Origin: a virus
Lineage: Duplodnaviria > Heunggongvirae > Uroviricota > Caudoviricetes
Virus record (IMG/VR): IMGVR_UViG_2974540528_000001
Coordinates: 97,169 to 147,443 of that record
Direction: 5' to 3' (one strand)
Length of the DNA stretch: 50,275 nucleotides
Position numbers and translations under genes: made by a program. The notes under the pieces are model-generated. The model was not told where the DNA came from. It was given only the letters and a program-made list of their open reading frames with translations, and ran no database searches. Numbering within the stretch: position 1 is the first letter of the stretch; the number at the start of each line of letters is the position of its first letter. Positions 1 to 50,275 of this stretch are shown here, in pieces.

Positions 1-1
1 A

Positions 2-145
2 CATCTTCAGGGTGTGGTAAAAAAGGAATTTCCTGAAGTAAAATCATGGAAGATCGCAAATCTTCTCGGCAGTACAGGTATGCATGATGTGAGAGTGCGA
101 CGTAGACAAAAATATCTCCTGGAGGTTGATGATGGAAAATGTTAA
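2..145 (+). CDS. Partial hypothetical protein (5' end outside window)
   Basis: Frame open from position 2 to TAA 143-145, overlapping the next gene start. Confidence 0.4.
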   Translation, partial: HLQGVVKKEFPEVKSWKIANLLGSTGMHDVRVRRRQKYLLEVDDGKC

Positions 146-371
146 GAAGGCATTAGAGCATCTTGATACAACGCGCCCCGGTATCCGGTGGGTGGAGGGT
201 GTTTCTCATGGGTATCGGGGCGCACTTGCATATGTAGAAAATATTCGTGCAGCGGCAGAGGCTTGTTGGTACATTCAGGACATGGCTGACTGGACAAAGC
301 GCTTTGCTTTGAAAGAAAAGACGAAGGCCATTGTTGGTCATGATCGTATTCTTTTTGGAAAAGAGCCTTGA
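132..371 (+). CDS. Hypothetical protein
   Basis: GGAGG at 121-125 ahead of ATG 132. Confidence 0.7.
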   Translation: MENVKKALEHLDTTRPGIRWVEGVSHGYRGALAYVENIRAAAEACWYIQDMADWTKRFALKEKTKAIVGHDRILFGKEP

Positions 372-423
372 CACCTCATGGATAGTAATATATCCTCAGG
401 GTATCTAATCAAGAGGGGGAGCT

Positions 424-579
424 ATGAATTTCTGGATAATGAGAGCGATCGTCCGCGATCACTTCAATGCGGAAAGAAGCGGTGTTTATGAGAACCTCGG
501 ATGTCTGCCTTTTATCCTGAAAGTCGTAGCCATTGTTCTCATCATCGCGGTACTTAATCACTTTGGTCTTTGGGAGTAA
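424..579 (+). CDS. Small membrane protein (51 aa)
   Basis: GGGGGAG RBS; hydrophobic C-terminus; below the ORF-track cutoff. Confidence 0.55.
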   Translation: MNFWIMRAIVRDHFNAERSGVYENLGCLPFILKVVAIVLIIAVLNHFGLWE

Positions 580-583
580 TGAT

Positions 584-766
584 ATGTTTGTCTTAGTATT
601 TACGTTTTTCTTGTTCATTTTGAACACGGTTTGCTGTGGGTTGCAGGGATTAACACTCCTGCTTCGTAAAAAAGAAGATCCGTTTGTTTTCCCTGGCCTC
701 ATGATGATTGCCCATGCATTTCTTTCAGCATGGATGTTCAATGTCTGGTTGGAGATGACACCATGA
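584..766 (+). CDS. Small membrane protein
   Basis: GGGAG RBS; two hydrophobic segments; ATGA overlap with next gene. Confidence 0.65.
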   Translation: MFVLVFTFFLFILNTVCCGLQGLTLLLRKKEDPFVFPGLMMIAHAFLSAWMFNVWLEMTP

Positions 767-1008
767 ATATCTTTACGGATGCACGGATGTGGACCCCAAT
801 AACACCTGAAGAGCGTGAATGGATAAAGCAAGAAATTGCTACCACAGAGGCGCTGTTAACTGACGAAGTGTGGATCGAAAATTACGTAAAGGGTTGCCAC
901 GAAGATGGCATGACCTCTTTCGATCGCGAGCTGGTCATCATGTGCATTCAGGCCGACCTTTATGGTATGAAGAGATGCCTGAAGCATAACTATGTGATTC
1001 TTTGGTGA
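763..1008 (+). CDS. Hypothetical protein
   Basis: GGAG RBS; ATGA coupling. Confidence 0.7.
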   Translation: MNIFTDARMWTPITPEEREWIKQEIATTEALLTDEVWIENYVKGCHEDGMTSFDRELVIMCIQADLYGMKRCLKHNYVILW

Positions 1009-1016
1009 GGGAAATT

Positions 1017-1182
1017 ATGGCATTCACTATTATTGCGTTAATTACAAATATTGTTGGCGGGGGTATTCCACACCATACTTGCTTCCGACGGGGAAAATAA
1101 GTTTTCGGCAATTGTCTCTGCGATCAATTGGTTCTTGGTTGGTGCTCTGCTAGTCATTCTTCTCCATGAGGTGGCTGCATGA
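1017..1182 (+). pseudogene. Frameshifted 54-aa two-TM membrane protein
   Basis: GAGG RBS and ATG 1017; removing one A at 1040-1041 gives a continuous hydrophobic ORF ending in an ATGA overlap at 1179-1182. Confidence 0.6.
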
Positions 1183-1526
1183 CGTTCAACGAAGTACGCT
1201 ACATCCGTGTGTATGGGGAATACCAAAACCCGGAGGTTATTCGAGTATCTAAGGATGGTCGTAACTGGTATCTTGTAACAACAGATGATGATGAGGTCGT
1301 TGAGAAATTCCCGAAAGATTTACTCCTCACAATCAGCTTGTACGACAAGTGGATGAATAGTCTTCTATGGAGTTCGCTCGTCTACCATGCAGAGGATAAC
1401 TCTTCCCTTGATGGGTCTGACATTGTGAAGCATTTCTGGCGTTGCACAGACTACATGGAGCGGGTTATTGCTTCAAAACTCAAAGAAGTCTTTCCTTGGT
1501 GTGAGTGCTCAAATGAAAGATATTGA
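1179..1526 (+). CDS. Hypothetical protein
   Basis: GAGGTG RBS; 115-aa ORF. Confidence 0.75.
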   Translation: MTFNEVRYIRVYGEYQNPEVIRVSKDGRNWYLVTTDDDEVVEKFPKDLLLTISLYDKWMNSLLWSSLVYHAEDNSSLDGSDIVKHFWRCTDYMERVIASKLKEVFPWCECSNERY

Positions 1527-1734
1527 TAAGATGGGGACAGAGACCTGCCCACACTGTGGAGGCTACTCTGCCAGTACCGTTATCACAGAACGCTACACGC
1601 TGTATGTTGATTTTACTGGGATACCCTACAATCAGGGTGATAACAAGGTCGTTTCTGGGGGTAAGCGCTATGTCTGCGATTCCTGTGGGAAGGATGTCTC
1701 TAAATTAATACCAACGCCGGGAGTCATGAAATGA
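1513..1734 (+). CDS. Zn-ribbon protein
   Basis: CPHC...CDSC. Confidence 0.7.
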   Translation: MKDIDKMGTETCPHCGGYSASTVITERYTLYVDFTGIPYNQGDNKVVSGGKRYVCDSCGKDVSKLIPTPGVMK

Positions 1735-1964
1735 AGATTAAACTGACTGAAAAATTAAGGATGGATGTTTTTGTCTGGGAACTTGAACCGGGAGATGGTT
1801 TTCTCTATAAAGAAAAACCACACATCAAATCAGAAAGACCCACCTGGTGGAAAGATGATTATTTCTACGTACCCGCCTTCAATCTACACGAAGGTAAAAT
1901 AGAGACGCTCCACCCAGACACAAAGGTAAGACGCTCTGAAACTTCTGTGGAGTATACAGTGTGA
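1731..1964 (+). CDS. Hypothetical protein
   Basis: ATGA coupling; GGGAG RBS. Confidence 0.75.
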   Translation: MKIKLTEKLRMDVFVWELEPGDGFLYKEKPHIKSERPTWWKDDYFYVPAFNLHEGKIETLHPDTKVRRSETSVEYTV

Positions 1965-2212
1965 ATACTCTCAACACCTACACAAAAGTCTTCCACTTCT
2001 GGTGGCAAAATCTGGGAAGGCCCGATGTTGACTCAAAGGATGAGGCGCTTAGAGGTTGGAAAGACTGTATGCTTAAGCAGCACGAAATCAATGACAAGGG
2101 GAGTATCCTCCGGGGAACAGATGCTTATTGCCTGGGGTGGAACGCCGCTGTCGAGTTTATTCTTGGGGAGAATTACGATGACAAACTATCATGTTTTGTT
2201 ATTACAAATTAG
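1961..2212 (+). CDS. Hypothetical protein
   Basis: GTGA coupling; GGAG RBS. Confidence 0.7.
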   Translation: MNTLNTYTKVFHFWWQNLGRPDVDSKDEALRGWKDCMLKQHEINDKGSILRGTDAYCLGWNAAVEFILGENYDDKLSCFVITN

Positions 2213-2220
2213 GGGATAAA

Positions 2221-2643
2221 GTGATAAAACATCTAACACAACCAACAAAAGATAGTTGTATGGCTACCTGCCTTGCTATGGTTATCGGGATAAGTGCCGA
2301 GGAGGCAGTGAAGCTATACCACACAGATCTGCAATCATATAAGATATGGTTTGATGACGTTCTTGAGGATTACCGTATACCCTATTATTATGGATCACCA
2401 AAATCCTCACGAATTAGCGGGAATGTTCTTTGCTTCGCTACAGTCGCATCCCTGAATATGCCGGGTATGCTGCATCAAATCTTAATACAGAATAGTGAAG
2501 AGTCGATGATTGTTTACGACCCAGCAAAAGGTAGGGTTGGTGCAAAATATTACATCCCACACACAGATGGGCCTGAAACAGAGATGGCTAAACATCTTCA
2601 GTCGTGGACACTTGATCTGATCATTCCGTTGGTATACAAGTGA
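2221..2643 (+). CDS. Peptidase C39-like (papain-fold) protein
   Basis: QPTKDSC catalytic-Cys motif, LHQILI His, VYDP Asp; GTG start. Confidence 0.6.
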   Translation: MIKHLTQPTKDSCMATCLAMVIGISAEEAVKLYHTDLQSYKIWFDDVLEDYRIPYYYGSPKSSRISGNVLCFATVASLNMPGMLHQILIQNSEESMIVYDPAKGRVGAKYYIPHTDGPETEMAKHLQSWTLDLIIPLVYK

Positions 2644-2676
2644 GTAAAATGTCGTAGCGTAAACTGGAGGGCTATT

Positions 2677-2880
2677 ATGGCTTACAGAACATTTGAGGAA
2701 TGGAATGCCCGTGGGAGGATCATCAAGAAAGGGGAAAAAGCAATGGGCCACCTCCTTGACGGGACTGCCCTTTTTGGAAAGGAGCAGACAAAAGGGAAAA
2801 AGAGTAGAGACTGGGGAGAGACTTCTTTAGACGATGGCCCGGACTCGTGGTATATGGGTGATGAAGGGGAATATTATTGA
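2677..2880 (+). CDS. Small protein with an ArdC-like ssDNA-binding motif
   Basis: GGAGG RBS; TFEEWNARGRIIKKGEK resembles the TFxxWxxxGxxVxKGEK motif. Confidence 0.55.
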   Translation: MAYRTFEEWNARGRIIKKGEKAMGHLLDGTALFGKEQTKGKKSRDWGETSLDDGPDSWYMGDEGEYY

Positions 2881-3071
2881 TGACAGCACTATTGGCAATA
2901 CTCTGGTTTCTTTGGTTATTCATCTCTGTCACAGCCGTTTTCGAATGTGTTGGCTGGAGAAGTATGGTGCAATTCTTCCCCGAAGGTCGGCGGTGGTGGA
3001 TGCTGCCACTTCAGTTGCTGACACTCTTTAACTTCGCTGTATGTATTCTACAGAATCCATTTGCGGGGTGA
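2880..3071 (+). CDS. Membrane protein
   Basis: Two hydrophobic segments; stop/start overlap. Confidence 0.7.
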   Translation: MTALLAILWFLWLFISVTAVFECVGWRSMVQFFPEGRRWWMLPLQLLTLFNFAVCILQNPFAG

Positions 3072-3073
3072 TA

Positions 3074-3358
3074 ATGAAAGCTATCCCGCTGAAGAAGTGC
3101 AAACCTATAACCTACTGCAAATTCTGCAAAGCCATTGGCATCCGCAGGCGATGCACAGTTATGACGAAATACCAACCACCGTGGGGGCTGCGTGACTGGT
3201 ACAAACACTACGCCTGTGATGAACACAAAGACCTGATTGAGGACCCGGACCCACGAGGCATCATGGAAACTGCTGCAAAGAATCCCGCCCCACCACAAAA
3301 AGTTGCAAGGGATGACCACTACACAGAAGCAGATTATCAAACTTGGATGAGGATATAA
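3074..3358 (+). CDS. Cys/His-rich hypothetical protein
   Basis: CKFC...CDEH; operon spacing. Confidence 0.7.
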   Translation: MKAIPLKKCKPITYCKFCKAIGIRRRCTVMTKYQPPWGLRDWYKHYACDEHKDLIEDPDPRGIMETAAKNPAPPQKVARDDHYTEADYQTWMRI

Positions 3359-3594
3359 TGGCATACACATTTAAACAAATGAAGAAAGGATCTTACTTCG
3401 GCAACGTCAACGACCACTCATCAGATGTCTACCATAAGGTTTCTACCTATGAGTATTCTAATGTACGGACGGGAGAGGTATTCGATATCCGAAAAACAGG
3501 ATGGGCAAGGTACTATGACTCTGACTTCGGTATGTTCTGCCTTGCAGAAGTGAAGATCAGGGTAGAGAAGGTGCAGTGGAGACCGGAGTGGTAG
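3358..3594 (+). CDS. Hypothetical protein
   Basis: GAGGA RBS; TAATG overlap. Confidence 0.75.
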   Translation: MAYTFKQMKKGSYFGNVNDHSSDVYHKVSTYEYSNVRTGEVFDIRKTGWARYYDSDFGMFCLAEVKIRVEKVQWRPEW

Positions 3595-3605
3595 CACACA
3601 ACAAG

Positions 3606-3635
3606 GGAGCCTGAAGAGGCTCCTTTTTTTTTTTT
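3606..3635 (+). terminator. Rho-independent terminator
   Basis: GGAGCC-TGAAGA-GGCTCC followed by 12 T. Confidence 0.85.
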
Positions 3636-3649
3636 ATTATCTAAAACCC

Positions 3650-3678
3650 TTGACCTGAAGTGGCCCACACATTATACT
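3650..3678 (+). promoter_or_regulatory. sigma70 promoter
   Basis: TTGACC-17-TATACT. Confidence 0.8.
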
Positions 3679-3709
3679 CTCCTAAACACAGACAAGAGGA
3701 GATACTCTT

Positions 3710-3847
3710 ATGACAGAACATACAGTGATGTTGATAGCCTTCGGGCTTTGGTTTGCCTTCATGATTTCAGCTTCTCTCGGCTTATTCTACTGGGCCTGCT
3801 TTGGTAAGATTGAGAAGAATAAACAAAACTTTGAGTGGTGGAAATAA
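3710..3847 (+). CDS. Small membrane protein (45 aa)
   Basis: GAGGAG RBS; one TM segment. Confidence 0.65.
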   Translation: MTEHTVMLIAFGLWFAFMISASLGLFYWACFGKIEKNKQNFEWWK

Positions 3848-4020
3848 TGGAGCTTATAATTCTTTGGATATTGGTGATCGTTGCCATAGTGGTGGTGGTC
3901 TTTGCTGTCTGCTCCTTATTCGGAGACGACGATGATGACAATGCCCCACCAACGGGCCAGACCACCCAGGCAATGATGAGTACCACACAACAATGTCTGA
4001 TCATCACAACCATTCTTTAA
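3847..4020 (+). CDS. Small membrane protein with acidic tail
   Basis: TM segment then DDDDD; TAATG overlap. Confidence 0.65.
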   Translation: MELIILWILVIVAIVVVVFAVCSLFGDDDDDNAPPTGQTTQAMMSTTQQCLIITTIL

Positions 4021-4030
4021 GGGACCCAAC

Positions 4031-4315
4031 ATGGCTTTCAATAAGGTAGTAAAAGCGCCAGCAAAACTGGCACACATCAGGAATTGCCCACGCAAGAAAT
4101 CTGAGAGGGAAAAGAGGCGAATGGAGTGGCTGCTGGAAAGCATTAAGAACACCACAACATCATTATTAGCGCCATTCGGACAAGAGTACAAAATGTATTT
4201 GTATACCCGCCTGAGAGAAGACATCGCAGAGCTGAATAGTCTCACCTGTTACAACGGTGTGGAAGCACAGGCGGCAATTACCGAAATCAAATTTTACCAC
4301 GACAGGATGCTATGA
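4031..4315 (+). CDS. Hypothetical protein
   Basis: AAGGGA RBS. Confidence 0.75.
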   Translation: MAFNKVVKAPAKLAHIRNCPRKKSEREKRRMEWLLESIKNTTTSLLAPFGQEYKMYLYTRLREDIAELNSLTCYNGVEAQAAITEIKFYHDRML

Positions 4316-4578
4316 TGAAACATTTCGAAGGACTGTTTTGGATCACCATTTACCACACAGCTACACCTCTTCTGAAGAGCCGCCTCAAAGAGGCTGGGTG
4401 TATTGTCTACCAGGGGGATGAGACATGCTACAACTGGGTATATGCTCTGTTCGATAGCGAGTCTAAAATGAATAGAATTAACAGTAGATACTACAGGTCA
4501 GTCCAGATGATTCTCGGAACATACAAAGGCTATCAAAGCTGGCTGGACGACGGTCACTACACACAAATTGAACTATAG
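4312..4578 (+). CDS. Hypothetical protein
   Basis: ATGA coupling. Confidence 0.75.
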   Translation: MMKHFEGLFWITIYHTATPLLKSRLKEAGCIVYQGDETCYNWVYALFDSESKMNRINSRYYRSVQMILGTYKGYQSWLDDGHYTQIEL

Positions 4579-4589
4579 GAGCACACAAC

Positions 4590-4967
4590 ATGAGTGATTA
4601 CAAAATCCTTTACAAACGCCGAGCAGGCAGGGAATCATGGGAAGTCTTCTACAAAGAAAGGCCGCTGGAGTATTGTACCCCAAGGGTTTTAACGGACTGC
4701 GGGTATCCTGATTCCAACCCATATGACAGCCTTGATAATGCCAGGAAAGTCATAAAATCTCACAAACGCTTTATGGAGATGTATATCGAGGAGAACAGAG
4801 AAAACACAACAAAGTGGCTGAGTGAGGACGGTGTCCCGATCCCACAACAAGTTATGGAAGTCCTTCCTGATGATGGCCCACCAAATATCATGACCAAGGT
4901 CTGTGTTGCCATCCCAGTTTTGGCGGTAATTATAGCCACTGGAATTCTGTATTATATCATGGATTGA
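4590..4967 (+). CDS. Hypothetical protein with C-terminal TM anchor
   Basis: AGGAG RBS; hydrophobic C-terminus. Confidence 0.75.
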   Translation: MSDYKILYKRRAGRESWEVFYKERPLEYCTPRVLTDCGYPDSNPYDSLDNARKVIKSHKRFMEMYIEENRENTTKWLSEDGVPIPQQVMEVLPDDGPPNIMTKVCVAIPVLAVIIATGILYYIMD

Positions 4968-5023
4968 TAAAATGGGTTGACGTAAACTGTCAGTCCTGTG
5001 TTAAGGTTTCTTCGAAATGATGC

Positions 5024-5052
5024 TTGCATCACCCGGAGGGCCATGCTATAGT
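5024..5052 (+). promoter_or_regulatory. sigma70 promoter with extended -10 and no downstream gene
   Basis: TTGCAT-17-TATAGT with TGn. Confidence 0.65.
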
Positions 5053-5390
5053 CATTATACGCCACATCTCCTGAAGCGGGAGGATACAATCATCACCCCT
5101 GCGTGAAAGGTTGCACATCCAATTAACACACAACCTTAAGGGACTCCCCGATATGTCGATAAAACACCATTTCATAAACACATTGCCGTAACGTGTCGAT
5201 GCCATAAACATATCGCGTAAACAGGCCCCTGTTTTCTCCACATAACCACCCCCGCCCCGTGGGGAAATCAAAACATGCCCCTGCCGAAAATATCACTTGC
5301 CGAAAAATATCGTGTTCGCACTGTCTGAGGTGTTTTGGAGCATTCTCACCATCTGAGGTGCTAGACGGACAGCTCCGGGCGTCAATTATT

Positions 5391-5405
5391 TTTACGGATC
5401 TTTAC
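5391..5405 (-). promoter_or_regulatory. CpxR-consensus box
   Basis: GTAAA-GATCC-GTAAA on minus strand, 5 nt upstream of TTGACG. Confidence 0.55.
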
Positions 5406-5762
5406 AAAATATCATGGGCAAGGTCGATCCGGTCCCCGGTCCCTCGGGGCCTCTTCAGGCATGATAGTTACTTGCCGAAACTAATAATTATCAAATGTTA
5501 CAGATAGCAAGCATATGGTTTACCAGCTTAGAGCACGATTTGTCATTGACAAGCTTATATTTATATGAATTACACCATTTAACATAAAACACGTTATACG
5601 CACTGGCTAACAACACATAGCAAGCTAATAATGCCTCAATGTTACCAGTGTGACACATAGGCCAGCCTCTTCAGGTCATTACATGGTGTGACTGTTACTG
5701 TGGTGATAGTTTCATGTGTGATTATTCATGTTTCAGGGTTGTTTTGTGAATGAGATGACGAA

Positions 5763-5925
5763 TGAGAATCATTATTATTTCGATTTCGAATTCAATTTCG
5801 AAATGAGAATCATTCCGCAAATATAAATATTTTGTAAATTTATAAATAAAAGCTTGACAAGGAGAGAGAATCGTGTTTAACACACAGCTCTACTTTGAGC
5901 ATTTCCCCAATGATAATCATTCCCA
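5763..5925. promoter_or_regulatory. Three Fur-box-like sites
   Basis: TGAGAATCATTATTA 5763, TGAGAATCATTCCGC 5804, TGATAATCATTCCCA 5911 versus the 7-1-7 consensus TGATAAT-N-ATTATCA. Confidence 0.6.
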
Positions 5926-6008
5926 TCAACCCCGTTACGGACCGGATACCCGGCAATGCTAAAGCATTGAAATAGTTACAATAAGTAACTATTTTCTTTA
6001 TTGCTACG

Positions 6009-6021
6009 CAAGGGATTGATA
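6009..6021 (-). promoter_or_regulatory. IHF-consensus site
   Basis: TATCAATCCCTTG matches WATCAANNNNTTR, with an upstream AT tract. Confidence 0.4.
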
Positions 6022-6184
6022 GATATTTTCGATAATAAAAACACTTGACAGTTTACACTTTTTCCATGCTCAAAATCAGGCCTTTCCATAGGCCATAGGC
6101 CCACATTAGCAAGTGATTTATTGCTATTTGTCAACCATTAAATTTCATTTAATCACATAATAATAACGGGGTGTTACCATCACC

Positions 6185-6390
6185 AGCGACACAATAACAC
6201 GAGGGCGATCAACGATAGTTGATCGGTGTTATCGTGGCGATGTGATAAAGTTCCATTGCTAATCATTACAGATGTAATGATAATACACTGTAATAATTTC
6301 GTCCTTGATCGTAGCGTCTACGAGCCACGATAACGCGAACGAGAATGCGATTTGTTCGCATTTGAGTTACCCTCGTGTTATTGTGTCGCT
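6185..6390. other. Multi-branched structured element (ncRNA or DNA cruciform)
   Basis: Perfect 21-bp outer inverted repeat enclosing an 11-bp stem and four hairpins. Confidence 0.8.
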
Positions 6391-6489
6391 CGCTACGCTC
6401 GCGCCACTCCCCACGATTACGCGAACGATTTTTATTTGACAAGATTTTATTTTTATGCTCAATAAAACCAGTTCACACAATAGGTTAGA

Positions 6490-6521
6490 TGATAAAAGTT
6501 ATCATTTGAGAGTGATTCCCA
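6490..6521. promoter_or_regulatory. Two adjacent Fur-box-like sites
   Basis: TGATAAAAGTTATCA and TGAGAGTGATTCCCA. Confidence 0.5.
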
Positions 6522-6633
6522 CACTATGCATACATAATGCTTAAAAATGCATGTTTTATTCAGTTAATAACATGCGTTATTAATTGTTGGGGTTGTTAGG
6601 TAGGGCCATACCCTTTTAAGCGCAATATGCGCC

Positions 6634-6697
6634 ATTCTGAGAGGCTTTATCTCTTACCCTGGCTAGTGGGTTACCGCCTGGAGATCTCGATTATGCA
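6634..6697. repeat. GAGATCTC module, copy A (partial)
   Basis: ATTCT..AG..ACCCTGG..AGTG..GAGATCTCG aligns with copies at 8447 and 11805. Confidence 0.65.
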
Positions 6698-6750
6698 GGT
6701 TTTAGTCACCTATCACTTTTTGATTATTGATTGATAAAACCTAACATATA

Positions 6751-6778
6751 AAAACACAAAAGCCGGGAGTTGCCCGGC
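6751..6778 (-). terminator. Rho-independent terminator ending the minus-strand early block
   Basis: GCCGGG/CCCGGC stem followed by a T-rich tract on the minus strand. Confidence 0.75.
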
Positions 6779-6803
6779 ATTATTTTTGGGGAGTAGTGGA
6801 GCC

Positions 6804-7067
6804 TTACAGCGCGATAGCCAGCAGGCCAGCGATCAAGAAAGGGAGATCATAACGGTCTAAACGATTAAAGCGATTAAGTTTAATCAGAGTGTAAAACGTC
6901 AATTGTAAAACGTCGATCATGGTGTTAAACCCTTGCGCCATTGTTTCCGTCGTTACCAGGCAAGCCAGCCAGTTAAAACACGTATTAGACACTAAAGCAA
7001 TAAGGCAAGCCAGCAGGGTAGCGCGTAAAAGGCTTGTTTTGCTTACAGTGTAAATCATGTTTGTCAT
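6804..7067 (-). CDS. Membrane protein
   Basis: GAG RBS; hydrophobic segments. Confidence 0.7.
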   Translation of the reverse strand: MTNMIYTVSKTSLLRATLLACLIALVSNTCFNWLACLVTTETMAQGFNTMIDVLQLTFYTLIKLNRFNRLDRYDLPFLIAGLLAIAL

Positions 7068-7098
7068 TTGGTGTTACTCGTTTAATGAGGGAGGTAAA

Positions 7099-7135
7099 AG
7101 AATAACACACGAAAAAGGGCGCTGCAATAGCGCCC
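7099..7135 (-). promoter_or_regulatory. Overlapping terminator and sigma70 promoter
   Basis: GGGCGCT/AGCGCCC stem plus T5; TTGCAG-17-TATTCT with the -35 in the hairpin loop. Confidence 0.7.
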
Positions 7136-7141
7136 CGATGT

Positions 7142-7312
7142 TTAAGCTAATTCAATCTCAAATAAAACGCCCATATAGCGATCATCACCTGAAAGCGTAG
7201 TAACAATTTTCATACATTCTTCAAAGGTCCAAGCCATTGTAGACCCCTGGCGAACATAAGACACATAACCGGTTTTTGAAGTGCTTTTGATATTGTAGCG
7301 GATATTTGACAT
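7142..7312 (-). CDS. Hypothetical protein (56 aa)
   Basis: AGGTAAA RBS ahead of ATG 7312. Confidence 0.7.
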   Translation of the reverse strand: MSNIRYNIKSTSKTGYVSYVRQGSTMAWTFEECMKIVTTLSGDDRYMGVLFEIELA

Positions 7313-7362
7313 TTTATTTACCTTCGGTTTTGCGGGTTGGTTATCTTCCCGCTCTGAAATAA

Positions 7363-7402
7363 ATAATAGTCGAAAACATCTGGCGAGGCAAGCGTTTTGC
7401 CT
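7363..7402 (-). promoter_or_regulatory. sigma70 promoter with inverted repeat over the -35
   Basis: TTGCCT-17-TATTAT; AGGCAA-5-TTGCCT. Confidence 0.65.
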
Positions 7403-7415
7403 TTTCTTTACAACC

Positions 7416-7628
7416 TCATTCACTGATTAGTTTAAATTCAGCCTCAGGGTGATAAAGGTCGGCCATATAGCGCTTTTTGTAATAGAAAGATACTTCCACA
7501 ATGTGGGGCGCTTCGATTTCTATTTGTGTGATAGTCACTAAACCAGGTTTAAAGCCTGGTGCAATGTCCGGTAACTCAATAACCATTCCGCCTTTTAATT
7601 CCTTCGCTTTTACAGTTCTCATGATCAT
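7416..7628 (-). CDS. Hypothetical protein
   Basis: Coupled to the upstream gene; AAAGGT RBS. Confidence 0.7.
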   Translation of the reverse strand: MIMRTVKAKELKGGMVIELPDIAPGFKPGLVTITQIEIEAPHIVEVSFYYKKRYMADLYHPEAEFKLISE

Positions 7629-7858
7629 TAACCTTTTTTGCGTTTAATTACTTTTATTACTTTAAGGCCCTTTTGTTCTAAAAACTCCGGGCGGCGCAAT
7701 TGTGCGGCGCTGCTACGGCTTTTCACCTTGTTAGACAACACACCATAATAGCGCCCGTCCTCATACTGCCCGATGAAATAAAAATCATTTACGCCGTATT
7801 CCTCATCTCCTGCCTTCTGGATGATTTCGGCTAATTTGTCAACACTAATATTAATCAT
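7628..7858 (-). CDS. Hypothetical protein
   Basis: AGGTAAA RBS and upstream hairpin. Confidence 0.75.
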   Translation of the reverse strand: MINISVDKLAEIIQKAGDEEYGVNDFYFIGQYEDGRYYGVLSNKVKSRSSAAQLRRPEFLEQKGLKVIKVIKRKKG

Positions 7859-7906
7859 AATTGCTTTACCTCAAAGGATAGCGGGGCGGCTAGCGCCCCG
7901 GATTGG

Positions 7907-8236
7907 TTATTTGTTAAGCTCTTTATATTCAGCAATCCAGCGGGTAAAAATCTTATGTTGCTTTTCTGCCGCCGCTTTTGTTCTATGTGAGATAGCGGTG
8001 ATATACCAACAATCCGCAAGGCACCAACCGGAAGAATGAAAAATCCAAGGATAATTTGAATCCGCCGCTTTAAGTTTCACGATCTTCTCTTCTGGTTCAC
8101 TATGTGTGAAGGCTTCGATCTCGTTTGCCGTGTACTGGCGATCTTGCCGCTTGATACGGTTTCCGAAATGATCAAAAGTGTAATTGTGTGATTCCAGGTG
8201 ATTATCCAGCATCTTAAAGAATTCTGATTTAGTCAT
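7907..8236 (-). CDS. Hypothetical protein
   Basis: AGGTAAA RBS; own promoter. Confidence 0.8.
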   Translation of the reverse strand: MTKSEFFKMLDNHLESHNYTFDHFGNRIKRQDRQYTANEIEAFTHSEPEEKIVKLKAADSNYPWIFHSSGWCLADCWYITAISHRTKAAAEKQHKIFTRWIAEYKELNK

Positions 8237-8285
8237 TTTCGTTTACCTCGTTAAGTTGTTTTCGTTTGTTTGCCCTACGAGATAA

Positions 8286-8335
8286 ATAATAATATAAGCG
8301 GGGATCGCTGTCAATAGCTCTTTACGTATCTTTAC
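8286..8335 (-). promoter_or_regulatory. sigma70 promoter with CpxR-consensus box
   Basis: TTGACA-17-TATTAT (8314-8286); GTAAA-GATAC-GTAAA at 8321-8335, 6 nt upstream of the -35. Confidence 0.75.
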
Positions 8336-8446
8336 AAAAGGCCTGTTTATTCACTTTTTGCATCTTTATGCAGCGCTATGCAATTGATTTCATGGTGAAA
8401 TTACTTTTTAGCCGTTTTTACGTGTCAAGCTATTTTTATATAGCCT

Positions 8447-8572
8447 TAAAACGTCCTGAATCGCGTTCTAAGCGGTTTTTCGTCCAGGCCGTACCCTAGC
8501 CCGTTTTCGCGGAGATCTCGCCATATTCACTATTTTGCATAAGATTTTAGGCGTTGTTGAGAGTAATTCTCA
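8447..8572. repeat. GAGATCTC module, copy B, with Fur-like box
   Basis: TAAAACG..TTCTAAGCG..ACCCT..GAGATCTCGC..ATTCAC..TTTTGCATAA; TGAGAGTAATTCTCA at 8558-8572. Confidence 0.75.
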
Positions 8573-8636
8573 TTACCAGAATAGCGGGCACCTCCGGTGA
8601 CTTTCCTCCGGTGTCCATCGTTGCCGCTTCAAAAAC

Positions 8637-8666
8637 AGAATAACAAAAACCAGGACCGAAAACAAG
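8637..8666 (-). promoter_or_regulatory. Possible sigma70 promoter
   Basis: TTGTTT-18-TATTCT with TG extension. Confidence 0.45.
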
Positions 8667-8692
8667 CCCTGGAATTGTAAAGATTTTTCCTA

Positions 8693-9160
8693 TCATGCTG
8701 GGCCGGATCTCTTCGCCTTTGCAATGTCGGAATATAATTTTCTAAAGTATGCCGGGCCTCGCTCGTTTACCCTCACATATTCATCACGCGCCGCCACCTG
8801 GAGATCGTCGGGTAATAATCCATGATAACCACTGTTAACAATAGCGATCCGTTTTTTGTTGCAATCATAGTAGACACATGATCCATCGGCTAGATAAATT
8901 GTGCAGTTTTGCCGGATGTAGGGTATCAAATAAGCCTCGCCCTGGTGCCGGATTTTGTAAAGCGCCATTTGTCCATTGTAGATCCGGCGGACGTGATAAG
9001 GGTCATTAATTGCCCGGTGAATGTTTTCCTTCCAGGCCTGGCGAGCGTTGCCAACATTACGGATCAGTGCTTCCACCTCGGGGATCACAACGTTAGCGCG
9101 GGCGGCGGCTTTTGCCTGGTCTGATAATTCATCGTAATAAAACATTCGTACACTAATCAT
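8693..9160 (-). CDS. Hypothetical protein
   Basis: AGGA RBS; N-terminal YDELSDQAKAAA segment. Confidence 0.8.
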   Translation of the reverse strand: MISVRMFYYDELSDQAKAAARANVVIPEVEALIRNVGNARQAWKENIHRAINDPYHVRRIYNGQMALYKIRHQGEAYLIPYIRQNCTIYLADGSCVYYDCNKKRIAIVNSGYHGLLPDDLQVAARDEYVRVNERGPAYFRKLYSDIAKAKRSGPA

Positions 9161-9191
9161 TTTTGATTCCTATAAACGGAAAATGTGGGAG

Positions 9192-9280
9192 GTCGGCGGG
9201 GCGAAGGTGCTGACTTCGAACCCACTCGCCAGACATGAGGACCAGGACACGGGAACCCCGCCAGCGGTATCGATTCCCGT
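9192..9280. other. GC-rich structured intergenic element
   Basis: Stems 9249-55/9274-80, 9195-9201/9256-62 and CGAAG/CTTCG. Confidence 0.5.
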
Positions 9281-9301
9281 TTAAAACGTTGACGTAAATG
9301 A

Positions 9302-9529
9302 TCATGCGCCGTAAAGGCCATCACCATCAAAATCATCCTGAAAAAATGACAGATATTCGAAAAACTCGAATTCCATCGCTACCGTATGTTTTACCAGATC
9401 GGTGTTTGCATATTCAGCGGGTGATAACCGGATCGGCGCGTCACTATATAGGTCAGTAAGTTCGATGTATTCACCGACTTTTTGAGCGGTCACCGTGTTT
9501 TTCTTGTTGTTAAAAATTACTGTTTTCAT
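9302..9529 (-). CDS. Hypothetical protein
   Basis: Hairpin plus AGGTAAA RBS cassette. Confidence 0.8.
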   Translation of the reverse strand: MKTVIFNNKKNTVTAQKVGEYIELTDLYSDAPIRLSPAEYANTDLVKHTVAMEFEFFEYLSFFQDDFDGDGLYGA

Positions 9530-9548
9530 GGTTTACCTTCCAGGTTAT

Positions 9549-9567
9549 GCCGGGGACGTTCCCCGGC
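9549..9567. repeat. GCCGGGGA/TCCCCGGC stem-loop
   Basis: Perfect 8-bp stem; family member. Confidence 0.85.
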
Positions 9568-9582
9568 TTGTCGGCGAGTGTA

Positions 9583-9843
9583 TTAGAGCGCTTTTTCGAT
9601 ATCACTTAAAATCTTTTTGGCCAGGTCATAGCCTACATTCAGATCCCGCGCGATATCCTCGGCTAACAGTTTACGGCCTACGTTGCCGAAACTTAGCATT
9701 CTTTTAACTTCCGGTAAACACTTACCCCAATAATTATAACAGGAGTTACCGATATATTTTGAATAAAACGCGTTATCGTTGCGAACTCCACCCAAAACAG
9801 CGACATTAACAGAGATAACGTGTTTAAAATTGTGCTTTTCCAT
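9583..9843 (-). CDS. Hypothetical protein
   Basis: Promoter, hairpin and AGGTAAA cassette. Confidence 0.8.
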   Translation of the reverse strand: MEKHNFKHVISVNVAVLGGVRNDNAFYSKYIGNSCYNYWGKCLPEVKRMLSFGNVGRKLLAEDIARDLNVGYDLAKKILSDIEKAL

Positions 9844-9864
9844 TTTGGTTTACCTTTTCGGCTT

Positions 9865-9923
9865 GCCGGGGAGGTATTCCCCGGCCTCAAAAAGATATTA
9901 ACCGATCCGCGACTGGCTTGCAA
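9865..9923 (-). promoter_or_regulatory. sigma70 promoter plus 5' GCCGGGGA stem-loop
   Basis: TTGCAA-17-TAATAT (9923-9895); stem at 9865-9885. Confidence 0.8.
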
Positions 9924-9940
9924 GCGTTTTTATTTAATAA

Positions 9941-10173
9941 TTACGCCCACGTTTTAGCATAAGAAAACAGGTCAGAGACATAGCCGCGATAGCCGCCGGG
10001 GCGTTTTGCCTTTGCGTTGCGATACCATGCGACAATTACAGATCCGCCGCTTGTCACGCCACCAAAAAACCTTTCATCTCCGCTTCGCCAGCTTCCACCC
10101 ATTGCCCACGCTGTAAAGTTTTAGGATCTACGTTGTCGGCCCAAATGTTAACAGTTTTTTGATATTTAGCCAT
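9941..10173 (-). pseudogene. 77-aa protein split by a -1 frameshift at T_TTT_TTG
   Basis: Frame 0 stops at 10054-10056; the -1 frame continues GVTSGGSVIVAWY to TAA 9941. Confidence 0.6.
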
Positions 10174-10189
10174 CTTTTATTTACCCCAA

Positions 10190-10513
10190 TTAGTTAGCAC
10201 GGAAAACATCGTTAACAATAGCCGTTGTAAACATCCAGACTAGATCCGGGGTAGTTATAGGCAGGCTGTCAGCCTGTTTTATTGTTACTCCGCTTCTTTC
10301 AAGCGTGTAGGCGATAAAATGACGGTTTTCAAGTTTCCCGCTATGGGATTGAATGGATTTTTCAGTGCGGATAAGGACAGTTAAACGGTCCGTTTGTTCG
10401 CTGTCATTCTCATGGCAAAATACTAACATGGTTTTTTCACCCTGGCGATTAAAGTCACAATTGACATTATCGTTAACATTTTCCAGAAAGAAAAATTTGT
10501 TTGCCTTTTCCAT
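10190..10513 (-). CDS. Hypothetical protein
   Basis: AGGTAAA RBS; own promoter. Confidence 0.8.
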   Translation of the reverse strand: MEKANKFFFLENVNDNVNCDFNRQGEKTMLVFCHENDSEQTDRLTVLIRTEKSIQSHSGKLENRHFIAYTLERSGVTIKQADSLPITTPDLVWMFTTAIVNDVFRAN

Positions 10514-10559
10514 ACTATTTTACCTTTTTCGCAGCGGGCCAATATTGCCCGGTCCAAGT

Positions 10560-10588
10560 AATATAACCTAACCGGGCCAGGGGATCAA
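10560..10588 (-). promoter_or_regulatory. sigma70 promoter with GATC in the -35
   Basis: TTGATC-17-TATATT. Confidence 0.65.
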
Positions 10589-10788
10589 TAATTATTTTCG
10601 CTTTCCGGCATCGGTTCGACTTCCGGCGATGGTATGCAGGCCGGATTAATCCAGCGCCCCTGGCGCTGATAGTCAACGGCGACGATCTCGCAAGTCAATT
10701 GATCATCATAGCTTTCTACTACATAATCATCACACTGTTTTAAAGCCAGCGCACTATAAAAGCACATACCCGCGAATACTTCAAACAT
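10585..10788 (-). CDS. Small Cys-containing, possibly exported protein (paralog of next gene)
   Basis: MF..C..S....QCD..V......C pattern. Confidence 0.75.
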   Translation of the reverse strand: MFEVFAGMCFYSALALKQCDDYVVESYDDQLTCEIVAVDYQRQGRWINPACIPSPEVEPMPESENNY

Positions 10789-10798
10789 GATCGTTACC

Positions 10799-11017
10799 TT
10801 ACTTTTTGAGGGTGAGAATAGGGCGCTTATCGCCTTCTTTAACGCCGGGGTCTAACTCATCGCAGATCCCGATCTGCTCGCCTTTGCCCAACGTGTATTC
10901 GTTTTCGTACACGTTGCAAGCCTGTTCCGTGGGGAATGTTTTTTTAACATTCCAATCACATTGTAATGCCATCGAACTAACAGAAATATGACAAGCCAAT
11001 ATAATAAATCCAAACAT
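10799..11017 (-). CDS. Small Cys-containing, possibly exported protein
   Basis: Same Cys spacing as 10585-10788. Confidence 0.7.
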   Translation of the reverse strand: MFGFIILACHISVSSMALQCDWNVKKTFPTEQACNVYENEYTLGKGEQIGICDELDPGVKEGDKRPILTLKK

Positions 11018-11055
11018 GGTAGCCGCCTTAATGGGGCGCAAGGCCCCGCTATTGA

Positions 11056-11340
11056 TTATTTGTTGATCTGGTTTGTCTGATTATAGATCCCATATTGAAC
11101 ACGGGACACGGTAACAGATTGAGGGAGTAAGCAACGAACACGATCCGCGCGGTTGTCATATTTTTTGATATGCGCCGGAGTATTGTTGCGGGTAAACTTC
11201 ACGCGTAAACGTAATTTATTGGGATCGCGATCATCGATTCCGGTTACCACGCCAAAAGCGATTTGACCATAGTTATGATACACCATTTTGCCCAGGAATT
11301 TTGATTCAAGAGCGGCGATTTCAGATTTTACGTTTTGCAT
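11056..11340 (-). CDS. Hypothetical protein
   Basis: AGGTAAA RBS before ATG 11340. Confidence 0.8.
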   Translation of the reverse strand: MQNVKSEIAALESKFLGKMVYHNYGQIAFGVVTGIDDRDPNKLRLRVKFTRNNTPAHIKKYDNRADRVRCLLPQSVTVSRVQYGIYNQTNQINK

Positions 11341-11385
11341 GTTGTTTACCTTTTGGTTATTTGTTTCACTTGTCAATGTGTAGGA

Positions 11386-11415
11386 AGTATAACCCCACAC
11401 ATTAACCAGTGTCAA
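11386..11415 (-). promoter_or_regulatory. sigma70 promoter
   Basis: TTGACA-18-TATACT. Confidence 0.75.
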
Positions 11416-11418
11416 CAA

Positions 11419-11595
11419 TTAAAGACAAAATTTTTCTAGTTCTGACTCACGAAAAAGGAAATTATCTAGGCCCTTTGCCACATTTGAACACTCAAAAATC
11501 CATTTACCATTTGAATCTTTCCAAGCGCGATTAATCCCAACATAACAACAAAATTCAGAACTATAGGCCGTTTTATACATGTTTTGCTTTTCCAT
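11419..11595 (-). CDS. Hypothetical protein (58 aa)
   Basis: AGGTAAA RBS. Confidence 0.75.
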   Translation of the reverse strand: MEKQNMYKTAYSSEFCCYVGINRAWKDSNGKWIFECSNVAKGLDNFLFRESELEKFCL

Positions 11596-11641
11596 AGTGT
11601 TTACCTTTTTCAGTGTGGCGGTGAATTCCGCCACTGATTAA

Positions 11642-11704
11642 AGGATAGCATAACGCCGCCAGGATGCAACAAATATTTTTAAGAATTGTTGAGAACTGTT
11701 CTCA
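11642..11704 (-). promoter_or_regulatory. sigma70 promoter with upstream Fur-like palindrome
   Basis: TTGCAT-16-TATCCT; TGAGAAC-T-GTTCTCA at 11690-11704. Confidence 0.6.
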
Positions 11705-11804
11705 TATGCAGTGATGTGCATAGAAAATCGCTGTTATGCAATTAGTTTCAACCGGTAACTAAATTTGCGACGTTTTGAGCGGGGCGCGGTTATCGGATAC
11801 CATC

Positions 11805-11900
11805 TAAAACGCCCTCAAATCGATTCTAAGCGCTTCAATCTGTAACCCTGGTAAGTGCATTGCTACGCTGAGATCTCGCTAAATTCACTTTTTTGCATAA
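11805..11900. repeat. GAGATCTC module, copy C
   Basis: Aligns with 8447-8542 over ~95 bp. Confidence 0.75.
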
Positions 11901-11923
11901 AAAAACCGGGGATAATTCCCCGG
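11899..11923 (-). terminator. Rho-independent terminator built on the CCGGGGA stem
   Basis: CCGGGGA/TCCCCGG followed by T7 on the minus strand. Confidence 0.75.
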
Positions 11924-11928
11924 ACTGG

Positions 11929-12144
11929 TTATTCACCTGCTACGGCGTATCGCTGCAAATTACGCTTACGATCGGCGATGCGTTTATTTAGCTTCGGATC
12001 ATACTGGTCCGGCGACCATTGAACCGCGATCCGTTCCGGCTTATGCCGTTTATTGTTACGCTCGCGCCGCTCGTTAGTCTCACCAAAAGCAAGGCGATCG
12101 CGCTGGCTTGTCATCTTCTCAAAGTTGCGGCTTTTTGCTGTCAT
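11929..12144 (-). CDS. Basic hypothetical protein
   Basis: 71-aa Arg/Lys-rich ORF; GGGGA RBS. Confidence 0.7.
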   Translation of the reverse strand: MTAKSRNFEKMTSQRDRLAFGETNERRERNNKRHKPERIAVQWSPDQYDPKLNKRIADRKRNLQRYAVAGE

Positions 12145-12481
12145 ATCTTGATCCCCTGTGGTTGTATGTTTCCGCTCGCCATTCCGCGATCTGTTTTTTG
12201 CGATATTCGATCAGCTCTTCGATGTAGTCGAAGGATCCCTCTTTATGTACCAGGACCACGCCTCCCCGGTGTTTAATCTCACAAATCAGGCCGCTACCCT
12301 CCAAATCATTTAACGGCCCGGATCTCCTGGTGTGGTACTCCTCCCCCTGGAAGCGATATTCTATATAGTGGAACATTGTTTTAACCCTGTACCAGTAGTA
12401 AAACCATTTTATAACACGCCAGATCCTGACGTGAAGTTTTGCATAATAACAAAATATGAGTAGAATCAACAATTCTTTCAT
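12119..12481 (-). CDS. Hypothetical protein (alternative start 12376)
   Basis: Continuous ORF with a second RBS-like GGGTTAAAAC before ATG 12376. Confidence 0.65.
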   Translation of the reverse strand: MKELLILLIFCYYAKLHVRIWRVIKWFYYWYRVKTMFHYIEYRFQGEEYHTRRSGPLNDLEGSGLICEIKHRGGVVLVHKEGSFDYIEELIEYRKKQIAEWRAETYNHRGSRYDSKKPQL

Positions 12482-12482
12482 A

Positions 12483-12866
12483 TTACGCGGCGCTGTTTTT
12501 AAATGGCTTATCATGGCCGCCAAAATGTAGGCCGATATAGTGACCGACATCAAAATAATCTGTCATTATATCACTATTGTTATAATTATCTGTATTTAAT
12601 GCCTCGATGATTTCGCCAACAGCCTTTTTGAATTCAGGAGTTTTGCAATATCTTTCATAGTGGTATGTGTTTAAATCCTTGTGCCCGTTTTCCCGTTCCC
12701 AATCTGTTAAATCTAAAACATCATTCAAATTGAACGGCGCGGATCGAACGGTACAACGGATCGTAGAATAGTGAATTACTTTAAACGTAACTTTCCAACC
12801 CTTCGGCAATACATCTTTAACCGCTTCAACAATTTTAGCTTTCTTCTCTTTATTCATGTAGGCCAT
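12483..12866 (-). CDS. LPD29-like (large polyvalent protein-associated) domain protein
   Basis: C-terminal NSDIMTDYFDVGHY motif. Confidence 0.6.
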   Translation of the reverse strand: MAYMNKEKKAKIVEAVKDVLPKGWKVTFKVIHYSTIRCTVRSAPFNLNDVLDLTDWERENGHKDLNTYHYERYCKTPEFKKAVGEIIEALNTDNYNNSDIMTDYFDVGHYIGLHFGGHDKPFKNSAA

Positions 12867-12887
12867 TTTGTTTACCTTTTAGGTTAT

Positions 12888-12942
12888 GCCGGGGACAATT
12901 CCCCGGCTTTAATCAGTATAGCGGTTTAAAGAATCTTTGCAA
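12888..12942 (-). promoter_or_regulatory. sigma70 promoter plus 5' GCCGGGGA stem-loop
   Basis: TTGCAA-16-TATACT; stem at 12888-12907. Confidence 0.7.
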
Positions 12943-13438
12943 CGTCTTTATAAGACCATGCAAAAAGAGAATTTTGTTTACCTGGTGCAACATCCGCCAG
13001 GCGTCCAGCAAATCGGGCGCGGTTATGTGGGAACTCAAAGACAACCACACGACCGGATACCATTTCCACGCGATCGCCGTTTTTCAGGATCTTGATCCGG
13101 TCAATCAATGCTTTCTGCTCTTTTTTGTATTTGGCATGTTTACGGCAAGCGGCACGCCAATTAACGGAAAATTCATCTTTTTGCATGGATCGCTTAAGGA
13201 ATTTTTCAGGACAGTTATAATAACACGGGCCGCAGGTTTCATCCATATCTTTATAAAAGACCATACCATCTTTACGAGAAAGAATTGTTACACGAATGTA
13301 AAGACTTTCATCCCTCGCCCTTGCAAGTTGATAAACTTCATTGCCTACAACAGAAGTTTCGATCACGCGGTTATCAGTCAGATAATTTTCAACAAATTTT
13401 TTGTTATTAAGATTAGAATAAATGCCAGTCCAGCCCAT
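12926..13438 (-). CDS. DUF6927-like protein
   Basis: N-terminal MGW; YKDMDETCGP..CP..WR..C motif. Confidence 0.55.
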   Translation of the reverse strand: MGWTGIYSNLNNKKFVENYLTDNRVIETSVVGNEVYQLARARDESLYIRVTILSRKDGMVFYKDMDETCGPCYYNCPEKFLKRSMQKDEFSVNWRAACRKHAKYKKEQKALIDRIKILKNGDRVEMVSGRVVVFEFPHNRARFAGRLADVAPGKQNSLFAWSYKDVAKIL

Positions 13439-13481
13439 GATATTTTACCTCGTTTAGTGTTTAGTTTGTTGGTGCCTGGTA

Positions 13482-13511
13482 ATTATAGGCCCTTTCCGGG
13501 CCTGGTGTCAA
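13482..13511 (-). promoter_or_regulatory. Consensus sigma70 promoter with palindromic spacer
   Basis: TTGACA-18-TATAAT; AGGCCC/GGGCCT inverted repeat. Confidence 0.85.
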
Positions 13512-13514
13512 ATA

Positions 13515-13784
13515 TTATTTTCTTAAATCTTTCCAGCCAGCGGCGCATATATCGCCAGCTAGATAATATTTATTATCAAGATCTGAGATCTTAAAGGTGA
13601 ATTCATGCCCAAGATAGTTAAATTTTTTAACAAGGACTGAGATCAGGCAATCAGGGCCGTGATGGAAGTGATCCACGTTGTAGGCCTCTTTTGATATGCT
13701 GATACACTCGCCATACTGGGCGACCTGGTGAAAACACTTGTTAAAATCGCGCATAAGCTTTAAAGACCTGAGATTCATTGCCAT
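13515..13784 (-). CDS. Hypothetical protein
   Basis: GGGTAAAA RBS; hairpin and promoter. Confidence 0.8.
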   Translation of the reverse strand: MAMNLRSLKLMRDFNKCFHQVAQYGECISISKEAYNVDHFHHGPDCLISVLVKKFNYLGHEFTFKISDLDNKYYLAGDICAAGWKDLRK

Positions 13785-13804
13785 GATATTTTACCCTTGC
13801 TAGG

Positions 13805-13861
13805 GCCGGGGAGAATTCCCCGGCTGATTTGTATTATCTGTTATCGTGTGGCGGTTGTCAA
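13805..13861 (-). promoter_or_regulatory. sigma70 promoter plus 5' GCCGGGGA stem-loop
   Basis: TTGACA-17-GATAAT; stem at 13805-13824. Confidence 0.8.
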
Positions 13862-14643
13862 ATGATACGTTCGAATTTATCGAATCTTTTTGCGGATCTG
13901 CCGTGAACGTCGATCACGACGTTGGCACGTTTACCATCGCACAGGCCGCAATCTAAACAGCTGATGTTGTGAGTTGTATTAACGCAAGTGATCTCACCTT
14001 CCAAGCGGCGCATGTTGGGAGTTTTCACGCGGAAAGTTTTATAACCCTTACGCCATGCTGTGATCGCTTGTTTCTCCGTATCGGCTGAGATCTGGCAAAT
14101 GGTAGCGATACGATGATCAAAATTCTTATGGTGGATCTGGTGAGTGTACCCCGTGTTACCTTGCGTATGGTTGATCATGTTTTGCCATACCTCAAAAGGA
14201 ACCGCCGCCGGATCACCGTAGGAACCTAAACGAATATGACGACCCGCAAAATGTACCAGATCGCGAGAATCAAGATCTTTATAGTTGCCTTTTTTGTAAG
14301 ACTTCCAGACTGACAGCGGGGCCTGGTGTAACGTCACATAACAAGCGCCGTTTAAGCTGGTACGATGGGGACACATACCGCAAACAGATGAATCAAGTTT
14401 TTTAGCGCTCGCTTCCAGTGGGCTAACATCTTCCCGCATGATCCAGGTCTGGATCATATCGCCGGTTTTATCGTTAGCGGTTGACATTGTAGCAATGACC
14501 ACGATCGGGGCCTTATCCAGAACTGACGGGCCTTTATATAATACATAACCCTTTTTTGCTGTGGATTTTTTACCCGGTACACTATGCACGATCTCGGATT
14601 CTGAGTTGACAACCAGACCATTATTAAGTTTAAACGTAGACAT
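13858..14643 (-). CDS. Cys-rich protein, possible Fe-S or radical-SAM-like enzyme
   Basis: CGMCPH, CYV, RLGSYGDP and C-terminal CLDCGLC. Confidence 0.5.
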   Translation of the reverse strand: MSTFKLNNGLVVNSESEIVHSVPGKKSTAKKGYVLYKGPSVLDKAPIVVIATMSTANDKTGDMIQTWIMREDVSPLEASAKKLDSSVCGMCPHRTSLNGACYVTLHQAPLSVWKSYKKGNYKDLDSRDLVHFAGRHIRLGSYGDPAAVPFEVWQNMINHTQGNTGYTHQIHHKNFDHRIATICQISADTEKQAITAWRKGYKTFRVKTPNMRRLEGEITCVNTTHNISCLDCGLCDGKRANVVIDVHGRSAKRFDKFERII

Positions 14644-14688
14644 TGCTTTTTACCTCGATTTATCGCGGCCATTGCCGCCTGAGAAAAC

Positions 14689-14717
14689 ACTTTATCAAAG
14701 GCGCTAACTGAAAGCAA
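14689..14717 (-). promoter_or_regulatory. sigma70 promoter
   Basis: TTGCTT-17-TAAAGT. Confidence 0.6.
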
Positions 14718-14736
14718 GCGCCCAGGATAAAATATT

Positions 14737-14904
14737 TTATTTGGCCAGGGATAAGGTTTTGCCGTGGTTGATCCCAGGGATAACCCATTGCCCGGCGCCA
14801 TCTTTAACAGGTTGACGTAAACGCGCCGCCGTGGTTACCTTGCTGTTAACATTACGGGCAAAAGCGCGGGCCTGGTCACGGGTAGTAAAAGAAATGTTTT
14901 TCAT
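14737..14904 (-). CDS. 55-aa protein resembling the rIIB N-terminal repeat
   Basis: GAGGA RBS; FTTRDQARAFAR...W. Confidence 0.7.
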   Translation of the reverse strand: MKNISFTTRDQARAFARNVNSKVTTAARLRQPVKDGAGQWVIPGINHGKTLSLAK

Positions 14905-14946
14905 GTTGTATCCTCGTTTGAGTGGTTTTTTGTTTCGCTTGTCAGG

Positions 14947-14983
14947 TCCGGGGATTATAACCCCGGACACTAGCCAGTGTCAA
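14947..14983 (-). promoter_or_regulatory. Consensus sigma70 promoter with the -10 inside a hairpin loop
   Basis: TTGACA-18-TATAAT; TCCGGGG-ATTATAA-CCCCGGA. Confidence 0.85.
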
Positions 14984-14991
14984 TTAAATGT

Positions 14992-15279
14992 TTATTCTTC
15001 GCCAGGTTCACCATAGGCGCTAGAAATAGGCGCGCCACAATGGGCGCATGGAGTATCTGACCCTTCCCAATAGATATCCACTCCAGCAGGCATCCAGGCC
15101 CGGTCGTTTTCGTCTCGCAATCCCTCCAAAATTTGGCGGAAATTTTCACGGGCACAATTTGAACAAATGATCTCACTATCCCGCATGATCAAAATTTTCG
15201 GATACCCACCGAACTCATACGGGTGGCGGATATAATTTTTTACAGTGCCGATCAATTGTTTGTTAGCGGAAATTTTCAT
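14992..15279 (-). CDS. Zn-finger hypothetical protein
   Basis: CSNC...CAHC; AGGTAAA RBS. Confidence 0.8.
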   Translation of the reverse strand: MKISANKQLIGTVKNYIRHPYEFGGYPKILIMRDSEIICSNCARENFRQILEGLRDENDRAWMPAGVDIYWEGSDTPCAHCGAPISSAYGEPGEE

Positions 15280-15326
15280 TCTGTTTTACCTTTTAAGTTG
15301 GGCGGCGAGGCGACCTGATGAGATGA

Positions 15327-15428
15327 ATAGTAAGCGCTTTACTAATTGCCGTCAATCCCCTGGATGAAAATAAATTAAAAATATTTTTGTTCGTGTGGGC
15401 TTGCGCCCCGGCGTGGTTAGTGTACTAT
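15327..15428. promoter_or_regulatory. Divergent sigma70 promoter pair sharing an AT-rich UP tract
   Basis: Minus: TTGACG-17-TACTAT (15355-15327); plus: TTGCGC-16-TACTAT (15401-15428). Confidence 0.75.
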
Positions 15429-15459
15429 ATAAGGACGCCCACAAATAAAGGTAAACAAA

Positions 15460-15645
15460 ATGGAAAACACAAAAGTGATAACGAGTGAAACAATGGTTAC
15501 CCTTTCCACCTGGGAGACGGAAAGCGCAGCGCCCCAGGTTAGGATCGTGCCTTTACCCTTCGCGTTGAAAATGTATAATGCAGGATTTACCAGGGTGAGA
15601 ATTGTTGCGGAAAATGGAGAAGTGATCGCGGACTCCTGGGAGTAA
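15460..15645 (+). CDS. Hypothetical protein
   Basis: AAGGTAAAC RBS; own promoter. Confidence 0.8.
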   Translation: MENTKVITSETMVTLSTWETESAAPQVRIVPLPFALKMYNAGFTRVRIVAENGEVIADSWE

Positions 15646-15659
15646 AAAATATTTTATCG

Positions 15660-15694
15660 CGGGGCTTGCAAACGGCCCCGGCCTGGATTATATT
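15660..15694 (+). promoter_or_regulatory. sigma70 promoter with the -35 in a hairpin loop
   Basis: TTGCAA-17-TATATT; CGGGGC/GCCCCG. Confidence 0.75.
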
Positions 15695-15700
15695 TATCAG

Positions 15701-15795
15701 ACAGAAGAGGAAACGCCACCCCACGGCGTAAAGGCGGGGCTAACGTACCAGGCGCGGGGCCAGGTCGGAAGGTGGATCGCCGGTAGCTCGCCTAA
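15701..15795 (+). ncRNA. Candidate small structured RNA
   Basis: Follows a promoter, has no ORF; stems 15713-17/15725-29 and 15732-42/15784-93. Confidence 0.45.
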
Positions 15796-15804
15796 AATCT
15801 ATTT

Positions 15805-15860
15805 GTAAAGAATTGTAAAGACGCTTGCAACCTGGGGCCGTGTATCCTATATTATACACA
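15805..15860 (+). promoter_or_regulatory. sigma70 promoter with CpxR-consensus box and DnaA box
   Basis: GTAAA-GAATT-GTAAA at 15805-19; TTGCAA-17-TATATT; TTATACACA at 15852-60. Confidence 0.7.
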
Positions 15861-15912
15861 TAGCGGGAACATTGAAACCGGAGTACAAAACACCGGGGGT
15901 GCCTGTCATTCA

Positions 15913-15961
15913 GCAAATGAGAATGATTATCATTCAAATAACTAAATAAGAATGCTTCTCA
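15913..15961. promoter_or_regulatory. Fur-box-like sites
   Basis: TGAGAAT-G-ATTATCA at 15918-32; TAAGAAT-G-CTTCTCA at 15947-61. Confidence 0.65.
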
Positions 15962-16026
15962 TTCAACAAAAAAAAAATTAAATATTGACTTCTGATTTTT
16001 CATGTGAGATACTGAGCGATACCCCT

Positions 16027-16240
16027 AAAAAATTTTTTCGCGTAAGAAAACAAATACGATCTGGAAATTGAGATCTCGATCGAGAACCGGGCCGAAAAAT
16101 TTTTTCTAGAGAAAAAACAATTACGATCTCGATTTTGAAAAACCGATCGAGAACTCGATTGATATAGAGAAAAATTTTTTGATAGTGAGAGCAAATACGT
16201 TTTTGAAAACGAAAAGTCGATCGAGAACCCAGAGTTTTCT
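16027..16240. repeat. Three degenerate ~70-bp tandem repeats with A-tracts and GATC
   Basis: CGATCGAGAAC at 16077, 16144 and 16218; AAAAATTTTTT three times. Confidence 0.75.
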
Positions 16241-16505
16241 ACCTGAAAATTTGAGATATCTTTTTCGCCTATTTGAGATAAATGTCCAATCTTGATGCCA
16301 AGATACCTATAGCAATCATACACTTGTGCATCATTTTTCGACATAGCTTCCACAAAGGTTTGAGATAATCTACTCCCAAAACTCTTTATTTAAAAATTTG
16401 CAGGGAAGATGAAATCCGTTTCAAAAACGATTTTGAAAACCATTTCGAATTTTAAAATATCTTTGGGATATTAAATATCGTACAAATATCCCACAGTTTT
16501 GAATC

Positions 16506-17321
16506 TTATCTTGGATTGAAAATATCCTTCCATTTAATAATATCATAGGTTGTGCCTGTAGAAATTTCATACATTTGAACCTCATCTGGAGTCGGATTAC
16601 AAATGTCAATGAAAAATGTGCTCAATACAGAAATCAGGAACCGTTCTGTCTTTCCTGGGACTGTGTAAACAATACGCATATCACCGGGAATAGGAGAAAG
16701 GACCAAGGAAGTAGGGCCATTCATAAGTGTAACGGTATTATCAGCAATCTTGATACGACCATCGACACCATACACCAAATCATGAGCAGAAGAATAATGT
16801 GCAAGCACCTCTACTACCGGGTTACCGACAAGGTTGACGAGGTAATCAAGATACAGGTCTCGCCATCCTCGATTCTGCATCATGTACCGTATATGGGATC
16901 CTCCATCAAACATCTCACCCAGTTGCTCTGCGATCCAGGCAACACCATTTGCAATGTCTTCTCTGTTCCAAGTATTGTCGATATCTAAGATATCCTTACT
17001 GAACTTGTTCATGCGCCGCATGGCATTGAGTACATACTCACCTCTTTCAACAAAGGCACGTTCAGTGTCTTTTGCATAATCGAGAAGCCCTTCAACCTCT
17101 GAACCTGTAGCGTATTGCTTAAGGTCATCAAGCACACTTTCCACGCTGGCCTTGGCCTGATTGAAAGTCCTCTCATCAGTCTCGTCAGTAGAGAATTCTA
17201 CACCACCAAGGGCGTATGTAGCATCATCATAGAGCTTTTTGAGATCATGACGCATATCTGGGAAGTCATAACCAACTTTGTTATGAGGGATAAGTTCAAG
17301 AGTGTTTAAAATAGTGGTCAT
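16506..17321 (-). CDS. Hypothetical protein
   Basis: Long ORF; AGGA RBS. Confidence 0.85.
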   Translation of the reverse strand: MTTILNTLELIPHNKVGYDFPDMRHDLKKLYDDATYALGGVEFSTDETDERTFNQAKASVESVLDDLKQYATGSEVEGLLDYAKDTERAFVERGEYVLNAMRRMNKFSKDILDIDNTWNREDIANGVAWIAEQLGEMFDGGSHIRYMMQNRGWRDLYLDYLVNLVGNPVVEVLAHYSSAHDLVYGVDGRIKIADNTVTLMNGPTSLVLSPIPGDMRIVYTVPGKTERFLISVLSTFFIDICNPTPDEVQMYEISTGTTYDIIKWKDIFNPR

Positions 17322-17447
17322 CGTATATCGTCCTGTAATCAATCCTGAGGCGTTTTATGCAAAGGCAGTACGTTTGCCTACCTTGTATACTAAAAACCCC
17401 GCCACGGCGTTTCTACGCATCATACGGGGTATCATAGCATCTGTTTT

Positions 17448-17606
17448 TCAGTCACGTTTCATTTGGTAGCGCATATACGCCATATTCATCTTGTGTTTTA
17501 CATCGTAAGTTACCGGAAGATGACCAAATACAAAGTAGCAGACATCATACAGGATCTCCCAGAACTTGAAAACCAGATATTTATACCGTTTTTCCAGGCT
17601 CATCAT
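17448..17606 (-). CDS. Small hypothetical protein (52 aa)
   Basis: GGAGGTG RBS; ATGA coupling. Confidence 0.65.
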   Translation of the reverse strand: MMSLEKRYKYLVFKFWEILYDVCYFVFGHLPVTYDVKHKMNMAYMRYQMKRD

Positions 17607-18013
17607 CTCACCTCCACAGGTTCAATAAAATAGTTCTGACCTTGTTTTGTTTGACAAAATGAACCAATGTACCAGACACCGAAGCCGCCATGCTGGGTGA
17701 TGCGGAGAATATCATACCCACCAAGCTTTTCTGCTCTTTTGACACTTGCTGGTGCATCGACTATTTTCATCAACAAATCAAACCCAGACATTGACATCAG
17801 GAACTTGTTCCCGTCTTGATCGACCATTTCAATATTCGCAGCAGAACGACCACGACTGAATCCAGTGTACTGGAGTTTCAGCTCGCGAATTTCATGACGA
17901 TCGGAAACATCCACCTTATCTTCCATTTTCCAGTCATGGGCATACCCGGTATACCAAGCATTACTGCCCTTCAGGTATAGTGCTGGATATCCACGCTTTC
18001 CTAACTTAGCCAT
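17603..18013 (-). CDS. Hypothetical protein
   Basis: GGAGGTG RBS. Confidence 0.85.
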   Translation of the reverse strand: MAKLGKRGYPALYLKGSNAWYTGYAHDWKMEDKVDVSDRHEIRELKLQYTGFSRGRSAANIEMVDQDGNKFLMSMSGFDLLMKIVDAPASVKRAEKLGGYDILRITQHGGFGVWYIGSFCQTKQGQNYFIEPVEVR

Positions 18014-18335
18014 ACCTCACCTCCTGCGGGACGGCTGGCAGGGTATAGAATCCCTGCCCACTACATTCCTCATACATCTGCCTGGCGGTAGCAAGGGCGA
18101 TATCTTTCTGCGCATCGTTAAGCAAATAGAAATCGTGACGGTAGCGCATAGCTATGCTGTTCAGGTGGGCTTGACTTGGAACCTTCGGCACCATCACGTA
18201 CCCCTCTGGAATTGCCGGAGAGTTCCCAGCTACATAAGCCATACGTAGCCAGTGATAAAAAGCTTCCATGGTAACACAGCCGCAATCTGCCTCAATGAAC
18301 CCATCTTGTTGTGATAACCATTCTTCGAATTTCAT
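18006..18335 (-). CDS. Hypothetical protein (Eaa-like segment)
   Basis: IPEGYVMVPKVP segment. Confidence 0.7.
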   Translation of the reverse strand: MKFEEWLSQQDGFIEADCGCVTMEAFYHWLRMAYVAGNSPAIPEGYVMVPKVPSQAHLNSIAMRYRHDFYLLNDAQKDIALATARQMYEECSGQGFYTLPAVPQEVRYG

Positions 18336-18679
18336 GGCTTACCCTCGTTCTTTTCAATACCAAGGATCATACCCTGGAGTTGTTGTTTCATTGGAATCAG
18401 GATTGGCATATCATCGATCCAGACATCTGGTGTCCAGCCGTTTTCTGCACATACCTGTGCCTTTTGTACACCACTACAGTAGATTACTTTGATATCCAGC
18501 TCATTAGCCCAGAACTCAATGTCCGAGTTATTATCCGTCGGATATCGGAAAGTAACGAAACGAACATCAAAGTCACCTTCGATGACCATCAAATCAACAA
18601 TGTGATGCCACATGGTTGGATTTAAAGTGAAAGTATCATCGAAGTCAAGTGCTATTTTCTTTTTCTCGAATGGTTTCAC
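18332..18679 (-). CDS. HAD-superfamily phosphatase
   Basis: IALDFDDT (DxDxT) and WIDD motifs; GTGA coupling. Confidence 0.75.
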   Translation of the reverse strand: MKPFEKKKIALDFDDTFTLNPTMWHHIVDLMVIEGDFDVRFVTFRYPTDNNSDIEFWANELDIKVIYCSGVQKAQVCAENGWTPDVWIDDMPILIPMKQQLQGMILGIEKNEGKP

Positions 18680-19011
18680 GCTGCCCCCATCTTCTCTACA
18701 ATACGGTCCCACTTATCGCACTTTTTATCAATATAGTGCTCAAGACGACACTGGACCCTCTCTGCGATTTCTTTTAGGTCAGAATCCCGAGAGTTGATAC
18801 AGTCTTGAAGCTCAAGCATGTACGCGAGGTCGATTGCACAGTTGATCACATCAGCGATCTCCGCAATTGCAGGCTCATCACAGCGATAAGGACGATTCAG
18901 TGCTCGTGCCAGTTCCCCAACTTCCTCCACCAGATTCATCATCACAGAAACAGTAGACCGGGCTTGCGCCCGGACTGAGGACTGGAGGACACGTTCAGCG
19001 ATTCCTGTCAT
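18676..19011 (-). CDS. MazG-like nucleotide pyrophosphohydrolase
   Basis: LVEEVGEL...EIADV motifs. Confidence 0.7.
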   Translation of the reverse strand: MTGIAERVLQSSVRAQARSTVSVMMNLVEEVGELARALNRPYRCDEPAIAEIADVINCAIDLAYMLELQDCINSRDSDLKEIAERVQCRLEHYIDKKCDKWDRIVEKMGAA

Positions 19012-19652
19012 TTAGACTCCTTTTTCTCTTCTTTTGTTTTGGTGGCTGCATCCAACTCTTCAGTATATTTCTTGATTTGAGCATCAAGATACTTAATGGT
19101 GCTATCAGCCAGTTGTTGTGTACGTGGTGACTCAACCACATTCTGACCTACATACGCCGCAAGCATTTTATATGCTGTTTCTTTCTGTGGCATAAAGTTA
19201 GCGTACAGGATACCTAGGAAACATACAACCATGCCAAAGACTGCGATCTTACGTGGACCTTTGGTAACATCCTTTACCACAACAGGTGTTGTTGATTGGC
19301 TCTCCTTCCGGGTTACTTTATAAATTGTGGACTGCTTAATATAGTTGCTGGAGAGCTTTCCATCAGGCAAGCGAACTCGAAGTGTATTATCACTGTTCCA
19401 TACCGTAACGATCTCAATCGTATCCCCGGCCTTATATCCACTCCAGTCTTGGTTAAGAACCAGATTTTCACCTTCGAAGAACTGATACCCTAAGGCTGTA
19501 CCATTCTTCTCAAGGTCTTCATAAATCTTCTGACCGCAATAGCAGGCGGCGTATGCGAGAGCAGAGATAAGCATCAGAGCAACCCAACCACCATAATTAC
19601 CGTCTGTGGTCAGAACATCAATCACATAAATCAGAAAAGGCCATGAACCCAT
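19008..19652 (-). CDS. Membrane protein
   Basis: Two TM segments around a soluble beta domain; GAGGAG RBS. Confidence 0.8.
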   Translation of the reverse strand: MGSWPFLIYVIDVLTTDGNYGGWVALMLISALAYAACYCGQKIYEDLEKNGTALGYQFFEGENLVLNQDWSGYKAGDTIEIVTVWNSDNTLRVRLPDGKLSSNYIKQSTIYKVTRKESQSTTPVVVKDVTKGPRKIAVFGMVVCFLGILYANFMPQKETAYKMLAAYVGQNVVESPRTQQLADSTIKYLDAQIKKYTEELDAATKTKEEKKESK

Positions 19653-19677
19653 TTTGTAATCTCCTCTTAAGATAACT

Positions 19678-19938
19678 TTAGTTAAGTGTTAAATTTCCAA
19701 CAGTTTCGATGAAGCCGAAGGGCATGGAAAATACCTTCACCATATAAATCTTGTCCTTACCATCTTCATAGTAAGGCACAACTACAACATCATCAACTCC
19801 CAGAGGAAGCATAGTCATAATCATACCAGAATCTACAACGTATTCAAGCACAGCTTCTTTGGTGGCAGGAATTTCTTTCTCTGTTTGTTTGCTTTCTAAC
19901 AGGCCACCACGGTGTTGACGGATACGGATTGTTTTCAT
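19678..19938 (-). CDS. Hypothetical protein
   Basis: Coupled (ATGA) to a 20-codon upstream ORF. Confidence 0.7.
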   Translation of the reverse strand: MKTIRIRQHRGGLLESKQTEKEIPATKEAVLEYVVDSGMIMTMLPLGVDDVVVVPYYEDGKDKIYMVKVFSMPFGFIETVGNLTLN

Positions 19939-20058
19939 TTGTTGTCGGCCTCGCGCCGCCCCCAGTTAAGTCGTTCATAAGATTCACTGTCGCCCATGCC
20001 TCCATCACATAAGCGAACAAGTTCGCACTTCCACACACATCTAACACCCGTAAACTGG

Positions 20059-20255
20059 TTAGCTCATGGCTAATCCACTTGTGGATGACTGAAGTGACTC
20101 ATCACTTCCTCTTGAAACTAACTATACACTAACTAAACCAGAGATCAAGATCTTTTTATAAAGATCTATGTTTTAGGTTTTAAGATCTTATGTGTATTAT
20201 TTTATATATGTATTCATGTGCAAAATTTGCATGACACGAGACGCAAAATTTGCAT
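20059..20255. other. Candidate replication origin
   Basis: Three hairpins, 8/9 DnaA box, three AGATCT-led AT-rich units, two GCAAAATTTGCAT repeats. Confidence 0.5.
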
Positions 20256-20533
20256 CACAACACGGTATACTCATACGTACTCATCCCTCTGCGTTCTGTC
20301 GATAGATACCCTAGTGCCACGAGGTTTTTTATGGATGTACTGATTGACCTTTCGGACACACCCGTAGCTTCACTAATCGTTTTATAACTAGCAAAGTATT
20401 TCTTCCCTTTTGTCTCTAAGTATCCTGCCTTGTACTTTATGTGGAGCAGGACACGAAGATCTGTGCATGACAGGTTCTTATCATGCAGCTCTTTTTCGTC
20501 ACAAGCTACCCACTTCTCACTCTTTTTTGGCAT
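20255..20533 (-). CDS. Winged helix-turn-helix protein (replication-initiator-like)
   Basis: SYKTISEATGVSERSISTSIKNLVALGYL. Confidence 0.75.
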   Translation of the reverse strand: MPKKSEKWVACDEKELHDKNLSCTDLRVLLHIKYKAGYLETKGKKYFASYKTISEATGVSERSISTSIKNLVALGYLSTERRGMSTYEYTVL

Positions 20534-20927
20534 CCAAGTATTTCTCCAAATGAGTGAGTACAACCTCTTGGGCATACTCTTGAGATGCATAATTGTGGTG
20601 AAGAACAGCCAGATCACATCCAAGTTTGTGCAAACTTCTCTCGAATGGAGACAAGTGTGTCATCATAACTTCGACCAGACTAAGCTCTTCTTCTGTGATG
20701 TGGAGGGGATCATCCGTGAAATCCCTGGAGATGAGAATCTCCCTCTCACCACCTTCTCCGGCACCATATACCTCGACAATCTTCCTGTTACAGAAAATGT
20801 CATACCTATAGCCAATCCGATCATGACCATCTTGGACTTCAAAGTTCACAATGAGACAACAACCAAGCCCCATCAAGTAAATCTCAAAATCCAAATTGTG
20901 GACAACTTTCTTATTTAAAGTGCTCAT
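20517..20927 (-). CDS. Hypothetical protein
   Basis: Overlaps both neighbours in the operon. Confidence 0.75.
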   Translation of the reverse strand: MSTLNKKVVHNLDFEIYLMGLGCCLIVNFEVQDGHDRIGYRYDIFCNRKIVEVYGAGEGGEREILISRDFTDDPLHITEEELSLVEVMMTHLSPFERSLHKLGCDLAVLHHNYASQEYAQEVVLTHLEKYLDAKKE

Positions 20928-22338
20928 CCAAATCTACCGCCTTCCCAAAAGGAGCTAACCAACCCTTGCGCCCACCACAGATAACCCAGAGAGTGTTGTA
21001 CTTACGCCCCCAGCTTGCTCCACGATGTCTCAGGTCCTCTATGTAACCATCTGTGAAGATTATAACCTCTTTTGCCTTAGGAATAAACTCATCGATGTAC
21101 TCAAATGCACATGCGGCAGTTGTTCCACCAGTTGATGTAACTCTATAATCCAGAATTTCCTTTATGTTGTCCTGTGTGTACACGTTGACGTTGCCAACTT
21201 GGGTTGACCAACAGAACAATGTGATACGGAAACATTGGTACAGGGTGCTCAAAGCGATTATCTCATTGAAGATACGCGTCATTGTTTGACGAGAGATAGA
21301 ACCTGAAACGTCAAAACCGATTACAATATCAACAGTCTCTGTTCTTTTTCTGCCAGGCATAACCATGAACTGTCTCTTAGTTAGAGTGCCATGATCACGA
21401 AGGACTTTTGTCATCCCCCCTGATCGACGACCTAATACCCGGTAAGTACGATCAGATTTAACACGAGAAATCATTCGTTGCTTAATTATTTGCAGGTAAT
21501 TAATCTTCGGTTTACCTTTTTGTGCGATTAATTCTCTGGCTTCTTTCGGTCCTTCACCACCTGCGGCTTTCATAGCAGCGTCAATCATGTCCTCAGACCA
21601 AGACATATCCTCATCTTCCTGATCAGCAGACTTCTGTGGGTGTGGGTCCGTATACCCCAGGATGTCCAGGTCTTTATCATAATCCCCGATGTGCGCCCCC
21701 AGCGGCTTACCTTTACCATCACCAGCTTCATCCGGCAACAGAGCATAAATCTCTTCAGCCGTTTTCCCCTCGTACTGATAGTCACAATAGCAGTAAGCAA
21801 GGAATCCAAATTCTTTTGTCTTATCAAAGACTTGCCGATGAGTGAACCATTTCAAACTCTCGGCTTTCTGGCCCAACTCCTTGACCAGGTCGGTGTTGAT
21901 ATAGTGATCGGCTGCGATATTGAAACGTCTACGGTCAAATGTTTTCCCACGAGACATGTGGTCGTTGGTGACATGGCGGACCTCATGCATTAGAATAAAT
22001 ACAATTTCCTTCATGGTTTTTTGGCGATAGAAGACATCAACATATTCTTTATATTCATCTTTTTGCTGTTGTGTCATCATCGGATGCTTGTCAATACGAG
22101 CAAAAACCTTTTTCTTGCGATCAACAGGCATACCCATAATGAACTCTGGGTTAAAGTATAGGTTGCGATGATCAGTTGCTGCGGTTGGAAGCCATGCACA
22201 GTCAACTATCAGCGGCATACCACTTAATAGCGTCCCGTAGAATGGTCGATTAGTAAGTAAAGCGATGCGGGCAGACTGAACTTTCTTCAGTGCTTCATCA
22301 GCCAGTTCCATAATGCTTTCTTTTTCATCTGTATACAT
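20911..22338 (-). CDS. HEXXH metallopeptidase-like plus VWA domain protein (DUF2201-like)
   Basis: HEVRH; MIDAS DVSGS...GGT...FTDG. Confidence 0.85.
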   Translation of the reverse strand: MYTDEKESIMELADEALKKVQSARIALLTNRPFYGTLLSGMPLIVDCAWLPTAATDHRNLYFNPEFIMGMPVDRKKKVFARIDKHPMMTQQQKDEYKEYVDVFYRQKTMKEIVFILMHEVRHVTNDHMSRGKTFDRRRFNIAADHYINTDLVKELGQKAESLKWFTHRQVFDKTKEFGFLAYCYCDYQYEGKTAEEIYALLPDEAGDGKGKPLGAHIGDYDKDLDILGYTDPHPQKSADQEDEDMSWSEDMIDAAMKAAGGEGPKEARELIAQKGKPKINYLQIIKQRMISRVKSDRTYRVLGRRSGGMTKVLRDHGTLTKRQFMVMPGRKRTETVDIVIGFDVSGSISRQTMTRIFNEIIALSTLYQCFRITLFCWSTQVGNVNVYTQDNIKEILDYRVTSTGGTTAACAFEYIDEFIPKAKEVIIFTDGYIEDLRHRGASWGRKYNTLWVICGGRKGWLAPFGKAVDLDEHFK

Positions 22339-22350
22339 TCTTATCTCCAA

Positions 22351-22408
22351 GAAAAAAGGCCATCAGTTACGATGGCCTTATTATAGGTTAATTCATCACC
22401 CTTTGCAA
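22351..22408 (-). promoter_or_regulatory. Overlapping terminator and sigma70 promoter
   Basis: AGGCCATC/GATGGCCT stem plus T6; TTGCAA-17-TATAAT (22408-22380) initiating inside the stem. Confidence 0.75.
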
Positions 22409-22648
22409 TGCAATTTGGGGTAAAAATTCATCTATCCCCTCAATCCTGAAACCCCAGGCCAATTGCGGACCCGGCGCTCCAGGAAGGTGAGGAACAGCAA
22501 ACAAGACGATCCCATCAATAGCTCCGCGAATCGCGTTCTCTGTGAAAGTCTCTACCAGATCCCCGAAACTAAGACCCGGCCTGAAGCCAGCATTCAGCAT
22601 TTTTTGCTCTGGCGGGGATGCTGGCCTGCCCAAGATATCTTCGTACAT
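22388..22648 (-). CDS. Hypothetical protein
   Basis: TAATG overlap with the upstream gene. Confidence 0.7.
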   Translation of the reverse strand: MYEDILGRPASPPEQKMLNAGFRPGLSFGDLVETFTENAIRGAIDGIVLFAVPHLPGAPGPQLAWGFRIEGIDEFLPQIALQRVMN

Positions 22649-23559
22649 TACACCACCTTGTTCAGTATTGCTGTAACTTTAGGCAGGCTAAGACCCGTCT
22701 GGATCATCAGTTGAGTCATAGCAGTTTCCATTTTCTTGGAGACGATGATGAAATTATCTTTGGCAAAGCCAATGTTAAGATCCAGAATCAGAATGGATTT
22801 AGGCTCACCAGTAAGCTTCTCTCCGGTCATTGCGCAGGTGCTGCGAATATATTTGGCCTTGAACTGAGCATATGTCACACTTACTTTCATACCGACATTT
22901 GCAAAAGTATTGCAGTAATTTGCATAAGCAAGCGCAACAGCTACATCTTCGGGCAGTGCAACACTGATAGCTTCTTTCGGTTCAGCCTCCACTTCCACAG
23001 GCGCAGTGGTTTCTTCTGCCGCAGGCGGTTGTTTGTGTTCGTGTTCAGCAAGCTCTTTGTAGTCGGTGTTGTGATTCTTTTCTACTTTTGCCATGTGTTC
23101 TTTCATGTCCATTTTTGTCTCCTGTTGTGGGATATATTTAGTTTTCAGTTTTTCGAGATGGTCTTTAGACATATTCAGTATCATAGCCTGCACAATCTCA
23201 CGGTCTAGCGGATCAATTATAGTGATGGCTGTTTTCTTGTCAACCAAACGATCTTTCAATTCATTGGCTCTTTGCAAGACAACGCATACATTTCCACGAA
23301 CATAACCTTTCTTATCGTCAATGCGCTCAACTGTCGGATACAATGGGTCTTTTTCGCCATGTACCGACCTCGTGCTAAAGTTCATATTGGTGTAGTCGCA
23401 CGGGCCGATGCCCAAAAGCTTTTCTCCCATCATGAACCAGTCATCAAGGGTCAAGGAGAATTCTAAACCCCGTTTCTTTGTGCGTTCTACCTTTTTATGA
23501 TACCGTTCTTCTAGACTTTTAATCTCGTTGTTGGTAAATTTCTTTTTAATATCAAACAT
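22648..23559 (-). CDS. T4 Srd-like protein with a duplicated HNH-derived domain
   Basis: KKRGLEFSL..CDYT..ERIDDKKGYVRGNV, and a second degenerate copy CAMTGE..LDLNIGFAKDN. Confidence 0.6.
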   Translation of the reverse strand: MFDIKKKFTNNEIKSLEERYHKKVERTKKRGLEFSLTLDDWFMMGEKLLGIGPCDYTNMNFSTRSVHGEKDPLYPTVERIDDKKGYVRGNVCVVLQRANELKDRLVDKKTAITIIDPLDREIVQAMILNMSKDHLEKLKTKYIPQQETKMDMKEHMAKVEKNHNTDYKELAEHEHKQPPAAEETTAPVEVEAEPKEAISVALPEDVAVALAYANYCNTFANVGMKVSVTYAQFKAKYIRSTCAMTGEKLTGEPKSILILDLNIGFAKDNFIIVSKKMETAMTQLMIQTGLSLPKVTAILNKVV

Positions 23560-23593
23560 TTCTAACTCCTTGGGTCTTACCCGTTCTTAGTAA

Positions 23594-23657
23594 GGTGATT
23601 ATCACCATTCTGAAAAGAGTTGTCAACCCTTGATTTCTAAAAAGTGGCGGTGTATCT
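23594..23657. promoter_or_regulatory. Divergent sigma70 promoters with a palindromic operator-like site
   Basis: Minus TTGACA-17-GATAAT; plus TTGATT-16-TATCTT; GGTGAT-T-ATCACC. Confidence 0.7.
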
Positions 23658-23692
23658 TTGTTCATTATTTGTATAAGAGGGTAAATGAGATT

Positions 23693-24676
23693 ATGAGCAA
23701 GGTAGATATTAATGTAAAACCAAACTATACTTGGAATGAGGAGCGGGATTTCATAGATAAGTTGTTACAAGGGAAGCAGGCTGCTCAAGAGAGATTTCTT
23801 TCAACTTTTGAGAGGGACAGATCTGTTGACAACCCCATCACCCGCTTTAGAGATTATCTCCAAGGGGTACAGGATTCAAACCCCATATTGGACATATTTT
23901 TGTCATGTCTCCATAAACTTCCGGCGCATGGTGGCCCTTTTTATTGGCAATGGAATTCCGGTGATGTCCGGGAGTATGGTTCTGATATGAGTCAGAAGCT
24001 AAATGTTTCACGTATGGAAATAGGCCACCAATCACATATTACGGGTGGTGACCCTTGGACACATCGCTTTGTAGAAACAATCTCCATCAATATTTATGGT
24101 CACGGTTGCGGTGAAGCATTTCTTGGTGGGTTCTGGAATTTTAACTACCGTACTAAGTATTTTCTTGAGTGTGTAAAGCAACTTTTGGTGGGGATGTCAC
24201 ACGGAGATGACCTTGATCTCCGTTTGGTTGTCGAATACACCGGTTCCCCTGTCCAATCTTGGATGGCCCATCATGGGGAGAGATTCACCCTTAAAAATGT
24301 AAGCCTCATCAGTGGTGATTTGGTTCTTTACTCTGACTATCTTGAGCCTTCAGCGTTCGATCGTGTTTGTAGCCAACTGAATCATTCTGTTATCAACATC
24401 ATGAACAGAAAGATCGCTAATAAGGCACGTAAGGCAATGTTCGTTTGTTCCCTGAAAGAAACAATGTTCCACTTGGAATATGACCCCAAGCTACAGAGTA
24501 TGATGGAGGGGGACTCCCCAACAGAAGAAGAACTGATGATGATGTCGGTCGCAGGGTATGAAGATGAATTTTGGCTTGACAACGTAAAATCTTTCGATAG
24601 ACTGAACATAAAACCCTTTAACCTAGAGGAAGCTGTCAAATGGTATCAACAGACAAGAGTTGTATTCAAGCTTTAA
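23693..24676 (+). CDS. Hypothetical protein
   Basis: Long ORF; start uncertain. Confidence 0.8.
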   Translation: MSKVDINVKPNYTWNEERDFIDKLLQGKQAAQERFLSTFERDRSVDNPITRFRDYLQGVQDSNPILDIFLSCLHKLPAHGGPFYWQWNSGDVREYGSDMSQKLNVSRMEIGHQSHITGGDPWTHRFVETISINIYGHGCGEAFLGGFWNFNYRTKYFLECVKQLLVGMSHGDDLDLRLVVEYTGSPVQSWMAHHGERFTLKNVSLISGDLVLYSDYLEPSAFDRVCSQLNHSVINIMNRKIANKARKAMFVCSLKETMFHLEYDPKLQSMMEGDSPTEEELMMMSVAGYEDEFWLDNVKSFDRLNIKPFNLEEAVKWYQQTRVVFKL

Positions 24677-25149
24677 GTCCGGCCCAGGAATTGGCGCTGG
24701 CGATCAAAATTGCAGCAGAAGCCCACCTGAATCAGAAAGATAAGGGTGGTAACCCATACATCCTTCACCCGCTGAAGGTAATGCACTACCTGAAGACCGA
24801 TGATTTTCAGCTTATGGCTATCGCCGCGCTTCATGATGTGGTTGAAGACACCGATGTTACCGCTGCGGATCTGGTTCTGCTAGGCTTCTCGAACCGTGTG
24901 AAGGATGCTGTGGTTCTTCTGACGAAAACCCCTAATCAGACACCGGAAGAGTATTTTAACCGCCTGGCCCAAAACTATGATGCGGTACGTGTGAAGCTTG
25001 CAGACCTGCGCCATAACTCTGATGTTCGTCGTCTGAAAGGTCTGACAGATAAGGATTTGTTACGTGTTCGTAAGTATCATGACATGTATCTTCGTCTGAC
25101 AAAGATGAAAGAACACCACGAAGCGATCAACATGTTGGCTACATTATGA
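24640..25149 (+). CDS. HD-domain phosphohydrolase (RelA/SpoT hydrolase or Mesh1-like)
   Basis: AH..Q.DK.G.PYI.HP, LHDVVEDT, KLAD..HN; start uncertain. Confidence 0.85.
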   Translation: MVSTDKSCIQALSPAQELALAIKIAAEAHLNQKDKGGNPYILHPLKVMHYLKTDDFQLMAIAALHDVVEDTDVTAADLVLLGFSNRVKDAVVLLTKTPNQTPEEYFNRLAQNYDAVRVKLADLRHNSDVRRLKGLTDKDLLRVRKYHDMYLRLTKMKEHHEAINMLATL

Positions 25150-25331
25150 TCATTACGAAAAAATCAAATGGCCTTCCTTGGTTAGAAATGGAAATTCCTG
25201 ACAAGGTTGTAGTATGTGCGAGATGTTTTTCCACTTATAACCTGAAAGATGCTCCTGTAAAGGCTCCCGATCAGCTTCGGATTAAGGAACCTTGTTGCCC
25301 GAACTGTGGCTTTAAATGGTATTTGTCATGA
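25146..25331 (+). CDS. Zn-ribbon protein
   Basis: CARC...CPNC. Confidence 0.75.
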   Translation: MIITKKSNGLPWLEMEIPDKVVVCARCFSTYNLKDAPVKAPDQLRIKEPCCPNCGFKWYLS

Positions 25332-25352
25332 ATTTCTTTAAGGAGATTTGAT

Positions 25353-25841
25353 ATGAAAAGCAAAACAAGTCAACAACTTTATGAAGAACATCTTGAGAAA
25401 GGTACGCCTATTGAGACCCTTCTCAGGGCTATGGTCAACAGGGCGGATCGTTACCAGAACTATTACAACAGTATGAAAAATCGTGTGGAAGTTTACGAAA
25501 AGCAATATGACGAGCTACTTCGTAATACAGGCCGACTTATTACTACCAAAGTGGACCATATAGCACAAGACACCTGGGGGTCATACGTATGGTACAGGCA
25601 TAACAAATACCGCTGGAATGGTAAATACTGGTATAAAACAGATGATGAAGGGCCGCATTACAACGCAAGGCACTATCATGGTAAATTTACTGTGGATATT
25701 ATTCTTTCAGAAGAAGATATGCCGGAAGTTTTCATTGGTAAATGCACGGGCAGCGTGTTCGGAGAAAAGGTGATCACAGCTAAAGGGCATATGATCGGGT
25801 ACGGTGATGAATTTGAATTGAGGAAAATAACCAATGTCTAA
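25353..25841 (+). CDS. Hypothetical protein
   Basis: AAGGAG RBS. Confidence 0.8.
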   Translation: MKSKTSQQLYEEHLEKGTPIETLLRAMVNRADRYQNYYNSMKNRVEVYEKQYDELLRNTGRLITTKVDHIAQDTWGSYVWYRHNKYRWNGKYWYKTDDEGPHYNARHYHGKFTVDIILSEEDMPEVFIGKCTGSVFGEKVITAKGHMIGYGDEFELRKITNV

Positions 25842-26211
25842 CTGGAAAACAGCTCTGGACCTACGTGACATCTGGTCTAAAAGAAATGGTGAATGCGGTA
25901 GAGAAGACTGGACAGATAAGACGGTGCATGAGCTTGCTAAAGAGATAGCCCGCCGTCTTGAACGGAAATTCCCTCGCGAGTCAAACTATGACAACTGGGA
26001 TAATGGCTGCGATTATGAGCTGTGTGATATAATTGGCTATTTCCGTGATGTTCCAACATACCCGGATTGGCTAGCCTCTATTGCAGAATGTGAAAATGAG
26101 GGGTATGATGCTGATCCTATTCGCCATTATACACCCTTGCGGGAATTCAACGACATCATGAAAGATTTTTATGATTGGTGTGATGAAAATCGCGTATGGG
26201 TTGATAAATAA
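25834..26211 (+). CDS. Hypothetical protein
   Basis: GAGGA RBS. Confidence 0.8.
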   Translation: MSNWKTALDLRDIWSKRNGECGREDWTDKTVHELAKEIARRLERKFPRESNYDNWDNGCDYELCDIIGYFRDVPTYPDWLASIAECENEGYDADPIRHYTPLREFNDIMKDFYDWCDENRVWVDK

Positions 26212-26273
26212 TCATTGCAATGGGGAGGATCAAATGTATCCTACTACCGAATTTCATTTACAGGAGACAAATA

Positions 26274-27470
26274 ATGTCAAGTCGCAACATCTTTTCTGGT
26301 AACTGGATCACTTTGCGAGATCTTCCACCACTGGTGCAATTTTGCCAGCGTCACAAACGTTCACTGATGATCTTCGGTGGGGCAGGTATTGGTAAAAGTC
26401 AAGCTGTGAAGCAAATTGCGGATTCTCTTTTCGGGCCTGGTGATAACTTGGTAGACTTCCGCTTGGCTGATAAAGATAACACTGACCTCACCGGGGTGCA
26501 GATTCCATACACCGATGACAATGGTGTTACTCGCACAGTGTACGCCTTGCCGGATTTCTGGCCTCGTGATCCTAACTGGAAAGGTATTGTGTTTCTTGAT
26601 GAGCTTCTCCACGCAGAGCCTTACCTTCAGAAACTGGCATTCCAAATCATGCTGGACCGTCGAATCGGGACCTACCAGTTCCCTGAAGGGGCTGTACTGG
26701 TTGCTGCGGGTAACCGTGCTGGGGATGGTACTGCCGTGACTGCACTGGAAGCTCCTTTGGCTAACCGTATGATGCTGGTAGAGCTTACCTATAGCGCATC
26801 GGTGTTCATCGAAGACTATGCCATGCAGAACGGTATTCATTCGTCAATCATTGGTTTTCTGTCTCGTAAGAACAGTGCTATTGAAAACTATGAAGAAATG
26901 CTGGATATCGGGTGTCCTTCTTTCGCCACACCGCGTACTTTAACTTACGCCAGTGATGTATTGTACGATTACGATGCTAATTTGCTGCCTGCCAACCTAG
27001 CTAAAGTGGCCCTTCAGGGCTTCATTGGCACACCTTTAATGGCTGAACTGTGGGCATACCACACCAAGATTCGTAATATGGTTCCGATCGAAGACGTTAT
27101 GAACGGTACTGCCCAAGATCCTGGAGACCTTCCATCAGACAGTCTGTGGATTTTGGGTTCAGAAGGTGCTATTTGGTTGCGTAAGGCTATTGCAGATACC
27201 AATTACACGGATGACCAGATTATTGAATTCTCTGGAAACTTCCTTCAGTATCTTTACGATCACTTTATGGACCAGAACCGAGACTTCGTAAGCTCTATTT
27301 TCCTGTCGTTCATTAAGGAAAATGCGTTTGGTAAGGCGTTGTTGACCACTGCGAGCAACCGTGACAAGCTTCCTGCACGTTTGTTGAAGGCAAAGCCTAT
27401 CATAATGAAAATTATGGCAGACTTCCAGGTCAACTACGCTGAAGATATTAAGCTTATCGAAGGAAAATAA
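26274..27470 (+). CDS. MoxR-like AAA+ ATPase
   Basis: Walker A GGAGIGKS, Walker B VFLDE, AAGN, LANRM. Confidence 0.85.
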   Translation: MSSRNIFSGNWITLRDLPPLVQFCQRHKRSLMIFGGAGIGKSQAVKQIADSLFGPGDNLVDFRLADKDNTDLTGVQIPYTDDNGVTRTVYALPDFWPRDPNWKGIVFLDELLHAEPYLQKLAFQIMLDRRIGTYQFPEGAVLVAAGNRAGDGTAVTALEAPLANRMMLVELTYSASVFIEDYAMQNGIHSSIIGFLSRKNSAIENYEEMLDIGCPSFATPRTLTYASDVLYDYDANLLPANLAKVALQGFIGTPLMAELWAYHTKIRNMVPIEDVMNGTAQDPGDLPSDSLWILGSEGAIWLRKAIADTNYTDDQIIEFSGNFLQYLYDHFMDQNRDFVSSIFLSFIKENAFGKALLTTASNRDKLPARLLKAKPIIMKIMADFQVNYAEDIKLIEGK

Positions 27471-27472
27471 TA

Positions 27473-27501
27473 TTGACAGCCCCTCTTGGGGCTGTTATTC
27501 T
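27473..27501 (+). promoter_or_regulatory. sigma70 promoter whose spacer is a terminator-like hairpin
   Basis: TTGACA-17-TATTCT; ACAGCCCC/GGGGCTGT. Confidence 0.8.
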
Positions 27502-27531
27502 TCATGTATCAAACAAAACGAGGATAGACTC

Positions 27532-27894
27532 ATGCAAATTTACAAAGTTACTACCGAAGGTGATTGCGAAGGCCGTACAACTAAACTACTTGGTTACGTA
27601 AAGGCAAACAGTCCGGCACATGCAATCAAATTCTTGGAAAGTATTGGCAAACACGCTCACTACCAATACTGGATTGACGTTGAGAATAGCTTGGTCATTG
27701 AAGCAACTCCAGAATCAGATCTTAATCACTTGATTGCGGAGATCGAACCCCCCTGTTATGAAGGTGGTTCTTTCAAAGGTGTTGTAAAATCAAACTTGCA
27801 GGTTTTGCAAGAGAAAAAACAAAAAGTTAAAGATGCTCTTCTTCGTTCGGGGTTGTCCTACGAAGACGTTGTTAAATTCGGAAAGGATGATTGA
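27532..27894 (+). CDS. Hypothetical protein
   Basis: GAGGA RBS. Confidence 0.8.
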   Translation: MQIYKVTTEGDCEGRTTKLLGYVKANSPAHAIKFLESIGKHAHYQYWIDVENSLVIEATPESDLNHLIAEIEPPCYEGGSFKGVVKSNLQVLQEKKQKVKDALLRSGLSYEDVVKFGKDD

Positions 27895-28087
27895 TATGCA
27901 TTGTTTAACCTGGGAACAAGCAAAGCAGGCCATGCGTGAAGGTAAACGTATCCGTAACCAATATTTCACTTCTGATGAATGGTTCGAAATGGTTGATGGG
28001 CGTATCTACGCAGAAGACGGTTGCCCTATGGCAGACTGGTATCGTGGTGAAGCATGGCAGGACGAAGGCTGGAGTGTGATCGAATGA
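27887..28087 (+). CDS. Hypothetical protein
   Basis: Coupled ORF. Confidence 0.75.
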   Translation: MIDMHCLTWEQAKQAMREGKRIRNQYFTSDEWFEMVDGRIYAEDGCPMADWYRGEAWQDEGWSVIE

Positions 28088-28236
28088 TCTACAAAAACCA
28101 GTTTCGTAATATCTGGCGCAAGTTTGTTAACGGTAAAGGCTATGTTTCTGGTGACCAAGGCCTCACCTGGACAGAAAGTGGTGCCCCTCAAGACTTGATC
28201 AAGCGATTACCTTATTACGTGGAGAGCAAAGTATGA
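28084..28236 (+). CDS. Hypothetical protein
   Basis: ATGA coupling at both ends. Confidence 0.65.
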   Translation: MIYKNQFRNIWRKFVNGKGYVSGDQGLTWTESGAPQDLIKRLPYYVESKV

Positions 28237-28532
28237 GTCGCAGACCTGGTTTCGGTTATATCTACATTCCCGATTTTACTGGGGAAGATCGTCTTGTTAG
28301 GATCAGTGATCTTGATATCAGCGATATTGAAAACCAAGCGCGATATGGACAGACTGGAAAAGAGTGTTATCTTCGTACAGACAATGGCTTCTGTCAGTCA
28401 GGCTGGACATCTGGCATAACTGCAATGGAAGTTCTTGAGAAGATCGCTAAACACGATAAAGATAATCTTGGGGCCTTTCGTGATTATGCCCATCGTAACC
28501 GGATTGTCCTCATGAAGGGGGAATTATGGTAA
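28233..28532 (+). CDS. Hypothetical protein
   Basis: GGAG RBS; coupling. Confidence 0.75.
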   Translation: MSRRPGFGYIYIPDFTGEDRLVRISDLDISDIENQARYGQTGKECYLRTDNGFCQSGWTSGITAMEVLEKIAKHDKDNLGAFRDYAHRNRIVLMKGELW

Positions 28533-28858
28533 AAAACTTTTCGAATTTTGACGAGATCCCTTCTTCTGTACCGATTACTGAAGAACATTTCAAAAATGTC
28601 GGAGGTGCTAATGACCTAGTGCAGGCATATCAGCCACACTGGTTCGATATCGAGGCGATGATCTGTTTCTTTACACACTGCATGGTGTATGGGGACCGTG
28701 AAACTTTCCGCCCTGCATATGAGCGTGTCCAACGTTTGGCTGATGAAGTGAGGGAATTCGGTTGGAATGAGGACCGTGTTCGCCGTTGCAAGGCTCTCGG
28801 AGGGCTTGAAAAAGAGGTCTATGAGGTCTACCCTCATCTTTTTGTACAACAGGGGTGA
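28526..28858 (+). CDS. Hypothetical protein
   Basis: GGGGG RBS. Confidence 0.75.
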   Translation: MVKNFSNFDEIPSSVPITEEHFKNVGGANDLVQAYQPHWFDIEAMICFFTHCMVYGDRETFRPAYERVQRLADEVREFGWNEDRVRRCKALGGLEKEVYEVYPHLFVQQG

Positions 28859-28861
28859 TGA

Positions 28862-29170
28862 ATGAACCTTCAGAACATTGGGCCAGAGTTAACAGAAGAC
28901 CAGAAAGAAGAACTGGAAAAGGTCCGTGAAGCCCTCAAAGAAATGGTTGGCGATAGAAAGATTGTTGTTCTTGGTTGTGGTAATCCTGTGGGGTACTCAA
29001 CACTAGCTTCTTTGTGGGATGCAGAAACCATTTCTTTGGACGCGATATCTGCCCGTCCTGCAAACAATATCATTATGATTGATAATGATGATGTTGACTA
29101 TGCTAAGTTTAAGATCGTTAAGGGGCGTGGTCACAACAAACTAAAGAAGAAAAAGAAGAAGAGGAAATAA
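28862..29170 (+). CDS. Hypothetical protein with poly-Lys tail
   Basis: Ends KLKKKKKKRK. Confidence 0.75.
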   Translation: MNLQNIGPELTEDQKEELEKVREALKEMVGDRKIVVLGCGNPVGYSTLASLWDAETISLDAISARPANNIIMIDNDDVDYAKFKIVKGRGHNKLKKKKKKRK

Positions 29171-29346
29171 TGGCAAAATTCAAATTCCCAGTTTCTGAAC
29201 TAAACGAGTGTTGGTGGCTTGACACCGCCGACTGTGTTATGGCAGGATACACCTATCGACGGCATCGGGTGTTTGTTGTCTGTGCGAAAAATCGTGCGGA
29301 TGCTATTGAATCCATGAAAGAGTTTAAAGAGAGGAGTTGTAAATGA
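29170..29346 (+). CDS. Small hypothetical protein (58 aa)
   Basis: GAGGA RBS; TAATG and ATGA coupling. Confidence 0.65.
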   Translation: MAKFKFPVSELNECWWLDTADCVMAGYTYRRHRVFVVCAKNRADAIESMKEFKERSCK

Positions 29347-29516
29347 AAGTTAAAATGACCGCAAGTTACAGCGAACAAGGGCACGCCCCCCAAAAAGGTG
29401 ATATTCTGGATGTTCTGGAGGAAGTGTATAATGGGACATTTATTGACTATTACCGTTGTGAGTGGAAAGGCCAAGACCTCGATATCTATCCATACGAATG
29501 TGAGGAAGTGCGATGA
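29343..29516 (+). CDS. Small hypothetical protein (57 aa)
   Basis: GAGGAG RBS; ATGA coupling. Confidence 0.65.
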   Translation: MKVKMTASYSEQGHAPQKGDILDVLEEVYNGTFIDYYRCEWKGQDLDIYPYECEEVR

Positions 29517-30124
29517 GCTTCAAATACAAAGTTGGTGACCTGATCGATGCTGCAAAAAGCGGTGAGATTAATGTCTTTGGGCATGGCTGTAATTGCTATT
29601 GCACGATGGGAAGCGGAATCGCCCCGTTGATCAAAGAAGCATTCCCTAAGATGTACGCTGCCGATCTGAAAACTGAGAAGGGCGATAAGACCAAGCTGGG
29701 AACCTGTACAATGGCCTTTTTGAATGATGGGTCTCTCGCAGGATTTAATCTGTACTCGCAATACGGCTATAATCGTCGTAAACAGGGCCTCAGGGACCTC
29801 GATTACAATGCCCTGTACGATTCGATGGTTGAGATGAAAAAGCTCTTACAGAGCTATACAGACGGTTCTATGGCTGACTACAAAATTGGCTTCCCTAAAA
29901 TTGGTGCGGGCCTTGCAGGCGGTGACTGGAACGTCATCGAGGCAATGATCAAATCAATCTTCTTTGATTGTGATGTGACAGTTTATGTCTTGAAAGAATG
30001 GGAAATCCCTGGCTACTACCCTCCAGACGACGGCCCTCTGACATCAGAACAGATCGCTGCCATTCGGGAAATGACAAAATGTGGATTATCCACAGGGGGG
30101 ACTGGATTATCGTGGTTAAATTGA
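29513..30124 (+). CDS. Macrodomain (ADP-ribose-binding or hydrolase) protein
   Basis: VGDLI..HGCNCYCTMGSGIA..PKIGAGLAGG. Confidence 0.85.
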   Translation: MSFKYKVGDLIDAAKSGEINVFGHGCNCYCTMGSGIAPLIKEAFPKMYAADLKTEKGDKTKLGTCTMAFLNDGSLAGFNLYSQYGYNRRKQGLRDLDYNALYDSMVEMKKLLQSYTDGSMADYKIGFPKIGAGLAGGDWNVIEAMIKSIFFDCDVTVYVLKEWEIPGYYPPDDGPLTSEQIAAIREMTKCGLSTGGTGLSWLN

Positions 30125-30132
30125 GAGACGGT

Positions 30133-30321
30133 ATGGTAGCACATACCAAAAAGATCGACCTTTATGTGGGTAATACGGTGTTAACCTATAACGCCCCTCG
30201 TGGTCAGAGCTTTGCCATACTACTACTTGGGGTAGAGAAACCAAGTGGTGACGGCACGGGTATCCAGGTTGAAGAGTGGCTGAATAGCAGAGGCTGGAAA
30301 CTGGAGAGTTCTGATGAGTAA
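30133..30321 (+). CDS. Hypothetical protein
   Basis: Fills the operon gap; start uncertain. Confidence 0.6.
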   Translation: MVAHTKKIDLYVGNTVLTYNAPRGQSFAILLLGVEKPSGDGTGIQVEEWLNSRGWKLESSDE

Positions 30322-30547
30322 ATCCGTTTTTGTCATCTATGACACTGTTGACAGATGCCTCTGGAACCACAAAGCCAAGATTGGATGGATTAGCTCTGGC
30401 GCTGCCAAGAATGCGTGGAATCTTGTCCACGCAACATGGAGTGGGAAGCAGTATTTTGATGACCAACAAAGATATGTAGTTCTTGAACTTTCTGGCGGAC
30501 ACATTAGCAAATTATTTGAGGAGAATAAAATTGACAAAACCAATTAA
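30314..30547 (+). CDS. Hypothetical protein
   Basis: GGAG RBS. Confidence 0.75.
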   Translation: MSKSVFVIYDTVDRCLWNHKAKIGWISSGAAKNAWNLVHATWSGKQYFDDQQRYVVLELSGGHISKLFEENKIDKTN

Positions 30548-31574
30548 ATACCCAAGCACCGCACAGTTCCGTCAGGTTATCCGCACCATGCATGATAAAC
30601 TGACGTTCGACGGTATTGATGAAGAGGGCAATATCAAGCGAAAGGTGTTGCCACCGGAAGCATACCTGATCCCGTACATTGGTACGGTTAAGCTCCACGG
30701 CACCAATGGTAGCGTGGTATTCCACTCTGAGGATGAAGTTGTCTTCCAGTCCAAAGAGCGTGTCGTGACTGTAGGCGACGATAACAATGGCTTCGCGGCC
30801 TTCATGTCTCGAAAAGACACCGCAGAGTTGCTTTCTCAGGTTAAATATCTGTGTGAAGTCAATGACGTTGAGTTCCAGTTCCCGGTTGAAATTGCTGGTG
30901 AATGGGCTGGTCGCGGCATTCAGAAAGGTGTTGCCATCACTGAAGTAGAGCCGTTCTTTGCTATCTTCCGTGTGGCTGTGGGACGGGATGAGGCAACGGA
31001 TACCCTCAACTGGCTACCACCAACGTTCCAGTTTGGAATTGGATTGCCGGATGCTCGTATCTACAGTATCCTTGACTTTGGTTACTGGATGGCTAATATC
31101 CCATTCAATGAGCCGGAACTTGTCCAGAATGACCTGGCAGAACTGACTCGTGAAGTGGAAAACAAATGCCCGGCAGGTAAGTTCTTTGGCGTAGAAGGTA
31201 TCGGTGAAGGCATTGTCTGGTCTCCAAAAGATCCTGAGCTTTCTAAAATCTCTGGCCTGTGGTTTAAAGTCAAGGGTGATAAACATTCTGTATCTAAAGT
31301 TAAAACCCTGGCAGCGATCGACCCAGAACGCCTCGCAAGTATGCGTGAGTTCGTTGAGTACGCTGTGACGGAAGCACGTCTTGAGCAGGGTGTTAGCGAA
31401 GTCGGTCTTGACCAGACTAAGATTGGTGAATTCATTGGATGGATTAACCGAGACATCAACAAGGAAGAGGGTGATGTTCTGGAAGCCAGCTCCATGACCA
31501 TGAAAGATGTTGGTAAGTTTATCAGCAACAAAGCTCGTGCATGGTACATGACTCGTCTGAGTGAGGAGGGCTAA
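30531..31574 (+). CDS. ATP-dependent RNA ligase (Rnl2-like)
   Basis: KLHGTN, AGEWAG, FFAIF, GEGIV, FKVK motifs; TTG start after GAGGAG. Confidence 0.8.
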   Translation: MTKPIKYPSTAQFRQVIRTMHDKLTFDGIDEEGNIKRKVLPPEAYLIPYIGTVKLHGTNGSVVFHSEDEVVFQSKERVVTVGDDNNGFAAFMSRKDTAELLSQVKYLCEVNDVEFQFPVEIAGEWAGRGIQKGVAITEVEPFFAIFRVAVGRDEATDTLNWLPPTFQFGIGLPDARIYSILDFGYWMANIPFNEPELVQNDLAELTREVENKCPAGKFFGVEGIGEGIVWSPKDPELSKISGLWFKVKGDKHSVSKVKTLAAIDPERLASMREFVEYAVTEARLEQGVSEVGLDQTKIGEFIGWINRDINKEEGDVLEASSMTMKDVGKFISNKARAWYMTRLSEEG

Positions 31575-31762
31575 TGGCCCTCATTGTAGCCACAACGCGG
31601 TCTGTTGAAAAAAGACCTGGACATTCTTTCACCGAGTGTGATACCTTGATTTTCGAAGATGAAGAACAGGGCAAAAAGTTTGTTAAAGAGAACAAACAGT
31701 TTGTCTATCATGTCCAAAAAGCGAGGATCATTAAAAATGGTGAGACCAGAGCCGAAGTTTAA
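31574..31762 (+). CDS. Hypothetical protein
   Basis: GAGGAGG RBS. Confidence 0.7.
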   Translation: MALIVATTRSVEKRPGHSFTECDTLIFEDEEQGKKFVKENKQFVYHVQKARIIKNGETRAEV

Positions 31763-31916
31763 AGTCGGGCAGACAGTTCAAGATACCTTGAGTGGTAGAC
31801 TGAAAACTATCACCGTTGCACAATACCAAGCCATAGACGGTATTGCACAATGGTGCTACTCATTTGACTCTTTGGGGTGGTATTTTTACCCAGAGGATGA
31901 GCTGGAGGCGGTGTAA
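31737..31916 (+). CDS. Hypothetical protein
   Basis: PKFKVGQTV pattern. Confidence 0.7.
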   Translation: MVRPEPKFKVGQTVQDTLSGRLKTITVAQYQAIDGIAQWCYSFDSLGWYFYPEDELEAV

Positions 31917-32335
31917 TGGGTCTGCGTGAATACTTAGCAGTGAAATTAAAACATGCAAAGGAGCAATCTATGGTTAAAGTGAATGGTAATACCATCACGA
32001 TCAACGGGGATACCGTCGTTAATGGTGACATTATTGGTGGAGACTTGAGTATTTCTGCAAATGGGGATAAAATCCTCATCAACGGAAAAGAAGTCTATAC
32101 CACTTCTGATAAAAACATTATCGTGGTCATCCACGGAAATACCGGGAGCATAAACACCACATCTGGGGATGTGAAGGTGTATGGCACAGCAGGTAATGTT
32201 AAGACTGTTTCTGGTGATGTCCGTATCGAAACAGGGTCACTTGCAGATGTGACCACCGTCTCGGGAGACGTTATAGCAGAAACCATTGAAGGTAATGTTA
32301 GAACAGTCTCAGGAGATGTCTCTCACCGTCGTTGA
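31916..32335 (+). CDS. Beta-repeat (DUF4097-like) protein
   Basis: Four T(T/V)SGDV repeats. Confidence 0.75.
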   Translation: MGLREYLAVKLKHAKEQSMVKVNGNTITINGDTVVNGDIIGGDLSISANGDKILINGKEVYTTSDKNIIVVIHGNTGSINTTSGDVKVYGTAGNVKTVSGDVRIETGSLADVTTVSGDVIAETIEGNVRTVSGDVSHRR

Positions 32336-32340
32336 TATAC

Positions 32341-32361
32341 AGCCCCGCAATGGGGCTTTTT
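32341..32361 (+). terminator. Rho-independent terminator
   Basis: AGCCCC-GCAAT-GGGGCT followed by T run. Confidence 0.85.
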
Positions 32362-32377
32362 AATTTGGAGTGTAAAT

Positions 32378-32980
32378 TTGAAATTAAGAAAAAAGGTTTT
32401 TAGTGTTGGAATAATGGATGTAACCACACCTGTGGCTACAAGAAACCCAAACTGGAGGTGCCCATACTATTCAAGATGGTTGTGGATGCTGACAAGATGC
32501 TATGACCCACAATACTTGGAGAACCATCCCTCTTATAACGGGGTGTCCGTATGCTCTGAATGGCTCGTATTCAGCAATTTCAAAGCATGGATGATGTCTC
32601 AAGATTGGGAAAATAAGGCTCTTGACAAGGATATCCTTGGTAATGGTAAATTATATTCCCCAGAGACCTGTGTTTTTGTTACTCAATCTTTGAATAACTT
32701 CTTTTTGTCTAGGGATTCTGCAAGGGGCGATTATGCGCTAGGGGTATCTTTTTACAAAGGTAAGTTTTGTGCAACAATTCGAGAGAACGGTAAAAGTATC
32801 TATTTAGGAAGATATGATGACCAAATTCTTGCCCATCAGGCATGGCAAAAAAGAAAGATATTGCAAATAAATAACATCATTGCTACAGTTGAGGACCAAA
32901 GACTTAAAGATGGCCTTTGTAGAAAGGCAAACGTACTAAAAGAAGACATCAAAAATGGGAGGTTAACATCAAATATCTAA
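32378..32980 (+). mobile_element. Free-standing HNH-type homing endonuclease with AP2-like C-terminus
   Basis: W..ML.RCY..VC.EW..F.NF..W..LDKD..YSPETC; AT-rich coding. Confidence 0.7.
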
Positions 32981-33501
32981 CTATTTTAATAGCACTACTA
33001 ACAACACTCTCAACAGGCCCAGTCATCGCGGAGCCTCTTAAAAGTGCTGCAAAGAAGCCCAAGGTAATTCATCTGTGCAAAAAAGATGATACAGCGGTAA
33101 ACATCTTGGCATGTAATATGTATCGAGAGGCCCGTGGAGAAAGCGACTCCGGGTTAATGTCGATCGCATTCGTGACTTTGAATCGTAAGGATAACGACAA
33201 ATATCCGGGGACCGTAAAGAAGATTGTCTACCAACCAGGACAATTCTCCTGGACATCTTCAGGAACAACGTTTAAAGTCTATGAAAAGGATCGCTGGGAT
33301 AAGGCACAAGAGTTTGCTAAAGTTCTGATCAAGATTCATAAACAGAACAGGGTCGTTTACGATGCTCTGGACATAACACACGGGGCCACTCACTACCATT
33401 CACGAAAAGTAAAACCCTACTGGACAAAGGCCATGCTACGCACAGTCAGGATCGATAACCATATATATTATAAAGAGAAAGAAGATTCTCAGGGGGCATG
33501 A
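32968..33501 (+). CDS. SleB-like cell wall hydrolase with signal peptide; apparent ATC start
   Basis: LACNMYREARGE, VYQPGQFSW, GATHYH; GGGAGGT RBS before ATC 32968. Confidence 0.8.
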   Translation: MKYLTILIALLTTLSTGPVIAEPLKSAAKKPKVIHLCKKDDTAVNILACNMYREARGESDSGLMSIAFVTLNRKDNDKYPGTVKKIVYQPGQFSWTSSGTTFKVYEKDRWDKAQEFAKVLIKIHKQNRVVYDALDITHGATHYHSRKVKPYWTKAMLRTVRIDNHIYYKEKEDSQGA

Positions 33502-33505
33502 ACTC

Positions 33506-33661
33506 ATGAAGAAATTCTTAGTAATATTTGTTTGCATTACCCCTCTGTGTGTGATATTGTCACTGTCACAGCCCATGTATTGGGAACAAATTTGTGGAGC
33601 ATACGCAATAGGTATGGCTACAGCGGCCTTTAGACTAAATATAAATAACTGCAAAAAGTAG
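33506..33661 (+). CDS. Small membrane protein (51 aa)
   Basis: Two hydrophobic segments. Confidence 0.6.
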   Translation: MKKFLVIFVCITPLCVILSLSQPMYWEQICGAYAIGMATAAFRLNINNCKK

Positions 33662-33670
33662 GAGAAGTAG

Positions 33671-35659
33671 ATGATAATCGAGCGTAATGAGAAGAAGGTA
33701 GAAGTTAGTACCAACGTCAAACGCTATCAGGCTGGTATCGCGATTAATGCTGAAACTTTCAGTATCTTGATCGATGGTATTTATGAGGACAAGATCCTTG
33801 CTGCCTGTCGTGAACCCCTGTTCAATGCGGTAGATGCACACACAGAAGCCGGATGCCGGGATAAACCGATTATCATTCACTCCCCAACTGACCTAGAACC
33901 GTGGTATTCTGTCAAGGATGGTGGTATTGGGATGGACTTTGACATGGTTACCCAGACCTTCATGATGCTGGGGTCGTCCACCAAACGTGAATCCAACGAT
34001 CTGATCGGTGCGAAAGGTATTGGTTCCAAGGCCCCGTTCACCGTTACGGACATGTTCAGTGTCATCTCCATCAAAGATGGTACTAAAACTGTGTACTCTG
34101 TTCATAAAGACCAAGGGATACCTGAGGTTGTGCCTCTCCACGAGTCAAAAACCATAGAAGAAAATGGTGTTGAAATCAAATTCAACGTTGACCCGGCAGA
34201 GACTGAGAAATACCGCCGTGCAATTATCAGTTGCCTGCGTTATGCTAAGTTCCCTTACGAGATCAATGACCCATTTGTGACTTCATCTATTCGAGACCGT
34301 ACCTACCCGGTGCAGTATACGTTCAAAGATGAAGAATCTGGTTGGATGCTGGAAATGTATTCGTCGGTATCTAACAATGCTGATAGCGTTGTGGTTATGG
34401 GACAACAGCCGTACAAATCAAAGTTTCTGAGCAATAACCCTGAATGGCCCCTGATGATGGTGTCCATCCCAATCGGGGATTGCGATGTCAATCCGGGACG
34501 TGAATGGACTATCGAGGGCAAGAATGACCGTGGCTTCGAAGAGCGCCTTAAGACATTCGTTCAGACGGCCCTTGATCGCCGTGGTGAAGAAATTTACCAT
34601 GAACTCCGTAAGCTTCCAAAACTTGCGGATGTTCTGGAGTATATGAAGCGAGTTGGCGGGTGGTTTGCTACAAAATACGGCGCAAAATACATTGCGGAAT
34701 TGTTCAGAGATTATGTTGACTCTGTAAGCGTCAAGGAATGTGTAACTTACAACGGCCACGGGGAGAAGCGTAGAACTGACAAAGACTATTCATATGCGGA
34801 TATGATGAATGGTTACCATCTTGTATACAACGACGACAATAAGCTGGTTAGAAGTAAATGTAATCAGTTGTTTGATGTAACAGGCAAGGCCGTCTATCTG
34901 ACGGACAATCTTGGTGTGGCACAAATGTGTGATAATCCATTCTTTGCGGGAATGATCCATAAGCTGTCGGATTTGGAAAAGCGTCCAGCATCGAAATCGG
35001 ATAAAAAGTATGGCGGCTATAGCCTGTATGAACCAGGGCATCCAGTATGGATCATTGAGCAGAGTGGAGCTATTAGGAAAACACGTATCTCCCGTGCGGA
35101 ATTTGATGATATCAAATATGCCATGATCTATTCTGGTGGTCAGGCACGAGGGACTTGTGACCTTGGGTCTACGGCGTACCTTTCTAACCGTCATCAACCG
35201 GAGACCTTCTTGTCAGATCTTGGTATTGATGATAAATTATACATCGTACCTTTAAACCGAGTGAGTTGGCTGGATGATGATGTTAGGATGATTACACAGG
35301 ACGACCTTTATAAGGTTGCAAGTTCAAACCTGTTGGATTATCATCTTAATCAGTTAACCAGACAGCGTGAGTATCGCTCTCTCTTGGACGACTTAAAGGG
35401 AATAGGTGTAGAGGTTGTCAAAGATCCTGAATACAAGGAAAAGGTTAATATGGCTAGTACCCTTTACCATGTTAAAGGTTATTATAGTGCAGAAAGAACT
35501 GCGAAGAGAATCGTCAATGGACGTATTCGTGTTGGGAAAAGCCTGATTAACAAGGTAAAAGAACGTTACCCGTTACTGAAGCACATCCCGATGGAGCATT
35601 TTAACTCACCAGAGGTGGCTGAGTATCGTAAATTTATTGATAGCAAAGGAGAGAAATAA
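33671..35659 (+). CDS. rIIA: rIIA-like protein
   Basis: N-terminal GHKL-like motifs (REPLFNAVDA, DGGIGM, GAKGIGSK); adjacent to rIIB. Confidence 0.85.
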   Translation: MIIERNEKKVEVSTNVKRYQAGIAINAETFSILIDGIYEDKILAACREPLFNAVDAHTEAGCRDKPIIIHSPTDLEPWYSVKDGGIGMDFDMVTQTFMMLGSSTKRESNDLIGAKGIGSKAPFTVTDMFSVISIKDGTKTVYSVHKDQGIPEVVPLHESKTIEENGVEIKFNVDPAETEKYRRAIISCLRYAKFPYEINDPFVTSSIRDRTYPVQYTFKDEESGWMLEMYSSVSNNADSVVVMGQQPYKSKFLSNNPEWPLMMVSIPIGDCDVNPGREWTIEGKNDRGFEERLKTFVQTALDRRGEEIYHELRKLPKLADVLEYMKRVGGWFATKYGAKYIAELFRDYVDSVSVKECVTYNGHGEKRRTDKDYSYADMMNGYHLVYNDDNKLVRSKCNQLFDVTGKAVYLTDNLGVAQMCDNPFFAGMIHKLSDLEKRPASKSDKKYGGYSLYEPGHPVWIIEQSGAIRKTRISRAEFDDIKYAMIYSGGQARGTCDLGSTAYLSNRHQPETFLSDLGIDDKLYIVPLNRVSWLDDDVRMITQDDLYKVASSNLLDYHLNQLTRQREYRSLLDDLKGIGVEVVKDPEYKEKVNMASTLYHVKGYYSAERTAKRIVNGRIRVGKSLINKVKERYPLLKHIPMEHFNSPEVAEYRKFIDSKGEK

Positions 35660-36894
35660 TGAGTGATCTTTTTAAATCCCGTGCAGATGCTCGTGTTTGT
35701 GCTGCAAGTCGTGGTATGAAGGTTGTGGACCGTGGTGTATCCCCAGCGGTGCTGGCAGAGGGGCGTTGGATGGTTGTCCCCAAAGATAGTATTGGTGCTT
35801 CCCCGGAAAAGACGATTTCCTTCGATATGGAAACTTACCCTGCGCCAACTGCCTCTATGTTCTTTGCGAGTCGGGGAGAGGCCCGAGCATTCTCTAAGAC
35901 TGTACAGAATGCGAAGATTATCGATCATGCAAAGACAACAGCAGGACATGACAAAGAGGAGGGAGTTGTCAAGGACCTTGGCAAGCGTGGTAAGCGCTGG
36001 GAAGTGGTGTTCGTGGTTTCTGATGTAGAAGTGAGCGTTACTGTTCCTCAGCTTCCAGAACCTACACCTGTGCCTATTAAGATTTCGGTTGTTGATGACA
36101 CGAAAGCTGATCCCATTGTCATCATGACACCAGGCAACGTTTCCATCACACTTCCAGATGGAACCATTCATACTCTGGGCAGTAACAGCGAAATCTTTAA
36201 CGACGTCGGTATGTTGCTGTTAAACAACAAGATCGACGAAGCCGTAGCGCTTATTGAAGCGGGGATCGCTGCAAAAGCTGAAGTGGCAATCGACCTTGGA
36301 CCGGATATGAAGCTGCTAGACGGAATTCTGTACTGGCACGGTATCAAACAAGAAAGCGGTATTGCTCGCCGTATTGTTTCCGATATCGAGACGGGGAAGT
36401 TCGATAACCGTTATGTCGAGTTCATGCGGAAGCTGATGCTCAATCCTTCTTACAAATCGGTTGAAATGCTGTACGACTTCTTGGAGCATAACAAGTTCGA
36501 GATTCTGGAGAATGGCAACATCTTGGCCTACAAGGGTCTTAAACGCACTGAGAATGGTCCTCGTGACTGGTTCACAGGCTTGGTCCCTAACTGGGCTAAC
36601 ACCACAGTCACTATGCCAAGAAACATGGTTGAAGATGACCCAACCAAAGCTTGTAGCCAGGGTTTACATATCGCCTCCAAGGAATATGCCCGTGATTATG
36701 GTAATGTGGTTGAGGTATCTGTTGACCCGGCAGACATTGTTAGCGTACCATATAACTACAATAACAAGAAATGCCGCTGCTGCCGCTATGAGGTATTGAC
36801 AGGAAAAGAAAAGCCAGCAGGTGCTCCTGATGTTATTGTTGTGGGTGTAAGGGGTGCTATCCTGGACGAAATTTATCTCGATAAGGAGGATTAA
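35659..36894 (+). CDS. rIIB: rIIB-like protein
   Basis: NPS...LYDFL...LAYK...CSQGLH..Y..YG..V.VDPADIVSVP..K.RCCRYEV. Confidence 0.9.
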   Translation: MSDLFKSRADARVCAASRGMKVVDRGVSPAVLAEGRWMVVPKDSIGASPEKTISFDMETYPAPTASMFFASRGEARAFSKTVQNAKIIDHAKTTAGHDKEEGVVKDLGKRGKRWEVVFVVSDVEVSVTVPQLPEPTPVPIKISVVDDTKADPIVIMTPGNVSITLPDGTIHTLGSNSEIFNDVGMLLLNNKIDEAVALIEAGIAAKAEVAIDLGPDMKLLDGILYWHGIKQESGIARRIVSDIETGKFDNRYVEFMRKLMLNPSYKSVEMLYDFLEHNKFEILENGNILAYKGLKRTENGPRDWFTGLVPNWANTTVTMPRNMVEDDPTKACSQGLHIASKEYARDYGNVVEVSVDPADIVSVPYNYNNKKCRCCRYEVLTGKEKPAGAPDVIVVGVRGAILDEIYLDKED

Positions 36895-38201
36895 TGTCTG
36901 ATTTTGGAGTGGGAACGGAAGAGGCCTTAGGTGCTATCATTGAAGGCAAAAACGTTTTCATTACGGGACCTGGTGGTAGTGGCAAGAGCCATCTGATCAA
37001 AACAATCCAATCCCTGTATCCAAGTTCAACATTAACAGTGGCCCCGACAGGGGTCGCTTCACTTAATGTTGATGGAATGACAACTCATCGAGCTTTCGGG
37101 TTATCAATGGGGATAGCCACAGAAGATGATGGTAAGACAGTAAAAACTAAACCTAAAAAACTTTTAAAAAGCAAATCTCTTGAGCGTATCATTATTGATG
37201 AAATATCTATGGTGCGAGCCGACAAATTGTGGGAAATGGATCAGAAACTACGTGTTGCGAGAAGGGAGCCTAAGAAAGCTTTCGGCGGTCTTCAGGTCAT
37301 CATGTTTGGTGATTTCTTTCAGAATCCTCCAGTTCTGACAGATTCTGAAGAAAACGCTTACTTCGAACTCCACAGCACAGAATTATCGTGTTTCTCAGAC
37401 ACTTGGGGAGAGATAAATCCATACCCTGTACTTCTTGACAAGATTTATCGTCAAAACAGCGTGCATTTTTCATCGCTATTGAATCATATGAGGAAAGGCG
37501 AGCGTATTGATGAAATAGTTAAATTCCTCAACAATCAGTGCTATTCAAAAGGTGCAGCACTGAATGCGATTACCCTGACTTCAACTAATGCCGCGGCGGA
37601 ACGTATCAACAAAAAGCATTACGATCAGATACCGGGTGAAGAGGTTATTTACAAAGCCTCCAAAACAGGAGATTTTGCCCAGCGTCCAGTTGCTGAGAGT
37701 CTACACCTCAAGGTAGGGACTCGTGTCATGATCACCGTTAATGATCAGAATCCAGATGAAGACGGTCCTAAATTTGTAAACGGAACACGGGGTATTATCA
37801 AGGCCCTAAGGAAGTTTTCGGTAGATGTAGAACTGGAAGACGGCAAGGTTGTAGAGATCGAAAAGAATGTCTGGGAAAATGTTGAATACTTCCCAAGAAA
37901 GGTTATCAAGAATGGTAAGACTGAAGAGGAATTGGAAAAGATTGTTGTTGGAACATACACAAACTTACCCATTCGACTTGGTTATGCAGTGACCATTCAC
38001 AAAGCTCAAGGCTTGACTTTGCCAGAGGTTAATATAGACTTTGGTTATGGAGCTTTTGCTCCTGGGATGGCCTATGTTGCCTTTAGCAGGGCCACTTCTA
38101 CAAAAGGTTTAAGATTGTTGCGTCCGGTTAAAGAACGTGATATTATCGTAGACCAAAGAATTGTTAAATTCTACAAAGACACATTCCCAGGAAAATTTTA
38201 G
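36894..38201 (+). CDS. Pif1/RecD-like SF1B DNA helicase
   Basis: GPGGSGKS, IIDEISMV, GDFFQNPPV, YAVTIHKAQGLT. Confidence 0.9.
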   Translation: MSDFGVGTEEALGAIIEGKNVFITGPGGSGKSHLIKTIQSLYPSSTLTVAPTGVASLNVDGMTTHRAFGLSMGIATEDDGKTVKTKPKKLLKSKSLERIIIDEISMVRADKLWEMDQKLRVARREPKKAFGGLQVIMFGDFFQNPPVLTDSEENAYFELHSTELSCFSDTWGEINPYPVLLDKIYRQNSVHFSSLLNHMRKGERIDEIVKFLNNQCYSKGAALNAITLTSTNAAAERINKKHYDQIPGEEVIYKASKTGDFAQRPVAESLHLKVGTRVMITVNDQNPDEDGPKFVNGTRGIIKALRKFSVDVELEDGKVVEIEKNVWENVEYFPRKVIKNGKTEEELEKIVVGTYTNLPIRLGYAVTIHKAQGLTLPEVNIDFGYGAFAPGMAYVAFSRATSTKGLRLLRPVKERDIIVDQRIVKFYKDTFPGKF

Positions 38202-38210
38202 GAGAAAATA

Positions 38211-38669
38211 ATGGCATCATATTCTCGTCTGGAGCTGGTAGAAAAGTTCCGCAAAGAACTTGAAGTATGGAATCAATGGCAGGTTCCTCGCTCTGAAAAA
38301 GCTATGGACACTACCCACATCCAAATGGCCTCTCTTGACGAGATGATGTCTGCTTATGGGTATGTCCCTCGTCGTCTTCCGAACTTCCCAGAAGTTAAAG
38401 ATGGCCGCTTTGGCTACCAGCTTGCATTCCCTCGGTGTAAAAAGATTTGTCGCCCATTCTTTATCTCGTTACAGGATGCAGTTAGCATCCATAATGGCAA
38501 TGGGTACAAGGGGAATCCATTCCGTAGGTTGGGGGATCGCATGAGTTTTGCTCTACAGAACCGTATTGTTGAGCAGGTGGCGGTTCAGAGGGACAAGTCT
38601 TTAGAAGGTGGTATCAAATCAACTAAGAAGTGGATTAAGTTCTATGAGGAGAACAAAAATGCAGGTTGA
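38211..38669 (+). CDS. Hypothetical protein
   Basis: AGGAG RBS. Confidence 0.8.
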   Translation: MASYSRLELVEKFRKELEVWNQWQVPRSEKAMDTTHIQMASLDEMMSAYGYVPRRLPNFPEVKDGRFGYQLAFPRCKKICRPFFISLQDAVSIHNGNGYKGNPFRRLGDRMSFALQNRIVEQVAVQRDKSLEGGIKSTKKWIKFYEENKNAG

Positions 38670-38838
38670 AGACTTCACTGACCTGAGCAAGGTCTCAATG
38701 GAGAAGCTTTTGAAACTCCGTGACGTGGCTCGCGATTATTATGATGATATGCAGCAAGCAGAGGTTGAAGCGTGGAATCGCCTCAGTGATATCGAGAAAG
38801 AATTAGAGGAGCGAAAGAATGCTCAAAAAACTGTTTAA
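38659..38838 (+). CDS. Small coiled-coil protein
   Basis: GAGGAG RBS. Confidence 0.7.
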   Translation: MQVEDFTDLSKVSMEKLLKLRDVARDYYDDMQQAEVEAWNRLSDIEKELEERKNAQKTV

Positions 38839-39133
38839 TTGGCTATTTGCAAAAGAAGATGAGGCCTCAGAGCACGAAGTCAGGGTATTTGACTTCACAG
38901 AACAAGGTCCTGGACATGATATCGCTATACGAGTCATCAATGATGGGGAATACGCAGAGGCAGTGGTTGCCCTGAAACTTGCGGATCTGCCGCCTGCGGT
39001 TGGTGACTTCATTGTCGTAGTTATTGATGGCGCTTGGAATACTTTTGTGGTAGAAACTTCAGAATGTGTAAGCCTGACAGTTACTAAATTGACACTGACT
39101 CGTTATGAAGGTGCAGAAGATGAAAAATCGTGA
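38819..39133 (+). CDS. Hypothetical protein
   Basis: GAGGAG RBS. Confidence 0.75.
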   Translation: MLKKLFNWLFAKEDEASEHEVRVFDFTEQGPGHDIAIRVINDGEYAEAVVALKLADLPPAVGDFIVVVIDGAWNTFVVETSECVSLTVTKLTLTRYEGAEDEKS

Positions 39134-39602
39134 AAATATTTGTAAGCTTATTGATGATTTGGAGCGCATCGCAAGACAAGCAACACCAGGTAAGTGGTGG
39201 ATAGATTCACATGGTCATGCTATGGTTGCATTTTCAACGGAAGATGCTGGCATGGAAACAGTGTTTGTGACAGACGGGAATATGGGTCCGGTTGTGCGCC
39301 ATGAGAACACAGGTAATCTTTCGGCTTGGCGCAATGATATGGATGCAACATACATTGCGACTGCCTGCCCTCAGAATGTGCTGGCAGTTCTGGAATATCT
39401 AAGTTCTGGTGCTAACGCGTGGAATACCATAAGCACTTATATGGAAACTCGCTTGCATGGTGATGCAGCCGCTTTACGTAATGATGTAAGCCGAAAGTTG
39501 TTTGATGACGGTTGTCATAGTGCAGCAGTCCATGCAATTCAGTTTATCGAGGCACTGATTGACCAGAATATTGAATTAAAGGCCGAACTGGAGTCTAAAT
39601 GA
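39120..39602 (+). CDS. Ead/Ea22-like protein
   Basis: ATPGKW...DATYIATACPQNVLAVL. Confidence 0.65.
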   Translation: MKNRENICKLIDDLERIARQATPGKWWIDSHGHAMVAFSTEDAGMETVFVTDGNMGPVVRHENTGNLSAWRNDMDATYIATACPQNVLAVLEYLSSGANAWNTISTYMETRLHGDAAALRNDVSRKLFDDGCHSAAVHAIQFIEALIDQNIELKAELESK

Positions 39603-39835
39603 TCAAAGATTGTTTTGGGAATGAGGCGAGAGTTGGCGACAAGATCGCCTTCTCTCAAGGCAATGCTGGAGCAAAAAAGTGGGAATTCGGGGAGATCACC
39701 CGAATAACCGATAAGTGTATATATTTTCGTGGTCGCGCCGGGGGAATGTTCCGTGACTGGCGTGATGATACCGAGCTTCGCCGTGGAGAAGGCGCGTTCG
39801 TAATTAATTTAGAAGCGAGAGGACTTAATGAGTAA
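39599..39835 (+). CDS. Hypothetical protein
   Basis: ATGA coupling. Confidence 0.75.
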   Translation: MIKDCFGNEARVGDKIAFSQGNAGAKKWEFGEITRITDKCIYFRGRAGGMFRDWRDDTELRRGEGAFVINLEARGLNE

Positions 39836-40112
39836 AGCCGCACTTCCTGTAGAGATCGAATTCAGTTATGACCACCCTACTGCGGGTGTCGTCACCGTCG
39901 AAGCACTTTATTCTGTGATGGAAGGCGACCGTAACAGTCGTGAAAGCGATGTAGATTACAACGGTTTCCAAGATTTGGAGTATTATGCTGTATTCTCTGG
40001 AGATAAACAGATCTACGTTGACATTCCAGATGATGTCCTATACCATCATTTACGCGAGTATATCCGCAATCTTGAAATTGTAGGCTGCTTCCAGGAAGAG
40101 GAGGAGTTTTAA
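39828..40112 (+). CDS. Acidic hypothetical protein
   Basis: GAGGA RBS. Confidence 0.75.
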   Translation: MSKAALPVEIEFSYDHPTAGVVTVEALYSVMEGDRNSRESDVDYNGFQDLEYYAVFSGDKQIYVDIPDDVLYHHLREYIRNLEIVGCFQEEEEF

Positions 40113-40113
40113 A

Positions 40114-40332
40114 ATGAAACATGAAGTTAAAGTCGTTGAATTCGAATTCGGTAAACACAGAGGTCCAGACTATGTGGCTAAAGTGTTGGCAGAACATCTT
40201 GACGAAGGGTATACTATCGTAGGGCAATCTGAAAGCGCTAGATATCTGACCTACACCCTGGTTAAAATTATTCCAATTTCCATGATGGGTACGGTAACAA
40301 ATGCCGATCACCAAGGGGTCAGTTTCCACTAA
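40114..40332 (+). CDS. Hypothetical protein
   Basis: GAGGAG RBS. Confidence 0.75.
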   Translation: MKHEVKVVEFEFGKHRGPDYVAKVLAEHLDEGYTIVGQSESARYLTYTLVKIIPISMMGTVTNADHQGVSFH

Positions 40333-40342
40333 GGGAGGGCGT

Positions 40343-41035
40343 TTGAAGAAGAAAGTGATCATTCTTTATGATTACACTTCGGTCATGGCCCGTCCTTGGT
40401 TAGAGGCTGGCTATGAGGTTTGGACTTTTGATGGTCAACATTCACCAGGAGTCACCCGCGAGGGTGACCTTGTTAAAGTCGGGATGTGGTTCTTCCACGA
40501 CAAGACCGTTCAACAAGCTCAAGAGATCAAAGAAATGGTTGGTGACAATGTTCACATCGTCTTTGGTTTCCCGGAATGTACTCACCTGACCAATGCAGGT
40601 TCACGTCATTGGGCTAAGAAAAGAGCAGCAAACCCTAACTTCCAGAAGGAAGCAATGGAACTTTGCCTATTGGTAGAGAAGGTTGGAGATTTATATAATG
40701 TTCCGTGGGCCTTTGAAAACCCTGTCGGTGTTCTCTCTTCAATGTATCGAAAACCTGATTACATGTTTGATCCTAAGGATTACGGCGGGTATCTCCCAAC
40801 CACTGATATACACCCACTATATCCGCACGTATACCCTCCTCAGGACGCGTATAACAAGAAGACGTGCATTTGGATGGGCAATGGCGCAAAACAGCCTGAC
40901 AAGCTTCCTGTGAAGGAATTGTACAAGGACAATCCAGGCTGGAAGAAGTGTGGTGGCAAATCCACCAAGACTAAAAATATTCGTAGTTGTACACCTCGCG
41001 GTTTTGCGGAGGCGTTTTACCAGAAAAATAAATGA
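40343..41035 (+). CDS. Divergent DNA cytosine-5 methyltransferase
   Basis: FPEC (motif IV variant), ENPV, YNKKTCIW, RSCTPRGF; TTG start after GGGAGG. Confidence 0.7.
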   Translation: MKKKVIILYDYTSVMARPWLEAGYEVWTFDGQHSPGVTREGDLVKVGMWFFHDKTVQQAQEIKEMVGDNVHIVFGFPECTHLTNAGSRHWAKKRAANPNFQKEAMELCLLVEKVGDLYNVPWAFENPVGVLSSMYRKPDYMFDPKDYGGYLPTTDIHPLYPHVYPPQDAYNKKTCIWMGNGAKQPDKLPVKELYKDNPGWKKCGGKSTKTKNIRSCTPRGFAEAFYQKNK

Positions 41036-43107
41036 GAGGGATAATGGGAAATGGACCGGATTGGGCGGCGTATCGCAAAGGTGGCAATGAAAACCCAAGA
41101 GCAGGTTTTGGAAGTAATCGCGGAGGCAAGTTGAGTTATAGTAACAATCGAGCAGAAGAGACCCTGGAATCAGTGCTGTCTGGCACCCGCATCATGGCTG
41201 TTCCCGAAATGAGTCTCTCTCTTGAAGCAGCACAGTATTTTAAGATCCGTTCTGCGGTATCCCCGGCGGATGGTATCACCCCGGTAGCAACATACTTGCC
41301 CTATTATGATAAGTATGGGAAACTGACGGGATTCAAGAAACGTGACTGGACGTTACAGAAGGAAAAGACAGGACACTTTTCAACTGTTGGTGCTGTGAAG
41401 GCATCATCTCAGTTCTTCGGGCAGCATGAAGCCTCTATGGGTGTTGGTCGTAAGCAGATCAATATCGTGGAAGGTGAAGGTGACGTATGCGCCGCATGGC
41501 AGGCAGCGTATGAGATGGTTAAGGCTATGTCCACCAGTCCAAAGGCCAGTAAAGGCGTTAAAGACTGGGCGGATAGCATCTTAAAAGGTATCCGTCATAT
41601 TCAGAACGACGAGGACATTGGAGGTCTTCCGACACTACCCTATGTTGGATTAAACTGTGGTACTGCAAACGCTGTTGATACTTTCGCAAACAACGAGAAG
41701 TTCATTCGCAGTTATGAGAAGGTAGTCTTGGGCTTTGATAACGACGAAGCCACAGCATTAGAAAAAGAAAAGAAAATAAAGAAAGGTAAAGAAGCAACCG
41801 ACGATGTCGCTAGCTTCCTGCTGTCAGAAAACATTTACGTTGTGCGATATCCTAACGAGCGTAATGACCCGGATGGCTTTAAAGACATTCGTGACATGTA
41901 TGATGCAGGTAAGGTACGCGAGCTTTATGCAATGTTTACCAAAGCAGACGATCGCTATGTTCCTGATAAGCTTATCGGTCTTAAGGATATTACCATTGAG
42001 AATCTTCGCAAGAAGAAAAAAGATGGTGTTCCATTACCAGGGCTACCCGGCCTATATAACCTGACCCGTGGCCCCCGTACTGGTGAGCTTTGGACATTGA
42101 CAGGCCCGTCTGGTGGTGGTAAGTCTACAATCTCTCGTAAGATTGAATACGCGATCATTGATTATCTTCGTGATATGTCAATTCCCCGCCTAGATGGCTG
42201 GACCGAGAGTGAGAAAGTAGCCATCATCCGTCTGGAAGAGGATGAAGAAGAGTCTGTAAACAGCTTGTATGCTGAAGAGCTGAAGGTGGACCCTAAGGCA
42301 TTTGTTGCTGACCCGGAGCAGTTCTTAACCGAAGAGCAACACCTTGAGATTCACCAACGCTGGATTCGGGAAGATAAGATTAAGATCTTTGATCACTTCG
42401 GTTCTATCCCGACAGACCAGCTTATTCAGAAACTTAAGCAGATGGTGTTCCTTGATGGTTGTAAATGGATCATCCTCGATCACCTGTCAATGGTAATCTC
42501 TGGTCTTAAGTCCGACAACGAACGTCGAGACCTTGATAACATCATGACCGAGCTGGCAGCTTTCTGTAAGAAGTACGATGTTTTCATCTTATCAATCAGC
42601 CACATGAAGCGTAAAGAACTTCAGCTTCCGAAAGATAAAGATGGGAATCTATTGCCGTTCTGGTATCCGGTCCGTAAAGAAGACCTGCGCGGTTCTGCGG
42701 CCCTTGAACAACTCTCATGGGTGGTTCTGGGTGTTGAACCAGAAGAGCTTCCTGACCGCTCCCGTGGACGTGTACGTATCGTGGTGCTGAAGAACCGCCC
42801 ACACAAAAAACTGGGTATCGCTGATACAATGGTTATGGATGACAACGGGCAGTTCTCCGATGCTTCCGGCTGGGAATGGGAAGATGGGATGTTCAAGCTT
42901 AATGGTGAAGTTATGCTTCGTCCTCAGAGCCTGATCCATCAACTATCCCTGGAAACTCCGGTTGGAAAGGTCAATGTCCCGGCACCTGAGTATAAGCCAA
43001 CCATCGATCTTGACAGGACCCCCGTTCCTACTCTTGGTCCTGACGATGATACGCCTTTCGCCCCGATAGGATTGCAATACGCAAAACATGCAATTTATGT
43101 AATTTAA
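41032..43107 (+). CDS. Primase-helicase (T7 gp4-like); alternative start 41044
   Basis: TOPRIM VEGEGD and GFDND; Walker A GPSGGGKST; ILDHL; LRGS; KNR. Confidence 0.9.
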   Translation: MRGIMGNGPDWAAYRKGGNENPRAGFGSNRGGKLSYSNNRAEETLESVLSGTRIMAVPEMSLSLEAAQYFKIRSAVSPADGITPVATYLPYYDKYGKLTGFKKRDWTLQKEKTGHFSTVGAVKASSQFFGQHEASMGVGRKQINIVEGEGDVCAAWQAAYEMVKAMSTSPKASKGVKDWADSILKGIRHIQNDEDIGGLPTLPYVGLNCGTANAVDTFANNEKFIRSYEKVVLGFDNDEATALEKEKKIKKGKEATDDVASFLLSENIYVVRYPNERNDPDGFKDIRDMYDAGKVRELYAMFTKADDRYVPDKLIGLKDITIENLRKKKKDGVPLPGLPGLYNLTRGPRTGELWTLTGPSGGGKSTISRKIEYAIIDYLRDMSIPRLDGWTESEKVAIIRLEEDEEESVNSLYAEELKVDPKAFVADPEQFLTEEQHLEIHQRWIREDKIKIFDHFGSIPTDQLIQKLKQMVFLDGCKWIILDHLSMVISGLKSDNERRDLDNIMTELAAFCKKYDVFILSISHMKRKELQLPKDKDGNLLPFWYPVRKEDLRGSAALEQLSWVVLGVEPEELPDRSRGRVRIVVLKNRPHKKLGIADTMVMDDNGQFSDASGWEWEDGMFKLNGEVMLRPQSLIHQLSLETPVGKVNVPAPEYKPTIDLDRTPVPTLGPDDDTPFAPIGLQYAKHAIYVI

Positions 43108-43118
43108 TACCAACTGAG

Positions 43119-43159
43119 AGGTGGGCGACGGTACAGTCTAGCCCACCTTGAATAGGAGG
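43119..43159 (+). promoter_or_regulatory. Hairpin immediately 5' of the polymerase Shine-Dalgarno
   Basis: AGGTGGGC-GAC/GTC-GCCCACCT stem, then AGGAGG. Confidence 0.6.
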
Positions 43160-43163
43160 AATC

Positions 43164-45878
43164 ATTAAAGGTCTGTTTATACTGGATAACGAGGCCGATG
43201 GCCTGTTAGACGAAGTAACGAAGTACCATTGTACTTTGCTGAAAGAATTTGGGGTCAACAACTGGAATCTGTTTTTAGACCCCGCACACCCAGAATATGA
43301 AAGCGCTGTAGCCTTTGCCAGGAGCAAGAAGGATGTTAACCTTACAATTCGTTCATACGACGAGCTGGAAAGCTTCCTGAAGACGTGTAGGGCCATTGCG
43401 TGTCACAACCTGTTTGGCTATGACCTGCGTCTATGGAAGAAGTTATCGGGCATTGAATATGATATGTTCAAAGATCCGAAGTGCATGGGGACGATTGGGG
43501 ATACACAGGTAAATCTCTACGACACCCTCTCTATGAGCCGTGTGCTTTATCCTGACCGTCCATTACCTAACGGTTGCCCTGACTCTGTTCTTAACCCGGT
43601 AACCGGGAAACGAGACCGTGTAGGTCCTCATGGCCTGTTGGCCTGGGGCTACCGCGTAGCAAACAAGAAAGTTCAGATCGATGACTGGCGTAACCAACCA
43701 TTGTGGGAATACGTTAACCGTGTCTGGGAAGACGTTTTAATCAACGAATTGACATGGCAATCCCTGATCGATGAATCTACAGGTGCTCGCTGGCCTGATG
43801 ACAAGCAGTTCATGTACAAAGATAAGCCGGAAGGGATGCGGCAGATCAACTGGAAGAACGCGCTACGCCGCCGTATGTTGACTGATTACCTGATGATTGA
43901 GCAAGAAATTCAGGGTGTTCCATTCAATAAGCATGAAGCTGAAAAGCTGAGAGACCGTATTGATGTAATGATGAAAGAGATTGAGGAAGAAGTAGAACCT
44001 CAACTCCCGCTCAAAGAGATGACGAAGTCTCAACAGCCAAAATTCCCTGCTAATCCTTTTGATGGTGCAGGAAGAATTTCCCATCACGGGTGGAATTGGT
44101 TAGAATACAAGCTGGGCTATCCAGTTAATCGTGAAGCGCTGGAATTCAAAGGTCCACCGAAGACGGCGTTTAAAGGTAACGGTGATGTAAGTGCAGCAGG
44201 GGAAAGATACTGTATCCAGAATGGTGTTGAAGACCCGGCAGCGATGCCAGACTTCATTAGAAGCCAGATAAAGAAAGAGAATACCCTTGTCCCATTGCCA
44301 CCAGACCTAATGGAAAAGGCAATTGCCGATCTTCGTGCTGGAAAGATGCCAGACCTGATGGTTCCGATGAAGATCTCGAACCAGGACGACATCAAGAAGT
44401 ATCTGATCCGCGATGCGGGATGGAAACCAACGCTCTGGCGTGTTAAAGATGTGACGAAAGACCAGTTCAAAAAGACCCGCGATGATGCGGAGGTTGATGG
44501 CCTGGTGCGTAAGTACATCGAAGAACTTGGAGAGTCTGAGTATAAATCTCTGATTCTTGAGCACTTAAATAATAGTGACGCAAAGTTCAATATCTCGGAA
44601 AACAAGTTCGACCATCGTCATGGTTCTGATCGTGTTTACGAGGAGATCTTCAAGAAGTTCAGACGCAAAGCTCGTCAACTGCCGACGTCACCACAGTTGA
44701 AGGATAACTTTGGCAAGCTGTGTCCCAACCTTGAAGTTATCGATGTTCACTTGGCTAAACAGATTGTTAAGTGGCTGTCATTACGTAACCGTCGTTCTGT
44801 TCTCGACCCTATTGACGAGGATAAAAACGATACAGGGCTGTTGAATCATCCTCGCCTGGCGATTGATGGAAAACTTCCAGCTCGTTTCTCTGGTATCACT
44901 AACACCGGGCGTTGTAAGCACACCATTTGTGCAAACATGCCTAAGCCAGACCCTAAGGTGTTGTTGGGTAAAGAGATGCGTGGCCTCTGGGGTGTTACCG
45001 ATGAATATTACCAGGTCGGTATCGATGGTTCTAACCTCGAAGGTATGATCGCGGCATGGGGTGCATATCAGTTCGATGGTGGTGAATACCTCCGTATCAT
45101 GGAAAGTGGAGATGCCCACGCACGAAACGCCGAGGCATACACCAAAGCTTCTGGTACTCTGGTAACGCGTAACGGTGGTAAAGGGGTAACCTACGGCATC
45201 ATGTATGGTGCTCAGGCAGCTAAGATTGCAGCAATGCTTCACATTTCCCTTGACAAGGCACAGGCGGTAATCGATGCTTTCTGGGATAGTAACTTTGGTT
45301 TGAAAGGTCGTAAAGAATGGCTTGAAAACTTCTGGGAAGCAACTGGGAAACGTTATATCCCTGGCCTCGATGGTCGTAAGATTTGGACCCGTTCTAAGCA
45401 CTCTCTTCTGAATGCTTTCCAGCAAAATGGTGGTGCATCTCTATTCGATCTGGTTGGTATCCTGCTTCACTGGGAACTGATCAAGCGTGGCTGGTATGAT
45501 GATGACGTTCGTCGCCTGATTTACTACCACGATGAATACCAGCTTCAGGTTCCTAAGAAATACCTGAAGAAGTGGGAGTTTGACACCCTGGAAGAGGCAA
45601 CAGCTTTCGTAAAAGAATGGGAAGCAAAAGGCCGCGTATTTGACGGGCATGAGTGGAGAAAGGCCGTCAAAGATGAAAATGGTGATAAAGTCAAGGATGC
45701 GGAAGGCAATACAGTCTACGAGGGTATTTTTGGAGAGGATGGTAAAATTCACATCCAGTATTGCCCTGTTGGTGAAATGGTTGTAAAATGTGTAGAGAAG
45801 GCCGCTCGTATCATGGGAAGCCCCGTGCATATTACAGGAGCATACCTGACTGGACGATCCTGGGCTGATTGCCATTAA
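43164..45878 (+). CDS. Family A DNA polymerase with 3'-5' exonuclease; apparent ATT start
   Basis: ExoI DNEADG at 43185 onward; motif A DGSNLE, motif B K..TYG..YG, motif C HDE. Confidence 0.92.
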   Translation: MKGLFILDNEADGLLDEVTKYHCTLLKEFGVNNWNLFLDPAHPEYESAVAFARSKKDVNLTIRSYDELESFLKTCRAIACHNLFGYDLRLWKKLSGIEYDMFKDPKCMGTIGDTQVNLYDTLSMSRVLYPDRPLPNGCPDSVLNPVTGKRDRVGPHGLLAWGYRVANKKVQIDDWRNQPLWEYVNRVWEDVLINELTWQSLIDESTGARWPDDKQFMYKDKPEGMRQINWKNALRRRMLTDYLMIEQEIQGVPFNKHEAEKLRDRIDVMMKEIEEEVEPQLPLKEMTKSQQPKFPANPFDGAGRISHHGWNWLEYKLGYPVNREALEFKGPPKTAFKGNGDVSAAGERYCIQNGVEDPAAMPDFIRSQIKKENTLVPLPPDLMEKAIADLRAGKMPDLMVPMKISNQDDIKKYLIRDAGWKPTLWRVKDVTKDQFKKTRDDAEVDGLVRKYIEELGESEYKSLILEHLNNSDAKFNISENKFDHRHGSDRVYEEIFKKFRRKARQLPTSPQLKDNFGKLCPNLEVIDVHLAKQIVKWLSLRNRRSVLDPIDEDKNDTGLLNHPRLAIDGKLPARFSGITNTGRCKHTICANMPKPDPKVLLGKEMRGLWGVTDEYYQVGIDGSNLEGMIAAWGAYQFDGGEYLRIMESGDAHARNAEAYTKASGTLVTRNGGKGVTYGIMYGAQAAKIAAMLHISLDKAQAVIDAFWDSNFGLKGRKEWLENFWEATGKRYIPGLDGRKIWTRSKHSLLNAFQQNGGASLFDLVGILLHWELIKRGWYDDDVRRLIYYHDEYQLQVPKKYLKKWEFDTLEEATAFVKEWEAKGRVFDGHEWRKAVKDENGDKVKDAEGNTVYEGIFGEDGKIHIQYCPVGEMVVKCVEKAARIMGSPVHITGAYLTGRSWADCH

Positions 45879-45882
45879 CGAT

Positions 45883-45904
45883 AGGGGCTTCGGCCCCTTT
45901 TTTC
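45883..45904 (+). terminator. Rho-independent terminator
   Basis: AGGGGC-TTCG-GCCCCT followed by T run. Confidence 0.9.
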
Positions 45905-45916
45905 ATAGGAGAAATC

Positions 45917-46144
45917 ATGTTCCCGAACAAACCTAAAGAAGCAACCCATTATTTTATGTATCCAGGGCATCCTACTCCTGGCGGCAATTGGGCGTACTAT
46001 GTCAGCTTTTTCAGGAAAGTTGCAGGTGAGTGGATGGTGTACACTACCGATACCGACAATGAGTACCCCGGCTGGTCATTGGCTTCTAGACGCTATAAGA
46101 ATAAAAGCTTCGAGACCATGATTGAATATTTGCAAGAAATTTAA
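45917..46144 (+). CDS. Hypothetical protein
   Basis: AGGAG RBS. Confidence 0.75.
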   Translation: MFPNKPKEATHYFMYPGHPTPGGNWAYYVSFFRKVAGEWMVYTTDTDNEYPGWSLASRRYKNKSFETMIEYLQEI

Positions 46145-46152
46145 AAATAGTG

Positions 46153-46181
46153 TTGACAGCCGTTTCGAATAGCATTAAAGT
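46153..46181 (+). promoter_or_regulatory. sigma70 promoter
   Basis: TTGACA-17-TAAAGT. Confidence 0.75.
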
Positions 46182-46239
46182 GTATCACATGAAGACGAGA
46201 GACCTCGCTTCAAAATAACTTCACAAACAGGAGAACGAA

Positions 46240-48270
46240 ATGACCGCAAAATATGAAACCGTACCTTACGCTGACTTCGTAAAAGCTCTGAAAGCTCAGT
46301 TCGCTGTCATGCAAGCGCTGGGTGCGCTTTACACGGTCGATGTACCGAAAGATGAACTGTACGATCTGTACCTCGACTCTTTCCCGGAAGGCACCAATCT
46401 GATGTATAAAGAGCGCCGTGAATATGACTGTAACTGCTGCAAGAGCTACATCCGTACTCTGGGCCGAGTAGTCGCGATTCACAACGGCAAGCTGGTCTCT
46501 ATTTGGGACGTTAAAGTTGGTGGTTACTACCAAGTTGTTGCCGATGCGATGAAAGCGCGTGTTGAAAGCGCCGAGATCCGCGATCGCTTCTTCCACTTCG
46601 AAGGCCGCGTTGGTACTGAGAGCAACGTAGCTCTGCTGGAAAATGGGAAAACCAAAACCTGGACCCACTTCCATCAGGCCCTGCCTCGCGAACTGGTTAA
46701 ACGTGGTGAAGATATCCCTTCTGCCCTGGGTGAGTACCGTGACAACGCAACTGTGCTGGCACGTTCTCTGAAAGATATCGATATGGACTCTGCCGAAACG
46801 GTAATGGACCTGATCAACCAAGGCTCTCTGTACCGTGGTGATGAGAAAAAGCACATTGTTGCTGCCTTTATTAAGGCGAAACGTGCATACGACAAAACGC
46901 CGGAAGATCAGCGAATGAACTTCTGCTGGAAACAAAGTGAAACGCTGGGTAAACTGGGCCGCTTCCGTAATGATGTCATCGGTACACTGATGAGCGATCT
47001 GGCAGAAGGTATTGATCTTGAAGCCGCAGTGAAGTCCTTTGAAGACAAAGTCTCAGGGACCAACTACAAGCGTACTACAGCTCTGGTAACTCCGGGCATG
47101 ATCAAGGCAGCACAAGAGAAGGTTGAAGCCCTCGGCTTGACTGAATCTCTGGCACGTCGCTTTGCGGTGACCTCTGACCTGACGATCAACAACGTGTTGT
47201 TTGCTGACCGTTCTGCAAAGGCCCAGATGAACGTATTCGAGCAACTGGCAGCGTCAACCAAAAACGCGCCGAAGTCACTGTCGAAAGTAGAAGAGATCAG
47301 CATTGAGGATTTCATCAATAACGTTCTGCCGAAAGCGGACACTATCGAAGCGCTGGTTGAAGGTCGTCTGACACCGAACCTGATGAGCCTGGTTGCCCCG
47401 GCAAACGCAGGTGCTCCTAACCTGTTCAAATGGGATAACGGCTTCTCCTGGTCGTATAATGGCGAAGTAACTGACTCCATCAAGGAGCGTGTGAAAGCCG
47501 CTGGCGGTAGCGTGACTGGTGACCTGCGTGTTTCGTTGTCCTGGTACAACAGTGATGACCTCGACCTGCACGTATTCGAGCCTGGTGGTGGTCAAATTTA
47601 CTTCGGTAACAAACGTGGTCGCTCAACGGGTACGCTGGATGTGGATATGAATGCCTATGGCAAGTCAGACGCACACCATCCGGTTGAGAACGTTACGTGG
47701 GAAAATGAGCGTAATATCACGGAAGGTGTTTACAAGGTTGTTGTTAACAACTATAATAAGCGCATGACTGATCGCGTTGGCTTCGAAGTACAGATGGAAT
47801 ACAAAGGCCAAGTGTTCAACTTTGCATACCCGCAAGCTTTGGGTAATAGCAAGAGCCAGACCGTTGTAACCTTTAAGTATTCTCGTGCGAAAGGTGTTGA
47901 AATTGTAGACAGCATCGGGCATACTAAGCAATCTAAAGAAGTATGGGGCGTCTCTACCGAGACCTTCCAGAAAGTTTCTCTGGTGCTGAATTCTCCTAAC
48001 TTCTGGGATGGTCAGACCAAAGGTAACAAACACTACTTCTTTATGCTGGAAGGTTGCATTAACCCTGACGATACTCGTGGCTTCTACAATGAGTATCTGC
48101 GTGACGAGCTGCATGAGCATCGTAAAGTGTTCGAAGTGTTGGGTTCCAAGCTCAAAGCTGAACACTCCACTGATCAACTGAGCGGCCTAGGCTTCTCGTC
48201 TACCCAGCGTAACGAGTTGGTTGTGAAGGTTACTGGTTCTTTCAACCGCACCCTGAAGATTAAATTCTGA
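46240..48270 (+). CDS. Large hypothetical protein with a YfaP/DUF2135-like domain
   Basis: CNCC near the N-terminus; SLSW..DDLDLHV.EP..LDVD..ENV.W. Confidence 0.8.
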   Translation: MTAKYETVPYADFVKALKAQFAVMQALGALYTVDVPKDELYDLYLDSFPEGTNLMYKERREYDCNCCKSYIRTLGRVVAIHNGKLVSIWDVKVGGYYQVVADAMKARVESAEIRDRFFHFEGRVGTESNVALLENGKTKTWTHFHQALPRELVKRGEDIPSALGEYRDNATVLARSLKDIDMDSAETVMDLINQGSLYRGDEKKHIVAAFIKAKRAYDKTPEDQRMNFCWKQSETLGKLGRFRNDVIGTLMSDLAEGIDLEAAVKSFEDKVSGTNYKRTTALVTPGMIKAAQEKVEALGLTESLARRFAVTSDLTINNVLFADRSAKAQMNVFEQLAASTKNAPKSLSKVEEISIEDFINNVLPKADTIEALVEGRLTPNLMSLVAPANAGAPNLFKWDNGFSWSYNGEVTDSIKERVKAAGGSVTGDLRVSLSWYNSDDLDLHVFEPGGGQIYFGNKRGRSTGTLDVDMNAYGKSDAHHPVENVTWENERNITEGVYKVVVNNYNKRMTDRVGFEVQMEYKGQVFNFAYPQALGNSKSQTVVTFKYSRAKGVEIVDSIGHTKQSKEVWGVSTETFQKVSLVLNSPNFWDGQTKGNKHYFFMLEGCINPDDTRGFYNEYLRDELHEHRKVFEVLGSKLKAEHSTDQLSGLGFSSTQRNELVVKVTGSFNRTLKIKF

Positions 48271-48482
48271 TGAAAACGGGGTTGCAACCAACCCCGGTAA
48301 CTGATAGACTCGTTGCATGTCTGGAGGGGTTCGCTCCTCCAGAAAATCCTTACCAAAGGATATGCAATGAGTTCGGGTGTGCGTACATAACTGCAAAGAA
48401 AATGTTGCACTCCTTTACGTACCGGGCAACTGAACAACAATTGGCTGCGATTCTTGAAGAACGCAGCATACTGAAAAACTAA
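48270..48482 (+). CDS. Hypothetical protein
   Basis: TGATG overlap. Confidence 0.6.
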   Translation: MKTGLQPTPVTDRLVACLEGFAPPENPYQRICNEFGCAYITAKKMLHSFTYRATEQQLAAILEERSILKN

Positions 48483-48499
48483 AAGAGGAGAACAAAAAT

Positions 48500-48919
48500 A
48501 TGTCAATCATCAATACTACCATCGCAAATACCGCTACCCTGTTCGAACTGGCTACCCGTAAAAAACTGCGTTTTGCAAGCCCGAAAGGTCTACTGACCAC
48601 AGAAGATCTGTGGGATCTGCCGATGACTGGTAATACCAGCCTGGATACGGTTTCCAAACTGGCTAACCGTGATGTGAAAGCATCTGCTGAAGAAAGTTTC
48701 GTTGTCGAGGCCAGTGCTGTAAATGGCGAAGCAAACCTGAAACTGGATATCCTGAAGTACATCATCTCGGTGCGTAAAGCGGAGATCGCGGATCGCCAGG
48801 CAGCGAAAGAGAAGGTTGAGCGTAAGCGTAAACTTCTGGACCTGCTGGCAGAGAAGGATAACGAGAAAGATGCAGCGATGTCTCGTGAAGAGATCCTGAA
48901 AGAGCTGGAATCTCTGTAA
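48500..48919 (+). CDS. Coiled-coil hypothetical protein
   Basis: LRF.SPKGLLTTEDLWDL; GAGGAG RBS. Confidence 0.85.
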   Translation: MSIINTTIANTATLFELATRKKLRFASPKGLLTTEDLWDLPMTGNTSLDTVSKLANRDVKASAEESFVVEASAVNGEANLKLDILKYIISVRKAEIADRQAAKEKVERKRKLLDLLAEKDNEKDAAMSREEILKELESL

Positions 48920-48929
48920 TCTGCCCGCC

Positions 48930-48950
48930 AAGGCCCTTCGGGGCCTTTTT
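48930..48950 (+). terminator. Rho-independent terminator
   Basis: AAGGCCC-TTCG-GGGCCTT followed by T run. Confidence 0.9.
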
Positions 48951-48964
48951 GTGTTGGAGGATAA

Positions 48965-49324
48965 ATGAAAGTAACTGGCAAACAAACTATTGTACAGAAT
49001 GTGGAAGTAGATATCTCTGATGAAGAGATCATGAATATTGTCAAGGCACAAACACCAGACTACCTCGCAGATGTCCTCACCAAAGAACTGCTGAGGGACT
49101 TCATCTATAGATTACCAGCAGATTTTACTGGTGAGCGGGCCGTGTGGGAAACACGTAAAAGAGGATATGAACCGTTTCTTGTACTTGTCCATGTAGACGC
49201 CTGGTGGGACTACCACAACAATGTTGGTGTGGATGAAGAAGTCAGACCGCTCACCGAAGAAGAAACGGCAAAATATAATATGATTTGCGGTTTGCGGGAC
49301 TACATTAAGGAGCTGCAAAAATAA
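48965..49324 (+). CDS. Hypothetical protein
   Basis: GGAGGA RBS. Confidence 0.8.
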   Translation: MKVTGKQTIVQNVEVDISDEEIMNIVKAQTPDYLADVLTKELLRDFIYRLPADFTGERAVWETRKRGYEPFLVLVHVDAWWDYHNNVGVDEEVRPLTEEETAKYNMICGLRDYIKELQK

Positions 49325-49328
49325 TTCA

Positions 49329-49365
49329 AAAGCCTCTTGACTTCATGGTTGAGGGGCTTTATTGT
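49329..49365 (+). promoter_or_regulatory. sigma70 promoter overlapping a terminator-like hairpin
   Basis: TTGACT-17-TATTGT; AAAGCCTCT/AGGGGCTTT. Confidence 0.7.
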
Positions 49366-49393
49366 TATGGAAGCTAAATAACCTGGAGGGTGT

Positions 49394-49561
49394 ATGTTAG
49401 AGGCAATCAATTATTTCTTTTTAGTTCTGGCAGCAGTGGCCTGTGTTTCTTGTGCCTTCGGCGCTGTCTTTTCAAAAGATGAAACACACCGCACGGTGTA
49501 CGTAGGTTGTGCAGTCATCAACGCTGCTTTTACGGTGCATCTCTGGAGTATCGCCCTATGA
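49394..49561 (+). CDS. Small membrane protein (55 aa)
   Basis: GGAGGG RBS; two TM segments. Confidence 0.7.
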   Translation: MLEAINYFFLVLAAVACVSCAFGAVFSKDETHRTVYVGCAVINAAFTVHLWSIAL

Positions 49562-49752
49562 AGCTTTCACATTTTATTTATGCAGTGTTAGGCCTTATGG
49601 CCCTGACCATGCTGACAACGTTGGGGCTTTCATTTACAGCAGACCATGAGCAACAAACAAAAGAAATTTTGGGAGCAGGTTTCGGTATGTTTATGCTTGA
49701 ATTCTTCCTGCTTCTTTTGGGCGGTGTGATTGTCGATACTTCCGGCTGGTAA
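49558..49752 (+). CDS. Small membrane protein
   Basis: ATGA coupling; two TM segments. Confidence 0.75.
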   Translation: MKLSHFIYAVLGLMALTMLTTLGLSFTADHEQQTKEILGAGFGMFMLEFFLLLLGGVIVDTSGW

Positions 49753-49762
49753 GGAGAAATAA

Positions 49763-49969
49763 ATGCGTGGATTCATGCCTTGGGTGCGTCCGTTGGTTAT
49801 TGTGATTGTTGTTGCAGTTGTCGCCTACATATCGCTTGACATCGCAGATAACGTGACCCATAATTGCAAGCCTAACGGTGAGCAACGCCTTGCTAACTCG
49901 GTTGATGGTGTTATCGTTGAGAACAAACTGATCTGCGACGGTGGTCGAGTGAAGTGGTCTCGCTACTAA
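49763..49969 (+). CDS. Small anchored protein with two Cys
   Basis: AAGGAG RBS; N-terminal TM segment. Confidence 0.75.
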   Translation: MRGFMPWVRPLVIVIVVAVVAYISLDIADNVTHNCKPNGEQRLANSVDGVIVENKLICDGGRVKWSRY

Positions 49970-50002
49970 ATTCTGACTAAATAATCTCAAGAGGAGATTC
50001 AA

Positions 50003-50251
50003 ATGAAAAAGATTATCCTAGCCGCCCTGCTCGCGCTTTCTTGCTCTGCACAAGCAACAGAGTTTTATCCTGAAGCAAACCCGAATGATATTAACGAGTC
50101 CGTTGATAGTGAACTGGCAAAGTCCCTACTGAAACGCGACACCCTTGAATTGAAAATTAAAATCGCAGAGCTTGAAGTGGAACTTGCCAAAATGAAGAAG
50201 ACTCAAGTTCTATACAGCATTGCCCTTGAATCAATGGAGAAAAACAAATGA
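50003..50251 (+). CDS. Secreted coiled-coil protein
   Basis: MKKIILAALLALSCSAQA signal peptide. Confidence 0.8.
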   Translation: MKKIILAALLALSCSAQATEFYPEANPNDINESVDSELAKSLLKRDTLELKIKIAELEVELAKMKKTQVLYSIALESMEKNK

Positions 50252-50275
50252 CGATTACTCGCGGCCTTATCTTCG

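Follow-up and report, generated by a model that had tools for sequence, protein, structure and literature searches.

Background

The early programme of lytic phages is usually thought to run from constitutive strong promoters. Among host promoters with an upstream activator site, OmpR sites typically consist of TTTAC-type half-sites with 10-bp phasing, and those of ompF and ompC have TTTAC on the sense strand. Like the phage box described here, sites F1-F3 and C1-C3 at these two genes are 10-bp-phased half-sites abutting the -35, and CpxR also uses F1, but their half-sites are degenerate and they are oriented opposite to the forward phage class. For CpxR, membership of the regulon has been taken to require a site no more than about 100 bp from the transcription start (Price and Raivio 2009, as cited in PMC8831704), footprints of phosphorylated CpxR (CpxR-P) in Yersinia cover the boxes about 55 nt and 80 nt 5′ of the cpxR and ppiA start codons, respectively (PMC3158067), and Reg-Seq, a massively parallel reporter assay, together with mass spectrometry, confirmed a CpxR activator site at cpxRp, an analogous footprint being reported at yqaEp (bioRxiv 10.1101/2025.05.13.653802). 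In K. pneumoniae, host CpxR cross-regulates mobile-element genes (PMC10524804); the blaKPC and tra genes of IncFII plasmids are, like the phage case proposed here, part of a mobile element plugged into Cpx, but the plasmid sites are non-canonical and footprinted, whereas the boxes of this lytic phage are canonical and putative.

UP elements, as at rrnB P1 and in the AAAA-N3-4-TGTTGAC promoters of Certrevirus (PMC7344957), resemble the phage box in occupying the -40 to -60 window with phased A-tracts; the phage boxes differ in their conserved G and T positions, strict direct repeat and poor distal UP fit. A search of the literature turned up no publication that connects CpxR boxes with phage promoters, and the motif is not mentioned in the rV5 and Certrevirus genome papers. 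The early promoter cassettes of T4-type phages are not known to contain an activator-type direct repeat. These cassettes are, like the class reported here, short modules recurring between small early genes and apparently spreading within and between genomes; promoter-early stem-loops of this mobile kind were reportedly the subject of Arbiol et al. 2010.

Exact direct repeats and promoters in the early region

The window analysed is a 50,275-nt stretch of the 147,443-bp genome of a Klebsiella phage. A pattern scan re-found the three exact CpxR-consensus boxes (GTAAA-N5-GTAAA) of the preliminary description, compared with 0.15 expected in the window, and none of 100 shuffles reached three; the whole genome contains the same three exact boxes only, all in the early region. 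The features concerned are as follows.

5391-5405, minus strand: box 1, GTAAAGATCCGTAAA, with GATC in the spacer; exact consensus match, also exact in Mydo and KNP2
5358-5385, minus strand: promoter-like sequence of site 1, TTGACG (5385-5380), 16-nt spacer, TAGCAC (5363-5358)
7396-7411, minus strand: degenerate fourth box, GTAAA-N6-GCAAA
7907-8236, minus strand: gene behind box 2, for a 109-aa soluble protein (phrog_13296), predicted to be driven by the site-2 promoter
8272-8314, minus strand: site-2 promoter, TTGACA (8314-8309), 17-nt spacer, TATTAT (8291-8286), start region ATCTCGTAGGGC (8283-8272)
8321-8335, minus strand: box 2, GTAAAGATACGTAAA followed by G, an exact direct repeat
15805-15819, plus strand: box 3, GTAAAGAATTGTAAA followed by G
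15825-15853, plus strand: site-3 promoter, TTGCAA, 17-nt spacer, TATATT; no same-strand ORF downstream

As had been described, all three boxes lie in non-coding DNA, they end 5 nt, 6 nt and 5 nt 5′ of the -35 hexamers TTGACG, TTGACA and TTGCAA, respectively, and GATC is present in one spacer, that of site 1. A promoter had been proposed next to each box; this holds for sites 2 and 3, which have full sigma-70 promoters with TATTAT and TATATT, respectively, 17 nt from the -35, but not for site 1, in which TAGCAC lacks the essential final T and leaves no credible -10. The sequence surrounding this TAGCAC is kept in PVP-SE1, where the proximal half-site of the orthologous box is deleted; no PHROG family was matched by the ORFs overlapping site 1, and the orthologous stretch carries no annotation in KNP2 and PVP-SE1. 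Site 1 is probably a decayed copy.

With up to two mismatches allowed, six box-plus-promoter combinations were found in the genome, compared with 0.27 in Markov-shuffled genomes. One of them is the degenerate fourth box, located 4 nt 5′ of TTGCCT-17-TATTAT (7391-7363) and ahead of a 56-aa gene. The site-2 promoter had the highest score of the set (14.7), and the gene at 8236-7907 is followed by small early genes to about 6804; the genes behind box 2 received no functional assignment from searches of Pfam, PHROGs and the protein atlas. Comparison of the boxes indicates that the true motif is longer than the consensus, namely GTAAAG-N4-GTAAAG (TGTAAAGA twice). By their sequence, the boxes form the upstream part of predicted sigma-70 early promoters that make up a conserved class, the layout being GTAAAG-N4-GTAAAG, a fixed gap, TTGnnn, 16-18 nt and TAnnnT, often with the start region ATCTCGTAGGGC.

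Conservation of the box in related myoviruses

The preliminary description had made its reading depend in part on conservation in relatives. Across Mydovirus, Seunavirus, Certrevirus, phi92-like and phAPEC8-like phages, the half-sites were invariant, the spacer variable and the distance to the promoter fixed, with 2-5 boxes per genome compared with 0-1 for a control pattern. Box 2 was orthologous and exact in Mydo, KNP2, 4MG, FENT2 and GAP31, with the spacers ATAC, TTAT and AAGT. A survey of this genome and ten relatives gave 20 distinct forward arrangements, in which exact boxes with G at position 6 all preceded TTGnnn-N16-18-TAnnnT, except site 1 and its copies in Mydo and KNP2, where the TTG hexamer is present and there is no usable -10; none of the three exact boxes without G6 preceded a promoter. 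In phi92-like and phAPEC8-like phages, an insertion of 9-10 nt shifts the box by about one turn, resulting in gaps of 14-17 nt. A scan of IMG/VR with the extended motif returned mostly unrelated A/T-rich matches.

At site 3, the distal unit TTTGTAAAGA did not vary among 10 of 10 representative lineages; of the 16 aligned phages, 14 have this unit and 11 have kept the proximal one, while pairwise identity was 54% in the flanking linker, 42-46% in the spacer and only 68-72% in the -35 and -10. Such a pattern, an identical unit amid diverging linker, spacer and core hexamers, is typical of a protein site. It is very improbable that the boxes are functionless inherited sequence carried along with copied promoter cassettes: the four boxes of FENT2 have an identical 15-mer, as if copied within that genome, and site 1 resembles a decayed copy, but the half-sites remain invariant while the surrounding DNA is only about 50-70% identical between lineages, and both orientation classes keep a rigid spacing.

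The alignments also bear on whether the box could be a specialised UP element, its A-triplets 10 bp apart being contacted by alpha-CTD with no extra factor. The box lies within the UP window, with A-triplets at about -42 and -52, the alpha-CTD binding positions of UP elements, and by our alignment to the published consensus the proximal AAA falls on the proximal UP subsite. Plain A-tracts replace the proximal half-site in ChuuTotoro, pEp_SNUABM_01 and 05F01, rV5 has no box at all and A-tracts only, and A/T-rich upstream tracts occur at sister promoters in phAPEC8 and in this phage. FENT2 combines a box with the weaker core TTGCAA-17-CATAAT at one promoter whose orthologue here has an A/T-rich tract and a consensus core; box and tract seem interchangeable at orthologous promoters. 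The AAAA element 5′ of the -35 in Certrevirus early promoters (PMC7344957) points the same way, and the A-tract replacements in three lineages, the boxless rV5 and the tracts at sister promoters suggest that a generic UP-like function may suffice. However, the distal half fits poorly (7 of 15 specified positions at site 3, by hand count against the consensus), the motif is absent from this phage's ordinary strong promoters, and G1, T2 and G6 never vary in either half-site, in any lineage or orientation, which is not expected of minor-groove A-tract recognition. We regard a UP element as a rather improbable explanation of the box.

The box in T5-like phages

Transcription of the T5 first-step-transfer region precedes the synthesis of all phage proteins. 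T5 has eight exact boxes (zero for the control pattern), three of them within this 10-kb region. In T5-like phages the box is inverted and exactly 10 nt from the -35, it occurs in 17 distinct contexts, and again the half-sites are invariant and the spacer variable. Site 2 and a promoter of the T5 pre-early region have 20 identical bases, from the -10 through the start region; because of this common core the T5 and myovirus families are not fully independent samples, and together with the identical 15-mers of FENT2 it suggests that the promoter class may spread between promoters.

A phage-encoded activator with the same repeat specificity, offered earlier as an alternative, is weakened by these boxes in the first-step-transfer region and by the lack of an OmpR-type domain: a search of all six frames of the whole genome with Trans_reg_C (PF00486) gave no match, while control genomes were matched. 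Phage regulator-operator pairs usually drift together, but here two myovirus subfamilies and the T5-like siphoviruses, with few genes in common, have an unchanged motif. Nor were T5 A1 or A2 homologues detectable in this phage genome, and a role at the first-step promoters of T5 at time zero could not be due to a factor that is synthesised only after infection. These points also count against the wider idea that another sequence-specific protein, for example a phage regulator that boosts this promoter class or shuts it off later, or a host factor preferring TGTAAAGA repeats, reads the box and that the likeness to CpxR sites is coincidental. In favour of such a protein, 8-10 bases are conserved per unit, more than CpxR requires, and the conserved start region ATCTCGTAGGGC is at a typical operator position in these promoters. 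In addition, the T5 record note for A1 and PMC7472727 leave the shut-off of T5 pre-early transcription unexplained. We consider the idea of another such protein unlikely, though not negligible. PMC7472727 also gives as established that T5 pre-early transcription is carried out by unmodified host polymerase, which points to a host reader of the box.

Comparison with host CpxR sites

The match to the CpxR consensus is perfect, as had been stated: all three boxes score 10 of 10, a quality reached by only 9 of the 41 curated E. coli CpxR sites. In these curated sites position 6 is A or G, and 21 exact boxes occur in the 4.6 Mb of E. coli K-12. GTAAA is on the sense strand at cpxRA, ppiA, yccA, yqaE and alx, and the gaps to the -35, the host -35 positions being predicted and not mapped starts, were 4 (cpxRA), 4 (ppiA), 5 (yccA) and 17 (alx). 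The CpxR-P-activated promoters cpxRA/cpxP, ppiA, yccA and yqaE are like those of the phage in having a perfect repeat, A or G at position 6 and sense-strand orientation, with predicted gaps of 4-5 nt compared with 5-6 nt in the phage; the predicted gap of alx resembles that in phAPEC8. At sites 2 and 3 the boxes are within about 100 bp of the predicted starts and end 5-6 nt before the -35, and the forward-box strand is the strand footprinted at Yersinia ppiA (PMC3158067).

There are also differences. These host promoters have a poor -35 and are activator-dependent, whereas the core promoters of sites 2 and 3 are good enough that they should fire without an activator, which speaks against CpxR as the reader. 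The phage unit is conserved over 8-10 bases and host CpxR sites are not; (T)GTAAAGA exceeds what the CpxR consensus needs, and the curated E. coli sites lack such flanks. Since the conserved TGTAAAGA-twice motif is more specific than the consensus requires, the DNA may have a reader other than CpxR. One such reader would be host OmpR or a close OmpR-family paralogue, in keeping with the curated CpxR site ompF1 (GTAACCAAAAGTAAA) lying in the ompF promoter and with the overlapping targets, but the exact consensus is that of CpxR and the forward phage orientation is the sense-strand orientation at ppiA, yccA and cpxRA, so that we hold OmpR to be quite improbable. Several other systems were rejected: 1) in T4 MotA-type middle promoters the activator box is centred near -30 and replaces the -35, while here the -35 TTG is kept and the box is upstream of it, 2) TyrR has a TGTAAA half-site but in a palindrome, and KdpE has 11-bp phasing, and 3) PhoP, ArcA, Fis, IHF and MarA-type boxes misfit in symmetry or spacing.

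On balance, we tentatively favour, at just short of even confidence, the reading of the boxes as a position-locked activator site for host CpxR-P. The most likely occupant of the two 10-bp-phased half-sites would be a host response regulator of the OmpR family, binding as a tandem dimer. Phosphorylated CpxR is the best candidate and would be placed at about -41 to -56, adjoining RNA polymerase. Both the identity of the binder and activation upon binding are what we infer from the comparison; initiation at box promoters would then be raised when the Cpx envelope-stress pathway is active, a response that, in the preliminary description, phage adsorption itself might trigger. The targets here would be the early operon of small genes (site 2) and the conserved non-coding transcript of the control region (site 3), and perhaps also the weaker promoter at 7391-7363.

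If CpxR-P is the reader, a conserved subset of early promoters would be Cpx-tuned and phage expression would depend on the host envelope state, which antibiotics, surface attachment, pH, copper and other phages all alter. Such tuning would matter for therapeutic use of the Klebsiella, E. coli and Salmonella phages in this group and for the old problem of T5 pre-early gene control, and cpxR or cpxA alleles would provide a simple handle on early-gene control in phages without genetics. If the reader is not CpxR, the element still defines a promoter class common to two phage families, with a factor to find.

The non-coding control region around box 3

The site-3 promoter is directed into a conserved non-coding block, and a second promoter is located upstream of box 3.

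15666-15795, plus strand: upstream promoter, TTGCAA (15666-15671) and TATATT (15689-15694), with an RNA candidate
15856-15965, plus strand: conserved untranslated block behind box 3, the conserved 5′ part being 15856-15913

No tRNA was found by ARAGORN, Rfam gave no match for the RNA candidate, whether at gathering scores or with E allowed up to 5, and the 15856-15965 block yielded no consensus fold. Folding each of the two non-coding blocks as a single sequence gave nothing notable (z-scores +0.5 and -2.0). The box as a terminator of the upstream RNA was ruled out, as there is no G+C hairpin with a U-run 5′ of the box. The candidate, a putative structured RNA of about 95 nt, is conserved and ends just 5′ of box 3, with covarying hairpin pairs; a scan with the conserved RNA core retrieved 7 contigs only.

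The block behind box 3 has two palindromes, at 15921-15935 (GAATGATTATCATTC, Fur-box-like) and 15950-15964. It is possible, though we are more doubtful here, that a mobile immediate-early cassette is common to virulent phages of unrelated families, the rV5/phi92-like myoviruses and the T5-like siphoviruses, and is wired to envelope stress through perfect, position-locked CpxR sites, by which the phage would read envelope damage, superinfection or the host surface state at DNA entry; with the Fur-like boxes, the control region would then be a sensor of host physiology. It was also noticed that a paralogous copy of the 15856-15965 block is present at 8558-8628 on the minus strand.

Boxes and promoters in the early region

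The genome is Mydovirus-like (Vequintavirinae), with 92-96% identity to Klebsiella phages KNP2, KpS8 and KB57 and to Proteus phage Mydo. Searching the window for the CpxR consensus, GTAAA-N5-GTAAA, recovered exactly the three boxes claimed in the preliminary description, all set in an early region with many small genes, against 0.15 expected; at least three matches occurred in 0 of 100 dinucleotide-preserving shuffles, and the whole genome of 147,443 bp contained the same 3 copies and no others. A box devoid of function is, in our estimate, exceedingly improbable. The gaps to the -35 hexamers were also as described:

Boxes preceding -35 hexamers in the window
5391-5405, (-) strand: box 1, exact, 5 nt before TTGACG
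8321-8335, (-) strand: box 2, exact, 6 nt before TTGACA
15805-15819, (+) strand: box 3, exact, 5 nt before TTGCAA
7396-7411, (-) strand: degenerate fourth box, GTAAA-N6-GCAAA, 4 nt before TTGCCT-17-TATTAT

A promoter had been proposed behind each box. Since a 17-nt spacer is followed by TATTAT and TATATT at sites 2 and 3, respectively, these are predicted to be complete sigma-70 promoters (transcription starts in the window are all predicted), but site 1 has TAGCAC after 16 nt and thus no usable -10. All three boxes match beyond the consensus, as TTTGTAAAGA, three variable bases and GTAAA. It was also noticed that a decayed relative of a box promoter lies at about 9918-9940 (-), with GTAAT-N6-ATAAA 5 nt before TTGCAA-17-TAATAT.

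Conservation in related phages

Conservation in relatives, suggested as a check, was found for boxes 2 and 3, which are exact in Mydo, KNP2, 4MG, FENT2 and GAP31; further exact copies of box 3 occur in PVP-SE1, Certrevirus DU_PP_IV, SSBI34, phi92-like PHB05 and phAPEC8. The half-sites in relatives are invariably GTAAAG, with variable spacers (ATAC, TTAT, AAGT, AATT, ATTT, AAAT and AACT), and the five boxes of FENT2 all precede promoters. Exact boxes with G at position 6 all precede TTGnnn-N16-18-TAnnnT, the exceptions being site 1 and its copies in Mydo and KNP2, where a usable -10 is missing; three other exact boxes have A or C at this position, and none of these lies in a promoter context. 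Alignment of 16 site-3 orthologues revealed no difference in the distal unit, TTTGTAAAGA, among 10 of 10 representative lineages, while pairwise identity was 54% in the linker preceding it, 46% in the promoter spacer, 68% in the -35 hexamer and 72% in the -10 hexamer. The proximal unit was retained in 11 of the 16, and neither unit was present at site 3 of rV5 and a Vibrio phage. In phi92-like and phAPEC8-like phages, 9-10 nt are inserted between box and -35, a shift by one helical turn, and a second phAPEC8 promoter has a gap of 17 nt.

It is possible, by analogy with UP elements, that the box serves only for contact with the alpha subunit of polymerase, with no further factor. The box falls exactly within the UP-element window, with A-triplets near -42 and -52, about where alpha-CTD binds UP elements; A-tracts replace the lost proximal unit at site 3 in three lineages, and some sister promoters, both of phAPEC8 and of the present phage, carry A/T-rich tracts instead of boxes. 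However, we consider alpha-subunit contact alone unlikely, since G1, T2 and G6 do not vary and the distal half is a poor fit to the UP consensus. One orthologous promoter has been swapped: at 13482-13511 (-) of the window an A/T-rich tract precedes a consensus core, TTGACA-18-TATAAT, whereas in FENT2 (locus L139) a GTAAAG box precedes a weaker core, TTGCAA-17-CATAAT. From this sequence comparison we infer that the box is a positive upstream element, with which alpha-subunit contact alone would also be consistent.

Comparison with host CpxR sites

Among 41 curated E. coli CpxR sites, 9 are perfect and position 6 is A or G (PMC9600279, Table S1); E. coli K-12 contains 21 exact boxes in 4.64 Mb. 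The spacer is all that distinguishes the ompC and yccA sites from the phage boxes, and the cpxRA, ppiA, yccA, yqaE and alx promoters, like the phage boxes, have GTAAA on the sense strand. With host -35 positions predicted by our own simple promoter scoring, the gaps were 4 nt for cpxRA and ppiA, 5 for yccA, 17 for alx and 20 for psd. In Yersinia, CpxR-P footprints cover a box that precedes the cpxR start codon by about 55 nt and, on the sense strand, one that precedes the ppiA start codon by about 80 nt (PMC3158067). Reg-Seq, a massively parallel reporter assay, combined with mass spectrometry confirmed a CpxR activator site at cpxRp, and Reg-Seq gave an analogous footprint at yqaEp (bioRxiv 10.1101/2025.05.13.653802). 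Mobile-element genes of K. pneumoniae are under host CpxR control (PMC10524804).

The box in T5-like phages

The T5 genome contains 8 exact boxes versus no control-pattern matches, 3 of them within the 10.2-kb terminal repeat, the first DNA to enter the cell; T4 has 2 of each, and no exact box was found in the Felix O1 genome.

Boxes and shared promoter core in T5
3089-3103 (-), 5080-5094 (+) and 7519-7533 (+) of NC_005859, plus right-end copies: T5 boxes (compared loci L223, L225, L230 and L233)
8272-8291 (-) of the window, and 2229-2248 (-) of L233, about 5028-5047 of the T5 record: shared 20-base core

The box before T5.012 lies 5 nt from the -35 position of an extended -10 promoter; an annotated terminator hairpin is located in between. 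The box before T5.009 is inverted, as is that of cpxP, and a gap of 10 nt separates it from an unannotated promoter downstream, TTGCGC-17-TATTAT. This promoter and that of site 2 have 20 identical bases in common, consisting of the -10 hexamer, two T and ATCTCGTAGGGC, a conserved start region that might act as an operator or as a signal in the leader. Many T5-like contigs, and phAPEC8 too, have close variants of the core.

An IMG/VR scan for the core gave 27 distinct contexts: 1) 17 were T5-like with an inverted box, both half-sites being intact in 16 and the first mutated in 1, and the gap was exactly 10 nt in all those scored, with variable spacers; 2) 3 were rV5-like with the box forward; and 3) 7 had neither promoter features nor a box. 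Two orientation classes of one cis element, both rigidly spaced, are thus retained among phages that have few genes in common; the T5-like and rV5-like samples are linked by the common promoter core and are not fully independent. A further record, IMGVR_UViG_2595698293_000001 (345,809 bp; loci L008 and L032), has four matches to TTTGTAAAGA-N3-GTAAA, which may reflect either chance, the DNA being A/T-rich, or use of the element by another phage group.

Candidate readers of the box

It is established that the first-step genes of T5 rely on unmodified host polymerase for transcription (PMC7472727), and searches of the present genome for an OmpR-type domain and for homologues of T5 A1 or A2 were negative. 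With an element kept in two phage families, it is therefore simpler to suppose a host reader, and host CpxR may quite possibly be that reader, an attribution we make tentatively; binding and the resulting regulation are both inferred from sequence. Another specific protein, of phage or host, might read the box instead, since the conserved unit exceeds the length that CpxR needs and the start region is also common to box promoters; this seems somewhat unlikely. OmpR or another close paralogue, for which half-sites of this type are likewise suitable, is a decidedly doubtful candidate.

No paper that connects CpxR boxes with phage promoters came up in full-text literature searches; the only such features described in the genome papers on rV5 and Certrevirus are sigma-70-like promoters and an AAAA element (Certrevirus, PMC7344957). 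New here are the extended consensus and the figures for its conservation, the sorting of boxes into two orientation classes whose gaps are fixed, the core common to promoters of T5-like and rV5-like phages, and the parallels drawn with host sites.

Surroundings of the three sites

Behind the predicted promoter of site 2 lie a gene for a 109-aa protein of phrog_13296, function unassigned, and more small early genes. No ORF was found downstream of site 3 on its own strand; the site faces a conserved non-coding block with two palindromes, beyond which is the 3' end of a real gene that runs leftward (16000-16353), and the DNA immediately 5' of box 3 contains another conserved promoter together with a structured RNA candidate.

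Conserved elements around site 3
15698-15795, (+) strand: structured RNA candidate, about 95 nt, with its own promoter at 15666-15694
15916-15935 and 15950-15964: two conserved palindromes 3' of the site-3 promoter, with a paralogous copy at 8558-8628 (-)

In the RNA candidate, which had no Rfam match, a CGCC/GGCG hairpin is invariant, a second hairpin shows covariation, with GC replaced by AU in 6 of 14 sequences, and a pseudoknot is likely between loop CCCC and downstream GGGG, these being CCAA/TTGG in Erwinia phage pEp_SNUABM_01. The palindrome region has 85% identity over ten lineages and is present even in rV5; the first palindrome (GAATGATTATCATTC) resembles a Fur box core, and the two could be host Fur sites or operators for a phage protein.

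Site 1 is located in a long stretch without genes, and its flanks, judged by eye, look like a decayed copy of the site-3 module. The expected place of its -10, 5358-5380 (-) around GTCCGTCTAGCAC, is near-identical in PVP-SE1 (locus L195), where the flanks differ and the proximal half-site is absent; this stretch may be a separate functional element. A non-coding module is also present in two copies, 8377-8542 (-) and 11735-11900 (-), with 62% identity over 167 nt, both containing GAGATCTC and a promoter-like TTGACA.

Follow-up and report, generated by a model that had tools for sequence, protein, structure and literature searches.

Near one mapped end of the 147-kb genome of a virulent, rV5-like Klebsiella phage, short palindromes resembling Fur boxes recur in gene-free DNA, which raises the question of what protein reads them and to what effect. 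The stretch analysed (the window; 50,275 nt, positions 97,169 to 147,443 of IMG/VR record IMGVR_UViG_2974540528_000001; coordinates below are those of the window unless stated otherwise) contains a predicted direct terminal repeat of 514 bp (5364..5877), the physical genome end. It was assigned by homology: Klebsiella phage DP carries the equivalent 514-bp stretch at both ends of its record, annotated as repeat_region, and the KP12 record begins at the base corresponding to 5364. The adjoining terminal block of about 10 kb (the island) holds small, mostly leftward genes, which are probably early, to judge only by their promoter quality and size; these protein genes are driven by strong, near-consensus sigma-70 promoters. 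A highly structured element lies at 6160-6420. Repeat searches found three tandem repeats of ~67-74 bp each at 16028..16228, and AT-rich DNA continues past them to ~16500 (GC 37% over 16001-17000). The sole ORF annotated there in phage Mydo is without a ribosome-binding site, and 16028-16500 appears to be an origin-like or control region.

Fur-box-like elements in the island

Enterobacterial Fur operators are described as a 19-bp iron box, GATAATGATAATCATTATC, or as the 7-1-7 motif TGATAAT-N-ATTATCA. The initial annotation listed nine Fur-box-like 7-1-7 elements in non-coding nodes of the island (5763, 5804, 5911, 6490, 6507, 8558, 11690, 15918 and 15947), and all nine are present. We graded them by mismatches to the degenerate 19-mer AATGAKAATNATTMTCATT and by their score on a PWM derived from 11 published iron boxes, which is independent of the phage sites. 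Six elements (5763, 5911, 6490, 8558, 15918 and 15947) score like proven Fur operators; the described quality did not extend to 5804, 6507 and 11690, which are weak or half sites, and the geometry of 6490 is really 6-3-6.

The whole genome contains seven matches to AATGAKAATNATTMTCATT with at most three mismatches (0.32 expected) and four with at most two (0.01 expected), while the reversed pattern used as control has none. Allowing two mismatches, the 15-mer Fur consensus gave 8 matches against 1.13 expected and the 17-mer 4 against 0.06. The expected counts come from order-2 Markov simulations of the phage genome, and a chance origin of the box counts is excluded. Six of the seven matches fall in non-coding nodes of the island; the other, with three mismatches, is at genome position 22706, in an Asn/Asp-rich stretch of a coding ORF. 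A PWM scan of the whole genome placed its three top-scoring 19-mers (17.9, 17.4 and 15.6) in island boxes. The earlier statement that nothing of equal quality occurs elsewhere is largely borne out, apart from 22706, a PWM match of 14.1 at genome position 61512 and a few weaker 15-mers. None of the boxes extends over a -35 or -10 core, i.e. the classical repression geometry is absent, and the near-consensus promoters of the early protein genes are likewise clear of boxes, in agreement with what had been noted for most sites.

Layout and conservation of the arrays

Five elements (5763, 5804, 5911, 6490 and 6507) form an outer array at the inner edge of the terminal repeat. Box A (5758..5779), a strong site within the repeat (AATGAGAATCATTATTATT, 1 mismatch, PWM 15.6), matches the published iron box GATAATGAGAATCATTATT at 16 of 19 positions over 5758-5776 and is retained by Seunavirus phages, the fourth base of the half site being either T or G. 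Box B (5799..5820; element 5804; PWM 3.5) is weak as a Fur site: one perfect half site, AATGAGAATCATT, is followed by CCGC, and the right half is not a Fur half. It is kept in PVP-SE1, GAP31, 4MG and FENT2, and its 18-mer at 5801-5818 is identical to T5 9586-9603, within the T5 injection stop signal. The perfect core AATGATAATCATT reported at 5909-5921 was confirmed in the strong box C (5906..5927; 2 mismatches, PWM 13.4), which reads ATGATAAnnATT in four of five aligned phages and ATGCGAA in GAP31. A promoter-like element, P5854 (5854..5882, + strand; TTGACA, 17 nt and a TG-extended poor -10), straddles the inner edge of the repeat. It was read from the sequence and not called by the consensus promoter scan; its -35 hexamer and a GTGTTTAnCA stretch are unchanged across five phages, and the centres of boxes A, B and C lie at about -119, -78 and +29 from it. 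Box D (6488..6506; element 6490), a moderate site (GATGATAAAAGTTATCATT, 3 mismatches, PWM 11.3), shares a 15-nt stretch with T5 5879-5893 and stands at about +26 from a TTGACA element at 6436; the weak box E (6505..6523; TGAGAGTGATTCCCA, PWM 1.1), at about +43, counts as a box under the phage-derived consensus only. The -10 hexamers of P5854 and of the elements at 6045 and 6436 are poor, and these three may not be promoters at all.

Two internal intergenic nodes hold one single box each. The moderate box F (8556..8574, in the node 8240-8690; GTTGAGAGTAATTCTCATT, 3 mismatches, PWM 10.8) lies >170 bp upstream of the closest leftward promoters. Mydo, with a difference in one flanking base, and DP retain it, and a 19-mer one base different occurs at position 30363 of the GAP31 record. 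Box G (11688..11706) is a perfect 7-1-7 palindrome, TGAGAAC-T-GTTCTCA, that is weak as a Fur site (PWM 6.1); Mydo has the same sequence and DP has TGAGAAT-T-GTTCTCA. A promoter-like site nearby, TTGCAT-16-TATCCT, is weak and points leftward; the box is centred at about -62 relative to it.

The inner array, 10.55 kb from the mapped end (~7% of the genome), consists of the elements 15918 and 15947. Upstream lies promoter P2 (15805..15853, + strand; TTGCAA-17-TATATT after GTAAA-N5-GTAAA), called by the promoter scan and recognisable in most of ten aligned sequences (the window and nine other phages). Box H (15913..15937), the best box of the genome, is made of two overlapping 19-mers (AATGAGAATGATTATCATT, 0 mismatches to the degenerate 19-mer, PWM 17.9 and 17.4). 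The 6-bp stagger described earlier is real, the pair at 15913/15919 departing from the 19-bp Fur consensus at 4 and 5 positions. Box H is kept in all ten aligned sequences, and its 4MG version is a perfect Fur palindrome, AATGATAATGATTATCATT. Box I (15945..15963; AATAAGAATGCTTCTCATT, 2 mismatches, PWM 9.5), 29 bp from box H, contains a 13-mer, AATGCTTCTCATT, also found in the E. coli fepB-entC intergenic site (PWM 19.1), and ends 21 bp ahead of the -35 of promoter P3 (15985..16013, + strand; TTGACT-17-GATACT with TG upstream). P3 was called by the promoter scan, is kept in PVP-SE1, GAP31 and 4MG, and points into the tandem repeats. Boxes H and I are at about +65 and +94 from P2 and at about -95 and -66 from P3.

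Two box clusters 7-12 kb apart were found in all ten other phages searched, from seven genera that include Aeromonas and Vibrio phages, with 3-13 box matches each against 0-1 for the control. Where examined (Seunavirus, and the present phage via DP) the clusters bracket the early block, and the inner boxes are 29 bp apart in several of the ten. In the non-coding alignments of both borders few columns are as well conserved as those of the boxes, whose dyad symmetry and sequence are retained across the seven genera. No such clusters were found in T4, T7 and Felix O1, with 2 (equal to the control), 0 and 0 matches, respectively. The elements combine a Fur-operator sequence match with non-random placement, conservation and a defined geometry.

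Reader and role of the boxes

The identification as predicted Fur operators is well supported by sequence, since it draws on the independent PWM, on the match to GATAATGAGAATCATTATT and on a reverse search of E. coli K-12, all of which uphold the initial assignment. In that search the phage-derived consensus found 16 sites (2 for the control), of which the three best fall on the ryhB promoter, 26 bp ahead of gpmA and ~40 bp ahead of yoeA, which encodes a TonB-dependent receptor; two more matches are upstream of fecA and fecI. On the PWM used for the phage, scores of 9.6-19.9 are reached by intergenic regions of the E. coli ent cluster that are known to be under Fur control. The phage has no Fur homologue, and no Pfam DNA-binding domain was found in 20 scanned ORFs of the island and its neighbours. 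The T5 first-step region bears no resemblance to any island ORF; that T5 carries such boxes, in its terminal repeats only, without island-like proteins points to a shared host reader. We found no paper describing such Fur-box arrays.

It is unlikely that the boxes are operators of another protein, a phage dimeric DNA-binding protein or a non-Fur host factor that reads ATGAGAAT-N-ATTCTCAT, in which case the Fur-box likeness would be a partial overlap between two AT-rich palindromes. Such a reader would explain why the within-phage consensus favours TGAGAAT over TGATAAT, with G for the Fur-consensus T in ~12 of 15 half sites, and why boxes 11690 and 6507 match the phage consensus far better than Fur; many small island proteins are of unknown function, and each is a possible DNA binder. 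However, one published Fur box carries G at this very position, orthologous boxes alternate G, T and A there, and the best box of 4MG follows the Fur palindrome perfectly. Aeromonas and Vibrio phages have the same boxes, as does T5, in which no counterpart of an island protein is detectable. In E. coli the phage consensus finds Fur-regulated promoters and no other regulon, and the scanned ORFs are without a DNA-binding domain. The TGAGAAT preference leaves some room for a reader of related but distinct specificity.

The phage thus probably reads or exploits the iron status of its host. We tentatively propose, at a little under an even chance, a cis role in which Fe-Fur of the host, once bound, gates non-coding transcription at the two borders of the early block. 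No phage protein would be necessary: Fe2+-Fur dimers of the host would settle on the boxes once the island DNA enters the cell. The boxes lie shortly downstream or upstream of conserved rightward promoter-like elements, none of which leads into a protein gene, and Fur at the distances given above would act as a roadblock or occluder. With plentiful iron, transcription into 6160-6420 and 16028-16500 would be limited; release would come with loss of the metal from Fur or with its dilution as the genomes replicate, and Fur would leave alone the strong sigma-70 promoters from which the early protein genes are read. We infer Fur binding, the sign of its effect and the action of the gated transcripts; repression is assumed, and anti-silencing is possible.

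The initial annotation had offered two options, a Fur sponge and iron-gated control or architecture of early DNA, of which it favoured the sponge or an architectural role. In a sponge, about ten high-affinity sites per genome copy would titrate Fur in trans during replication and derepress iron uptake and RyhB, e.g. to supply iron-dependent phage enzymes. Multicopy boxes do titrate Fur (FURTA), and a cell holds ~5,000-10,000 Fur molecules; hundreds of genome copies, each with six strong operators and a second copy of the terminal-repeat boxes, would bring the number of sites to the same order. We nevertheless consider a sponge quite improbable, because it would be indifferent to position, whereas the boxes are kept site by site with a recurrent 29-bp spacing, at fixed distances to conserved promoter-like elements and, in each of the phages searched, as two clusters separated by 7-12 kb. 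A cis role fits better since a trans sponge requires no fixed positions, and the interpretation of the initial annotation is partly supported in this sense. Titration would also act late, after replication, whereas the DNA that holds the boxes probably acts first, and to our knowledge derepression of TonB-dependent receptors is of no obvious benefit to a lytic phage.

Comparison with T5 brings up an entry or boundary element, in which the arrays would delimit a block resembling first-step transfer; in the manner of the T5 injection stop signal (iss), Fur on the inner array would pause DNA entry or insulate the block. All 14 T5 matches are in the two terminal repeats, and five of them, at 9552-9715 in the stop signal, flank the shear site at ~9618 bp (preprint 10.1101/866236). 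The inner array at ~7% of the genome compares with a T5 stop at 7.9%, both phages have a terminal block of small, mostly leftward genes, and short identical non-coding stretches are common to the island and the T5 first-step region. Even so this role is as improbable as the sponge: a literature search found no report of two-step entry for rV5-like phages, A1 and A2 of T5 have no detectable homologue, the terminal repeat is 514 bp against ~10 kb in T5, the block interior also has boxes (8558 and 11690), and a protein on DNA that has already entered has no obvious means to halt further entry. The stop in T5 has been ascribed to DnaA boxes, with Fur unmentioned (Davison, preprint 10.1101/866236), and DnaA boxes are not enriched in the present phage. 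Least probable, and very improbable indeed, is the absence of any protein-binding role, the boxes being incidental to AT-rich, promoter-like DNA or to a shuffling of regulatory cassettes. Fur boxes do look like -10 elements, the nodes are AT-rich, and 18-20 nt stretches identical to T5 suggest cassette exchange, but 4-7 matches stand against 0.01-0.3 in composition-matched simulations, the AT-rich T4 genome has no excess, and dyad symmetry and box sequence are kept across seven genera.

Comparison with known systems

The phage boxes resemble Fur operators (the published GATAATGAGAATCATTATT, ryhB, fecI, fecA and fepB-entC) in sequence, with up to 16/19 identities, in PWM scores within the range of real operators, and in dyad symmetry, 6-bp-staggered overlapping sites and multi-box arrays. 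Unlike these, they are predicted sites in gene-free DNA of a virulent phage rather than over the -35/-10 of iron genes, and two arrays bracket an early block with single boxes inside. The T5 iss is likewise non-coding and repeat-rich, borders a terminal block of small early genes on its inner side, ~7-8% from the end, and has the same boxes, including the identical 18-mer; T5, however, is a siphovirus unrelated to the present phage, its terminal repeats measure 10 kb, and its A1/A2-dependent two-step transfer is proven. A host Fur box on phage DNA is also known upstream of the sitABCD operon of lambdoid coliphages (PMC6969025). Those phages are temperate, and their single box sits on an iron/manganese uptake promoter as an ordinary member of the host regulon, whereas the present phage is lytic and has arrays with no iron gene nearby. 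Sites for host factors are familiar in phage control DNA, such as IHF sites at lambda cos and attP and DnaA boxes in the T5 iss region. There, as proposed for the present phage, a pre-existing host DNA-binding protein is used in cis at ends or control regions; the factor here would differ in being a metal-sensing repressor, and if Fur reads the boxes their occupancy would report a physiological signal, iron.

Fur-box-like elements in the terminal early-gene block

The initial annotation had placed nine Fur-box-like 7-1-7 elements at window positions 5763, 5804, 5911, 6490, 6507, 8558, 11690, 15918 and 15947, in non-coding nodes of the terminal early-gene block (the island). All nine are present at these coordinates; the analysis also bears out the core AATGATAATCATT (5909-5921) and the boxes staggered by 6 bp at 15913/15919. 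The boxes were graded by mismatches to the degenerate 19-mer AATGAKAATNATTMTCATT, which spans the Fur consensus and the phage variant, and by a position weight matrix (PWM) built only from 11 published Gram-negative iron boxes (PMC10665472), a small and crude matrix under which the published boxes themselves score -2.2 to 27.8 in leave-one-out analysis. Six of the nine boxes show 0-3 mismatches to the 19-mer: box 15918 has none (PWM 17.9), box 5763 has one (15.6), boxes 5911 and 15947 have two (13.4 and 9.5), and boxes 6490 and 8558 have three (11.3 and 10.8). The remaining three fall short of the match level of a real operator, whether to the 19-bp consensus or to the 7-1-7 dyad. Box 5804 consists of one perfect half site and then CCGC (PWM 3.5), box 6507 scores 1.1, and box 11690 is a weak Fur site (6.1) though a perfect palindrome (TGAGAAC-T-GTTCTCA). 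Box 15913 agrees with GATAATGATAATCATTATC at 15 of 19 positions.

The chance baseline was taken from 100 order-2 Markov simulations of the genome. At up to two mismatches, the 15-mer Fur consensus is found 8 times in the genome (1.13 expected) and the 17-mer consensus 4 times (0.06 expected), while AATGAKAATNATTMTCATT gives 7 genomic matches at up to three mismatches (0.32 expected) and 4 at up to two (0.01 expected); the reversed 19-mer, used as a control, has no match in the genome. Six of the seven 19-mer matches lie in non-coding nodes of the island, and the seventh, at genome position 22706, is within an ORF, in an Asn/Asp-rich stretch. The top three 19-mers of a whole-genome PWM scan are all island boxes. 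Box density is therefore not equal elsewhere in the genome, and the array as first described stands.

Window 5758-5776 is identical to the published iron box GATAATGAGAATCATTATT (PMC10665472 list) at 16 of 19 positions, and by this identity the TGAGAAT half site, dominant in the phage, is a documented Fur half site. The E. coli ent cluster, used as the positive control for the PWM, had its highest matches in the fepB-entC, fepD-entS and fepA-fes intergenic regions, with scores of 9.6-19.9, to which the strong and moderate phage boxes (9.5-17.9) are comparable; a 13-mer, AATGCTTCTCATT, is common to box 15947 and the fepB-entC site. In the reverse test, the phage-derived consensus AATGAGAATNATTCTCATT retrieved 16 sites in E. 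coli K-12 at up to three mismatches, compared with 2 for the reversed control. Of the best three sites, one is 26 bp upstream of gpmA, one about 40 bp upstream of yoeA (a TonB-dependent receptor pseudogene) and one in the ryhB promoter, and two further matches lie upstream of fecA and fecI; these five of the 16 matches were placed by annotation, and Fur control of the five genes is well established. At the position where the phage boxes depart from the Fur consensus, orthologous boxes of other genera vary freely (G/T/A), and the top box of comparison phage 4MG is a perfect Fur palindrome, AATGATAATGATTATCATT. By sequence, the proposed identity as Fur boxes is well supported for six boxes, which are operator-grade by mismatch count and PWM, and the reverse test retrieves Fur-type promoters; boxes 5804, 6507 and 11690 are weak.

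A phage-encoded Fur was rejected as the reader, since a search of the phage for a Fur homologue (PF01475) was negative. No Pfam DNA-binding domain was found in 20 island and neighbouring ORFs, which PHROGs assigned to families of unknown function except for one fragment labelled DNA ligase. Judging from the sequence comparisons, host Fur is the probable reader of the boxes; that another protein reads them is unlikely.

Genome end, promoter geometry and conservation

The window makes up the final 50,275 bases of a virus record of 147,443 bp. The closest public relatives, at ~94% identity, are the Mydovirus phages KB57, KNP2, KpS8 and Mydo (Klebsiella/Proteus; Vequintavirinae, rV5-like). Genes run rightward over 1-5500 and leftward from ~23000 down to 6804. 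In Klebsiella phage DP a direct terminal repeat of 514 bp is present, each copy aligning to window 5364-5877, and the first base of the KP12 record is the equivalent of window 5364, so by homology to DP and KP12 the physical genome end is placed at 5364. The island is the first ~10.5 kb inside this homology-mapped end. Its genes are small, lack Pfam domains and match PHROGs families of unknown function, and, of the 21 near-consensus sigma-70 promoters in the genome, 5 are leftward ones in the island, which makes the "early" status of the block a reasonable inference.

In the outer array (boxes 5763-6507), boxes 5763 and 5804 are within the terminal repeat, ~100 and ~60 bp from its inner edge, and box 5911 is 32 bp past that edge. 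P5854 (5854-5882), a conserved rightward promoter-like element with TTGACA, 17 nt and a TG-extended, poor -10, has these three boxes on its flanks, their centres at about -119, -78 and +29; boxes 6490 and 6507 are at about +26 and +43 of a TTGACA element at 6436. The two boxes of the inner array, 15918 and 15947, are at ~+65 and ~+94 of P2, a conserved rightward promoter (15825-15853; TTGCAA-17-TATATT) that is followed by a conserved 55-nt stretch. The -35 of a further rightward promoter, P3 (15985-16013), begins 21 bp after the end of box 15947, and P3 reads into three tandem repeats (~67-74 bp) and then an AT-rich stretch. Of the two single boxes, 8558 has no promoter within 170 bp, and 11690 has its centre at about -62 relative to a weak promoter. 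Box offsets from promoter-like elements are about +26 to +94 or -62 to -119. As had been noted at the outset, the boxes are mostly off promoters: none shows the overlap with a -35 or -10 hexamer of a near-consensus promoter that is typical of classical repression, and the strong leftward promoters of the early protein genes are untouched. An RNA fold in the conserved 55 nt between P2 and box 15918 was dropped (consensus -3.7 kcal/mol, almost no covariation).

The stretch 15888-15970, which contains both boxes of the inner array, has counterparts at 75-85% identity in over 300 phage records, among them Vequintavirus (rV5), Phapecoctavirus, Certrevirus, Henunavirus, one Aeromonas phage and one Vibrio phage. 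When ten whole phage genomes from seven genera were searched with the 19-mer, each had 3-13 matches versus 0-1 for the control, and in those ten genomes the matches always form two clusters, 7-12 kb apart; T4, T7 and Felix O1 had no excess of boxes. The spacing of the inner boxes is 29 bp in several phages and 28 bp in the Aeromonas phage, and the outer array is kept box by box in Seunavirus phages, along with a TTGACA element.

Several other elements were observed in the region. Window 6160-6420, between boxes 5911 and 6490, is highly structured (RNA fold z = -11.1). Seven phages keep its multi-branch fold, with 8 compensatory pairs; a perfect 21-bp helix (6185-6205/6370-6390) closes the fold. 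The element has no Rfam match, and tRNA and Rfam scans of the whole window found nothing; it may be transcribed as a non-coding RNA or, through its nested ATAACAC/GTGTTAT palindromes, form a DNA cruciform. The repeat GTAAA-N5-GTAAA, the consensus of CpxR, has three copies in the 147-kb genome (0.53 expected), at 5391-5405 (-), 8321-8335 (-) and 15805-15819 (+). All three are in island nodes, with a -35 hexamer shortly downstream of each. Conservation of the repeat extends to phiTE, PVP-SE1, GAP31, 4MG and a Phapecoctavirus, and T5 has a counterpart at position 5080 (GTAAAGAAACGTAAA); the promoters bearing it may be read by a second host regulator. Close to the mapped genome end, at a distance of only ~20 bp, a leftward promoter-like element, 5380-5409 (-), combines GTAAA repeats with TTGACG; the -10 would lie beyond the terminal repeat, so that only concatemers or the right-end copy would have the whole element. 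For the leftward promoter at 8314, the 20 nt that span its -10 and start region (8272-8291) are identical to T5 5027-5046 (E = 1e-4), which suggests convergent evolution or exchange of an early-promoter cassette between unrelated phages.

A 35-nt module, GAGATCTCGC..ATTCACT.TTTTGCATAA, is present at 8508-8542 and 11866-11900 (89% identity), in the two intergenic nodes of boxes 8558 and 11690, and a related 25-mer occurs in the T5 injection stop region, a match that alone is not significant. Between early genes, a GC-rich hairpin family (GCCGGGGAnAATTCCCCGGC; 9549-9569, 11905-11925, 12888-12908 and 13805-13825) looks like a set of terminators, some of them bidirectional. Window 16028-16500 (37% GC), with three ~67-74-bp tandem repeats and then AT-rich DNA with short 12-bp repeats, holds no convincing gene and looks like an iteron-type origin or control region. 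Further inward, 20911-22350 (-) encodes a protein of 479 aa that combines a putative metallopeptidase domain (DUF2201_N) with a VWA-like domain.

Candidate roles of the boxes

A phage genome reaches high copy number in lytic growth, and with six strong boxes per genome it would place several putative high-affinity sites on a high-copy replicon. The boxes might in this way act as a Fur sponge, titrating the repressor as multicopy boxes do in FURTA, and the initial annotation had favoured such a role or an architectural one. The main argument against a pure sponge is that conservation preserves each site and its spacing, which fits a role in cis instead; we consider the sponge improbable, and boxes devoid of function hardly credible. 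The reading that we put forward, at somewhat short of an even chance, is that iron-loaded Fur works in cis and, depending on iron, gates the non-coding transcription units found at both borders of the early block. Iron-loaded host Fur on the outer and inner arrays would then control putative non-coding transcripts at these borders.

Fur boxes are textbook elements of bacterial iron genes. We found no report in the open literature of Fur-box arrays in gene-free DNA of lytic or virulent phages, and a literature lookup of the box sequences themselves returned bacterial iron-box lists only and no phage report; cargo operons of temperate phages carry Fur boxes (PMC6969025). If Fur binds, these phages would sense host iron via a pre-made host protein on arrival of the DNA, ahead of any phage protein, which bears on early transcription control, origin firing or DNA entry. 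Klebsiella is iron-starved at infection sites, and phage performance there might therefore differ from that in rich broth, a point of concern to phage therapy.

Comparison with the T5 injection stop signal

The 14 matches in phage T5 (NC_005859) are all confined to the two terminal repeats, with the 101-kb unique region free of them; five of the 14, at 9552-9715, are within the annotated injection stop signal (9140-10149), adjoining the major nick. The Davison preprint (10.1101/866236) puts the T5 shear site at ~9618, regards the host factor as unsolved, proposes DnaA and mentions neither Fur nor iron. A tblastn search of 128 island ORFs against T5 1-13000, the first-step region, found no shared protein below E = 0.02 and detected no homologue of the T5 entry proteins A1 and A2, while short identical non-coding stretches are common to the two (an 18-mer of box 5804 and a 20-mer at a promoter core). 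The same boxes without shared proteins argue for a host reader, and they also raise a more novel possibility, an entry or boundary element marked by the arrays. The inner array is 10.55 kb (~7%) from the homology-mapped end, and a T5-type boundary is taken to lie ~8% from the entering end.

What speaks for an entry or boundary element is the presence of the same boxes in the T5 injection stop signal. It is nonetheless doubtful and, on balance, improbable: an A1/A2 homologue was not detected, the terminal repeat is 514 bp here versus ~10 kb in T5, boxes also occur inside the block, DnaA boxes as in the T5 model are not enriched in this phage (4 observed, 5.8 expected) and were set aside, and no two-step entry is known for this phage group. 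More speculative still is that Fur-box arrays are a common cis element of a staged genome-entry or boundary mechanism in T5-like and rV5-like phages, in which the host factor responsible for the T5 stop would be Fur, bound to the array ~10 kb from the end that enters first, and the Klebsiella phage would have an undescribed early block akin to first-step transfer, with release dependent on host iron. The T5 injection stop is an old puzzle, and the same boxes are located there.

Follow-up and report, generated by a model that had tools for sequence, protein, structure and literature searches.

A conserved self-pairing non-coding element beside the terminal repeat of rV5-like phages, a candidate signal for genome-end maturation

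The genome of a Klebsiella phage of the genus Mydovirus (Vequintavirinae, rV5-like myoviruses; closest record 98% identical) contains, just outside its terminal repeat, a non-coding stretch of ~205 bases that is able to pair with itself into four helices and that recurs in related genera. It occupies positions 6185-6390 of the window, by which we mean the whole 50,275 nucleotides of DNA analysed. We tentatively read this element as a cis signal for genome-end maturation, which may act in the copying of the terminal repeat or in recognition by the terminase, and we place the chance that this reading is correct somewhat below even. Folding in vivo, a protein that reads the fold, and a role in end maturation rather than in the initiation of replication are all points that we infer. 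The element appears to be undescribed, with no description found in the literature searched.

Position beside the terminal repeat and gene context

The most informative context of the element is the terminal repeat 308 bp away. The 514-bp repeat_region annotated in phage DP aligns end to end with window positions 5364-5877, and the 514-bp direct terminal repeat of phage KPP-1, which was determined by two-fold coverage and PhageTerm in a phage with T7-type packaging (PMC9862379), maps to the same place by its match coordinates; the repeat boundaries in the window are set by homology to these two phages only. The outer stem of the element (P1) starts that distance past the right repeat boundary, in unique DNA, which puts the element 821-1026 bp away from one physical terminus of the virion DNA. 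In all 17 genomes checked (Mydovirus, Seunavirus, and Vequintavirus), P1 follows to the right of the repeat homologue after a gap of 200-404 bp, and at least four genera (Mydovirus, Seunavirus, Henunavirus, and Vequintavirus) show the link between the element and the genome end. A location that stays constant next to a short, exact terminal repeat points towards a role in genome-end biology. The features of the region, in window coordinates, are as follows.

5364-5877, no strand: direct terminal repeat homologue of 514 bp (the physical genome ends), placed by homology to DP and KPP-1
6185-6205 paired with 6370-6390, no strand: P1, outer stem, 21 of 21 pairs Watson-Crick
6206-6225 (6206-6213 paired with 6218-6225), no strand: P2, hairpin with an 8-bp stem (8 of 8 pairs) and a 4-nt loop
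6226-6238 paired with 6324-6336, no strand: P3, stem of 13 pairs, 12 Watson-Crick and one G.T
6239-6323, no strand: core inside P3, 85 nt, with two small hairpins (6262-6281 and 6309-6323)
6338-6368, no strand: P4, hairpin taken from the minimum-free-energy fold and the relatives
6363-6369, no strand: linker TGAGTTA after P4, invariant
6389-6410, no strand: GC-rich block holding CTCGCTACGCTCG (6389-6401), nearly invariant across genera
6411-6428, plus strand: second direct motif copy CCACGATTACGCGAACGA, kept in all genera including the Erwinia phage
6431-6600, no strand: conserved non-coding block, alignable in distant genera
6564-6583, no strand: operator-like palindrome TTAATAAC-ATGC-GTTATTAA, conserved across genera
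6762-6778, both strands: two-way terminator that closes the leftward gene block

The element sits in 1.15 kb of gene-free DNA that separates two converging gene blocks, and small, unannotated minus-strand genes adjoin it. No Pfam family was found for the nine neighbouring ORFs, and their PHROG families are of unknown function, except for one labelled exonuclease. The gene that comes first beyond the gene-free region has 87 codons (6804-7067, minus strand; phrog_17242, function unknown) and is preceded in every case by a terminator; this holds for Mydovirus, several Seunavirus records, Henunavirus, and Vequintavirus. A first-pass annotation of this DNA had claimed that the element contains no ORF, and indeed no reading frame is conserved across it, while relatives differ by indels of arbitrary length; the element is not a gene. 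Several GenBank records call short ‘hypothetical proteins’ across it (for example Iguana_ER37, GEC_vB_MG gp201-204, and 4MG_201). The records disagree with each other on these calls, the indel pattern gives them no support, and they are probably spurious. The GC and AT skew of the whole genome tracks gene orientation only and gives no origin signal.

Several smaller features were observed at the repeat boundary. The right boundary (5873-5882) is a mini-palindrome, TGTT-T-AACA, which differs by one compensated pair from that of the Vequintavirus phage Gotham, TGTC-T-GACA (L052 455-464). The half-sites of the Gotham boundary are the same as the sequences at the outer ends of its P1 arms (GACA.../...TGTC), and TGACATAAT, a 9-mer, occurs in Gotham after both the boundary (460) and the P1 start (658); all of these are short motifs, and the matches may be due to chance. 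A 121-bp segment just outside the repeat (5880-6000) is replaced by 54 other bases in contigs of relatives, one from a DNA run and one from an RNA run (joint 5879/6001), and, judging from the contigs, the end of the repeat is also the place of a mosaic boundary. The motif ACAGCTC, which is located just inside both repeat boundaries of the window, was dropped as a candidate since it is not conserved in DP. No dif (XerCD) site was found in the window within three mismatches.

Anatomy and stability of the fold

P1 closes a four-way junction of P2, P3 (around the A+T-rich core), and P4. The helices had been proposed in the first-pass annotation from the sequence alone, and all of them were confirmed to pair exactly: the perfect 21-bp outer stem, the hairpin that is now P2, the two core hairpins (6262-69/6274-81 with 8/8 pairs and 6309-14/6318-23 with 6/6 pairs), and the stem 6228-38/6324-34 (11/11 pairs), which is the inner portion of P3. 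A further hairpin proposed at 6335-40/6354-59 also pairs fully (6/6), but the minimum-free-energy fold and the relatives choose P4 instead. Several of the helices were said to abut without a linker, which is the case at the P1/P2 and P2/P3 joins, with a gap of one base between P3 and P4. The 5' arm of P3 (6226-6238) is an inverted copy of the GCCACGATAAC motif, and its 3' arm (6324-6336) overlaps the first direct copy of CCACGATAACGCGAACGA (6325-6342). The core enclosed by these arms is 66% A+T compared to 55.6% for the window.

The plus strand folded as RNA reaches -109.1 kcal/mol compared to -63.8 +/- 4.3 kcal/mol for 200 shuffles (z = -10.5), and the minus strand folded as DNA gives z = -8.3; no shuffle folded as well in either case, and the concern that shuffled sequences might fold equally well can be set aside. 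Among perfect inverted repeats with arms of at least 16 bp separated by up to 400 bp, P1 is the sole one in the whole 147,443-bp genome. Because its arms are 164 nt apart, extrusion of the complete fold from relaxed duplex DNA is unlikely, while in a single-stranded state of the region the fold would form readily.

Conservation and covariation among relatives

A sensitive search identified the element in 63 phage records, which belong to Mydovirus and Seunavirus (PVP-SE1, 4MG, GAP31, and others), with a part-match in Henunavirus. In the distant genera, alignable DNA starts exactly at P1 and runs to at least ~6593, in some of them to 6656, and the stretch from the repeat to P1 is unalignable between genera. 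A pattern scan of metagenomes returned 25 matches, most of which were chance matches to an 18-mer, and the element was recovered only in L036, L040, L042, L045, L030, and L051. A scan of 185,579 prokaryote species gave four matches, all bare seed matches at the chance rate. A MITE or other mobile palindromic element was also considered and rejected, as the element is single-copy, was recovered in no unrelated genome in these scans, and occupies the same syntenic position in all phages.

The same four helices were obtained by folding in all 17 homologues first compared, and RNAalifold recovered P1-P4 with 57 pairs from an alignment of 24 sequences, in which 11 of the 57 pairs show changes on both sides with pairing kept. 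When the sequences were compared by anchoring on the arms, P1 was an uninterrupted stem of 18-22 bp in 21/24, and the remaining three stems were each broken by a single A.C mismatch or a bulge of one base. Compensation was observed at eight or more positions of P1, and not one G.T occurs in ~480 P1 pairs, although several of the changes are transitions. Covariation across related phages had been named in the first-pass annotation as a check on the structure, and these compensatory changes bear it out. In the Erwinia phage pEp_SNUABM_01 and the IMG/VR contig L026, the sequence of P1 is wholly different and still forms a perfect stem of 21-22 bp, and the remaining parts (P2, P3, P4, TGAGTTA, the GC-rich block, and the second copy of the motif) are retained.

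The stem sequence of P2 differs by lineage with pairing kept, and six pairs of P4 have changed on both sides, likewise with pairing kept. Twelve of the 13 pairs of P3 are identical in 24/24 sequences (the thirteenth is U-G in 22 and C-G in two), as are the 18-mer 6325-6342, the TGAGTTA linker, and most of the GC-rich block. By these comparisons, P1, P2, and P4 are selected for pairing rather than for sequence, and P3, TGAGTTA, and the GC-rich block are selected for sequence; the invariance of the latter suggests recognition by a protein. Template switching or gene conversion could in principle also keep inverted repeats perfect, with no need for selection on individual pairs. The conservation of architecture and position amid diverged flanks argues for selection instead.

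Among relatives, the length of the core ranges from 73 to 144 nt, and G+C-rich hairpins are inserted in particular lineages. Hairpin cassettes rich in G+C were observed in the P4 loop of L002 (3644-3700), L005, and L016, and in the P3 core of L017 and L004/L012. The P4 loop of Mydo, NDO71, and SalP219 holds a ~50-nt double-hairpin insertion, and this cassette, common to two Mydovirus phages and one Seunavirus phage, suggests recombinational exchange or a miniature mobile insert. The SalP219 record (L016 position 1, the last base of PP595732.1) ends at the third base of a 21-bp P1 arm, which is the first base of the conserved GACAC core. This record end probably reflects a break in assembly at the inverted repeat and not a terminus that was mapped.

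Phage Gotham, with an annotated repeat of 459 bp (1-459), has a sequence-divergent counterpart of the element and shares the gene-free kilobase, the terminator, the 87-codon last gene, and the flanking gene order. Its P1 (659-676/793-810) is a perfect stem of 18 bp located 200 bases past the repeat (z = -8.1), which encloses hairpins and is followed by a GC hairpin, and an exact 20-nt direct repeat flanks the fold. The Gotham-type version was found in 120 phage records.

Motif copies and the downstream block

The 18-mer CCACGAT(A/T)ACGCGAACGA, which had been reported to occur twice, was found at 6325 and 6411. The arms of P1 and P3 are related to it (GACACAATAACAC compared to GCCACGATAACAC), so that the pattern CAC[GA]AT[AT]AC[AG]C occurs six times in the genome, with five copies within 6190-6422. 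These copies start at 6188, 6226, 6324, 6375, and 6411, three of them direct and two inverted, and their spacing is irregular. The shorter pattern [AG]ATAAC[AG] has seven copies in 6150-6620 where 0.35 are expected, a 20-fold enrichment. Within the conserved non-coding block, both arms of the palindrome at 6564-6583 change jointly to TTGATAAC...GTTATCAA in relatives. This palindrome has the same ATAAC core as the arms of P1 and P3.

Two further motifs were observed in the region. A composite of TTGACA, 13 to 15 nt, and ATGCTCAA(A/T)A occurs at 6046-6077 and 6437-6466, with a spacing that misfits a sigma-70 promoter; the copy at 6437-6466 is conserved in Mydovirus and Seunavirus and is absent from the aligned Erwinia and L026 flanks. 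A Chi-like octamer with one mismatch, GCTGGTGA (6180-6187, minus strand), abuts P1 in the orientation that faces RecBCD arriving from the nearby end, and it is not conserved in Seunavirus. No strong IHF site was found in the element.

Possible functions of the element

If the element is a signal for genome-end maturation, it could address a problem inherent in short terminal repeats. In phages with such repeats, each concatemer junction holds one shared repeat copy, and the second copy is regenerated at maturation (PMC5923468). In head-to-tail concatemers of this phage, neighbouring genomes would share one 514-bp repeat, and each packaged genome would need a second copy. The element would fold when the region becomes single-stranded by nicking, strand displacement, or incomplete replication of the end. 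The invariant sequences in P3, the linker, and the GC-rich block may then let a protein of the phage, the terminase or else an enzyme that nicks or primes, recognize the fold, and such recognition may initiate synthesis across the repeat or determine where the terminase cuts.

The closest parallel is found in phage T7, in which an imperfect 19-nt inverted repeat is centred 190 bp to the left of the right terminal repeat, in unique DNA like the element described here. We take this inverted repeat to be the site of the ‘hairpin end’ intermediate of T7; Chung, Nardone and Hinkle reportedly described this intermediate in 1990 and proposed hairpin-primed copying of the repeat. The T7-like replisome of rV5-type phages, as well as the short, exact direct terminal repeat and T7-type packaging (in KPP-1) that recall T7 and T3, extend the parallel. 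Of the features of a T7-type junction, short direct terminal repeats and fixed-end packaging are present by homology only (DP, KPP-1, and the 459 bp of Gotham), and an inverted repeat is located in unique DNA near the repeat (308 bp here, 200-404 bp in 17 genomes, and 190 bp in T7). However, the T7 site is a single imperfect hairpin of 19 nt, whereas the element is a 205-nt fold of four helices that also has invariant sequence blocks and additional copies of the motif. The two are not similar in sequence, and the role of the element is assigned by analogy. A T7-like scheme would also presuppose that the element lies on the fitting side of the repeat relative to the direction of packaging.

The main rival to end maturation is an origin of DNA replication, in which copies of the motif (RATAACRC) would flank a melting A+T-rich core and the hairpins would help to load a T7-gp4-like primase-helicase; we consider this unlikely, though it deserves to be weighed. 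The clustering of five of the six genomic motif copies, the 20-fold enrichment of [AG]ATAAC[AG] in 6150-6620, and the enclosure of the 66% A+T core by the invariant P3 arms all speak for it, and repeated motifs around an A+T-rich core fit an origin just as well as end maturation. In this reading, the element would resemble palindromic herpesvirus oriS/oriL or iteron origins such as lambda ori, as well as the end-proximal T7 replication promoters phiOL/phiOR. Like herpes simplex oriS/oriL and lambda ori, the element has inverted motif copies that flank an A+T-rich centre, and hairpins are possible, but unlike them it has no identified initiator gene, its outer stem is kept as pairing, and its core tolerates large insertions.

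The details fit an origin less well. With three direct and two inverted copies at 6188, 6226, 6324, 6375, and 6411, the motifs are not regularly phased, and the A+T-rich core is variable in length (73-144 nt) and tolerates inserted hairpins rich in G+C. What is preserved in P1 is the stem and not a motif, its sequence being replaced in Henunavirus. No DnaA boxes were found in the element, with up to one mismatch or with a relaxed consensus, and no initiator-like gene was found among the nine neighbouring ORFs, none of which has a Pfam family. The site is also located between converging gene blocks, where GC skew only follows transcription. For rV5-like phages in general, the origin and the packaging signals are undefined and the replisome is T7-like, with Pol A and a gp4-type helicase; the authors of the rV5 study sought an origin by skew and found none, as skew followed gene orientation (PMC3606486). 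The origin and end-maturation readings would overlap if initiation near the end copies the repeat, as proposed for T7 phiOL/phiOR.

A structured non-coding RNA of ~250 nt transcribed from the region, one version of which is a packaging RNA like the phi29 pRNA, is improbable. Covarying stems with invariant junction nucleotides and variable peripheral insertions are typical of structured RNAs, the fold is very stable, and in Mydovirus and Seunavirus a hairpin followed by a T-run is located at 6403-6440. However, the T-run is missing in the Erwinia phage and Gotham. The first-pass annotation had claimed that the element folds on either strand, and both strands do fold approximately equally, with similar small G.U counts, in 25/25 sequences, as is expected of a DNA palindrome. 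An RNA reading also has to accommodate the complete lack of G.U in P1 despite transitions, and a perfect 21-bp RNA helix would be a substrate of RNase III. The absence of a clean promoter had likewise been asserted, and a promoter scan of 5996-6185, just upstream of P1, found no sigma-70-type site, while in PVP-SE1 a terminator-like hairpin is located immediately upstream of P1. The Rfam search that had been suggested (Rfam 15, cmscan, window 5000-8000, E up to 1) did not assign the element to any family and gave one chance-level match outside it. Assembled metatranscriptome contigs cover 5329-5879, 6001-6060, and 6563-6827, but not the element, and are uninformative on transcription or molecule ends.

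The element was compared more closely with phi29 pRNA (RF00044), which is alike in having a branched fold of ~170-250 nt and in being encoded beside the genome end. It differs from pRNA in giving no covariance-model match and showing no strand bias, and these phages have a canonical large terminase, for which a pRNA is not evidently needed. That a branched RNA of ~250 nt would serve the machinery that packages the genome or processes its ends in a myovirus whose terminase is canonical, in parallel with but unrelated to the phi29 pRNA, is more doubtful still; if true, such an RNA would be a new class of phage RNA.

Overall, an RNA is probably not the product of this region, and a DNA-level signal is favoured on the grounds of strand-equal folding, the lack of G.T in P1, the lack of an Rfam match, and the lack of a conserved promoter or terminator. 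The first-pass annotation had left both options standing, a single-stranded DNA or cruciform signal (for priming, injection stop, or end processing) and an undescribed structured RNA. Its DNA option appears to fit best, with end processing as the function, as the element lies beside the genome end, while its RNA option is left without conserved promoter or terminator, strand bias, or Rfam match.

The first-pass annotation also stated that CGAGCGTAGCGAG, the complement of 6389-6401, occurs in ColE1-type plasmids, and this proved to be exact: the 13-mer occurs once in ColE1 (1331-1343), between the Rop gene and the presumed origin and beside GAAGCGGAA. It raises the possibility of a PriA/n'-pas or primase-type single-strand initiation signal, in which the folded strand would recruit a primosome for synthesis of the complementary strand. 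The structure would form only in single-stranded DNA, and replication of linear DNA leaves 3' tails at the ends that have to be primed, both of which suit such a signal. The proposed primosome link is nevertheless not supported, as the identity to the n'-pas of ColE1/pBR322 stops at 13 nt, the AAGCGG that follows the 13-mer in ColE1 is absent from 5364-6800, and the 13-mer is not part of the main fold and differs between relatives (A or C at one position, and CG to TG in one contig). By arithmetic, a genome of 147 kb and ColE1 should have ~29 13-mers in common by chance alone, although the local E-value of the match is 0.006. A primase-helicase of the gp4 type is encoded by the phage itself (PMC3606486). 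To our knowledge, enzymes of this type do not act at PriA sites. We treat the ColE1 match as a probable coincidence of a GC-rich repeat (CGCTCGC twice), not as membership in n'-pas/ssiA, and consider a priming signal very unlikely.

The most remote of the readings is an entry-pause signal like the injection-stop region (iss) of T5, in which ejection would halt ~0.8-1 kb in from the leading end, held by the fold or by a protein bound to it: the element lies at a suitable distance from one physical end (821-1026 bp), beside small unannotated minus-strand genes, and shares with T5 iss its conservation, lack of genes, high density of repeats and palindromes, and closeness to a genome end, but it is outside the 514-bp repeat, has no DnaA box (at one mismatch or less, or with a relaxed consensus), and belongs to phages for which two-step transfer is not reported, whereas T5 iss is inside a ~10-kb terminal repeat and is defined by eight DnaA boxes, with a debated mechanism (Davison, bioRxiv 10.1101/866236).

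Implications for rV5-like phages

The regeneration of terminal repeats and the way in which terminases find genome ends are known in outline only for T7/T3, and not for large myoviruses. The rV5-like phages are among those most often isolated from Escherichia, Klebsiella, and Salmonella and are candidates for therapy, and the element is the best-conserved non-coding feature beside their genome ends. If it is an essential cis site, as a genome-end maturation signal may be, it would matter for the engineering of these phages as well as for their annotation, in which several records call probably spurious genes across it.

Follow-up and report, generated by a model that had tools for sequence, protein, structure and literature searches.

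The DNA polymerase gene described here very probably begins translation at an ATT codon, ATT 43164, a position fixed by comparison with relatives. Its leader carries a hairpin whose pattern of sequence change indicates, again with high confidence, an RNA element in which structure and loop sequence are both selected. The best explanation of the whole, which we consider about evenly balanced between right and wrong, is that two independent devices, an AUU start and a hairpin operator, act on the polymerase ribosome-binding site. The window, meaning the whole stretch of 50,275 nucleotides that was analysed, is the final 50 kb of a 147,443-nt phage record. Its polymerase (43164-45878) has 99.9% protein identity to the DNA polymerase of Klebsiella phage VIK251, and positions 43000-43400 are 100% identical in three GenBank phages; judged by these matches, the source phage is a Mydovirus (Vequintavirinae) corresponding to VIK251. 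The enzyme is a T7 gp5-like family A polymerase in which the Pol A domain (PF00476) and the ExoI, II and III carboxylates are present, and T7 gp5 is its nearest solved relative in both sequence and fold matches. The gene, its neighbor and its start region are laid out as follows.

41032..43107, + strand: T7 gp4-like primase/helicase, the upstream gene (Pfam DnaB_C and AAA_25; VIK251 annotation)
43149..43151, + strand: in-frame TGA, which rules out any start further upstream (sequence)
43154..43159, + strand: Shine-Dalgarno AGGAGG, 4 nt before ATT (sequence; start survey)
43164..43166, + strand: ATT, inferred polymerase start codon (orthologous column holds initiation-type codons alone in 43 distinct contexts)
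43164..45878, + strand: family A (T7 gp5-like) DNA polymerase, 904 aa counted from ATT (Pfam DNA_pol_A, PF00476; PDB matches to T7 polymerase; phage homologues)
43185..43193, + strand: ExoI motif of the 3'-5' exonuclease, D8-N9-E10, in beta strand 1 (T7 gp5 alignment; 28 homologues; predicted structure; fold matches)
43236..43238, + strand: TTG taken as the start in public annotations, equal to Leu25 and lacking a Shine-Dalgarno (VIK251 and KB57 annotations; CTG or GTT in relatives)

The original prediction, that a complete polymerase needs a non-canonical start, described this region accurately. The TGA in frame at 43149-51, the AGGAGG at 43154-59, the 4-nt spacer and ATT 43164 are all present, and the D-N-E motif (43185-93) does lie upstream of TTG 43236, the first ATG, GTG or TTG in the stop-to-stop frame 43152-45878. 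The codons that follow ATT 43164-66 encode K-G-L-F-I-L-D-N-E, and at TTG 43236 the best Shine-Dalgarno match is 3 nt. A 4-nt Shine-Dalgarno spacing is found at 7 of the 47 surveyed starts in the window, and the 3-nt spacing of the relatives with ATG is low; short spacing as a detuning device was rejected, 4 nt being ordinary in the source phage. Sequencing error was likewise rejected as the origin of the ATT, which is identical in independent genomes; direct inspection of VIK251, KB57, Ro1 and several metagenome contigs shows it there too. Two further reading frames were set aside. A GTG within the hairpin, considered as a start or uORF, changes frame among relatives and is blocked by the TGA in the window, and an antisense ORF of 122 codons (43028-43396, - strand) over the leader and polymerase N-terminus is interrupted by stops in 4 of 9 relatives and is likely a shadow frame.

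Comparison with relatives identifies the initiating codon. Across 43 distinct contexts, the ATT 43164 column shows ATG (28), TTG (6), ATA (6) or ATT (3) and no other codon, and the codon preceding it is unconstrained, stops included; it is this combination of initiation-type codons alone next to an unconstrained codon that fixes the start position at 43164. ATG occupies the column in PVP-SE1, 4MG, GAP31, Av-05, the Certreviruses and ICP1, TTG in Erwinia phages and some Vibrio-like phages, ATT in Mydoviruses without an HNH gene at the start, and ATA in FENT2, KE23, LNA4, SSE121, NINP13076 and phage 40. Downstream of the column, codons 2-3 keep encoding K/R-G while varying silently. Over codons 2-24, the window differs from the ATA-type Seunaviruses by 5-8 silent differences and 0-1 replacements, and from a distant ATA/ATT lineage by 10-13 silent and 2-5 replacement changes. 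ATC/ATA and CTG had been named beside ATT as candidate starts, and of these ATT 43164 is upheld: the position of ATC 43161 reads GTC, GTT or GCC in other ATT/ATA phages, and CTG 43173 is an ordinary leucine codon. Relatives with ATG had been anticipated as grounds for refutation; ATG does occur in many of them, and this confirms the position of the start while speaking against a conserved IF3-sensing role for the codon.

The N-terminus that this start supplies carries the ExoI residues of a proofreading exonuclease. Residues 7-30 can be aligned to the start of T7 gp5, placing D8 on D5 and E10 on E7, the residues changed in the D5A/E7A structures among the fold matches. D8, E10, D87 and D190, which are carboxylates of ExoI together with ExoII and ExoIII, are invariant in 28 homologues. 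In a predicted structure of residues 1-200, D8 and E10 sit on the first strand (E4-11) with pLDDT >90, and the best fold matches to this model are T7 polymerase. The enzyme shares with T7 gp5 an ExoI D-x-E on the first strand, an ExoII N-x-x-x-Y-D and an ExoIII Y...D, and differs from it in length (904 aa, as against 704), in its non-AUG start and in the upstream hairpin. By this comparison and the model, the first 24 codons appear to be translated. Initiation at CTG 43173 (codon 4) or at TTG 43236, with the ATT untranslated, is a most improbable reading. Codon 4 is TTG, and annotated as the start, in some ATA-type Seunaviruses, and a start there would retain D8/E10; against this, codon 4, 13 nt from the Shine-Dalgarno, runs through five leucine codons (CTG, TTG, TTA, CTT and CTA), and the two codons before it show the silent variation of coding sequence noted above. 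A start at 43236 would drop ExoI, and this codon 25 is CTG or GTT in relatives lacking a canonical start.

Gene finders miss the ATT start, and public annotations are affected accordingly. Identical 22 N-terminal residues beginning with Ile are encoded in 25 GenBank records, in 17 of which the first 22 codons carry no annotated feature; in four other records checked, the annotated start is an upstream GTG or codon 4. The VIK251 and KB57 annotations start the polymerase at TTG 43236, and a protein cloned from such an annotation would miss two catalytic residues of the proofreading site. Separately, the rV5 record (NC_011041) has one extra base compared with relatives just after the polymerase ATG, splitting off a 26-codon ORF and leaving an annotated polymerase of 775 aa without ExoI; this extra base is probably a sequencing error. 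In a distant polymerase gene (L099:445-639) the calls break near codon 63, giving two genes that lie in different frames, which may reflect a frameshift or an assembly error.

Other genes of the source phage may have unusual starts as well. A SleB-like cell wall hydrolase (32968-33501, + strand) has an apparent ATC start at 32968 behind GGGAGGT, which gives a signal-peptide-like N-terminus, the first canonical start coming 46 codons later; its relatives without an upstream HNH gene have TTG at the 32968 position or one codon before. The endonuclease VII gene, at 69087 of the phage's own genome and outside the window, may start at an ATC 4 nt after GGAGG. An ATC occupies the corresponding position in the endonuclease VII gene of SalP219, which is annotated from a GTG five codons on, and Ro1 differs. 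Finally, the ORF called at 27532 would gain 20 codons from ATT 27472 (+ strand), which is preceded by AAGGA at 5 nt and may be chance.

The leader between the primase/helicase stop and the polymerase Shine-Dalgarno is occupied by the hairpin, which lies 10 nt 3' of that stop in the window.

43118..43149, + strand: conserved RNA hairpin with a 9-bp lower stem (43118-26 with 43141-49), a 2-nt 3' bulge (43139-40), a 3-bp upper stem (43127-29 with 43136-38) and a 6-nt loop (fold, covariation)
43130..43135, + strand: loop GGUACA, consensus RRUAYA, candidate protein-binding face (alignment of 16 variants)

An 11-bp bulged hairpin ending 5 nt before the Shine-Dalgarno had been foreseen and is present at 43119-43148 (8+3 = 11 bp); an extra G-U pair (43118-43149) brings it to 12 bp. 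Its folding energy is -19.7 kcal/mol (z = -4.05), matched by 1 of 200 shuffles. Covariation in relatives, proposed earlier as a check, is found: among 12 variants with the 2-nt bulge, 8 of the 11 pairs show two-sided compensatory change and 99% of cells are paired, compared with at most 51% in slid registers. Two-sided change occurs in 28 cells in these variants, against 8.0 in shuffles, a control that ignores relatedness and that related sequences may exceed even without structure. The upper helix is 100% paired in 16 variants reaching down to ~53% protein identity, and RNAalifold, unaided, returns the same structure. Across the same 16 variants the loop keeps its RRUAYA consensus, with the U, the A and the last A invariant and the bulged A nearly so. 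G-U occupies 8 cells and A-C none, which points to the mRNA strand. In 18 leaders the spacing between loop start and Shine-Dalgarno stays within 22-25 nt. With a covariance model, the hairpin is found once in the phage's own 147-kb genome, and each of five relatives likewise has a single genuine copy. This single-copy status rests on the covariance model, since a simple pattern descriptor gave about one match per shuffled genome. A second model match in Av-05 was discarded: the sequence is a perfect inverted repeat that follows the major capsid gene and resembles a terminator on the opposite strand. No match to Rfam 15 reached the gathering score (two chance-level matches both fell outside the hairpin), E. 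coli genomes yielded no copy of the hairpin, and a terminator scan of 42700-43400 found no terminator-like site and no U tract after the stem. A helix extending the hairpin to sequester the Shine-Dalgarno, seen in minimum-energy folds, was rejected as no stronger than with shuffled flanks in 18 leaders.

Could the loop bases instead be a DNA element, such as a promoter -10 box, with the inverted repeat incidental or a DNA-level site? Certrevirus-like relatives, which lack the hairpin, have a conserved TTGAYC-N17-TAnnnT promoter-like signature ~59 nt before the polymerase start, and the window loop reads TACAGT, 4/6 of the -10 consensus. The sixth base of this TACAGT, however, varies (T, A, C) with stem pairing and is not a fixed T; there is no -35 at the proper distance and a sigma-70 promoter scan of the + strand found none, and changes to G-U but never to A-C favor an RNA read from the + strand. 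We therefore consider a DNA-level role highly improbable. In one Certrevirus-like locus (L026), the promoter-like signature remains before an inserted gene, 568 nt upstream.

The hairpin is found in Mydo-, Seuna-, Avuna- and Vequintaviruses, in Erwinia phages and in two metagenome phages (~65% protein identity). With the covariance model, no hairpin was found in Certrevirus-like phages, in ICP1 or at two distant metagenome loci of an unclassified lineage, L074 and L075. The polymerases of these two loci, 63-64% identical to that of the window and 83% to each other, start at ATA (L074) and ATT (L075) behind GGAGGTG, with an in-frame stop just upstream. The L074 protein is ~1215 aa and so carries a large insertion. 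The hairpin maps to one branch of the tree and on that basis appears to have arisen once. Four changes are needed to explain the ATT/ATA state on an unrooted tree of 56 N-terminal sequences, from which the frameshifted rV5 record and two short loci are excluded, and well supported branches force at least two of these changes; as the tree is unrooted and phages recombine, these counts do not separate gain from loss. Grouping all ATT/ATA rows together is rejected (p-AU 4e-5). We infer that the weak ATT/ATA start arose at least twice in this polymerase family.

HNH genes have inserted in this region more than once. They lie upstream of the hairpin in KB57, KE23 and GAP31 and at the start codon in NDO71, L056 and L078. 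Where the insertion is at the start codon, the hairpin and Shine-Dalgarno remain together and now precede the HNH gene, and the polymerase begins at an ATG that overlaps the stop of the HNH gene, an overlap annotated for NDO71 and L078. Such an overlap would hand hairpin control to the polymerase via coupling.

These distributions bear on how start codon and hairpin relate. The hairpin is found with ATG in rV5, PVP-SE1 and Av-05, and with TTG in other relatives, and ATA or ATT occurs without the hairpin in L074 and L075, so a joint unit is not obligate. On the evidence of these sequences, the hairpin and the odd start are separable, independent devices. The original prediction had gone further, proposing that polymerase dosage is set jointly by an IF3-sensitive start and by autogenous repression. 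There are points in favor of this model, with the AUU start taken as a selected IF3 sensor. The context resembles that of E. coli infC, with GGAGGAAT before and AUU-AAA-GG at the start in both; in vitro, added IF3 inhibited AUU more strongly than the other codons (PMC5499595); and ATT is kept across many Mydoviruses. A sensor would nevertheless be expected to keep its codon across orthologues, and the column is instead dominated by ATG. Close relatives with the same hairpin use ATA, ATG or TTG, and AUA is little affected by IF3 (PMC5499595). The AAA-GG context is common to the relatives with ATG and hence older than ATT, and where an HNH gene has inserted in Mydoviruses, the polymerase has gone back to an ATG start that is coupled. 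Nor do the IF3-sensitive start and the hairpin behave as the one unit that had been proposed, each occurring without the other among relatives. Since ATT has been exchanged for ATA, TTG and ATG, and hairpin and start vary independently, a selected IF3-sensing circuit is unlikely, and we rate the full joint model as quite improbable. A phage search with a short, approximate IF3 peptide gave no match, a result too unreliable to be used.

Most likely, the start codon acts as a dampener of polymerase synthesis. The AUU at 43164 would be read as fMet behind a strong Shine-Dalgarno, yielding the full 904-aa enzyme with its proofreading site intact, and the weak codon would be a plain dampener for which AUG, UUG, AUA and AUU are interchangeable settings. 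Discrimination against the AUU by IF3 would follow as a by-product, probably not one that is selected for. Confirmed AUU starts are very rare in enterobacteria, with two in E. coli (10.1101/063800); the AUU of pcnB (poly(A) polymerase I) limits a harmful enzyme (PMC2939334). In one E. coli reporter study AUU, AUA, AUC and CUG gave 1-2% of AUG (10.1101/063800), whereas AUU reached 48-74% in an optimised in vitro system (PMC5499595), so the weakness of AUU depends on context. In vitro, IF3 clearly inhibits AUU, and AUA is much less sensitive (PMC5499595). Like E. coli infC and pcnB, the gene described here has AUU as the first codon of a functional frame behind a good Shine-Dalgarno, and its context is nearly the same as that of infC over the Shine-Dalgarno and the first eight coding bases. 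These infC-like bases are shared by the relatives with ATG, so the likeness covers the context and not ATT as such. In contrast to infC and pcnB, the gene encodes a phage replicative polymerase and the codon alternates with AUA, UUG and AUG among relatives; unlike that of infC, its product is not IF3, and there is no feedback loop.

That the hairpin works as a translational operator is the reading to which we lean slightly. Invariant loop bases, a freely covarying stem, a single copy and a fixed place beside the Shine-Dalgarno are the hallmarks of a protein-bound translational operator. The hairpin is an older, single-copy element, and a protein on its loop and bulge would block 30S access to the adjacent Shine-Dalgarno. 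Against an operator, the hairpin leaves the Shine-Dalgarno uncovered, and its short distance to the upstream stop (10-20 nt) would also suit a function for the upstream cistron, at its 3' end. This leads to an alternative in which the ATT start is right and the hairpin serves mRNA processing or stability, or ribosome loading, rather than repression. In that capacity it could stop exonucleases where the helicase cistron ends, shield the 5' end left by cleavage, or itself be the site at which a nuclease cuts. In its favor, every leader read has a stable, GC-rich stem 10-20 nt downstream of the preceding stop, and Shine-Dalgarno sequestration is not above chance. Yet invariant bases in loop and bulge would be superfluous in a simple barrier. 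Processing sites usually recur within a genome, and this hairpin is single-copy. It is also kept before ATG starts and so is not a helper specific to weak codons. Taken together, we see processing or loading as a rather unlikely role, and return to the operator.

Its likeliest ligand would be polymerase not engaged on DNA, as for T4 gp43, which represses its own mRNA through a hairpin adjoining the ribosome-binding site (PMC3014915). As in T4/RB69 gene 43, a single hairpin with a conserved loop on a variable stem lies just 5' of the polymerase Shine-Dalgarno. The loop starts 31 nt before the start codon in T4 gene 43 and 34 nt before it in the window, and the stem ends 6 nt before the Shine-Dalgarno in T4 and 4-5 nt before it here. 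The elements themselves differ. T4 gene 43 has a 5-bp stem and an 8-nt loop with UAAC; the hairpin described here has a 12-bp bulged stem and a 6-nt RRUAYA loop, so that, set against the T4 loop AAUAACUC, the UAAC/UAAA determinant is absent, which counts against a T4-like operator. T4 gp43 is a family B enzyme with an AUG start, compared with family A and ATT here, and any likeness to the T4 gene 43 operator would be convergent. To our knowledge, no family A polymerase represses its own mRNA. By analogy, then, binding of the operator by the phage's own polymerase is a tentative proposal that we hold to be less likely than not, and less probable than the operator itself. Another phage or host protein, such as the primase-helicase, an SSB or a RegA-like repressor, would fit the conservation pattern equally well. 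A general repressor, though, would be expected at several sites, where one site per genome is found, and the T4 precedent is of a polymerase acting on its own leader (PMC3014915); we think such a ligand unlikely.

A literature search, which covered few subscription journals, found no report of this polymerase start or hairpin. The AUU starts of infC and pcnB and the polymerase operators of T4-like phages are already known. What is new is the covariation of the hairpin, its single-copy status, its range across clades, its independence from the start codon and the second ATA/ATT lineage without a hairpin. An essential replication gene uses AUU/AUA in at least two separate lineages, and the hairpin is an uncatalogued cis-element whose natural variants pair it with four start codons, providing a ready test series for whether a family A polymerase has acquired sequence-specific binding of RNA and repression of itself. 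If the polymerase binds the RRUAYA hairpin, autogenous repression would have arisen separately from that of T4 gp43, in another family of polymerases. Should this be true, an autogenous hairpin would be conserved across rV5-, PVP-SE1-, Av-05- and Mydo-like phages, with AUU/AUA starts, evolved repeatedly, serving as a second brake in some lineages.
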